The notes under the pieces are model-generated. The model was not told the origin of the DNA. It did no database searches and was given only the letters and a program-made list of their open reading frames with translations. This document shows, piece after piece, positions 1-30,006 of a stretch of DNA of 30,006 nucleotides. How positions within the stretch are numbered: position 1 is the first letter of the stretch; every line of letters begins with the position of its first letter. Made by a program: the position numbers and the translations under genes. Source of the DNA: an uncultured archaeon (GTDB lineage: Archaea > Asgardarchaeota > Thorarchaeia > Thorarchaeales > Thorarchaeaceae); NCBI GenBank assembly GCA_964590575.1, contig CAZPWM010000025.1:7670-37675 (forward strand), in the 5' to 3' direction.

Positions 1-415
1 AGGTGATGAAGAACCTCTTGACTGTAGACCTGCTGACATGTTAGAACCTGAATTGCCTGCTGCCCGTGAGGCGCTGAAAGACATTCCACATGTTCCTAGA
101 GACCTCGTTTCATACGCACTCTATCCTCAATATGCCTTAGACTTTCTGAAGCGTAAGGCTCAGCGAATGAGTCGTGGTACAATGACCTCCGAACTTGAAG
201 TGGCACTTGCTGCAGCAGTTCTCCATATGAACGGTGCAGGACCTGGAGCAATAACTGCTACCTCTGGTCGCGCCCAAACCTGGAGTGACGTTGGCAGGTC
301 CGATCTTGTTGATGGGCGAACCGTCCAATACAGTCCTGGACAATGGGAACAGTCATCTTCTGCCTGGTCATCAGCGGGTCGTAAGGACATCATGCGTGGA
401 AGAAGCAGGGGGTAA
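1..415 (+). CDS. 3' end of pyruvate/oxaloacetate carboxyltransferase (PycB/OadA/transcarboxylase 5S-like) with extra C-terminal tail; partial at window edge
   Basis: Frame open from base 2: GDEEPLDCRPADMLEPEL...LVSYALYPQYALDFL matches the conserved 'RPADxLEPE...YALFPQ' end of the carboxylase domain; a BCCP gene follows immediately. Confidence 0.75.
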   Translation, partial: GDEEPLDCRPADMLEPELPAAREALKDIPHVPRDLVSYALYPQYALDFLKRKAQRMSRGTMTSELEVALAAAVLHMNGAGPGAITATSGRAQTWSDVGRSDLVDGRTVQYSPGQWEQSSSAWSSAGRKDIMRGRSRG

Positions 416-419
416 TGTC

Positions 420-941
420 ATGAGTCCAGAGTACAAGATCACAACGGATGAAAGACCGTTTGAAGTTGATGTCGAGATGTTGGATGAAGGTGGACTGCTA
501 GTTATCAGCGTGGGTGACCAGAGCTTTACAATGAAACCAACACTCGATGAGGACGGTAATTGGGTAGTTAATGATACTGCAGTAGATTATTCTGTTAAGA
601 TTCTGAAAAAGGCAGGAAGGTCTGTAACTCTGGAGATAAATGGTGAGGAACGCGTTTTTGAATGGGAGCGGGTAAGAAAAAAGGAAACAGTGAGGAGTAC
701 TGCTGGAGCAAAGAGCGGTCCTAAGGTGAGTGGTGGCATCTATCCGCCAATGCCTGGTAAGATCACTGAGCTCAAGGTTAAAGTTGGCGACTCTGTCAAA
801 CAAGGAGCTACTGTGTGCATACTCGAAGCAATGAAGATGTTCAATGAACTGAAGTCTGGTTCTTCAGGAACCGTGAAGCAGGTCAATGTCGAGGTTGGCT
901 CGATGGTGACCCCCGATGATTTACTTGTGCTCATCGAGTGA
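420..941 (+). CDS. Biotin carboxyl carrier protein (biotinyl domain with N-terminal beta domain)
   Basis: PMPGKI...ILEAMKMFNE biotinylation motif; ATG at 420, four bases after the previous stop, preferred over the ORF-track start at 285. Confidence 0.9.
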   Translation: MSPEYKITTDERPFEVDVEMLDEGGLLVISVGDQSFTMKPTLDEDGNWVVNDTAVDYSVKILKKAGRSVTLEINGEERVFEWERVRKKETVRSTAGAKSGPKVSGGIYPPMPGKITELKVKVGDSVKQGATVCILEAMKMFNELKSGSSGTVKQVNVEVGSMVTPDDLLVLIE

Positions 942-944
942 GGT

Positions 945-2120
945 ATGAACATCATGGAGCCAGTGAATATCATTGGTGCTGGAATGACTCCCTTTGGTAT
1001 TCTGAACGATTCGTTAGTTCAACTGGCTGAAATAGCCTCATTCAAGGCCATGAGTGACTCACAGACCTTAGATTTGAAATTTGACCATCTTGTTGTGGGG
1101 TCACAGAATCCTGATGAGTTCGTCAACAAGGGTCATCTATCCACACTACTAGCCGATAGCTTGGGGATTGTTCCTGCAGGAGCAACCCGGGTGGAAACCG
1201 GTCCTTCCTCGGGCTCAAGCGCGTTCGAAACTGCATTCACAATGATTGCTTCTGGATATTCTGACCTTGTTCTTGTGATTGGTGTAGAGAAGATGTCTGA
1301 GGTGGACCGTGGAACCGCATCGAAGATTCTTGCCAAGATGATGTCATATGAGAATGAGACCCGCTATGGTGCTACACCCACAGCCTTGGCGGCCATGGTC
1401 GCACGTCGCTACATGCACGACTATGGACTCAAACGGGATGAACTCTCTTTACTACCAGTGAAAGCACATCGAAATGGTGCAAAGAATCCGCTGGCTCATT
1501 TCCAAAAGGAAGTCACTATGGAACAGGTCCGCAATGCAAGAGTTATAGCAGATCCGCTCACATTATTCGATTGTTGCCCTACTAGTGATGGTGCAGCTGC
1601 TTTGGCCTTAGCATCTGACAGAATAGTGAGAGACCTTGGTGTTTCGGATCAATCTGTTCGTGTTCTAGGAGTGGGTCATGGAACAGACTATCATGCTATT
1701 CAACATAGACTGTCACTGACATCTTTTGGGGCAACAATAGCTGCTGCTGACGGAGCCTTCTCTATGGCGAAGATCGATCCTACGGATATTGACGTGTGTG
1801 AGCTACACGACGCGTTTTCGATTCTAGAATTAGTGAATATGGAAGATGTCGGACTTGCAAATCGTGGTCAAGCAATTGAAATGGTGAAAGATGGAGCCAC
1901 TAATGTGGATGGTCAAATCCCAGTTAATACAACTGGAGGTCTCAAAGCTCGAGGGCATCCTACAGGAGGAACCGGGGTAGCTCAAATCCATGACATCTAC
2001 TGCCAGCTTTTACAAAAGGCACCAAAGGCTTTGCAGGTGAGTTCTCCAACCATTGGACTTACGCAAAACATAGGTGGTTTTGGCAACAATATGGTGGTTG
2101 GGATTTTCTCTGCTCCATGA
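945..2120 (+). CDS. Archaeal SCP2-type thiolase-family protein; nucleophilic Cys apparently replaced
   Basis: IIGAGMTPFG, GVEKM, NPLAHFQ, DCCPTSDGAAA, ELHDAF, GGLKARGHPTGGTG motifs; VETGPSSG where VExACASG is expected. Confidence 0.9.
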   Translation: MNIMEPVNIIGAGMTPFGILNDSLVQLAEIASFKAMSDSQTLDLKFDHLVVGSQNPDEFVNKGHLSTLLADSLGIVPAGATRVETGPSSGSSAFETAFTMIASGYSDLVLVIGVEKMSEVDRGTASKILAKMMSYENETRYGATPTALAAMVARRYMHDYGLKRDELSLLPVKAHRNGAKNPLAHFQKEVTMEQVRNARVIADPLTLFDCCPTSDGAAALALASDRIVRDLGVSDQSVRVLGVGHGTDYHAIQHRLSLTSFGATIAAADGAFSMAKIDPTDIDVCELHDAFSILELVNMEDVGLANRGQAIEMVKDGATNVDGQIPVNTTGGLKARGHPTGGTGVAQIHDIYCQLLQKAPKALQVSSPTIGLTQNIGGFGNNMVVGIFSAP

Positions 2121-2141
2121 GTTCTCTAGAAAGTATCCTAG

Positions 2142-2158
2142 ATTGTTCTTTGAACAAT
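2142..2158. promoter_or_regulatory. Perfect inverted repeat ATTGTTC-TTT-GAACAAT, possible operator or terminator hairpin
   Basis: 7 bp arms with a 3 nt spacer in the intergenic gap upstream of the 8-gene operon. Confidence 0.35.
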
Positions 2159-2376
2159 GCATGCGCGATTTTCTTATTAATCTCGGCCAGTTTTTTCTAT
2201 TTACATCAGGAATGAATAGATGATATCGGTCGCAGTAATTTCCAATGACGCTGAAAGGAACCAAGTATTGGATATGATGCAATATATCATCCCTCCTGTA
2301 TTGGGGAAGATTGAGCTCAGATCTATCTTCTCCATTATGGAAATTCACGTCTGATATTTCCGGAGACGAAAACGAA

Positions 2377-3543
2377 ATGCCCGAAGGTCTTGCTGTTCTA
2401 AAATGGGATGATGAGCTTGGACCAGTAGTTACTTCCAAAACACCAAAGAACCTCCAAATTGGATTAGACCCAACTACATCAATGAGGGTCTATGGAATAG
2501 CCACACTTGGTGAAACTGAGGAGTCTCAAAAACCTGGATTCAGCTCTTTAGCATTCAATGATTTCAAACTCGCTGTATATTATGGCGGACTCAATATGCA
2601 TTTGAAAGGTCTACCCTCAATGGTGTTCTTAGTACTCCAATCTGAGGAAGATCCTGATGTTTACAAGGATGCACTTCCAGAGATGGCAACTCAGATTTTT
2701 CTTAATGCAGAGGATGAAGAATACAAGAAGATGGTACCGCGGCTCTACAAACAAATCTCTCGATACACTCAGATGACTGCTGAGCAAAGGCAAGCATCTA
2801 TTCTCAACGATCCAGTGAGAAGAGCCATCATGCAGACGCTAATGAAGAATGGTACTGTCTTATCCACTGACCTTGAACAACTCATCTTTGAAGAAGTTGG
2901 TAAGAAGATTGATGTAGACATAGTCCTGAGACCCCTTGTCAAAATGGGCCTTATCGCTACAGGCTGGGTAGAGGGACTTTCTTCAGAGGTCATCTATCTG
3001 ACACGGGCACTCTTTATACTACGAACAATATCTCAAGATGCCATCAGATCAGTCAGAAAGGGCAAACTACCCACAGATGTTGCTGAAAGTTATCTTCAAA
3101 CATCTAGGAGATATCATCGTGACTATTTAGCTCGGTTGAGGAAAGACCTCTTCGAAACTATATGGACCGAGGCTGAAGAACTATCCAAGTATATGCTTGA
3201 CTTTGAGGCATATGACCTGATTCAAGTCCTAAGAGGTGGTCCACAAGATGCAGACCATCTTCCTGCATTGGTCGACCTCACAGCGGCTAAGCTCAGGAAA
3301 CAGCTTACAACGTTGGAGCAAGCGAATATTGTTACCAGAATCAATGATGAAGACGGGCGTCAATATGTGATTCTAAAATGTAATCCTGAGGTCATGACAG
3401 TTTATCCGGAATGGTTGATTCAAAGAACCGTTGACCTGTACAATGACGAAGAGATTGTCAGTCGACAAGCAATGCACTTTCTTGAGGTCTTAAAGAAGGC
3501 GCATCCAAGTCGCGCTTCTGGTGTTGCAATGGAGGTTAAATAA
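2377..3543 (+). CDS. Longin/uDENN-like N-terminal domain plus two winged-helix-like domains (Asgard-type hypothetical protein)
   Basis: ATG 2377 preceded by GGAGA; N-terminus GLAVLKWDDELGPVV resembles the uDENN/longin 'hhhxxFDxxxGP' start; two wHTH-like segments (RRAIMQTLMKNG...LRPLVKMGLI and LIQVLRGGP...LTTLEQANIV). Confidence 0.6.
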   Translation: MPEGLAVLKWDDELGPVVTSKTPKNLQIGLDPTTSMRVYGIATLGETEESQKPGFSSLAFNDFKLAVYYGGLNMHLKGLPSMVFLVLQSEEDPDVYKDALPEMATQIFLNAEDEEYKKMVPRLYKQISRYTQMTAEQRQASILNDPVRRAIMQTLMKNGTVLSTDLEQLIFEEVGKKIDVDIVLRPLVKMGLIATGWVEGLSSEVIYLTRALFILRTISQDAIRSVRKGKLPTDVAESYLQTSRRYHRDYLARLRKDLFETIWTEAEELSKYMLDFEAYDLIQVLRGGPQDADHLPALVDLTAAKLRKQLTTLEQANIVTRINDEDGRQYVILKCNPEVMTVYPEWLIQRTVDLYNDEEIVSRQAMHFLEVLKKAHPSRASGVAMEVK

Positions 3544-3544
3544 A

Positions 3545-6500
3545 ATGGATCAGAGATATCGACTCCTTCTACTAGTGGGATTCCTCACATTGTTCCTATT
3601 ACCTATAGGTAGTACCAGTCCCACCAAAATGACTACTGATACTCTCCTCACACTCAATGATGGTGCAATCACCTCCGGTTATCAGGATGAGGCTTCCTGG
3701 TGGAATTCCACCTTTATCTACCGACGATATTTCAACTTCACAGAACCAAATGTGAGTGACAGGACCAATGTCCCAATTCATGTCTACCTCACGTTCGATG
3801 AGCAACATTGTTATCGCGATTCCATTCGTGTTATGGAGTTTCAGGACCCGGGTTGGAGCGCTAAGGAATTTCAAGTCTGGAATATTACCTACTATTCTGG
3901 GAACGACTTCGTAAAATCAGCGCGGGTATCCTTCATGATAGATGTCAACCAAGACACTACTGAGGACTGCATTTACATTTACTACGCCAAACAGGATGTA
4001 GGAGTAGTGAGTTATCCAAGCTTCTATCCGTTCATCTACAAAAGCTATACTTTCTCATTGATTAACTTAGTTTCGTACTATGATGATAACAACTACTACC
4101 TCGAGATGTTTGATGATCCTCTCTACGGGGGCGATGGCACCTGGAAAGATCCAAACTTTGTGAATAATGGTGTGGACACTCGCTGGAAGAACTCGCAAGT
4201 GACACCAGACAGCACTCCAAGTGGTACACTTGACAAGTTTGACAATGTTCGGTATGAACCAACAACATCATCCTATAGCGACTTCTTTGGATACTACACT
4301 GTCTATTCTAATTATCCTCTTGCAGTGTCAATGGGTCATGGTGATAAGGGCTCCAATAATGCAATCAACGACTGGTTTCCTGGTGTTGATGAGTATGGTG
4401 AAGGTCTTGGAACTAAATTCATTCTTGGTGGTGTTGAAGGATTCGAAAGCTATAACGAAGGTAAGTACTGGGTACAAGCACATGAGGACAATACTCAGGT
4501 CTATGTATGGACTGCTGGAGATACTCTAGACTCTGGTTGGAGCTTCTATAATGGGACTTCTGTTTCCTTATGGCCAGCTGTCCTCAAGGCTGGAGAATAC
4601 ATCGCAAAACGAGATGTTGTCTATACAACCTACGTGATGGTAAACTCCACTAAACCCGTTTCAGTTCGAGCTGGTGACTCTGACGCAAGATACTCTCGTG
4701 ATATTGGAGGTTTCTTCACATCAGTTACGGGTGATCTTGTTGGCGAAGAGTTCTATACAATTGATATGGGTAACAGCAACGACAGAACTCGTATCACAAA
4801 CATTGGTGTTGCTCCGGTCACAGTCGAGTGGTGGAGAAACACAGGCTCTGGTTGGGTCAAAGGTGTAAATCTCACCAACATTCCCGTAAACAGCTCTGCT
4901 ACTATTTCACAAGGAACATCTAGTGCTTCAAATCCGGAAGATATTCTGAGAATTAGAGCACCTGCTGGTTCAAGGATTTTTGTTGAAGGAGTTTATAATC
5001 CTCCGAATGTCGTGGATTATGGTGATTGGAATCCAACAATGACTGGTAAACGGTTCGGTCTTGATTACAGAATCTGGGGAGGAAGAGGTCAGAAGATATT
5101 CGTCTTTGCATGGGAGAATGCAAAAATAGACATTTCAAGTTATAGTGGCACTTCTTCTCTGGAATTACCAGCTGGTGACGCGGGTTTCTACATGCCCGTG
5201 TCTGCAAGTCAGTCACTTCACGACCTACACTCAAATGCAACAATTAGTGTAGTCGTCTGTGGTTCATTTTCAACTTCAACACCCAATTATCCAAGTGGAG
5301 ACCAAGGATATGGATGGATGGTTCCATCTTATACTCCCGAGGGCGATGAAGCTGGTGTTATTATTTTTGCTAGCGACGAGGTCAAGCTCTTCGAATTTGA
5401 TGTCACTATTGTTGACCTTGATGGATTTCCAGTTGAGGGAGCATTTGTCGAGCTTCTAAATACCGATGATAGTCCCTGGCTAGATGACAATGGTCTTGGC
5501 AGATCTGGTTTGACCAATGTTGATGGACTAATAATCTTCGAGGGTCTCAGTAATCAAACCTTCAGAATTTCTACATCAATTGACGCGGCTACGTGGCTAA
5601 GCACATCATACTCGAATGTCTGGGTAAATGACACAAGCGATAATGGTGTAACAGATTCAGTTACCTACATTGAGATTACCCTCAGCATGGCGAACGTTGA
5701 TCTCTATTTCGAAGACTTGATGCATAATCCGATGGCAGACAATGACAATGAGGATACAACGGTCCGCTTAGTTGAAATGACTGGAGATCCTGCAGACTAT
5801 GTTGCTCAAGCACAGACCAATGCTACTGGAACAGCTCATTTCTATAGAGTACCAAGAAATAATTACGATGTATATGCTCGATATGCAGGTTCGCTAGGGT
5901 GGTCCTACGGATACGACGACATCTCTAACTTCGCAAGATGGTACATTGGCATAACAGAGTTCGACACAGGCAGTTTCAACCACAATTGGGACTTTCCACT
6001 AATTACTCTAGATATTCATGTTGTATCTTGGGATGTGCTTGATGTTGTTGGAGCTTCGATTAAGATAAACAACTCAGTTGACGAGAACGCATATCAAATT
6101 ACTAAGGCGAGTGATGTTTCAGGTGATTATACCTTCTATAGGATTGTTAACGGTACATGGAACCTTGATGTTTGGAAAGCTGATGATTACGCAAACACCC
6201 CTCTAGCTAGGAATTACACAGTTTCACTCAGTGACTTGCAGAGTTATACCTCTGAAATAATTCAACTTCCATTATCGCGCCTTGTTCTACGAGTTCAAAC
6301 TCCTGGATTGGCTAACGTTGAAGGAGCTCAAGTCAATGTCACTCTAAGAGGTGTGGGGTTGGTTGCGCAAGGTACAACAAACAGCACAGGTCATGTAACA
6401 TTTCTGAATATCCACGCAAATCTCTCATACCCATACTCTGTTTCGTACAACGTGACGGTCGTGAAGGGTACTGAACAGAATGGTACGTTCATTGAATTAC

Positions 6501-9500
6501 TTGTGAAATGTGACTTTGATTGGACGTATATCAACAGAATCACAATCACTGAACCCCTCTATAGTGCCGCATACACCGAGCTCAATTCCACTAAATACTT
6601 CATGAATGCTAAATGGGGTCAAAATGCCACCTTCTCTGTGGGTTGGTTCGACCGAACAGGACCCACAACATCTGTAATCACATTTGATTCAACATCATGG
6701 CTAAACTTCACCATCTATCTTGATGGTGCACCTATTGGTTGGGGTAGCTGGACCCAATCTGCTTCTACATGGATCGATGATCCTGTTGGAATATACTTCC
6801 TTGTAACCATCGACACTGATTTCTGGAACTTGGGTATCTCATCCACTGCGTATGTAATAGTAATTGAGGCTGATACCAGTCTGAAGGATGCTCCTGCACC
6901 TATAACTATCTACCTAACAGTTCAAGCAGCGTCAACTTCACAAGGCATCGGAACAGCTAACATTGTCGAATACTATGGCACGCAAGAAGAACATCTCTAT
7001 TGGCTCCACGATACTACAAATGGTTTGAATGTGTCCAATCTTGATGTTTATACTTACTCTGTCAAATATGGTACTCAAGTACTCAAAAGTGGTCTTCTCT
7101 CAAACAATGGCAATGGTACCTACAGTTTGCCAGTCGCAGCTCTAAGTGGTATCAATGTAGGAAACTACTTGGTGTACATTACTCTGCAAAAGGCTAACTA
7201 TATCAATCAGTCCTTCGCGATTGATGCTACACTCAATAACCTCCCATCAGTTGTGGTAATCACTCCAAATCCTGGTTACGAGTGGTCTTTGAGTGCAGAT
7301 GGTATTGTATTCCAATATCAGATTGCATGGAACTCCACTCCGACTGATTTAACCAGTGTCAGTGTAAAGATAGAGTGGGTAACATACCCTGGTGGTGTGT
7401 CGTATCTCAATGTCACTCGGATTCTGAGTGCCAGTGGTGGAGACCTGACGTATGATTTTTACCGCAATCTCGTCCCTGTAGGTAACTGGACAGTCCGAAT
7501 TACCTGCAGCCACGCTAACTATGGTATTGGTGTGGGAACTTTTAGCTTCCTAGATGTATCTGAGGCGACAACCAACCTGACTGTGATACCTCCTTCTGCT
7601 CTGACAGTTGATTGGACTGAACCCGCAATATTCTTTGTTGACTACTTCAGAGGTGGCACTGGACTTGTGGGTGCCCAGGTAACCACAGACTATCCCGGTA
7701 CCGTTGTTGTTAATTATCAAGGGAATGGTAGATATTCAATCGCATTTGATACCGCAATTCCCGCTGATGTCTATATCATCTCAGTAGGCTTCTCACTAGC
7801 TAATCATGAATCTCAAGAAGACACTGTAACAGTCACGATTAGAACTCCAATCACAATCGAAACAGACTTCGGATCTGAAGAAACTCCGTTAATTGCTTAT
7901 TGGACGCGAACCTTCGATATTGTCGTCAGATTGATGGATTCATCACGAGTTGACACAAACATTACTGGTGCAATGATTACCTATGATTGGGACCTACCGG
8001 TCTTCATTGCCTCAGGGAGTCTCACTGAGGTGCCCGGAATGCCTGGACTATATGGTATTACCCTTCTGGGAAGTCAAGCCAGTCCATTGATTAATGAGTA
8101 TCAAATCACACTTATTGCAACAAAAGGTACCTCATCAGCTACAGCAACTATTTTTCTAGTGATTCAGGATGTGCCTAATGAGATAATTCTCTCACACAAA
8201 CTCTTCAGAACTTACTTTGGAGACATCGCTACAGTCTGGTTCTATTGGAACAATACGCTTGACAATGCACCTATTATCCTTCCAAGCTCCGTCATTTTTC
8301 AGATCATACCGCTTGGTACAGGTATTAGTGGAGTTACCAACTATGGAAATGGCTCTTACAGTTTCGTTGTGGATACTCTATACCTTGGAATGAATGTTGA
8401 TGACTTTGATGGATTCTATCCAGTGTCAATCACAATGCTAGCTGATGGCTTTGCAACTGGTACTGAAGAGGTCTACTTCTTAATGAGCGAAAGTCCAACC
8501 AATTTGGACTTGGTTGGTCCTGTTGAAGCGGAATGGTCTGAGGATATGACTGTCAAAGTCAATCTACGTGACACATTACATGATGTGTTGGTATGGGATG
8601 GTGCTACTGTGGAACTTGTTTATGGTACCTATATCGTTCCTATGTTTTCATATGGAAACGGAACATTCTGGGTAACCTTTGATTCTGCAGCGTATTTCTC
8701 TGCAAGTGAAACTCCATACGATGTAACAGTTAGGTATTCCATTCCTAACTATGTTGATGGTGATATTGCGATTGAGGTTCAAGTTAACCCCGTTCTCTGT
8801 GAGATCCATATCATTACCGGTCATCTCCAAGATAATGTCTATAATGGTACATGGACTGATTCTGTGGAGGTCCAGTTCTGGGTGTTATATGCTGGAGAAG
8901 TAACCCATCCACCTGAAGGAATTGGAACCTACTCTTGGGTAGGTTATCCATCTGTAGGTGGTACTTTCAACTTCGCTAGTCTAATCTATACACTTTCAAT
9001 AGATACCACTGAGGTGCCTGCAGGTATAAGGACACTAAGATTGTTCATGACTCTTCAAAACCATACTGTGACACCATATGATATTACATTTGTATTGGAT
9101 CCTCTGACTGCTGATTTGGACACCGAAACAACAGACCTGGAAGTTGTATATGATTCCACTGACAGTATTTCACTCACTTTCGATTTGACCTATGGTGGAT
9201 CTCCATTGACTGGTGCAACAATCAGTTTTGAACTGGGAGGCATAACCTTCCAGCACTCTTCAACACCCGCACCTGGTCAGTATAATTTCGCTATCACACC
9301 TACCCTTGTTTCTGGTCTCATTGCTCCAGAAACTTACCTGTTGAACTTCACGGTGACTCTGCAGAACTACACAACCACCATGACACAGATACCTTTGATC
9401 TTGTTAGCGCCAACAACTCTGACATTTGATGATGAGATTACAATAGAGTATGGTAGTATAATCACCGTATACTTTGCATACTGGGACACGCTCAATAACC

Positions 9501-10591
9501 AAGCCGTTCCTGGTGGTGTCGTCACTGCTCAGCTACCCGATGGGTCGAATCTACCTGTTGAAGTTTACAATTCAACGCACTTTGCAGTGGTTATTACAGC
9601 CGCAGACGTGGGTGAGATTAGGACTGCTGCATACGAAATTGCATTCATTGCAAATGCGTCTCTGTATGAATCATACACCGGCGCAGATGTCTACCGGTTG
9701 ACCGTTTATGTCAGTGAACCAACATACAACTTTGGTCTACTCGGTAGGTATTCAAAGACTACAGTCAATACGATAATGCTAATGACGCTTCTATTTGGAA
9801 TAATGGTTAGTGGTGTCGTGGCAGTCAGACGCATGCGGATTCCATACCAAATTAAGCAGATTGACAAGGCATTGAACCAGATTGAGAAAGGTAAGACTGC
9901 TAAGGTCGAGAAGATCAAGACCATGGGCATGGTTGTGTCTGAATTACTGGCCCCCGGCCTTGCAGAACTTGACATTGCAGCTCCAGTCATCGAGGCTGGA
10001 CCTGACGATGTTGGTGAGGTTATCTTCGATGAGGATGCTGGTGAGCTACTTGATGAACTTGATGCCCTGGATGACCTAGGCGTTGAGGAAGAAGTTGATA
10101 CAGATGAGCCTGACTTTGAAGCTGAACTTGAAGCCGAGCTTGAAACTATTGAAGCTCCTGAAGTAGAGGATGAACCTCAAGCAGCTGAGGTCGAAGCTGA
10201 AGAACCTGAAGAGGAAGTACCTGAACCAGAACCCGAAGTAGTTGAGGAAGCGATTGAGGAAGCTGAAGCAGAAGAGTCTGAGCCTGAGGTTGAGCTCGAA
10301 GAAACAGAGCTGGACGAAATTGAGGAAGAGGCGGATCTCGAGGAAGCAATTCCTGAGTCAGGACCTGAAGATGTCGAGGTAGTTGAAGCACCACCTGAAG
10401 ACGCTCCTGAGGACTTAGAAGTCACTGAATCAGATGCTGAAGAGTCTATTACGAAGTTAAGCAAGAAAGAAATGATTGACCTTCTGCCTCCTGAAATCAA
10501 AGAACGCTATCCTATAGAAGAACTAAGGAAGCTCAGTAAGAAGGAGCTTCAGGAACTTCTCGACTACATGGATGCAGTTGATGAGGTATAA
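3545..10591 (+). CDS. Giant (~2348 aa) single-pass cell-surface glycoprotein: signal peptide, DUF2341-like and IgGFc-binding-like N-terminal region, beta-sandwich repeats, TM helix, acidic tail, C-terminal helical module
   Basis: RYR + hydrophobic signal; WWNSTFIYRR (DUF2341-like); AHEDNTQV/LKAGE/STKPVSV (IgGFc-binding-like); repeated 'VEGAxV...TNxxG' and 'GNGTY/GNGSY'; many N-x-S/T sequons; TM near 9765-9825 followed by RRMR; ~150-200 aa Glu-rich tail. Confidence 0.85.
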   Translation: MDQRYRLLLLVGFLTLFLLPIGSTSPTKMTTDTLLTLNDGAITSGYQDEASWWNSTFIYRRYFNFTEPNVSDRTNVPIHVYLTFDEQHCYRDSIRVMEFQDPGWSAKEFQVWNITYYSGNDFVKSARVSFMIDVNQDTTEDCIYIYYAKQDVGVVSYPSFYPFIYKSYTFSLINLVSYYDDNNYYLEMFDDPLYGGDGTWKDPNFVNNGVDTRWKNSQVTPDSTPSGTLDKFDNVRYEPTTSSYSDFFGYYTVYSNYPLAVSMGHGDKGSNNAINDWFPGVDEYGEGLGTKFILGGVEGFESYNEGKYWVQAHEDNTQVYVWTAGDTLDSGWSFYNGTSVSLWPAVLKAGEYIAKRDVVYTTYVMVNSTKPVSVRAGDSDARYSRDIGGFFTSVTGDLVGEEFYTIDMGNSNDRTRITNIGVAPVTVEWWRNTGSGWVKGVNLTNIPVNSSATISQGTSSASNPEDILRIRAPAGSRIFVEGVYNPPNVVDYGDWNPTMTGKRFGLDYRIWGGRGQKIFVFAWENAKIDISSYSGTSSLELPAGDAGFYMPVSASQSLHDLHSNATISVVVCGSFSTSTPNYPSGDQGYGWMVPSYTPEGDEAGVIIFASDEVKLFEFDVTIVDLDGFPVEGAFVELLNTDDSPWLDDNGLGRSGLTNVDGLIIFEGLSNQTFRISTSIDAATWLSTSYSNVWVNDTSDNGVTDSVTYIEITLSMANVDLYFEDLMHNPMADNDNEDTTVRLVEMTGDPADYVAQAQTNATGTAHFYRVPRNNYDVYARYAGSLGWSYGYDDISNFARWYIGITEFDTGSFNHNWDFPLITLDIHVVSWDVLDVVGASIKINNSVDENAYQITKASDVSGDYTFYRIVNGTWNLDVWKADDYANTPLARNYTVSLSDLQSYTSEIIQLPLSRLVLRVQTPGLANVEGAQVNVTLRGVGLVAQGTTNSTGHVTFLNIHANLSYPYSVSYNVTVVKGTEQNGTFIELLVKCDFDWTYINRITITEPLYSAAYTELNSTKYFMNAKWGQNATFSVGWFDRTGPTTSVITFDSTSWLNFTIYLDGAPIGWGSWTQSASTWIDDPVGIYFLVTIDTDFWNLGISSTAYVIVIEADTSLKDAPAPITIYLTVQAASTSQGIGTANIVEYYGTQEEHLYWLHDTTNGLNVSNLDVYTYSVKYGTQVLKSGLLSNNGNGTYSLPVAALSGINVGNYLVYITLQKANYINQSFAIDATLNNLPSVVVITPNPGYEWSLSADGIVFQYQIAWNSTPTDLTSVSVKIEWVTYPGGVSYLNVTRILSASGGDLTYDFYRNLVPVGNWTVRITCSHANYGIGVGTFSFLDVSEATTNLTVIPPSALTVDWTEPAIFFVDYFRGGTGLVGAQVTTDYPGTVVVNYQGNGRYSIAFDTAIPADVYIISVGFSLANHESQEDTVTVTIRTPITIETDFGSEETPLIAYWTRTFDIVVRLMDSSRVDTNITGAMITYDWDLPVFIASGSLTEVPGMPGLYGITLLGSQASPLINEYQITLIATKGTSSATATIFLVIQDVPNEIILSHKLFRTYFGDIATVWFYWNNTLDNAPIILPSSVIFQIIPLGTGISGVTNYGNGSYSFVVDTLYLGMNVDDFDGFYPVSITMLADGFATGTEEVYFLMSESPTNLDLVGPVEAEWSEDMTVKVNLRDTLHDVLVWDGATVELVYGTYIVPMFSYGNGTFWVTFDSAAYFSASETPYDVTVRYSIPNYVDGDIAIEVQVNPVLCEIHIITGHLQDNVYNGTWTDSVEVQFWVLYAGEVTHPPEGIGTYSWVGYPSVGGTFNFASLIYTLSIDTTEVPAGIRTLRLFMTLQNHTVTPYDITFVLDPLTADLDTETTDLEVVYDSTDSISLTFDLTYGGSPLTGATISFELGGITFQHSSTPAPGQYNFAITPTLVSGLIAPETYLLNFTVTLQNYTTTMTQIPLILLAPTTLTFDDEITIEYGSIITVYFAYWDTLNNQAVPGGVVTAQLPDGSNLPVEVYNSTHFAVVITAADVGEIRTAAYEIAFIANASLYESYTGADVYRLTVYVSEPTYNFGLLGRYSKTTVNTIMLMTLLFGIMVSGVVAVRRMRIPYQIKQIDKALNQIEKGKTAKVEKIKTMGMVVSELLAPGLAELDIAAPVIEAGPDDVGEVIFDEDAGELLDELDALDDLGVEEEVDTDEPDFEAELEAELETIEAPEVEDEPQAAEVEAEEPEEEVPEPEPEVVEEAIEEAEAEESEPEVELEETELDEIEEEADLEEAIPESGPEDVEVVEAPPEDAPEDLEVTESDAEESITKLSKKEMIDLLPPEIKERYPIEELRKLSKKELQELLDYMDAVDEV

Positions 10592-10596
10592 CCACC

Positions 10597-11481
10597 ATGA
10601 TACGAGAGATACACATCTTCAAAGATGGCCAGACACTATTTGAAGACGTCATAGTTCCTAACAAGGACCTCGACACATCAGCAGTGATGATGCTAGTTTC
10701 TTCTTCAGCTCAGAAACTCCAAGAGTGGAAGATTGACAGCATGGAGATTGAGCGTTATCGCTACGTCTACATGAACTCCCATAACACGCAATTCATTGTA
10801 ACAATGGACCGTCAAGCATCTCTTCAGAAAGTGATTGAGGCTATGATGGATCTTGTGTCCAAGTTCATGACTGTATTTGAGAGTACTCTTGAATCTAATG
10901 AATGGAAGTCAACTGATTTTTCACCGTTCGGTATAGGTTTCAGAAAGGTTGTTGGAAAGATTCCTGTGAAGATGTGTCTAGCAGGACATGGTGGTACTGG
11001 GAAAACTACTCTGCTCGAGCTGGCAACCCTTCCATCGCGAGGTCCACCTCAAGAGTATGTGCCCACGTTTTTTGGTGATAAAGCATTCCTCAAGGCTGAT
11101 TTCGACCCCTATATCTTCAGTATTTTCGATTTAGGAGGCCAAGATCGATTCGTGCAGGAGTGGGGGAAGATCATCCGATCCGGCAGTCTTGTAGTACTTG
11201 TTACTGACTCTACCAAGGAAAACCTAGCCTGGACAAAGCGTGTTGCATATCCAGTGTTAAGAGCTGAACTGCCATATGCAAGAGCAATAGCAATAGCAAA
11301 CAAACAAGACTTGCAAGGGGCGCTATCACCTGAAGAGGTCGGAAAGAAACTAGGTGTGCCAGCTTATGGAATGCAGGCAAACCAGCGAGATTTCAGAGAC
11401 CGATGGTTGAAACTACTGAGAGCAGTGGCCTTTGAAGAGGTTGACTTTACAATAGTCGGTGAGATTGTGGAGGTAGATTAG
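10597..11481 (+). CDS. Longin domain fused to an Arf/Rab-like small GTPase
   Basis: G1 GHGGTGKTT, G2 YVPT, G3 DLGGQDRF, G4 ANKQD; the N-terminal ~120 aa have the longin beta-beta-alpha-beta-beta-beta-alpha pattern (IREIHIFKDG...YRYVYM...FIVTMD...LVSKFMTVF). Confidence 0.85.
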   Translation: MIREIHIFKDGQTLFEDVIVPNKDLDTSAVMMLVSSSAQKLQEWKIDSMEIERYRYVYMNSHNTQFIVTMDRQASLQKVIEAMMDLVSKFMTVFESTLESNEWKSTDFSPFGIGFRKVVGKIPVKMCLAGHGGTGKTTLLELATLPSRGPPQEYVPTFFGDKAFLKADFDPYIFSIFDLGGQDRFVQEWGKIIRSGSLVVLVTDSTKENLAWTKRVAYPVLRAELPYARAIAIANKQDLQGALSPEEVGKKLGVPAYGMQANQRDFRDRWLKLLRAVAFEEVDFTIVGEIVEVD

Positions 11482-11482
11482 A

Positions 11483-12055
11483 ATGTCAGATCCAAGTAAT
11501 TTTACGAAAAGTGTCGTAACTGAAGAAGAACGAAAACGTTTGATTGGTGAGATTGGACGCATAAAGGAAACTCTTGACAGCTTCAAGTACGGTTTAAACT
11601 TCGAAGAATTCGCTGACGAGCTGTTCAAAACAGTTGACAGACAAACATTAGCCATAAAGAAACTCGATGAGAAGATGACCGATATTGTCGAGAGAATGGA
11701 ACGACTGGAACGACGCTTCAATGAAGGTATCAAAGTTGCAGTATCCGGAGCTGTTGGTTCGGATTCTAGGCAAGTCAGTGAAAGCGGTGACGTGATTCTG
11801 GATGAACTTTCGACCAAGAAGGATGTACCAGTAGCTGAACCCGTGCGGGATGAAAACCATGAAACCCTTGAAAAAGAAATTGGAGATTTGAAAATCAAGA
11901 TAGGCCGACTCTTTGAGAAAGAAAATGAGCTTGAAGAGATGACTATGAATGACCCTGCTGGTGCCAAAGAGTACGAGGAAAAGGCAGGTACTGCGCGAGA
12001 AATGAGGAGAGGCCTTGAAGAAAAGCTGAAAGAGCTGGAAGGCAAACTCCGGTAA
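11483..12055 (+). CDS. Coiled-coil hypothetical protein (two helical blocks separated by a linker)
   Basis: E/K/L-rich heptads at both ends; starts 1 nt after the GTPase stop. Confidence 0.7.
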   Translation: MSDPSNFTKSVVTEEERKRLIGEIGRIKETLDSFKYGLNFEEFADELFKTVDRQTLAIKKLDEKMTDIVERMERLERRFNEGIKVAVSGAVGSDSRQVSESGDVILDELSTKKDVPVAEPVRDENHETLEKEIGDLKIKIGRLFEKENELEEMTMNDPAGAKEYEEKAGTAREMRRGLEEKLKELEGKLR

Positions 12056-12067
12056 AGGTGAGTAGGA

Positions 12068-12424
12068 ATGGGTTTATTCGACAGATGGAGACGAAAGAAA
12101 ACGCCTGCACCACAACCTGTGGCAAGGCTTCACGAAACTACTAAAATTAAATCTGCAGCATCAGTTGAGGCTCCGGACATCGAGAGCGGACCTGAAACGA
12201 TTACATCTCTTCTTGGGAAGTACGAGGGTTTAGTTCAACGTCGTGAAGAGCTTAAAGTAGAACGAGAGGACCTCACACGAAAACTAGAGGATGGAAAACT
12301 TGAGGCAGCTGAGTTCAGAAAGGAACTCATGGCTAGGATTCAGGAAGCCGCACAGGTTTCAGAGAATCTGAGGGAAACCACAGTGAAACTCACTCAGGTT
12401 GGTTATCGCGGAACTCTAAGCTAA
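12068..12424 (+). CDS. Small protein with N-terminal basic amphipathic motif and C-terminal helical hairpin
   Basis: AGGTGA RBS at 12056-12061; MGLFDRWRRKK; hairpin ...KLEDGKLEAAEFRKEL... Confidence 0.7.
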   Translation: MGLFDRWRRKKTPAPQPVARLHETTKIKSAASVEAPDIESGPETITSLLGKYEGLVQRREELKVEREDLTRKLEDGKLEAAEFRKELMARIQEAAQVSENLRETTVKLTQVGYRGTLS

Positions 12425-12435
12425 GGTGAATATTC

Positions 12436-13857
12436 GTGTCGGACCGAAACAATCCTGAGAACACAGGTTCTGAACAGTCCGACTTGGAGAGAGAAACCCA
12501 ACGGTTGATGGATGAAGCCATGGGCGCGCGAGCGTCTGCAGAATCAGTAGCGCCTGAAGAAAAACAAACTGAACAAATAGATGTGACCTTCCAGAGGCTT
12601 CAAACACGAATGGAGGATCTTCTATCTACAATCGAGGATGCTTTAAGCTCAGTGGGACCTGATTTAGATTCTAAGACCGCACAAATCTATGCATCATTAA
12701 GTAAAAAGCTAGCTAATGCAGGTTTAGGTGTGTTTGCAACAGGAGCTGCAAAGTTAGTCAAGGACGAACTCGAATCTGAACTCTCTGTCGAGGCTGTTTT
12801 CGCACCAGTCCGTGAAGCAATTGAGAAGAGCAAAGCAACTATTGCTGATGTGATTGAAAAGACTGGGAAGGGTGCAGTCCGTAATATTGGGCAAGCATCT
12901 GGAAATGTTCAGGCAAAATTACTGCAAATGTACGCTAAACTCAGCGAGATGGACAAGCAATTAGAAACAGCTCGTGGTGAAGTTCGTAAATGGCGAGGAA
13001 AATCCAACGAGCTTGAGGAACGAATGCGCCACCGAGAGGATCTGATGTCACAGTCAAGTGAGGAAATGGTTCGGATGCACGATAGCATCAAGGACCTCAA
13101 TGCACAATTGCAGGAAAGAGATGATGTAGTTTCTCAACTGAAAGGTGAGTTAGGGCAAGCACAGTCGCAAGCTGAGCAGCAAAAAGAGCTGTTGAAGGCA
13201 CTAGACTCAGCAGAGCAGGTGGCAACTGATTATGAATCTAAAGTGCTCGAGCTGTCACAATTACAAGGCCAGCTCGCACAAGTAAACGAGCAACTCGGAC
13301 AAAAGGAAGCAGAACTATTGGTACTTCGGTCTGACCTAGAACAGCTAAAGCAAGAGAAAATTACTGCTGACTCTCAAATAATCGAGATGTCTGACAAACT
13401 TGCATCGTTGACCGGTTCTGAGAGAGACTATCAGGCGGAAGTTGATGAGATGAATGCCAAAGTGGCTGAATTACAGGCTCGTTGGGACACGCTCTATAGG
13501 GTTGCGGAGGATGACCCGACTTTCAAAGCATACTTCCTTGTTGCAGACAAGACTCAGTGGTTCCAACTACCACATCTCTCTTCTGCCCTAGGAATACCCA
13601 CTGTATTACTCAAAAGGAATTTACAGAAATTCGTTGAAGCAGGTCTTTTGGAGATCGAAGGAGACCGTGTCCGACCTCGCAGTCTGTCTGACTTGGTTTC
13701 GGATGTTGAATCCTCTGAGGAAACTTTACTTGAAAATGCTCGTGCAGAGTCTGATGGTAGTGCAACTGAATCCCTTGACCCCTCAGATTTGATCATGCCA
13801 ACACCTGAATATACAGGTCCTGAGAAGGGTGATGATTACGAACAGGAAGGAAGATAG
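12436..13857 (+). CDS. Long coiled-coil protein with C-terminal winged-helix and acidic tail
   Basis: GTG start with AGGTGA at 12424-12429; ~200 aa continuous heptads; LPHLSSALGIPTVLLKRNLQKFVEAGLLEIEGDRV is wHTH-like; no Walker motifs. Confidence 0.75.
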   Translation: MSDRNNPENTGSEQSDLERETQRLMDEAMGARASAESVAPEEKQTEQIDVTFQRLQTRMEDLLSTIEDALSSVGPDLDSKTAQIYASLSKKLANAGLGVFATGAAKLVKDELESELSVEAVFAPVREAIEKSKATIADVIEKTGKGAVRNIGQASGNVQAKLLQMYAKLSEMDKQLETARGEVRKWRGKSNELEERMRHREDLMSQSSEEMVRMHDSIKDLNAQLQERDDVVSQLKGELGQAQSQAEQQKELLKALDSAEQVATDYESKVLELSQLQGQLAQVNEQLGQKEAELLVLRSDLEQLKQEKITADSQIIEMSDKLASLTGSERDYQAEVDEMNAKVAELQARWDTLYRVAEDDPTFKAYFLVADKTQWFQLPHLSSALGIPTVLLKRNLQKFVEAGLLEIEGDRVRPRSLSDLVSDVESSEETLLENARAESDGSATESLDPSDLIMPTPEYTGPEKGDDYEQEGR

Positions 13858-14200
13858 ATTGGTTAGGACACTAGAAGAAGTCATGCGTTTTCTTGAGAAC
13901 TATACACTTGCCTGGCATCATTGGTTGATGCTCTTGTCACTTCTCAAACTTGGTGGAAGTGGCACAAAATCTCAGATTCTCCCAGTCTATAAGAAAGAGG
14001 GCTTCTCTCCACATGCAATTGATAAAGTATTCCAGACCGATTTGGAAGACCTAGGCGAAGCTGTTGAGGTGGAAGACGGTATTAGTAATCTTACCGAACG
14101 TTCAACAATCTACCTCACAGAGAATCTGAAATTTAGGAAATTTTTGAAGAAGCACCTCAAATCTGTCGTGAGCACATTCAAGACTCGCAGTCGAGCTTGA
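13832..14200 (+). CDS. Hypothetical protein, probable winged-helix fold
   Basis: Overlaps the previous gene by 26 nt (ATG 13832, or GTG 13829); LLSLLKLGGSGTKSQI...IYLTE pattern resembles a wHTH. Confidence 0.65.
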   Translation: MITNRKEDRLVRTLEEVMRFLENYTLAWHHWLMLLSLLKLGGSGTKSQILPVYKKEGFSPHAIDKVFQTDLEDLGEAVEVEDGISNLTERSTIYLTENLKFRKFLKKHLKSVVSTFKTRSRA

Positions 14201-14223
14201 TTGAACTATGGTTGGTGGTATGA

Positions 14224-14463
14224 ATGAAGGACCCACCCGACTCTCCACTGGATTCGGAAGATTCTATTGTTGAATCAAATAGTCAACAATCAGAGGATTC
14301 TTGTGAGCAAGATTTTCCTGAGAGCCTATCGAAACTCACGAAACGAGAATTATTAGATCTCATTCCCGCTGAGATTAAAGAGAGCACCTCTCTATCTGAT
14401 TTGAAACGATTATCAAAACAAGAATTACTTGCTCTTGTTGAAACTATTTTGGTCCAGGAATAG
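14224..14463 (+). CDS. 79 aa acidic protein carrying a copy of the giant surface protein's C-terminal module
   Basis: GGTGG RBS; LSKLTKRELLDLIPAEIKESTSLSDLKRLSKQELLALV aligns without gaps to the end of 3545..10591. Confidence 0.7.
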   Translation: MKDPPDSPLDSEDSIVESNSQQSEDSCEQDFPESLSKLTKRELLDLIPAEIKESTSLSDLKRLSKQELLALVETILVQE

Positions 14464-14549
14464 TTACAGAAGACATACCGAACCGTATCTCATTCTGATT
14501 CAGACACTCACGAAACCTTAACATGAAGTGATAGTGAGATTGGAATATC

Positions 14550-14882
14550 ATGTTAGGGAAGTCAATAACCAGCTCAAAGTGTAGCCTTTGTGATAGAGTG
14601 ATAGTCCCTCCAAGAGAGACCTGTCCATATTGTGGAAAGAGTGCAGGTCCTATGGAAATAGTGGCGTTATCTAATCGAGGAGTTGTTCAAAGTTACACTA
14701 CTCTTCAGATGCCCCCAGAAGGTTTTGAGGCTCCTTTGTCATTGGCACTTGTAGAACTCGAAAAAGGAGCATTGATCTTGTGCTTAGCCAATGAGCAATT
14801 TTGGTCCCCGCTAAATATCGGAGATCAAGTCGAGATACAAGTTGACTCTAAAGATAGATTCTGTTATCGGACCATTAGATGA
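14550..14882 (+). CDS. Zn-ribbon/OB-fold protein (DUF35, thiolase partner)
   Basis: KCSLC...PPRETCPYCG zinc ribbon; GVVQSYTT...PPEGFEAP...ALVEL...IGDQV OB-fold. Confidence 0.85.
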   Translation: MLGKSITSSKCSLCDRVIVPPRETCPYCGKSAGPMEIVALSNRGVVQSYTTLQMPPEGFEAPLSLALVELEKGALILCLANEQFWSPLNIGDQVEIQVDSKDRFCYRTIR

Positions 14883-14947
14883 TATTAGAGTGCACGGGCA
14901 GCTATGGATTTAAGCAAGTTCTCTACTACCCCTCATAGGTTTGAACG

Positions 14948-16117
14948 ATGGTTAACTATCTTTCTAATGTTCTTTGGACTGATGATGAAATAACCTTTAG
15001 ACAAAAGGTACAGGAGTTTTGTGCGAAGGAGATTGCACCTGTTGCGGATGAAATAGACAAAGGTCCTTATCCCCGTGAGCTCCTAAGAAAAATCGGAAAA
15101 GCTGGTTACATGGGTGTTCACCATGACAAATCTGTTGGCGGGACCGAATGTGGTCTCTCCTATGAGATCATAGTTGCTGAAGAGATTTCCGCTGTTAATG
15201 GCGGTCTCGATATGGCTAGGATGGCATCAACTACCCTTTATGGCATGCCTGTCGCTCGATTTGGTACTAATGAACAGAAGAAGAAGTACCTAGAACCAGT
15301 TGTGGCTGGCGACAAGATTGGGTGTATCGGGATAACAGAACCTGATGTGGGGAGTGATACAGCTGGAATGAAGACGCAGGCTGTGAAAGATGGGGACGAC
15401 TGGATTCTCAACGGTGAGAAGAGATTCATCACCAATGGGAGTCAAGCTGACTTCATGTGCGCATTTGCTATTACAGAACCCGCGGTCAAATCTAAGGAGG
15501 GAATGTCTGCATTCATCATTGATACAACTATGGATGGATTTAGCGTTATTCAGGACCACGACCTTCTTGGAATGAAATCAGCACGAGTTTCATGGTTAAA
15601 GTTTGAGGATCTCCGTGTGCCTGGAGATATGCTCCTTGGAAAGCCTGGGGCAGGGTTCCACATCCTTATGGATGAGCTCGACTCAGAGAGAACAGCAATT
15701 GCAGGCGAGGCAATTGGTTATGCAAGAACTCCCTACGAGATCGCAGTCAAGTACGCAACCGAACGTCATCAGTTTGGTAGGCCTATCCGTGCATTTGAGG
15801 GAGTGAGTTTCAAAATCGCTGACATGGCCATGAAACTAGAGGCTGGTCGTGCACTCACACTCACTGCAGCACGAATGTATGATCGTGGTGAAAATATTAC
15901 CAAAGAAGCTTCTATTGCCAAGCTATATACAACCGAGGCTGCTGTCCAAATCACAAATGATGCCCTGCAGATACTTGGTGGCATGGGTTATACAACAGAC
16001 TATCCAATCGAGCGCTTCCTAAGAGACGCTCGTTTAATGACAATTGGTGGAGGGACTGCAGAAATTCTCCGTTTCTTAATCCAGCGAGAGGTCTTCAAAG
16101 AATTCTTTCCTGGCTGA
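14948..16117 (+). CDS. Acyl-CoA dehydrogenase
   Basis: ITEPDVGSD, LNGEKRFITNG, RHQFGRPI, QILGGMGY, IGGGTAEI motifs. Confidence 0.95.
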   Translation: MVNYLSNVLWTDDEITFRQKVQEFCAKEIAPVADEIDKGPYPRELLRKIGKAGYMGVHHDKSVGGTECGLSYEIIVAEEISAVNGGLDMARMASTTLYGMPVARFGTNEQKKKYLEPVVAGDKIGCIGITEPDVGSDTAGMKTQAVKDGDDWILNGEKRFITNGSQADFMCAFAITEPAVKSKEGMSAFIIDTTMDGFSVIQDHDLLGMKSARVSWLKFEDLRVPGDMLLGKPGAGFHILMDELDSERTAIAGEAIGYARTPYEIAVKYATERHQFGRPIRAFEGVSFKIADMAMKLEAGRALTLTAARMYDRGENITKEASIAKLYTTEAAVQITNDALQILGGMGYTTDYPIERFLRDARLMTIGGGTAEILRFLIQREVFKEFFPG

Positions 16118-16130
16118 TAAGAAAGGAGCT

Positions 16131-16151
16131 GGAAGGGGAGATTCCCCTTCC
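16131..16151. terminator. Hairpin between convergent genes (possible terminator)
   Basis: GGAAGGGGA-GAT-TCCCCTTCC perfect 9 bp stem between stops at 16117 (+) and 16157 (-). Confidence 0.55.
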
Positions 16152-16156
16152 GATTT

Positions 16157-17944
16157 CTAATTTTTGACTATTGCTACGATTCTATACATGTTACCAACCA
16201 TCTGGATTGTTGCTGTGAAACTATCACTAACATCAATCTCTAAGAGTAGAGTGTACCAGTCAGTCAAATTCATCCAGTCACGAGCTCCCTCAAGGTATGG
16301 ATATGTTGCATTGTCCGTACCTAAAACGATACGCAGATTTGAGTCTACAGTGTCAAAGGCTTTGCTGACAACAGTAGCTGTCATATTGAATGTATCTGAT
16401 AGCTCAGGTTCAATGCTACCACCAAAGAGTTTTACATACTCTGAACGTGTTTGGTACACCAATTCCTCGCCTGAGATTTCTCCTCCCAGAGGTACCCACT
16501 TAAACCGGTCTATGTTTGAGGCATCAACCATTCCTAACGCATGAAGGCGCATATTTGTGGCGGTGTACTCCTCAGTGTCGGAATCATAGTAGAAATCCGC
16601 CCAGTAGATTGGAGCATACCATGTCCACTTGGTCAGGGTGGAGTTGATAACAACCGGATAGAGAAGAGGCATAGCTCCATAGTATATTCCACTTGCTGGA
16701 GCACCAATATCCGCTACAACATTAGCCGCAGCAGCGTCACCGCTGACATAACCAAACTCACTCAGATCATGGTAATAGACAGCATCTTTTGTCGCTCTGA
16801 ATACACCTGCTAAGGTTCGAGATGAAGTCACAGGATTCATTGCAATGAAAGCCTCAACTCGGTTTGTGTCAGGATTGAGTATGTAACGAGTGTCCTCATG
16901 TATCTCTAACCTATCATTCGATGGTGGAATAAACCACAACAGACCCCCTGCAAAGAGGTCGAAACCGTTTCCACGACGATATCCACCCCATCTTGATATC
17001 TGGCGTTCTAAGTATTCTTCACCATACGCTTGAGTTACCCAGTCTGGGGTTTCTGCGATTGAGGCGTAACTAAAGACGGTGCCATTCTCTGCATATACAA
17101 TCGGACCTGTTGCTCTCTCTACAAAATCGAATCCCAGTGGTGTTCGTGTTTGAACATACACCAGTGAACCTGAAGGATCCCATGTGGGATATGCATATTG
17201 ATAGCTAGAGGTCATGTCATTGAGGTAGTTGCCAAACTGAATATTCTTGTCCCAGAACAAACCTTCACCAACTGGAATTGTAGTATTTAAAATGAGATGT
17301 GGCTCTATTGTTTGAGGGTCATTAGCATCAATAACAATGAATCCCTTCACATAATTCTCAGCCAATACATTGGTCGACACTATCGTGCATACCCACACTA
17401 GCGTCCCATTTGGGTTTGTAGTAATATGTGCTGCAGCAACAAAAACGTTGGAACCGAAAGGCGACATGTGTTGACCCGCCACGTATTTGGCATATTCCTC
17501 TGTAACCAGTCTAACCTTGTTATCTGCAATCGTGTTATTGAATAGTGGCTCATCGGTTACAATTATTTGAGAATTGAAAAATTCTGCATTAGAAACGTCT
17601 GCGGTCCAACTAATAATCCCAGAAAATGCTGGTATGATTATGATGATAATCATTCCAACACAGGTGAGTGGGACCCTTATGCCCTCCAGTACGTCCTCGA
17701 TTGCACCACCCCGAAACCCACTTGAAACCACTAATAATGCACCAAAGCTAATTATGAGAGTTACGACCGCCCAAGGAAGGGTGGACATCATTAGCAAACA
17801 AATAATGGCCCATGCAGCTGTTCCCCAAACGAGTCGAAAAGGAAGCCATTTGATCAGTCGATTTGGCCGCAACATTTCTTGTCTGAAGGGGATTGGAATC
17901 GCATGAACTATCAAGCTTATTAGAAGAAAGACTAGTACGTTCAT
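16157..17944 (-). CDS. Membrane protein: about 4 N-terminal TM helices and a large extracytoplasmic domain
   Basis: ATG at 17944 with GAGAGGT RBS (ORF-track start 18103 overlaps leuD); hydrophobic N-terminus, then a sequon-rich soluble domain. Confidence 0.7.
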   Translation of the reverse strand: MNVLVFLLISLIVHAIPIPFRQEMLRPNRLIKWLPFRLVWGTAAWAIICLLMMSTLPWAVVTLIISFGALLVVSSGFRGGAIEDVLEGIRVPLTCVGMIIIIIIPAFSGIISWTADVSNAEFFNSQIIVTDEPLFNNTIADNKVRLVTEEYAKYVAGQHMSPFGSNVFVAAAHITTNPNGTLVWVCTIVSTNVLAENYVKGFIVIDANDPQTIEPHLILNTTIPVGEGLFWDKNIQFGNYLNDMTSSYQYAYPTWDPSGSLVYVQTRTPLGFDFVERATGPIVYAENGTVFSYASIAETPDWVTQAYGEEYLERQISRWGGYRRGNGFDLFAGGLLWFIPPSNDRLEIHEDTRYILNPDTNRVEAFIAMNPVTSSRTLAGVFRATKDAVYYHDLSEFGYVSGDAAAANVVADIGAPASGIYYGAMPLLYPVVINSTLTKWTWYAPIYWADFYYDSDTEEYTATNMRLHALGMVDASNIDRFKWVPLGGEISGEELVYQTRSEYVKLFGGSIEPELSDTFNMTATVVSKAFDTVDSNLRIVLGTDNATYPYLEGARDWMNLTDWYTLLLEIDVSDSFTATIQMVGNMYRIVAIVKN

Positions 17945-18023
17945 CAATTGACCTCTCAGAAGATGTCTATCGATTTTTTCAGATTGATCCCCTTTTAGTG
18001 TTTCCCAACAACCAAATTTAGAA

Positions 18024-18539
18024 TCAATGGTTTTTCCTATACCAAGGAACGGCGCCTCCAGCTTTGAGTATCTCAAGCATTTTCTCTGGCAAGGGTTTTC
18101 CATGAATGACCTCGCTTTTGTCTTTGATTGTCAGGGTTCCTTTCCAAAGATTGACTATCACGGTCTCTCCATCTTTGACAAGCTTTGAGATATTCGGAAT
18201 TATAAGAAGTGGAAGGCCTATGTTGAATGAATTTCGGTAGAAGATTCGCGCAAATGATTCAGCTACAACACACCCAATTCCACTGTGCACGAGTACTTTC
18301 GGTGCCTCTTCACGTGAAGAACCTCCACCAAAATTTCGGCCAGCTATGATAACATCATTTTCTTTCACTCTCGATGCAAACAAAGGTCGAGGAATTTCAA
18401 AGGTATGTTTTGCCATCTCTTTGTAGTCGAGGAGTGTTAGATACCGTCCTTGAATTATTTGGTCGGTATTGATGTTATTGCCGAAAATCCAAGCACGCCC
18501 GCTGATATTATCAAGCTCCTTTTTCAATTGCTCACACAC
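18024..18539 (-). CDS. leuD: 3-isopropylmalate dehydratase / homoaconitase small subunit
   Basis: NINTDQII, AGRNFGGGSSREEA, AESFARIFYRNSFNIGLP; substrate specificity not determined. Confidence 0.88.
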   Translation of the reverse strand: MCEQLKKELDNISGRAWIFGNNINTDQIIQGRYLTLLDYKEMAKHTFEIPRPLFASRVKENDVIIAGRNFGGGSSREEAPKVLVHSGIGCVVAESFARIFYRNSFNIGLPLLIIPNISKLVKDGETVIVNLWKGTLTIKDKSEVIHGKPLPEKMLEILKAGGAVPWYRKNH

Positions 18540-19797
18540 TCCTTGGATCTGCGATTACTCCCTTCAGAGCGCTAGCAGCTACAGTCGCAGGAGAAGCAAG
18601 GTAGATTCGGGAATCGTGATGTCCCATTCGTCCTTTGAAGTTGCGATTAGTGCTTGAAACGCACACTTCACCGGCTCCCAACACTCCCAAGTGACCACCC
18701 ACGCAAGCGCCACAAGTGGAGTTGGTGACAATCCCTCCTGCATCCATTAGAATCTTGATGATACCTCGTTCAAGAGCTTCCATGTATGTTGCCTTACTCG
18801 CGGGAGTGATAATGAGTCGAACACCATCGTGCACCTTCTTACCTTTGAGGATCTCTGCAGCTATGATCAAGTCACCAATCCGACCATTTGTACATGACCC
18901 AATGAATGCTTGATCAATAGGAACCCCTGCAACCTCCGCCACAGGTTTTCCATTTGTGGGAAGGTCCGGAGGGGCTACTGTTGGCTCTAGTGGTTCACTA
19001 TTAAGGTCAAAGTGCATCACGTCGACATACTCTGCATCAGTGTCAACCTTGACTTCTTTCCATTTTTTCTTTGGCGCATAGTCTTCAATCCAGAACTTAA
19101 CATCTTGATTGATAGGCATTGGTGCACACTTCGCTCCAGCCTCAACTGTCATGTTGCACATGGTCATTCTTTCGCTAACACTCATGGCTTCAATTGTTGA
19201 CCCATGAAACTCCATCGATTGATAATTTGCTCCATCTGGACCAAGCTCACTTATTATCTTTAAAATCAGGTCCTTGCTCATCACCCTGTCATGAAGTTCT
19301 CCGGTGACTACAATCTTCAACGATTCAGGAACTCTGAACCAGCACTCTCCTGTAGCAAGGATTAGTGCTGAATCAGTGGCTGCGAGTCCCGTTGAGAATG
19401 CATTGAATGCACCGTAGGTTGTTGAATGGGAATCACTCCCGATGATGAGTGCACCGGGGACTACTAATCCCATCTCTGGAAGAATTTGATGAGATATACC
19501 ACAGTCCACATCACAGAAATTAGTGATTCCCTGTTGCTTCACAAAATTCCGATTTCTCCTGTGAATCTCAGCACTATTGATGTCCGATGCAGGTGCCCAG
19601 TGATCGTTGACAACAAGGACCCTGTTTGGGTTCCATACCTTCTTGAAACCCATATCATCTAGGATGGGCAAAATTCTTGAACCGAGAACCTCATGGACCA
19701 TCAATAGGTCGATACGGGCCTGTATAATCTCTCCTACACTAGCCTTGCCATCATTTGTGTGACTTGCCAAAATCTTCTCAGCTAATGTCTGTCCCAT
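18532..19797 (-). CDS. leuC: 3-isopropylmalate dehydratase / homoaconitase large subunit
   Basis: GQTLAEKIL, GSDSHSTTYGA, FIGSCTNGR, CGACVG, STNRNFKGRMG (aconitase Fe-S cysteines). Confidence 0.92.
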   Translation of the reverse strand: MGQTLAEKILASHTNDGKASVGEIIQARIDLLMVHEVLGSRILPILDDMGFKKVWNPNRVLVVNDHWAPASDINSAEIHRRNRNFVKQQGITNFCDVDCGISHQILPEMGLVVPGALIIGSDSHSTTYGAFNAFSTGLAATDSALILATGECWFRVPESLKIVVTGELHDRVMSKDLILKIISELGPDGANYQSMEFHGSTIEAMSVSERMTMCNMTVEAGAKCAPMPINQDVKFWIEDYAPKKKWKEVKVDTDAEYVDVMHFDLNSEPLEPTVAPPDLPTNGKPVAEVAGVPIDQAFIGSCTNGRIGDLIIAAEILKGKKVHDGVRLIITPASKATYMEALERGIIKILMDAGGIVTNSTCGACVGGHLGVLGAGEVCVSSTNRNFKGRMGHHDSRIYLASPATVAASALKGVIADPRSV

Positions 19798-19801
19798 GAA
19801 T

Positions 19802-20944
19802 TCATCCCTTCATCTTTTTGATAATCTCTGTCGTGACCTCTTTAGTTGTCGAAGGTTTAACATTAGACCATTTTCCAAGGCATAGGTCTGGGGTTCTTAT
19901 CTTCCCATCACGAAGGGCAGCTTCAACAGCTTCTCTTATCCATTCAGCTGTCTTCGCCGGAACACGGTCATCAAACTTCTTACTCAGCCATTCAAGCATC
20001 ATTGCTGTTGAGAGCAATGCCGCAATTGGATTGGCTTGCCCTGTACCTGCAATATCTGGTGCGGATCCGTGTACTGGTTCAAAGACTGCATGATCCTTTC
20101 CAATATTCCCAGATGGAGCTACTCCTAGACCTCCCACAAAAGCGGCACCTAGGTCACTGATTATATCACCAAAGGCATTTGGTGCCACAACCACATCATA
20201 GTATTCCGGTCTCCTAAGGGCTAGCAAAGTCCATGCGTCAACGTAGGCGTAATCTCTAGTAATTTCTTTATAGTTCTCCCCAACTTTATCAAAATATTCT
20301 CTGAAAAGCTGACACCCGGCAAGGAGGTTACTTTTATCGACGCATGTCACACGTCTTACCTTGTCAACAGGGGCTCCATTTCGTTTCTTTGCAAGTTCGA
20401 ACGCATATCTAGCAATTCTTTCAGACCCTTTGGCAGTTATCATCCTCAAATCGTATGCGAAATCTCTGTCCGCTTCAGTGATTCTGCCATGTGCAGGGAT
20501 GTAGAGACCCTCGGTGTTTTCACGTACTATGACCATATCAATATCATTTGGCTCTTTACCACCGAGAGGTGTTGGAACCCCCTCAAATAACTTCACAGGT
20601 CTAACATTAGCGTAGAGGTCGAGTTCCTGTCTTAGACCAATTACGACACTATACCCTGCGAGATTACCATCCGGGCGTCGAACGATTCTTCCATCTGGCC
20701 CCTTTGCGCCAATACCCCCAAGTAAGATTGCATCCGCTTCAGTCTTTGTGAATACCTCAGCATCCTTTGTCCATTCACGTCGAGTCTTGAGGTAATATTC
20801 ACCTCCACACTCGAACTTACGGAACTTCAAGTCAATATTGCCCGCGGGAATAACTGCTTCTTCCACAACTCTCATGACTTCTGAAATGACCTCTTTTCCT
20901 ATACCATCTCCTGGTAGGACTGCAATCTTGTAGATACGACCCAC
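19802..20944 (-). CDS. leuB: Isocitrate/isopropylmalate dehydrogenase family protein
   Basis: LPGDGIGKEV, LRQELDLYANVRP, VRENTEGLY, NAFGDIISD, EPVHGSAPDIAG. Confidence 0.85.
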   Translation of the reverse strand: MGRIYKIAVLPGDGIGKEVISEVMRVVEEAVIPAGNIDLKFRKFECGGEYYLKTRREWTKDAEVFTKTEADAILLGGIGAKGPDGRIVRRPDGNLAGYSVVIGLRQELDLYANVRPVKLFEGVPTPLGGKEPNDIDMVIVRENTEGLYIPAHGRITEADRDFAYDLRMITAKGSERIARYAFELAKKRNGAPVDKVRRVTCVDKSNLLAGCQLFREYFDKVGENYKEITRDYAYVDAWTLLALRRPEYYDVVVAPNAFGDIISDLGAAFVGGLGVAPSGNIGKDHAVFEPVHGSAPDIAGTGQANPIAALLSTAMMLEWLSKKFDDRVPAKTAEWIREAVEAALRDGKIRTPDLCLGKWSNVKPSTTKEVTTEIIKKMKG

Positions 20945-20954
20945 TCTAAATCAC

Positions 20955-21293
20955 CTAGTAACTCCCTAACCAACCGAGATCGTTCCCGTCATCATCAATC
21001 AAATTCACTTTTGTATCTAGTCTTTCACCATCCAGGTAGCGAATTTTGCATCGTATTATGAATTGGCGACTGCACTTTGCACACTCAACCAGCCAATCTT
21101 CCTCAATCTCAAAGATGCCTTTGCTGGGAATCTCCTTGACTTTCGGGGGTTGAATTAGGTTGAGCTCTTGTCCATCACAATCGTATGTGCATTCTTTAAG
21201 TATCAAGGCTTCCATCCCTCTTCTTCCAAGAGCGACAAAGACCTGATCTGGTAATTCATCCAAGGAACGGTTTCCAACCAAGTATTCCACCAC
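20955..21293 (-). CDS. Small hypothetical protein, possible Zn-binding (CxxxC...CxxC); start uncertain
   Basis: ECTYDC and ECAKC; ends 10 nt before leuB; GTG at 21293/21290 or ATG at 21332 more plausible than 21461. Confidence 0.6.
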   Translation of the reverse strand: MVEYLVGNRSLDELPDQVFVALGRRGMEALILKECTYDCDGQELNLIQPPKVKEIPSKGIFEIEEDWLVECAKCSRQFIIRCKIRYLDGERLDTKVNLIDDDGNDLGWLGSY

Positions 21294-21629
21294 AATCGAG
21301 TTCTGCACCAGTACGGATAAATGATTCTTCATGGTTGTGTTTTGAAAAATATAGACACAAATCAGTGCTTTGTTTGATAAATTGTCTATAGTTTCATCTC
21401 TCCCATTTTGATTAAAGCTCAGAAATAGACTGGAAGAACCTGTTTCGTATTTAGACGGCATATGATGATATGATCATGAAAGTACCGCCAAAAAACCCAT
21501 ATCAATCACAATGTTGATGGTTGTAACTCAAATATTTGTTTAGATAGTAAACAATATACGCAGGGTTTCTAACAGCCAAAAGAAACTTGGACAAAGTTGG
21601 ACATCTCTTAGCAAACCATTTGAATGAAT

Positions 21630-22200
21630 TTAACCTTCTTCCCTAAAGACGACTCCTTGGTCTTCAAGTTCTACAAACACATCTTTGATCACTTCATCTA
21701 TGACCTCATCACTGATGTCATACTGTGAGAGAACTGTGGTCACATGAGTTTCTATATCATATTTGTTGATGCCGCCGAAGAACGCCACCCAGTCCAGATA
21801 TACATGGATTGCCTGTGTCACCTGTATACAAATCATTTCACCATCTGAGGATGTGAAGATTGCTTCAAGCGCTTTCCCATCATATCCCAGTGACACTTCA
21901 CCAAGATCCTCATACTTCAAGGATGTAAGTCCTGATTCGCCCTCCAATTCAATTATCTCATCAATAAGTTCTTGGATGAGCCCTCTCAGCTGTTCGTTGT
22001 CCCCCAGCCTCTCTCTCTCCACTAGCACCTTCATCTCCTGTTCTAGAAGATCTGCGAGCCTCTCAGGATGCATCAAATCTCCTCTCTTCGCATTCACAAA
22101 ATGAGTATGTTTCTCTCCAGTGACCTGGGACTCAAGACTGAATCTGATCTTATCCATTCCAATAGAGATGTCCGGTGTCCATTCCTCTAGAATATACTGA
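21630..22200 (-). pseudogene. Acidic hypothetical protein, probably the 3' remnant of a 5'-truncated gene
   Basis: Protein-like ORF whose nominal ATG (22235) overlaps the ATG of the divergent TnpB, leaving no promoter space. Confidence 0.45.
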
Positions 22201-23565
22201 CCTGGTAGGACAGCATTCTCCCGTCGGCATGTCATGAGATGGATTGACTCTCTGAACTGTCGAGGGAGCTCTTTGGACTCAGGGATGGAGAACTCAAAGA
22301 GCTACAGTCTTGACTTCTCCGCATCCACGGAGAATTCAACAGGTCCGGGATACTGGTTCTCTCTGGACGAGGAACGAGAGAACGAGGTCCTCTTGCATCT
22401 CAAGCTTCCTCCGGGAATTGATGGGACTCACCATCAGGACTCTCCTATTAAGGGGAAAACCCTGACATTGCGATTCCTCGATTGGTTACCACGAGAGGTG
22501 TTCAGCAATAAACAGAAAGCTCAGGCCGCAAGAGAGAGAGGTGAGGTCCATCGTGCTGAGCAACTGACATTTCGAGCGGCCAAGTTCGAGGACATGCATC
22601 AACAACTGTTGAACACTATCGGGTTCCAGCATTCGGCTCACAGACTCTCAAGACTCAAACAGAAGAAGCACTCCGATTCCAAAGAAGTCGTTGAGCTTGA
22701 GAAAGAGGTGAAGAAACTGAAGAGTTCCCGTCGAAGCGCTCCCCCTCGCATTCTCCTAAGGGGGAACAAAGTCATACTGCAGATCCCGTTCCTCACTCCC
22801 AACGGCCCTGTGAGCTCCAGTGTCTTCGGTAAACGAGAGTATACCACCAAGGCTGGGGTTGACAGGGGACTCAGGGTTCCAGTGGCACTCTCAGTGGAGA
22901 AGGAGAATCAGTCATTCAAGGACCTCCTAATCATAGTGGGTCGCTTGGTGCAGAAACGTGAAACAATCAGGAAATATGCGTACACCCTCACTTCACAGGT
23001 TGCGAAGAAGAAGAACAACTGGCACAAGAAACGACCGGGACAGAGCTATCCTGCGCACCTCCAGAGACTGGAGATTCACTCATCTGCGCAGTGGAGAAAG
23101 GTACGTCGTCTCGACCGTGAGATTGCCCGTCAGGTAGCTTCTCAAACAGTGTGGTTCTGTGAAGCGCACCGCGTGAAGAGGCTGTTCTTTGAGGACCTCA
23201 GGAGCTTTCAGGCGCACGCCGGGTCAAAGGACCTGTCGTACAACCTGAACTCAAATATGTGGGGGAGAATCATCGACACAGTCCGGTACATGCGGCAGTC
23301 AATGGGGCACTCAAGATACAGTGTGTGGACTGTCAACCCACGATACACCTCTCAGACCTGTCATATGTGTGGGGAGAGAGGGAAGAGAGTAGAGGATGAG
23401 ACCTCCACCACCGAGAAGAAAGGTGGAGCGTACTTCTATTGTGGGATGTGTGATATGCATTTCCATGCTGACATCAATGCAGCAAGGAATATAATCCATG
23501 TTCAATCGAAATCCAGTGTCGTTTCTGGACGGACAGCCTGATATTCAGGTTTGTCCACTCTTCAA
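22201..23565 (+). mobile_element. IS200/IS605-family remnant (tnpB plus right end; no tnpA or left end seen)
   Basis: tnpB followed by a subterminal hairpin and TTCAA; segment looks more GC-rich than its flanks. Confidence 0.6.
22234..23541 (+). CDS. tnpB: TnpB-like RNA-guided endonuclease (IS200/IS605 family); N-terminus atypical or truncated
   Basis: RuvC-I GVDRG (D at 22861), RuvC-II FEDL, VNPRYTSQTCHMCG...CGMC zinc finger, RuvC-III HADINAARNI. Confidence 0.88.
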   Translation: MRWIDSLNCRGSSLDSGMENSKSYSLDFSASTENSTGPGYWFSLDEERENEVLLHLKLPPGIDGTHHQDSPIKGKTLTLRFLDWLPREVFSNKQKAQAARERGEVHRAEQLTFRAAKFEDMHQQLLNTIGFQHSAHRLSRLKQKKHSDSKEVVELEKEVKKLKSSRRSAPPRILLRGNKVILQIPFLTPNGPVSSSVFGKREYTTKAGVDRGLRVPVALSVEKENQSFKDLLIIVGRLVQKRETIRKYAYTLTSQVAKKKNNWHKKRPGQSYPAHLQRLEIHSSAQWRKVRRLDREIARQVASQTVWFCEAHRVKRLFFEDLRSFQAHAGSKDLSYNLNSNMWGRIIDTVRYMRQSMGHSRYSVWTVNPRYTSQTCHMCGERGKRVEDETSTTEKKGGAYFYCGMCDMHFHADINAARNIIHVQSKSSVVSGRTA

Positions 23566-23585
23566 TAAACGATAAATGAGATGGT
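23512..23585 (+). ncRNA. Putative 3' part of TnpB omega/reRNA scaffold plus guide
   Basis: Hairpin GGACAGCCTGA-TAT-TCAGGTTTGTCC (23531-23556), an upstream TCCAG/CTGGA stem, TTCAA at 23561-23565, then flanking sequence that would be the guide; 5' end unknown. Confidence 0.45.
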
Positions 23586-23600
23586 TGTATTGAAAACATC

Positions 23601-24506
23601 ATGCGACTCGTCACATACTCAAGAATGGGTGTGCCTTCAATTGGCGTCGAACTCAAATCTGGCATTCTTGATATCCCTGATGCGGCCTCACACTTTGGAC
23701 GAAAGTATCACGTGAGGGGCCACAGCTTCCCCACAACAATGATGGACTTGCTAAATTGGGAGTCAGGAATTGATGTGGTTCGTCAGATTGTCCAGCGGTA
23801 TGAGAAAACCCCTGAAGGTGAACGAATTATGGCCCGTCCAATGAGTTCTGTGACTCTTGACGCTCCATTGTCCCGTCCGGGTAAGATTGTGGCTCTAGGT
23901 AAGAACTACTTAGATCACGTTGAGGAAACGGACTCTGAAGTTCCTGAGTTCCCAGTCATCTTTGCAAAATTTCCGTCAAGCGTCATCGGTCCGGATGATT
24001 ATATTTCCATTCCTGATGTTTCATCCAAGATCGATTGGGAGGTGGAATTGGGAATCGTTATCGGGAAGACCTGTAAAAATGTCAGTGAGAAAAAATCCTT
24101 GGAATTTGTGGCTGGGTATACTGTGATTAATGACATATCCGCTCGAGACCTCCAAATGACTGATGGTCAATGGGTACGTAGTAAATCACTTGATGGGTTT
24201 TGCCCCATGGGTCCTTGTATAGTTACACAGGACGAGCTAGACGACGCATCGAATCTAAAGATGCATACCAAGGTAAATGGAGTTGTTAAACAGGAGTCTT
24301 CCACCTCCAACTTAATATTCAAAGTTCCAACAATCATATCATATCTCTCTAAATCTTTCACCCTCGAACCTGGTGATGTCATAGCCACCGGCACACCTTC
24401 TGGAGTGGGCTTTGTCAGAAATCCTCCGGAATTTTTGAAAGCTGGTGATAAAGTCGAGGTGTATGTTGAGAAAATTGGGTATCTAAGAAATAAAATCAAC
24501 CAGTAG
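23601..24506 (+). CDS. Fumarylacetoacetate hydrolase family protein
   Basis: KIVALGKNYLDH, DWEVELGIVIG, NDISARDLQ, KSLDGFCPMGP, GDVIATGTPSGVG. Confidence 0.93.
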   Translation: MRLVTYSRMGVPSIGVELKSGILDIPDAASHFGRKYHVRGHSFPTTMMDLLNWESGIDVVRQIVQRYEKTPEGERIMARPMSSVTLDAPLSRPGKIVALGKNYLDHVEETDSEVPEFPVIFAKFPSSVIGPDDYISIPDVSSKIDWEVELGIVIGKTCKNVSEKKSLEFVAGYTVINDISARDLQMTDGQWVRSKSLDGFCPMGPCIVTQDELDDASNLKMHTKVNGVVKQESSTSNLIFKVPTIISYLSKSFTLEPGDVIATGTPSGVGFVRNPPEFLKAGDKVEVYVEKIGYLRNKINQ

Positions 24507-24740
24507 GGAACTTGATCTAATACGAACTGTCTGTCCTTTCACATATTGATGCCATGTAACACCTCCTCCGGAGTAATGACATCTTTTTGCTTGTTGATCA
24601 TCAATCTGGGCAGTTATAGCCGCCCCATACCGCTCATTGCAAAAACCCACCTCAGGTTTCTTCACAGACCTCTCTCATATTGTTTCTGAGCATCAGCATC
24701 CCACTAATCTTATCGTTGTTTGGAGGGGAATATGAATTTA

Positions 24741-25286
24741 TCATTTGAGTCTGTTTGCTCTATCTAGAGCTTCTTGGGCTTTCTCATATTCGAAGAGTTT
24801 CTTATGAGCTCGATTGAGCATCTCCCAGACCTCTTTGTCTTTTGGTTTTAAAGTGAGATATGCCTTACAGAAAATCTTCATATTTTCCCAATCATTGAGT
24901 GCCTCAAAACATCGTGCGCCATAGTATAATGCTCTCTTGTGATTTAGCTGTGGACCAGCTAACGCTTTGAAGATTTCAAGTGCTTCTTCATACTCTCCAT
25001 TTTCATAGTGTATTTTTGCCTCGTCGTATCTACTCTCCATTTCACTGTACTCTGGTATCTTTTGTGAGTACGATGCAATCATCTGGGATGCACTGCAACA
25101 AACCACAATAACAACAAGCATGATTGCCAATCCCATAGTCATGACTGGATCGATTGGTATGAATCCTTGTCCAGCGAGTAACGAGAGGACAACCCCCCCT
25201 ACGAAGATGATGACGACAGCGGCTGCTACATATTTTTGTGCAGGCGCACTAAAGCCCTCTTCGTCATCTGGAAATTGAGGCATCAT
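24741..25286 (-). CDS. Membrane-anchored TPR protein (2 TM + TPR)
   Basis: Two hydrophobic helices followed by TPR-like YENGEYEEALEIF and ALYYGARCF repeats. Confidence 0.75.
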   Translation of the reverse strand: MMPQFPDDEEGFSAPAQKYVAAAVVIIFVGGVVLSLLAGQGFIPIDPVMTMGLAIMLVVIVVCCSASQMIASYSQKIPEYSEMESRYDEAKIHYENGEYEEALEIFKALAGPQLNHKRALYYGARCFEALNDWENMKIFCKAYLTLKPKDKEVWEMLNRAHKKLFEYEKAQEALDRANRLK

Positions 25287-25350
25287 AATCTAAGGAGTAT
25301 TAGGACTCCTTTTAGGTCTGATGAATCAATCAATTTGTACTCCGATAAGC

Positions 25351-25986
25351 TTAGGGCTCTTCAGTTTCTTTCTTCCCCAATTGCTTCCTCTTGTACTCAG
25401 CATTTTCTCGTCTAGAAGTCAACCGGTTCCTTGCCACATTGATCCACTGGTCCACCATCCTGCTTAGCTGTGGATTCAACTCCACTGCAAGTTCTGCATA
25501 GGTAATTGCTTTTTCGTCCTGCTCCTCTATGAAGTGAGCATTTGCCTTGTTGTAGAATGCTTCAGCATAATCAGGTTTCAAGGCGACGGCTCGTGTGTAG
25601 GCATTTATTGCTGCTTCTCCATCAGCAAGTCTTGAGTGGCAGTTGCCTAAATTATTCCAAGCTTCAGCATCATCTGGATTGACCTCCAAAGCCTCCTCAT
25701 AACACTCCCGGGCTGCTTCAAAATCTCTCATAGCATAGAGCGCAGCACCTTTATTGAACCAGATTTCAAAGATGAAGTTATCAATAGCCAAGGCTTCGTC
25801 ATAAGCTTTGACGGCTTCTTCATACTGTTCAGCTTCGTTTAAGGCATACCCCAGATTATACCATCCTTCTATTCCGTCCGGTCTTTGTTCAACTAATTCT
25901 CTTAAGACTACTATAGCCTTCTCAACCAATCCTGCTTCCAAGAGGGTAAGAGACTCTTGCAGCTTGTCTGTGTTTTTCTCGGACAA
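25351..25986 (-). CDS. Tetratricopeptide repeat protein
   Basis: Canonical repeats WYNLGYAL, WFNKGAAL, NPDDAEAWNNLG, PDYAEAFYNKA. Confidence 0.92.
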   Translation of the reverse strand: MSEKNTDKLQESLTLLEAGLVEKAIVVLRELVEQRPDGIEGWYNLGYALNEAEQYEEAVKAYDEALAIDNFIFEIWFNKGAALYAMRDFEAARECYEEALEVNPDDAEAWNNLGNCHSRLADGEAAINAYTRAVALKPDYAEAFYNKANAHFIEEQDEKAITYAELAVELNPQLSRMVDQWINVARNRLTSRRENAEYKRKQLGKKETEEP

Positions 25987-26037
25987 TATAATCGAGTTTC
26001 TTGTCCATATAGTAGGAATAAGGATTACGTAGTATAC

Positions 26038-26487
26038 CTAATCCGACTTAACCTTTCTTCGAGCTACGATGGACATTATCACACCAATCCAAGCGATGGA
26101 CTGGGAAACATAGGTAAGAATCTGGGTGAATCCTAACACGCCACCTATCATGTATGCTTCCACAAGCATGATGATTAGCCCGAAGAAACCGACACCAGCA
26201 CCCAACCCGATGACAAACTTACCTATGCGAATTTTGCTCAATCCAATGAGCACTCCCCCAATGATAACTGCGACACCTCCTAGTGATGCAATGTAGAACA
26301 AGATAGTCAACACTAATTCTACAGTTTCAGACATTAGTGGAGAGAAGTAATTTTGTGCAAAATATACGATATCCGCAATGAAGCCAACATTTCCAACCCA
26401 GCTAGCTTGTACAAGTAAGAACCCTCCAATGAGGGCTAGAGCAATAGAAAGACCATTTTTCAAAAGATCACCGGAAAAATTGAGCAC
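26038..26487 (-). CDS. Small Gly-rich integral membrane protein (~4 TM)
   Basis: Four hydrophobic segments and a basic C-terminus. Confidence 0.7.
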   Translation of the reverse strand: MLNFSGDLLKNGLSIALALIGGFLLVQASWVGNVGFIADIVYFAQNYFSPLMSETVELVLTILFYIASLGGVAVIIGGVLIGLSKIRIGKFVIGLGAGVGFFGLIIMLVEAYMIGGVLGFTQILTYVSQSIAWIGVIMSIVARRKVKSD

Positions 26488-26495
26488 AAACCAGT

Positions 26496-27359
26496 TTAAT
26501 TCTGTTTCTCATAGTCTGACCATGATACGACGGTTGATTTTCTCTTCCGATATGTGGAGGGTCCATCAAAACCCGCTTCTTTAATCAAATCTAGTGCGAT
26601 ATTGATACCCTTCCCAATATCAATCGGTGTGTGGGCATCAGAACCAACCGTGACTGTTGTAACTCCTTCTTTACTCAGGGCTCGAATGATTTGTTCTTCT
26701 GGCATAGGTTGTGGCATTCCCCTCCGCAAAGAGGATGTGTTTATTTCAAAACCAACATTCTTGGAAATCATCCTCCTAGATAGTTCCTTCAAATGAGGTT
26801 TCCAGATATCATGGATGGGTTTACCATAGAATACCTCGCCATATCGTCGATACAGATCAATGTGTGCTAGCACATCAAAAATCTCTAAATCAATTGAGTC
26901 GAGTAAAATCGAGTAATATCTCTCTCCCAGTTCCTGCATCGAATATTTTCTGAATACTTCTTCTGCTCTCCCATTTGCTGAGATTGCTATATGGTCAATC
27001 AGATGGACTGAACCTATTACGATGTCAAAATCAGTTGAGAAGAACCTCTCTGGAAGTGCTTCCTGGACTCCTGGGAAACAGTCCACTTCCACACCAAGCA
27101 GTACCCTAAGACCCATGTCTTGGTAGTGGTCTCCTGCAGTTTTGATTGTTGATTCATAATCTTCAAACCAGACACTCGACTCGATGTCTATCTTCTTCCC
27201 CTTGACATTCACATAACAATCCTCAGCTACTCTGTCAGAATCCAAGTGGGTTGTGAATGCAATTTCCCTGAGGCCAACCTCAAGTGCAGCTTTGCAGAAC
27301 TCCTCTATTTCTCCCTCTGCATCAATCGAATAGTTGGGATGGATATGATAGTCAAACAT
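26496..27359 (-). CDS. PHP-domain histidinol-phosphatase (HisJ/HisK family)
   Basis: DYHIH, FTTH, GVEVD, IGSVH, LAHID, FEINTS, VGSDAH metal-binding motifs. Confidence 0.88.
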   Translation of the reverse strand: MFDYHIHPNYSIDAEGEIEEFCKAALEVGLREIAFTTHLDSDRVAEDCYVNVKGKKIDIESSVWFEDYESTIKTAGDHYQDMGLRVLLGVEVDCFPGVQEALPERFFSTDFDIVIGSVHLIDHIAISANGRAEEVFRKYSMQELGERYYSILLDSIDLEIFDVLAHIDLYRRYGEVFYGKPIHDIWKPHLKELSRRMISKNVGFEINTSSLRRGMPQPMPEEQIIRALSKEGVTTVTVGSDAHTPIDIGKGINIALDLIKEAGFDGPSTYRKRKSTVVSWSDYEKQN

Positions 27360-27414
27360 CAGATTTTCTCACGGCTCTCTACTATATCAGACTGTCTGAA
27401 GGTGAATAACTGTC

Positions 27415-28653
27415 CTACTCAATTGAAGGTTGAGAATCTACATTCAGTTCGGATTCGTCGATACTTGTGAGCTTGACATCTTTCATTAGCAGAGCTACGA
27501 TTGTTGCAAGTATCGTTGTTATTACGAGGAACAGTACTGATGCCCTTAGACCGTATAGGTCGCCTATCCATCCGAAAATAATGGGTGAGATAGCTCCTGG
27601 GAGTGCTCCTACTGAGAACAACAGACCAAAGGCGAGACCCCTGTTCTCTCGAGGACTGATTTCTGTCAGGTATGCAGTGTTGGGAGGAACTCCTAGATAG
27701 AAGAAGAACCCGACTACAATTAGCATTGCGATTAATACTCCAATACTCAAAGAGTAGTTCAAAAGAAGTAATGCTGGAGTCGCCACACCTGTTGAAAGCA
27801 CTAGGAAGATCACGCGCTTTTTGTACTTGTCTGAGAGCCAACCTGCTAGAATCTCCCCAAAAAGACCCGCGGTGAGCATAATGGTTGTGAGGTATCCTGC
27901 CCCAAAGAGATCAACTGGATATGTATCCACGAGGTACAGCGGCATGAGCAACGATGTGCATCTGAAGGACATACCTCTCAATCCCATAGAAAGTAACCCA
28001 AGCCAATACGCCCCAGTCCATCCATCCGCACCTTCACACTCATCATCCTGGTCAATAAATCCTTCAACGTATCCAGAGTTGGAGTATCTCATCAGAATGA
28101 TGAAAGGGATGAACACCATGAGTCCCATGACCCCTAGAGCAATTAATGACAGTCGCCAACCTCCAAGCCAAGTAAGAAGTGTAACTCCAAGGAATGGGAT
28201 CATAGCCATCCCAATCAGACCTCCCATGGCTTGGATTCCAGTTGCCTTTGCAAGGTCCCTCTGAGGAAATTTCTCAGCTAGTGCTGGAAACACACTTGGG
28301 TGATATCCCGAAGCACCAACACCCAAGAAGAACTGGAATATTGCGAGTATCAGAAAACTGCTGGAATAACTGACAAGGATTATTGCGAATGCACTCATCA
28401 GTATACTAGCTGAGATAAACATGTCTCGCCATCGAGATCCCCGGTCACCCAGATACCCTACCACAAAATGTGAGATGGTCATCGCAATTACTACTGCGCT
28501 CGTGATTACACCTATCTCAGTGTAGTTCAGACTCAAGTCGATCTGTATCAATGGGAGAAATGGGGACAAAGCTCCGGTATATACATGGTTTAGAAAATGC
28601 GCCATTGTTACTGCAGCAAGGACTGCATACGATGCTTTCGTGGATCTCGTCAA
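27415..28653 (-). CDS. Major facilitator superfamily transporter (Fsr-like)
   Basis: ~12 TM; AHFLNH, GYLGDR and GWLSDKYKKR loop motifs, GASGYHP; TTG start. Confidence 0.88.
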   Translation of the reverse strand: MTRSTKASYAVLAAVTMAHFLNHVYTGALSPFLPLIQIDLSLNYTEIGVITSAVVIAMTISHFVVGYLGDRGSRWRDMFISASILMSAFAIILVSYSSSFLILAIFQFFLGVGASGYHPSVFPALAEKFPQRDLAKATGIQAMGGLIGMAMIPFLGVTLLTWLGGWRLSLIALGVMGLMVFIPFIILMRYSNSGYVEGFIDQDDECEGADGWTGAYWLGLLSMGLRGMSFRCTSLLMPLYLVDTYPVDLFGAGYLTTIMLTAGLFGEILAGWLSDKYKKRVIFLVLSTGVATPALLLLNYSLSIGVLIAMLIVVGFFFYLGVPPNTAYLTEISPRENRGLAFGLLFSVGALPGAISPIIFGWIGDLYGLRASVLFLVITTILATIVALLMKDVKLTSIDESELNVDSQPSIE

Positions 28654-28832
28654 TTCTTTGATTCACGCCCAGATAACGAGGTCCTGTGCATCTATAAGTT
28701 AAGCATGACGGTACAGACAATATCAAAAGAAAAAACATCGGTGAGCTGGCGACCTGAGGGTATCTCATGTCACCAGCATGTTCCGACTTCGACTCGGAAA
28801 GGTTGTTTGTGCATCAATAGAACTCCCTTTTA

Positions 28833-28840
28833 TATTTAAA
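28833..28840 (-). promoter_or_regulatory. Archaeal TATA box TTTAAATA
   Basis: Consensus match on the minus strand, upstream of two hairpins and the MFS gene. Confidence 0.45.
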
Positions 28841-28885
28841 GCAGGGAATCCACGCAATCATGGTGTTTCTAGATACACCTTGGTA

Positions 28886-30006
28886 TCACAACTGTCTAGT
28901 TATCCACAAGACTATCCTTAATGCGATGAGTGCATCGTCGCCAGAACCATATTCTCCTAGTAATGCATAATTGTCAATGAAGAAGTTTGTTCCAGTCACA
29001 ACGATTCTTCCCCCACCTGGACCTTCCATATATCCGATGACCGGCTCTGCGGGTTGATAGTTTGCCAGGCGATTTGCATGTGGAACATTCAAGATGGCTC
29101 CATCATAATGAAACCCGCTGATGCCATCTGTGATTATGTGACTTTCAAGATCAACAATGAGTGCTGGATTAGAGCCAGAAGGCACCTCCACATCTGTCAG
29201 TTCGAAACCGGTGAAGCTGAGGAAATCATTCACCTGTGTGATATTTGCATAACTAGATCCTAGAGTTGCCAGAAATATCCCTCCTCCTGCATTATAATAG
29301 TCCCCATAGGCTTGTTTCTCAGCTTCTGAGAACGGTAGTGAGTATATAGTGGATTCAGAAGGGATGGTTTCGTTGTAGTCATAGACACATGGGTCCAGAA
29401 TGACGATTGAATCGAATTGCTGCAAGACCTCAAGTGTTGTTGCAGTACTGTTCCGGATCTCTGTGACTGAAATGTCGTTTGCAGTCAATTCCTTGTAAAA
29501 CTCTCTAAACTGCCCATAGTATGAGTCTATTGACCAAGAACTATGACTGATGTCAAATGCAACTCTAGCAATTGCAGACGTCAACTCGAATGAAACATCC
29601 AAGCTGGTTTCTCCAAACTCGCCAGACGTGAACAGAATTGTATTGTTAAGTATCTCGGGTCCTGATGAAGGCATATCAACTCTCAGAGGAATGAGACGGC
29701 TTTGATTCACTTCTAGAGTGGAAGGAATGCTGAAAATTTCCGGGGAATCTCCATTGATTGTAACTGAGAATGTAGTACTCCCTGAAGTGAGAAGTCTAAT
29801 GTTAAACTCGTAAGTATCGTTATAGAAAAGTTTCTCATAGTTGATTGGTAGTGTGGCCGGAAAGGCTAGACTCAGAGCAGGTAGTTCACCTTCAACCGAT
29901 GCAGCATTAAGAAGTGCTAGGGAGTTTTGTAAACTCAACTTTCCTGTACCGACCACATAACTCGGGTACTCGGTCATTGGCTCTGCACCTTTCATCAGCG
30001 CAGTCA
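28886..30006 (-). CDS. 3' part of an S8 subtilase with site-1-protease-like C-terminal domains; partial at window edge
   Basis: Frame open to the edge: TALMKGA...VGTGKLSL (end of S8 domain), an Ig-like segment, then VAFDISH...FREFYKEL...GGRIVVTG (DUF4350/GATase-like domain). Confidence 0.65.
   Translation of the reverse strand, partial: TALMKGAEPMTEYPSYVVGTGKLSLQNSLALLNAASVEGELPALSLAFPATLPINYEKLFYNDTYEFNIRLLTSGSTTFSVTINGDSPEIFSIPSTLEVNQSRLIPLRVDMPSSGPEILNNTILFTSGEFGETSLDVSFELTSAIARVAFDISHSSWSIDSYYGQFREFYKELTANDISVTEIRNSTATTLEVLQQFDSIVILDPCVYDYNETIPSESTIYSLPFSEAEKQAYGDYYNAGGGIFLATLGSSYANITQVNDFLSFTGFELTDVEVPSGSNPALIVDLESHIITDGISGFHYDGAILNVPHANRLANYQPAEPVIGYMEGPGGGRIVVTGTNFFIDNYALLGEYGSGDDALIALRIVLWITRQL

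Follow-up and report, generated by a model that had tools for sequence, protein, structure and literature searches.

The window analyzed here is a 30,006-nt stretch of Thorarchaeaceae DNA (GCA_964590575.1, contig CAZPWM010000025.1, positions 7,670-37,675 of the forward strand). An open-reading-frame check identified eight frames (G1 to G8), all on the + strand between positions 2377 and 14463 (Table 1), with successive intergenic gaps of 1, 5, 1, 12, 11, -26, and 23 nt, thus recovering the frames and gaps of the original prediction. This prediction had also described the cluster as free of metabolic genes, and indeed 0/8 genes matched a metabolic family in profile scans. Its flanks are metabolic and consist of genes for a thiolase, a DUF35/ChsH2-type OB-fold protein, and an acyl-CoA dehydrogenase.

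Table 1. Genes and features of the cluster (positions in the window).
Feature	Position	Strand	Description
G1	2377-3543	+	388 aa from the ATG used in the original prediction; putative cytoplasmic NPRL2-like adaptor
G2	3545-10591	+	2348 aa; predicted giant type-I surface glycoprotein
G2 juxtamembrane tail motif	9830..9994	+	R-I-P-x-x-I-K-x-I-D type; from the tail listing
G2 C-terminal helix-pair module	10442..10588	+	twice L-S-K-K-E-L type; copied in G8
G3	10597-11481	+	294 aa; predicted longin domain fused to Arf-family GTPase
G4	11483-12055	+	190 aa; helical, coiled-coil-like; accessory
G5	12068-12424	+	118 aa; core protein
G6	12436-13857	+	473 aa; coiled-coil protein with wHTH-like C-terminal end; accessory
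G7	13832-14200	+	122 aa; core protein, wHTH-like
G8	14224-14463	+	79 aa; free-standing copy of the end of a giant's tail, with the acidic stretch and the terminal module

Judged from its sequence and structure model, G3 is an Arf-family GTPase (amino acids 123-294) with intact G motifs and an N-terminal longin domain (amino acids 1-118), which bears out the claim of a small GTPase fused to a longin. The protein passed the Pfam Arf profile (PF00025) with 44.4 bits (cut-off 22.3; E 1.6e-11), its best-scoring family, with Ras/Rab-type profiles below cut-off, and its PDB profile search was led by 8oun_A (1.9e-12) and Arf1 (4.6e-12). The P-loop, the switch I residue T157, D-x-x-G-Q, and N-K-x-D are invariant in 22/22 aligned sequences, and the identity of G3 ranges from 71% to 92% across 36 Thorarchaeota loci and is 55% in L035. 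Instead of the N-terminal amphipathic helix of Arf proteins, G3 carries its 118-residue longin domain. In a model of middling quality (pLDDT 63 overall), the N-terminal 120 residues are predicted to form a longin fold that matches the VAMP7 longin with Z 14.8 and an rmsd of 2.1 over 113 residues (VIA); the VAMP7 and Sec22 longins together gave Z 14.8-13.1, and the SRX domain of SR-alpha (6frk_y and 2go5_1) gave Z 12.6 and 12.4 with 15-16% identity. Assignment of G3 to the SR-beta family was rejected because the SRPRB profile scored 14.3 bits against a cut-off of 25 (E 0.027); weak SRPRB matches were also found in G3 paralogues (0.0038 and 0.0023). R72, located after strand 4, is invariant and is a candidate arginine finger only.

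The structure model and fold search placed a longin domain also at the N-terminus of G1 (amino acids 1-132), followed by 2 predicted winged-helix domains (approximately amino acids 146-190 and 276-333). In this model (pLDDT 68.4 overall, longin blocks 80-91) most of the N-terminal domain matches solved longins of the beta2-alpha-beta3-alpha2 fold, the best being the GATOR1 chain 8fw5_B (Z 11.8, rmsd 2.5, 122 aligned residues), followed by the Loki longin 8yqg_B (Z 11.1) and 8adl_S of the SEA complex (Z 10.9) (VIA). Residues 254-349 resemble an ArsR/SmtB wHTH domain (Z about 9, VIA). The original prediction had called G1 a second longin/uDENN-like protein: the longin part stands, whereas the DENN part does not, because DENND1A matches only residues 1-132 and the C-terminal half is predicted to be winged helix. 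The predicted architecture, an N-terminal longin followed by at least 2 winged-helix repeats, is that described for NPRL2/3 (PMC3747258), where, according to the available text of that source, the partner of the wHTH repeats might be DNA, RNA, or protein. By sequence profile G1 is not a member of the NPRL2/NPR2 family (PF06218): the Pfam NPR2, NPR3, folliculin, and C9orf72 profiles gave no G1 match at E 0.1 and matched 0/47 G1-family representatives at 1e-3. An alignment of Thorarchaeota sequences showed that W10, D11, G15, and P16 (W-D-x3-G-P) are invariant (21/21). In these sequences G1 thus contains the GP motif of longin GAP subunits (NPRL2, FLCN, SMCR8, and C9orf72), which the available text of PMC12290439 reports as specific to such subunits and to some Asgard longins, with the C9orf72 residues spaced as W33-D34 and G38-P39. 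Outside Thorarchaeota the P is mostly T or A, and GP is present in only 16/82 representatives having W-D-x3-G. No invariant Arg was found near G1 longin residues 68-80, where a GAP arginine finger might be expected as judged by position and not from an alignment; the invariant or near-invariant residues of this candidate region are H75 and K77. The longins of G1 and G3 share no profile similarity (hhalign probability 0.1). The G1-like family is present in 185/301 Asgard genomes.

Hydropathy analysis of G2 predicted an N-terminal signal (amino acids 5-26) and a single transmembrane segment (amino acids 2073-2095, nt 9761-9829), followed by a cytoplasmic tail of 253 residues, 37% of which are Asp or Glu, in line with the receptor-like protein of 2348 amino acids originally proposed. 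G2 contains 40 N-x-S/T sequons; its only Pfam matches, to Ig-like and CarboxypepD_reg families, were sub-threshold, and a PDB sequence search gave no match. It is partly homologous to giant proteins encoded next to G1-like genes in other Asgard families, and its juxtamembrane motif is common to these giants, both fused and unfused (see below); in the genome of the window, G2 is the only giant with a tail of this type. G8 proved to be a free copy of the tail module, as predicted, with 45% identity to the end of the G2 tail over 49 residues (E 6e-12). Its best foreign match is closer (69% identical) than the match to the tail of G2 itself (41-45%). Within the genus, the G8-type module is almost always located at the end of frames of 1292-4048 amino acids, and it is free-standing in this genome only, and thus not conserved as a free gene. 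A second giant in the same genome ends in a G8-like tail and adjoins no such G1-GTPase module.

The 3 coiled-coil proteins that had been predicted fared differently. G6 just passed the DUF7491 profile (30.6 bits, cut-off 30, 3.9e-7) and gave SMC-like coil matches, and its C-terminus matched the second winged helix of G1 (hhalign probability 44.7, E 2e-4), whereas G4 and G5 produced only sub-threshold Pfam matches to coiled-coil families. An alignment of 25 sequences showed that G5 has an invariant N-terminus of the M-G-L-F-D-x-W-R-R-K-K type, in which a hydrophobic patch precedes a polybasic one, followed by a variable linker and conserved C-terminal helices; the amphipathic moment computed for this N-terminus was not significant. 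G7 contains an invariant W-H-H-W-L motif (24 aligned sequences). Its presumed wHTH-like nature is suggested by language-model look-alikes named 'Transcriptional regulator' (Atlas, score 0.93), and its Pfam scan gave no match.

The synteny search that had been proposed as a check of the original prediction showed that gene order is retained in 37 Thorarchaeota loci, with G1 and G3 adjacent in every locus covering both. The cluster is modular: a core formed by G1, G3, G5, and G7, which is highly conserved and single-copy in Thorarchaeota, is interleaved with the accessory genes G2, G4, and G6. All 3 accessory genes are present in 20/37 loci and all 3 are absent from 12/37, so that 12 loci retain the core without any adjacent giant. 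A mixed state occurs in only 1 of the 33 scorable loci, and G2 and G4 co-vary in all of these (33/33), G4 being found only where G2 is present. On the G3 tree, the reduced state lacking G2, G4, and G6 requires 4 changes (bootstrap range 4-4). The cluster is therefore not one fixed operon, because G2, G4, and G6 are missing from 12/37 loci and G8 is free only here. The thiolase, DUF35, and acyl-CoA dehydrogenase genes of the flanks also keep their order in Thorarchaeota, which makes conservation within this group alone weak evidence of a functional link.

Other Asgard families provided further cases. The G1-G3(-G5) order recurs in 5 of them (f7, f8, f13, f15, and f19), G5-like genes coming after G1-G3, and the genome of the window itself encodes 2 more pairs of a G1-like gene and an Arf-family GTPase. 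In a census of 40 other-family loci with 50 G1-like genes, taken from the top of the match list and not as a random sample, a co-directional giant surface protein adjoins 35/50 G1-like genes, an Arf-type GTPase neighbours 24/50, and one or the other lies beside 46/50, while all 33 giants in these loci adjoin a G1-like gene. In Loki-type loci each giant gene is accompanied by its own G1-like gene, and tandem giant-G1 pairs were seen, up to 3 in locus L095. The ectodomains of the giants differ widely (Laminin_G_3, 3e-55, with DUF2341, or Ig/InlK-type) and the tail is constant. Moreover, several genomes carry fusions: in 7 frames of loci L070-L074 the G1 module is joined to the giant, about 85 residues behind its transmembrane segment. 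Fusion of the G1 module behind a membrane anchor was found in 9 of the 150 representatives listed, and in these 9 the juxtamembrane motif separates the transmembrane segment from the G1 module. G1-like modules are also fused to SIR2 plus TPR (P0181 and P0191) or to TIR (P0231) in 3/47 representatives scanned. Altogether, the order kept in Thorarchaeota, the recurrence in other families, the giants flanking 35/50 G1-like genes, and the fusions support a linkage of surface protein, longin protein, and longin-GTPase beyond chance. Of the complete eight-gene machine initially envisaged, this linkage is the part that holds, and the single fixed eight-gene unit is not.

Given the fold assignments, the intact G motifs of the GTPase, the conservation of the neighbourhoods, the accessory genes G2, G4, and G6 being gained or lost together, and the fusions, the best explanation of the cluster is a small-GTPase switch coupled to a surface protein, to which we assign a probability of about 0.6. 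G2 would be a giant glycosylated single-pass adhesin or receptor whose ectodomain varies and whose juxtamembrane tail is conserved; at this tail G1 may dock as an NPRL2-like cytoplasmic adaptor. Eukaryotic GAP/GEF complexes hold their GTPase on a longin-dimer platform; likewise, the G1 longin may pair with that of G3, and the resulting heterodimer could act as a GAP or GEF and set the nucleotide state of the Arf-like domain of G3 itself. G5, whose N-terminus combines a hydrophobic and a polybasic patch, would bind the membrane and complete the core together with G7. G4 and G6 would be coiled-coil scaffolds in use only when the giant is present, and G8 a lineage-specific free tail fragment that may serve as a decoy or a regulator, or may be a relic. 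Such a switch could work in either direction, as outside-in sensing or as inside-out control of the surface protein. A eukaryote-like Asgard GTPase that is otherwise unexplained would in this way acquire a testable partner set, and the link of the giant to G1 and the GTPase persists across Asgard archaea, in some cases as a fusion.

The alternatives differ in what they make of the winged helices, the SRX likeness, and the ectodomains. Membrane-linked transcription control, in which the winged helices of G1, G6, and G7 would bind DNA, the giant (through its tail or the fused G1) would be a ToxR/CadC-type regulator of its own cluster, and longin and GTPase would modulate it, seems unlikely to us. 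It would suit the resemblance of the second G1 winged helix to ArsR/SmtB/MarR repressors (PDB profiles 0.006; Pfam HTH_20 7e-4, below cut-off), the names of the G7 look-alikes, and the one G1-like gene per giant of Loki-type loci, since dedicated regulators often come one per regulated gene. However, every HTH sequence match falls below curated cut-offs, this explanation leaves the very conserved Arf-like GTPase unaccounted for, and NPRL2/3, which share the longin plus wHTH build, are not known as DNA-binding regulators, PMC3747258 naming DNA only as one possible partner beside RNA and protein. We give still less credit to a biogenesis or targeting device in which an SRX-SR-beta-like G3 would, with G1, help to insert, sort, or position the giant at the membrane and would not relay signals from it. 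The SRX matches of the G3 longin, the weak SRPRB matches of G3 and its paralogues, and the association with very large exported proteins point in this direction, although VAMP7 and Sec22 score above SRX, the SRPRB matches remain far under the cut-off of that profile while the Arf profile is passed, and 12 loci retain the core without a giant. In addition, the fused G1 module is the last part of the chain to be made, behind the membrane anchor, and thus fits poorly with co-translational targeting of that same chain. Just as improbable, in our estimate, is a recognition or conflict system whose lectin-like or Ig-like ectodomains would sense foreign cells, viruses, or kin, with G1 relaying to effectors and the GTPase as one of several outputs: widely varying ectodomains on a constant tail, tandem giant-G1 pairs, and the SIR2 and TIR fusions agree with it, but these fusions number only 3, and the strong conservation and single copy of the Thorarchaeota core contrast with the fast turnover typical of defence loci. 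Finally, mere neighbours that stay together because Thorarchaeota genomes are highly syntenic overall, as the equally ordered flanks might suggest, are very improbable given that the same pairings are found between different flanks in other Asgard families, that the genes occur fused, and that 3 interleaved genes were gained or lost together 4 times.

Parts of the proposed surface-protein-coupled switch have precedents. The original prediction had not recognised the gene set as a described system, and for the whole set this agrees with our literature search, which found no paper linking a giant surface protein, an NPRL2-like longin protein, and a longin-GTPase; the families of the individual parts have been published. 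In its available parts, the preprint of Liu et al. (10.1101/2020.10.19.343400) describes a family with a longin and an NPRL2-type C-terminus in most Thorarchaeota MAGs, Rag-family GTPases fused to a longin, and an operon of a LAMTOR1-like Roadblock protein, a Rab-like GTPase, and a DENN protein. Those of Tran et al. (PMC10933270) describe longin-GTPase architectures that lie near Rag as well as Arf, and state that the GTPase genes of MK-D1 do not, in general, share operons with roadblock or longin genes. Most likely, G1 and G3 belong to the NPRL2-like and longin-GTPase sets of these papers, for which the available text of both papers gives no operon link between the proteins and none to giant surface proteins. 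The DENN operon of Liu et al. was rejected as a counterpart, as the C-terminal half of G1 is predicted to be winged helix and not DENN, and G3 is Arf-like and not Rab-like.

Among characterized systems, the bacterial polarity switch MglA-MglB likewise encodes a prokaryotic small GTPase with a Roadblock/longin-type regulator, but MglB is a Roadblock homodimer, its fold matches are weaker (Z 8.1-8.2), and MglA-MglB have neither a surface-protein partner nor wHTH domains. SRX/SR-beta similarly pairs a longin-type domain with an Arf-like GTPase at the membrane, and the fold search with the G3 longin ranked SRX near the top; G3, in contrast, is one chain, lacks the N-terminal anchor of SR-beta, and scores below the SRPRB cut-off. 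The Arf longin GAP C9orf72-SMCR8-WDR41 shares with G1 the W-D-x3-G-P spacing and with the cluster a putative Arf-family client. It differs in its weaker fold match to G1 (7o2w_A, Z 8.5), in having a DENN module in place of the wHTH domains, and in its SMCR8 arginine-finger subunit, whose like was not identified in the cluster, and the P of the motif is not kept outside Thorarchaeota. The GATOR1 pair NPRL2-NPRL3, which acts on RagA/B, resembles G1 in the succession of a longin and winged-helix repeats over about 380 residues, in providing the best fold match (8fw5_B), in a GP motif located between the first two strands, and in that a small GTPase is co-encoded with G1. G1, however, has no Pfam NPR2/NPR3 match and no identified arginine finger, the GTPase is Arf-like instead of Rag, and no DEPDC5 is present. 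Moreover, the partner longin here is part of the GTPase chain and not of an NPRL3-like subunit, and the module is associated with a surface protein instead of with the lysosome.

Eight frames on the + strand follow each other with gaps of 1, 5, 1, 12, 11, -26, and 23 nt, which confirms the co-oriented run described in the original prediction, and none of the eight has a metabolic family in Pfam and NCBIfam, as had also been claimed. The frames encode a longin-winged-helix protein (G1), a giant surface protein (G2), a longin-Arf GTPase (G3), 2 accessory coiled-coil-like proteins (G4 and G6), 2 small core proteins (G5 and G7), and a 79-aa free copy of the G2 tail end (G8). The source genome, in which the window lies on contig C25, is a Thorarchaeota-type MAG of 3.4 Mb (91% complete) and occurs in sediments of salt-marsh type. 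A look-up of RNA runs covering positions 5000-14600 gave none. The entire cluster is bracketed by a thiolase gene and a DUF35/ChsH2-type OB-fold gene, and this bracketing is kept in most Thorarchaeota loci that span both flanks. Genes of these 2 types usually function jointly and usually lie side by side. Because it is flanked by genes that usually pair and its placement is kept in Thorarchaeota, the cluster has the appearance of an old insertion between two paired genes of lipid metabolism. A 648-aa protein encoded on the opposite strand is syntenic 3' of the acyl-CoA dehydrogenase gene in most Thorarchaeota loci (44% to 73% identity) and gave no Pfam match at E 0.01.

Coordinates of the cluster, its flanking genes, and related loci (positions refer to the window unless a contig, C, or a fetched locus, L, is named)
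Feature	Position	Strand	Remarks
Thiolase	945-2120		flank, metabolic
Cluster G1 to G8	2377-14463	+	eight frames
DUF35/ChsH2-type zinc-ribbon + OB-fold protein	14550-14882		flank, metabolic
Acyl-CoA dehydrogenase	14948-16117		flank, metabolic
648-aa protein	16157-18103	-	
Paralogous pair, G1-like then Arf-family GTPase	C87:2834-5466 (L104)		GTPase 283 aa, Pfam Arf 2.9e-19
Paralogous pair, G1-like then Arf-family GTPase	C4:54833-58288 (L105)		GTPase 666 aa, Pfam Arf 2.2e-21
Most divergent locus with Thorarchaeota order	L035:9992-14848		G3 55% identical

The most economical reading of the cluster is a surface-protein-coupled GTPase switch. By analogy, G1 would be an adaptor that serves the conserved inner tail of the giant and pairs with the longin-GTPase G3. 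The structure model of G1 (388 aa; pLDDT 68, with 80 to 91 across the first 130 residues) contains, from the N- to the C-terminus, a canonical longin domain and two winged helices separated by a helical linker. Winged helices would also fit a rival explanation, in which the cluster exerts membrane-linked transcription control: winged helix 2 of the G1 model resembles ArsR/SmtB proteins (Z approximately 9), G7, with its invariant W-H-H-W-L motif, looks like small archaeal winged-helix regulators, and the long coiled coil of G6 is followed by a winged-helix-like C-terminal end. Among the domain pairs compared by hhalign, the G6 C-terminus with winged helix 2 of G1 gave the sole faint signal (probability 44.7), while G7 matched neither the G6 C-terminus (0.7) nor the C-terminal half of G1 (0.3), and the pairs G4-G6 (5.1) and G5-G4 (0.6) were likewise negative. 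Exhaustive structure comparison of the G1 model ranked first a GATOR1 chain (8fw5_B, Z 11.8, rmsd 2.5, 122 aligned residues), which we infer from its length to be NPRL2, followed by a Lokiarchaeota longin (Z 11.1) and a SEA-complex chain (Z 10.9). By Foldseek the similarity was weak, with no match at E 0.001 or better and with MarR-type and GATOR1 chains at E 1e-3 to 5e-3. The ESM Atlas returned unnamed Asgard clusters only, and G1 has no match to Pfam NPR2. Because NPRL2 and NPRL3 are defined, in the accessible part of the source, by a longin domain plus at least 2 winged-helix repeats (PMC3747258), the model gives G1 an architecture of this type. In addition, W10-D11-x3-G15-P16 in the first 2 strands of G1 is invariant. 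The available text of a survey gives W33-D34 and G38-P39 as the counterpart residues of C9orf72 and restricts the GP motif to longin GAP subunits and some Asgard longins (PMC12290439). Against a switch, the P of this motif is not kept outside Thorarchaeota, no arginine finger was identified, and G1 and its relatives have no sequence-profile membership in eukaryotic families.

G3 (294 aa) scores above the Arf family cut-off (44.4 versus 22.3 bits), and 8oun_A and Arf1 rank first when its profile is compared with solved structures. All 22 aligned G3 sequences keep the P-loop, the switch-I threonine, D-x-x-G-Q, and N-K-x-D without change. Its structure model is middling (pLDDT 63), and the GTPase half is poorly modelled. 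Residues 1-123 of this model match the longin of VAMP7 best (Z 14.8, rmsd 2.1, 113 aligned residues), followed by that of Sec22 (Z 13.1) and by SR-alpha SRX (Z 12.6 and 12.4), the last being the match that bears on a second rival explanation, an SR-like biogenesis device. The longins of G1 and G3 have no profile similarity to each other (hhalign probability 0.1), which also counts against a switch.

G2 (2348 aa) has a signal sequence, a single transmembrane segment (residues 2073-2095), 40 sequons, and an acidic tail of 253 residues, and it gave no match among PDB sequences at E up to 1. The N-terminus of G5 is invariant, hydrophobic, and polybasic, and its C-terminal helices are conserved. 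An amphipathic helix at this N-terminus was rejected, its hydrophobic moment not exceeding that of shuffles (fractions of 0.51 for residues 2-12 and 0.47 for residues 2-15), and only the description as a hydrophobic plus polybasic patch was kept. G8 duplicates the final 49 residues of the G2 tail with 45% identity. The G8 module is present in 16 of the 28 genomes of the genus, and its best match is 69% identical, above its identity to the tail of G2 itself. Since in nearly all matches the module ends a frame of 1292-4048 residues and G8 is a free gene in none of 37 Thorarchaeota loci, G8 is a tail-end fragment or free copy specific to its lineage, outside the conserved set.

These 37 loci came from a G3 search, and their layouts were scored by protein-to-DNA comparison and gap sizes; 4 are cut by contig ends. 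The original prediction had taken the 8 genes for one complete outside-to-inside machine. The order G1-G2-G3-G4-G5-G6-G7 of the window recurs in 20 of the 37; a fixed set of 8 genes is not supported, since 12 loci have the reduced order G1-G3-G5-G7 and G8 is free in the window only. One exception (L002) keeps G6 and lacks G2 and G4, and the presence of G2 and G4 is concordant in all 33 scorable loci. The full and reduced layouts thus reveal that G2, G4, and G6 are interleaved among the core genes yet co-vary. In the proposed switch, G5 and G7 would complete a core able to work also without an adjacent giant, and G4 and G6 would be required only alongside one. In a maximum-likelihood G3 tree with 41 rows (the window, 3 outgroups, and the 37 loci), the reduced state takes 4 changes, well-supported branches force 4, and the bootstrap range is 4-4; as this is a single-gene tree, the 4 changes are not proof of 4 losses. 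Across the Thorarchaeota loci, G3 (71% to 92% identity) and G1 (64% to 87%) are conserved to the same degree as the adjoining thiolase (64% to 86%) and acyl-CoA dehydrogenase (77% to 89%), and G2 is much more variable (30% to 59%). Because the flanking genes are syntenic too, conservation within the Thorarchaeota family alone is weak evidence. In the most divergent locus (L035), which has neither a giant nor a G1 upstream, the order G3-G4-G5-G6 is followed by a 510-aa protein with an N-terminus resembling the start of G1, and then by G7.

No other giant, that is, large single-pass surface protein, of the window's genome has the tail type of G2. Two further pairs of a G1-like gene and an Arf-family GTPase gene are present on other contigs without giants. 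The next gene after the pair on C87 encodes a 190-aa coiled-coil protein, to which G4 has no similarity (E 0.095). A second giant with a G8-like tail end does not adjoin a G1-type module. Six more single-pass giants (955 to 5176 aa; contigs C13, C72, C26, and C1) have in common a different conserved juxtamembrane tail, of the S-V-P-K-R ... K-G-K-I-P-K-P type. This suggests several classes of giant tails, each of which may have cytoplasmic partners of its own.

The G1 profile matched 185 of 301 genomes sampled from the phylum, frequently with several matches in one genome, and 250 representative clusters in a library of 1.8 billion proteins. We scored uniformly 40 loci around high-scoring G1 matches, from 40 genomes of other families, with 50 G1-like genes in total; because the loci were taken from the top of the match list, the sample is not random. 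A giant was here a frame of at least 900 residues (or cut by the contig end) that has a signal and, behind a single C-terminal membrane anchor, a cytoplasmic tail. In these top-of-list loci, 35 of the 50 G1-like genes adjoin a co-directional giant and 24 an Arf-type GTPase, and a G3-type longin domain is recognisable in 11 of these 24 (2 of the GTPases without it match Pfam Arf at 4e-20 and 2.5e-18). One or the other neighbour is present in 46 cases; the remaining 4 are 2 G1-G5 pairs and 2 genes at contig ends. All 33 giants in the census loci adjoin a G1-like gene, and they have parts in common with G2, nearly all with its juxtamembrane motif (R-I-P-x-x-I-K-x-I-D type). The order G1-G3-G5 occurs also in families f7, f13, and f19, and G1-G3 in f8 and f15. 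A Loki-type genome (L095) has the census maximum of 3 tandem pairs of giant and G1-like gene, with a convergent Arf-type GTPase gene after the second. In 4 loci of families f3 and f13 (L054, L064, L082, and L083), the G1-like gene comes first, next a gene for 140-161 aa, without a Pfam match in the 2 loci scanned (L054 and L064), and last the giant. The giant tails of f3 lack the usual juxtamembrane motif.

Eight extra loci outside the census were picked for a G1 match inside a long open frame. In 5 of them, 7 frames carry the whole G1 module approximately 85 residues behind a transmembrane segment: 3 giants of 2648-3009 residues, 1 frame of 1012 residues or more that is cut by a contig end, and 3 proteins of 599-703 residues that are anchored in the membrane and have a short part ahead of the anchor. 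The same build occurs in 9 of 150 among the library representatives listed, with the conserved tail motif between anchor and module. We read these frames as joins of adjacent giant and G1 genes. In 3 library proteins (P0181, P0191, and P0231), a G1-like module is fused to SIR2 and TPR domains or to a TIR domain. Domains of these types are common in immune and conflict systems. These 3 fusions and the variability of the giant ectodomains (Laminin_G_3 with DUF2341, or Ig-like) hint at a recognition or conflict system, a third rival explanation.

The analysis shows the folds and motifs, the gene neighbourhoods, the fusions, and the joint losses on which the surface-protein-coupled switch draws. 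What the analogy to NPRL2-NPRL3, C9orf72-SMCR8, and other longin platforms of this kind would add is docking, heterodimerisation of the longins, a GAP or GEF activity, and a direction for the signal. Comparative evidence, namely adjacency, fusion, and joint loss, suggests that the parts belong together. We give roughly 1 chance in 4 to the widest form of this reading, a phylum-wide Asgard system in which variable giants are read out or steered via their conserved inner tail, and an NPRL2/C9orf72-like longin adaptor controls a dedicated membrane Arf-like GTPase. If the longin protein regulates the GTPase at the surface-protein tail, regulatory logic of the eukaryotic type would operate at an archaeal cell surface. 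The phylum-wide reading, if true, would provide a prokaryotic forerunner of eukaryotic longin GAP/GEF-GTPase modules and, in the lineage ancestral to eukaryotes, would connect cell-cell contact directly, at the molecular level, with remodelling of the membrane or cytoskeleton.

To our knowledge, the dozens of small GTPases and of longin or roadblock proteins in Asgard genomes have no established partners or targets. The cluster offers a matched set for direct expression and assay: an Arf-like GTPase, an NPRL2-like longin protein, a membrane partner, and small core proteins. Whether operons can reveal the targets of such Asgard proteins was posed as an open question in the accessible part of one paper (PMC4917890). 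A search of the running text of the literature, with most of the returned papers judged by their listing entry, turned up no publication that ties these proteins to giant surface proteins. In the available text of Tran et al. (PMC10933270), a structural survey, longin-GTPase fusions are described, such Asgard GTPases are mostly encoded apart from their regulators, and those of MK-D1 generally share no operon with longin or roadblock genes. Liu et al. (10.1101/2020.10.19.343400), in the portion accessible, report an NPRL2-like family in most Thorarchaeota MAGs and Rag-family GTPases fused to longin. The conserved operon described in that portion differs from the present cluster, consisting of Roadblock, a Rab-like GTPase, and a DENN protein.

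Follow-up and report, generated by a model that had tools for sequence, protein, structure and literature searches.

Eukaryotic LEM/HeH domains (emerin, MAN1, Heh1/Heh2, Src1) are N-terminal and bind BAF or DNA, while the microProteins and other truncated single-domain decoys include the Id proteins and plant LITTLE ZIPPER. Here, we analysed a 30,006-nt stretch of DNA from an uncultured archaeon of the Thorarchaeota (GCA_964590575.1 CAZPWM010000025.1:7670-37675; hereafter the window, with positions counted from its first letter and all features on the + strand), in which an operon encodes a giant surface protein, giant1, that ends in a small module, and a 79-aa stand-alone ORF, mini79, that ends in another copy of it. 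Like the LEM/HeH domains, the module is predicted to be a small helical domain on the non-extracytoplasmic side of an integral membrane protein, and the LEM domain of emerin aligned with its AF2 model at Z 3.4 and 3.1. It differs, however, in its place at the C-terminus of giant surface proteins, where a polyacidic tether precedes it, and no sequence relation between the two was found. In the portions of the literature that our search brought up, no paper linked LEM/HeH-type domains with Asgard membrane proteins. SAP and SAP-like domains (PF02037; PIAS1, Tho1, the C-terminal domain of MANF/CDNF, SLX4 SAP) likewise consist of 35–45 residues forming helices and an extended turn; they account for 8 of the 50 entries listed in our structure search (Z 3.0–3.8), and the helix start of the module, L-[ST]-K-x-E-L, presumably resembles the SAP consensus. 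On the other hand, SAP matches 2 of 33 module members (best E 0.016), has two helices where the model has four short ones, and contrasts with the close to zero charge of the module. The best-fitting named small domain is the N-terminal domain of Rho (Rho_N, PF07498, PDB 1a62), which is also all-helical and of similar size (Z 4.6, rmsd 1.6 Å over 39 of 45 residues, 20% identity); three of the 33 members match its Pfam model weakly, under the cut-off (best E 0.0054). Unlike the Rho domain, though, the module is not found at the N-terminus of an RNA helicase but at the C-terminus of membrane giants, and no OB-fold partner follows it.

As to mini79 itself, it may be likened to the microProteins, being a short, interaction-domain-only protein derived from a larger multidomain relative, whose partner it could by analogy titrate. 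Its parent, however, would be a membrane giant and not a transcription factor, and mini79 is known from sequence alone.

The operon, giant1 and mini79

Giant1 (3521..10591) is, from its ORF and translation, a 2356-aa type-I surface protein that opens with a signal-peptide-like N-terminus and Ig-like/CarboxypepD_reg-like repeats and, after one TM helix and an acidic tail, ends in the module; its Pfam matches (Ig_DR_A0283-like and CarboxypepD_reg) are weak. The listed GTG start overlaps the gene upstream, and the ATG at 3545, where the hydrophobic leader begins, is more likely to be the real one. Orthologs with 51–54% identity occur in two genomes of the genus. The single predicted TM helix (aa 2084-2102; 9770..9826) was recognized as a hydrophobic stretch in the translation, and since basic residues come after it, the tail should be cytoplasmic according to the positive-inside rule. 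This tail begins with a linker of 207 aa (9827..10447), assigned by composition, in which D+E make up 39% of all residues and 47% of the last 163, where K and R are absent. The module, of group A type, follows (10448..10588) and ends 1 residue short of the stop.

The remaining operon genes (10597..14200), identified by Pfam, PDB Arf matches and conserved gene order, encode an Arf-family small GTPase with an N-terminal extension of ~120 aa (10597-11481; Pfam and PDB Arf matches), the coiled-coil proteins cc190 (11483-12055), cc118 (12068-12424) and cc473 (12436-13857; DUF7491 in Pfam), and the small protein p123 (13829-14200). Their order is conserved across 37 Thorarchaeota loci. The GTPase resembles the Asgard Roadblock/longin-GTPase fused architectures, in which an N-terminal extension precedes an Arf-like G domain (Tran et al. 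2024, PMC10933270); in the accessible parts of that paper giant membrane proteins, the window operon and the tail module are unmentioned, and the terms 'transmembrane' and 'gene cluster' occur 0 times. Further downstream lie the genes for a DUF35/ChsH2-like zinc-ribbon+OB protein (14550-14882) and an acyl-CoA dehydrogenase, acd (14948-16117), both assigned by Pfam and orthologs, which serve as conserved anchors for the synteny argument below.

Mini79 (14224..14463) sits 23 nt behind p123. It starts with ATG, directly after an in-frame TGA (14221-14223), and a Shine-Dalgarno-like GGTGGT (14214..14219) is placed 4 nt ahead of the start; GGAGGT or GGTGA precede other genes of the operon at similar spacing. 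The N-terminal 34 residues (14224..14325) are acidic and Ser-rich (11 D/E, 8 S, 1 K) and predicted to be disordered, with an AF2 pLDDT of ~50 and no secondary structure; by alignment they are homologous to the end of the linker of another giant, giantC. The module itself takes up 45 aa (14326..14460), predicted as four short helices with a pLDDT of 87. A signal peptide, a TM helix and any other domain are all absent from mini79, as judged from the translation, Pfam and the AF2 model.

The tail module: relatives and predicted fold

The first-pass annotation had aligned two 38-aa stretches, 10448-10561 and 14326-14439, as homologous copies, and this was confirmed: the translations are identical to the peptides it gave, and our recount returned the same 18/38 identities without gaps; when one peptide was shuffled 200,000 times, this score was never reached. 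With the complete 79-aa ORF as query and the C-terminal 230 residues of giant1 as subject, BLASTP gave 22/49 identities and 37/49 positives, again ungapped (E 5e-12), and both copies belong to one family profile, each with E ~1e-23 in a 3-sequence HMM. The acidic disordered linker described before both copies is borne out by their D/E composition and by the AF2 values for mini79; each module ends 0–1 residues from the stop, behind an acidic stretch of 207 aa in giant1 and 34 aa in mini79. The internal L-[ST]-K-x-E repeat was found as described, twice in each copy. In the AF2 model the pair falls at the N-termini of helices 1 and 4, which suggests helix N-capping boxes. The DNA has diverged between the two copies (pS 1.00, pN 0.39), in line with the earlier proposal of selection at the protein level, to which we return below.

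We then turned the module copies into a profile, as had been suggested. Built from 33 distinct modules (own-genome and genus loci), it gave 53 matches at E<=1e-3 among 1.84 billion representative proteins, which are giant C-termini, fragments and HEAT proteins; outside a single Thorarchaeota family (72 of 76 genomes) the module hardly occurs. It is not specific to this operon, for it is carried by a HEAT-repeat protein and by no fewer than four families of giants. In the 33 modules L4, K6, E8, P14, L26, L29, K31 and L37 are nearly invariant, and the module ends 0–10 residues before the stop, with the exception of the proximal copy in tandem pairs and of the HEAT protein. The sequence has no Pfam, NCBIfam or PDB match, and the module is, as modelled, an undescribed domain of ~45 residues with four short helices. 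It would form the extreme cytoplasmic C-terminus of the giant single-pass (or few-pass) surface proteins of Thorarchaeota, hanging on a polyacidic, presumably disordered tether of 100–250 residues. The conserved HEAT-repeat protein, which is probably cytoplasmic, bears the module 3–4 times with poly-lysine linkers between the copies, and an HhH_5 DNA-binding domain is also present on 2 of the 8 HEAT-bearing representatives.

A SAP/LEM/Rho-N-like fold had been suggested earlier. AF2 modelled the module with a pLDDT of 87.3 alone and of 80–88 within full mini79. In the structure search (VIA-align), Rho-N, SAP, SAP-like and LEM domains, judged from entry titles, together account for 11 of the 50 listed entries, with Z 3.0–4.6, all below the caution line (Z<8), while Foldseek with the same model returned nothing at E<=0.001. 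Weak Pfam matches among the 33 members were to FANC_SAP (5/33), Rho_N (3/33), SAP (2/33) and YqbF_HeH (2/33), but none of the SAP/HeH-class or Rho_N models reaches its gathering cut-off in any member; FANC_SAP, whose cut-off is 23, scores 14.5 bits in the window's copy. Rho_N is absent among the families listed for that copy, and no SAP/HeH-class match is listed for the whole 79-aa ORF. The modelled fold is weakly compatible with the SAP/LEM/Rho-N-like class.

From these likenesses one could argue that the module is a SAP/HeH-type nucleic-acid-binding domain, that the giants anchor DNA or RNA at the membrane, and that mini79 is a soluble DNA binder and no docking decoy. Besides the structural entries and Pfam matches just given, the conserved basic positions (K6, K/R18, K/R28 and K31) and the HEAT family, with its alternating modules and poly-lysine linkers and the HhH_5 domain on some members, speak for it. 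However, both kinds of match fall short of their thresholds, the net charge of the module core is about zero (median +1, range -3 to +3), and the strongly acidic tether of the giants should repel nucleic acid, and we find this reading rather improbable. A further extension, which we regard as a long shot, would make the module an archaeal HeH/SAP/LEM-like nucleic-acid or chromatin binder through which the giants couple the envelope to the nucleoid via an acidic spring. If that were true, the coupling would be either direct or through the HEAT/poly-lysine/HhH module protein, mini79 would serve, as a soluble regulator, to release or buffer it, and the whole would be a prokaryotic counterpart of the eukaryotic LEM/HeH inner-nuclear-membrane tethers, in the archaeal group nearest to eukaryotes.

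Origin of mini79

Mini79 had been taken for a repeat of the giant1 module. Our comparisons indicate that it is probably not a copy of this neighbouring module but a giantC-type tail. It shares 53–64% identity with giantC tails, against 40% with the window's giant1 module and 33–40% with those of giant1 orthologs, and BLASTP matches its residues 5–74 to the final ~85 residues of giantC. Other metagenome assemblies contain two more stand-alone proteins (79 and 78 aa) that start in the same way as mini79. At 26 of 44 columns the majority residues of the minis agree with giantC, compared with 17 for each of groups A, B and D; among the diagnostic columns 12 match giantC only and 3 giant1 only. In the tree the three minis form one clade (99/98) nested in the giantC clade (96/100). 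Nevertheless, joining the minis with the giant1-type modules was not rejected by the AU test (lnL difference 1.15, p 0.447; 46 columns). Since so few columns leave the giant1-type tree standing, the tree alone cannot fix the origin of mini79, and it is synteny that carries the argument.

In 11 sister genomes of the genus, the DUF35 and acd orthologs are immediately preceded by a giantC-type tail. The relative whose GTPase is most similar (92% identity) has the beginning of a giantC gene behind p123 and, on a different contig, a giantC tail ahead of DUF35. The 43 nt of intergenic DNA ahead of the window's DUF35 gene (14507..14549) align in blastn with the giantC-DUF35 spacer of giantC-bearing genomes; they do not align with the genome where DUF35 directly adjoins p123. 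Of the 37 Thorarchaeota GTPase loci, 30 have DUF35 after p123, and in these the two open frames are never more than 159 nt apart and enclose no module match; the remaining 7 loci break off early or have diverged too far. The corresponding gap in the window is 349 nt. The idea that mini79 is a duplicate of the giant1 module, kept as a dedicated soluble partner or decoy, can draw on the clear homology of two genes on one strand of one operon, as well as on the AU result. Yet the identities and diagnostic columns lie on the giantC side, the position of mini79 and its downstream spacer agree with giantC loci, the mini ORF occurs in 0 of 8 orthologous operons with a module-bearing giant1 (it is also absent in genome G023), and many giant1 orthologs miss the module altogether. 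We hold such a duplication to be very improbable.

The mini79 module differs from the giantC tail of genome G005 by a pS of 0.92, which is above the 0.61–0.70 of the flanking orthologs; the split may thus predate the species split, which would favour partial duplication or exchange over simple in-situ deletion. A deletion junction was looked for at the DNA level and none was found. Since giantC-like bodies, in an open frame from end to end, are present on three contigs of the genome bin (C179, with 76% identity to another species' giantC, C160 and C106), their 3' ends being unassembled, loss of giantC is demonstrated for the locus alone. A strain-level deletion variant is possible.

Competing accounts of the stand-alone ORF

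On balance, and with moderate confidence, we favour the view that the module is a family-specific end-domain and that mini79 is the orphaned 3' end of a giantC gene, made soluble and acting as a competitor or buffer. This view builds on established points, namely the homology of the copies, the position of an intact ORF relative to giantC, its conservation in two further stand-alone proteins, and the predicted fold. In sister species giantC lies between the window-type operon (or a thiolase gene) and the DUF35 and acyl-CoA dehydrogenase genes. In the lineage of mini79 the giantC body would have gone from the locus while its last ~79 codons stayed, keeping their own ATG and Shine-Dalgarno-like site and presumably being translated as the terminal operon gene. 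The product would be a soluble copy of the tail domain, able to encounter whatever cytoplasmic ligand the membrane-tethered tails bind, and would therefore act as a competitor or buffer. Candidate ligands are the HEAT/poly-lysine module protein, another module, or nucleic acid. On this view mini79 is a genuine, if modest, example of a mini-protein that arose by truncation.

Alternatively, the contig could be misassembled or misbinned, or represent a minority strain variant, the true genome having a full giantC at the locus. This would be in keeping with the giantC-like bodies lacking 3' ends in the bin and with two Logan contigs of run X2, which both stop at 14128/14132. We nevertheless give it the slightest of chances. 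An independent per-run Logan contig from another sample spans 14132-15200 with 1 difference, taking in the final 69 nt of p123 and, after the spacer, mini79, DUF35 and acd, and contigs of a 2022 study span 13972-14177 and 14332-14624. Moreover, the exact mini79 protein is present on 3 contigs of the protein collection, the beginning of the ORF does not consist of low-complexity DNA, and the same-start proteins come from two other assemblies.

The ORF could also be an unselected leftover, a recent deletion scar still open by chance, unmade or functionless and going to decay. The first-pass annotation had made much depend on whether close relatives have the 79-aa ORF, and the outcome is divided: it was not found as a stand-alone ORF in any of 27 other genomes of the genus or 300 other genomes of the phylum, but two metagenome stand-alone proteins exist. 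In one genome p123 abuts DUF35 with nothing between, so the locus works without mini79; the stretch appears in none of the runs on record as RNA; and each metagenome relative is on a single short contig (805 and 548 nt), known from the protein alone. These observations keep the leftover in view, but we consider it unlikely. The three diverged stand-alone proteins (79, 79 and 78 aa) have a common start and an intact frame, and 29 of 45 columns are invariant among them in the module against 5 of 34 in the N-terminus. By reading of the alignment, the differences in the module are mostly conservative (I/V, S/T, D/E), and the Shine-Dalgarno-like site has a spacing typical for the operon. Because the two metagenome proteins combine the same start with a conserved module and a diverged N-terminus, the mini79 ORF looks maintained. 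Sequence divergence points the same way, as synonymous sites are saturated while the pN of the module is 0.24–0.32, and protein-level selection on the module is supported by these sequence comparisons. Against the G005 giantC tail, the pN/pS of the mini79 module is 0.29, with 0.31 for cc118 and 0.29 for DUF35.

The module at the ends of giant1 and mini79

The giant1 gene (3521-10591, + strand) encodes a 2356-aa surface protein in which a hydrophobic leader and a very long ectodomain are followed by a single transmembrane helix (aa 2084-2102), a linker and a helical module that ends one residue short of the stop. Its listed GTG start (3521-3545) overlaps the end of the preceding gene, p410 (stop at 3543), and the ATG at 3545, which opens the hydrophobic leader, is the more plausible start. 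The second copy of the module is carried by mini79, a 79-aa stand-alone open reading frame at the end of the operon (14224-14463, + strand). It has an ATG start with an in-frame TGA immediately upstream and the sequence GGTGGT four bases before the ATG; the other operon genes have GGAGGT or GGTGA at a similar spacing.

The first-pass annotation had described two related 38-residue stretches in these proteins. The translations are exactly as claimed, with 18/38 residues identical and no gaps, a count attained by none of 200,000 shuffles. When the whole of mini79 was compared by BLASTP with the last 230 residues of giant1, the gapless alignment had 22/49 identities and 37/49 positives (E 5e-12). 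The acidic lead-in noted for both copies was confirmed as well. In giant1 it is a linker of 207 residues with 39% D+E, the final 163 of which reach 47% D+E with no K or R, and in mini79 it corresponds to residues 1-34, which are acidic and Ser-rich in composition and disordered by AF2 prediction (pLDDT about 50).

Distribution and predicted fold of the module

A profile of 33 modules was searched against 1.84 billion representative proteins and matched 53 of them at E<=1e-3 (20 at E<=1e-10). The 28 of these 53 that were inspected are C-termini of 1,000-3,700-residue proteins, short tail fragments, or HEAT-repeat proteins of 380-530 residues with 2-4 module copies. Of the 301 phylum genomes scanned, the profile matched 72/76 of the window's family, the one genome of its sister family (1/1), and 1/223 outside both families, at E 4.8e-4. 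We found no Pfam or NCBIfam family matching the module. The best PDB match by sequence profile was sigma-E region 4 (E 0.031), read as a motif-level likeness, and the best ESM Atlas score, 0.78, is below a level that shuffled sequences also attain. Matches to the Pfam family S_100 in 21 of the 33 members were attributed to a short helix-start motif of Leu, Ser, Lys and Glu, presumably common to S100 as well, and not to homology. Judged by sequence, the module is thus best described as a new, family-restricted small domain. Full-text searches found no literature on the module, on the tails of Thorarchaeota giant proteins or on Asgard membrane proteins that carry SAP/LEM-like domains; the fusion of roadblock or longin domains to Asgard GTPases has been described (PMC10933270), in passages that make no mention of the module.

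Within the genus the modules belong to four families of giants, namely A (giant1 and its orthologs), B (in the window's own genome a 2514-aa frame on contig C35), C (giantC) and D. In the genus loci 0-10 residues separate the module from the stop, the exceptions being the proximal copy of tandem pairs and the HEAT protein. It is also optional, as the 21 giant1 orthologs found upstream of the GTPase gene end with the module, with an acidic tail alone, or, in two cases, with another helical end. The two helical ends (loci L100 and L103) look unrelated to the module, and the bare acidic tail terminates ten other giant1 orthologs. Tandem module pairs, about 70 residues apart, occur in giantC of G001, G017 and G041 (L013, L021, L051), and their proximal copies form a clade of their own (98/100). 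The tails of some giants (L109-L111; G008, G015, G024) bear three divergent versions of the module, joined by acidic linkers, and the final one is of the type that closes the HEAT protein.

AF2 modelling on the module alignment (pLDDT 87.3, pTM 0.58) predicted helices at residues 6-12, 15-20, 23-27 and 31-44, and the same four appear in the model of full-length mini79. The motif L-[ST]-K-x-E, present twice in the module, opens helices 1 and 4 of the model and would form N-capping boxes. A fold of the SAP/LEM/Rho-N type had been proposed. Foldseek gave no match of the module in PDB at E<=0.001, and re-examination of its 23 chains yielded CheA P4 alone (Z 3.0). Comparison by VIA-align with 48,161 representatives gave only scores below the tool's caution line: a TAF1 segment at the top (Z 5.1), the Rho N-terminal domain (Z 4.6, rmsd 1.6 A, 39 residues), the SAP-like domains of CDNF/MANF (Z 3.8 and 3.3), SLX4 SAP (Z 3.5), emerin LEM (Z 3.4 and 3.1) and five SAP domains (Z 3.0-3.2). 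Among the structure matches listed, 11/50 are of the Rho-N/SAP/LEM type, as judged from entry titles, and Pfam membership tests did not place the module in the Rho-N/SAP class. The AF2 model is therefore compatible with the proposed fold but, with every VIA-align score under the caution line, does not establish it, and we regard the module as predicted to fold like this class, its membership being putative.

Origin of mini79

The first-pass annotation took mini79 for a repeat of giant1's own module. Sequence identity, diagnostic columns and synteny point instead to giantC, another giant gene, known from sister species, and mini79 most likely derives from its tail. The mini79 module shares 53-64% identity with giantC tails, in comparison to 40% with the giant1 module of the window and 33-40% with giant1 orthologs. 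We considered mini79 together with two stand-alone relatives from metagenomes (the minis). Their majority residues are giantC-like in 26/44 columns, as compared with 17/44 for each other group, and twelve of their diagnostic columns are found in giantC only, while three are found in giant1 only. The BLASTP match to the giantC tail spans residues 5-74 of mini79, the acidic N-terminus included. In a maximum-likelihood tree the three minis form one clade (99/98) within the giantC clade (96/100); however, a tree grouping them with giant1 was not rejected by the AU test (lnL difference 1.15, p 0.447, 46 columns). Since a tree on 46 columns cannot decide, it is synteny that carries the argument.

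Gene order on both sides of the locus is conserved across the family: the upstream genes encode a biotinyl-domain protein and a thiolase, the downstream ones a DUF35/ChsH2-like protein and acyl-CoA dehydrogenase (acd). In 30/37 Thorarchaeota GTPase loci DUF35 comes next after p123, the gene preceding mini79 in the window; there the two open frames are no more than 159 nt apart, and the interval gives no module match. The remaining 7/37 end early or are too divergent. The p123-DUF35 gap of the window measures 349 nt and contains mini79. Three genus genomes have giantC (3357-4048 residues) alone between thiolase and DUF35, and the search for p123 found none in this trio or in two others. A giantC-type tail lies immediately 5' of DUF35 and acd in 11 genus genomes. 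In the relative whose GTPase is most similar (92%), p123 is succeeded by the 5' part of a giantC gene cut off by the contig end, and a giantC tail lies 5' of DUF35 on a separate contig. The 43 nt 5' of DUF35 in the window align with giantC-bearing loci, and in one genome p123 abuts DUF35 with nothing between. In more than 30 genomes the region between thiolase and its usual DUF35 neighbour (2311-14200 in the window; L068-L104) is a gene island holding p410 (weak wHTH matches), an N-terminally extended Arf-like GTPase, cc118 and p123; its long form adds the giant surface protein, cc190 and cc473, and in its short form (13 loci) p410 abuts the GTPase gene.

How the tail came to stand alone may be read in several ways. 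A chimeric assembly at the p123-mini79 junction is unlikely: among per-run Logan contigs from other samples, one of run X2 covers 14132-15200 with a single difference, others from a 2022 study cover 13972-14177 and 14332-14624, and the exact mini79 protein occurs on three contigs of the protein collection. A strain-level deletion variant at this locus is possible. The read-variant rows listed contain no differences within 14193-14506, and runs X8 and X10 have no cover over mini79. For a simple deletion in situ, a local DNA alignment of 14188-14330 with the closest relative's p123-giantC spacer and giantC 5' end was weak and gapped and gave no deletion junction; mini79 and that giantC both begin with ATG AAG, which may be chance. 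The pS of the module against the closest relative's giantC tail is 0.92, above the 0.61-0.70 of the flanking orthologs, so the split between mini79 and giantC may predate the split of the species. In that case partial duplication or exchange may apply, rather than simple in-situ deletion. The giantC gene is absent from the window locus, but loss from the whole genome does not follow, as the bin retains giantC-like bodies on three contigs (C179, C160 and C106). These are single frames of 1140, 1607 and 3494 aa, open end to end and without 3' ends, with up to 76% identity to giantC of sister species; they represent parts of one or several giant repetitive genes with unassembled ends. Overall, the first-pass observation is confirmed and its interpretation upheld in part; mini79 is most likely a truncation-born mini-protein, now traced to another giant gene than giant1.

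Maintenance of the stand-alone form and its possible role

According to the first-pass annotation, absence of the ORF from close relatives would speak for a decayed duplication. We indeed found no stand-alone module ORF in any of the 27 other genus genomes (27/27), nor in 300 other genomes of the phylum, yet two intact stand-alone proteins (79 and 78 aa) exist in protein collections, each on one short ENA contig (805 or 548 nt). Both begin at the aligned Met of mini79, and one is closely similar to it over the first eight residues. Searches with the minis alignment confirmed none of 144 pattern matches among JGI metagenome contigs and none of 123 among GTDB genome contigs. Short module-bearing frames in G254 (244 aa) and G154 (259 aa) were rejected as giants cut by an N run or a contig end.

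The three minis have invariant columns at 29/45 positions of the module and at 5/34 of the N-terminus. Selection at the protein level after divergence of the DNA, proposed earlier, is borne out by comparison with eight giantC tails, in which pS is saturated (0.75-0.98) while pN is 0.24-0.32. The pN/pS of the module against the closest giantC tail is 0.29, next to 0.31 for cc118 and 0.29 for DUF35. No RNA run matching 13700-14950 is on record. The sequence pattern suggests a translated, constrained domain, which fits better than a decaying scar. Most likely, a giant gene has been reduced to a conserved 79-residue protein with the module as its sole domain.

Because mini79 probably comes from another giant's tail, models in which it is dedicated to regulating the neighbouring receptor, as first suggested, rest on a doubtful premise. 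In several giant surface proteins the module terminates a long acidic tether on the predicted cytoplasmic side. It may act as a docking unit for one common cytoplasmic ligand, and mini79 could be the soluble form of this unit, a competitor or buffer. The microProtein principle offers a parallel to the mini79 gene, with the interaction being hypothetical. Candidate ligands would be another module, the HEAT/poly-K protein, whose charge is opposite to that of the tethers, or nucleic acid. The HEAT-repeat protein with multiplied module is present once in each of the genus genomes, 28/28 (61-82% identity); in the window's own genome its gene (C18:33445-34584; L106:7446-8585) encodes three module copies with poly-lysine linkers between them. 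An HhH_5 DNA-binding domain is also found on 2/8 HEAT-bearing representatives. The module core is near neutral (median net charge +1), with conserved basic positions K6, K/R18, K/R28 and K31.

Asgard archaea are where the forerunners of eukaryotic cell organisation are sought, and their giant surface proteins, with the cytoplasmic ends of these, are essentially undescribed. A 45-residue domain common to several giants and a HEAT protein gives a handle on what the cytoplasmic tails hold, and mini79 is in effect a natural experiment isolating it. At present this is a well-supported annotation with a candidate function, which would gain much weight if the module turned out to bind DNA, an adaptor or a cytoskeletal protein.

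The neighbours of the C35 giant and of the HEAT-module gene include no common candidate partner except a VWA-domain gene beside each. These genes (L105:9131-10021 and L106:8593-9966) are convergent with the module-bearing giant and the HEAT-module gene, respectively, and their position may be a coincidence.
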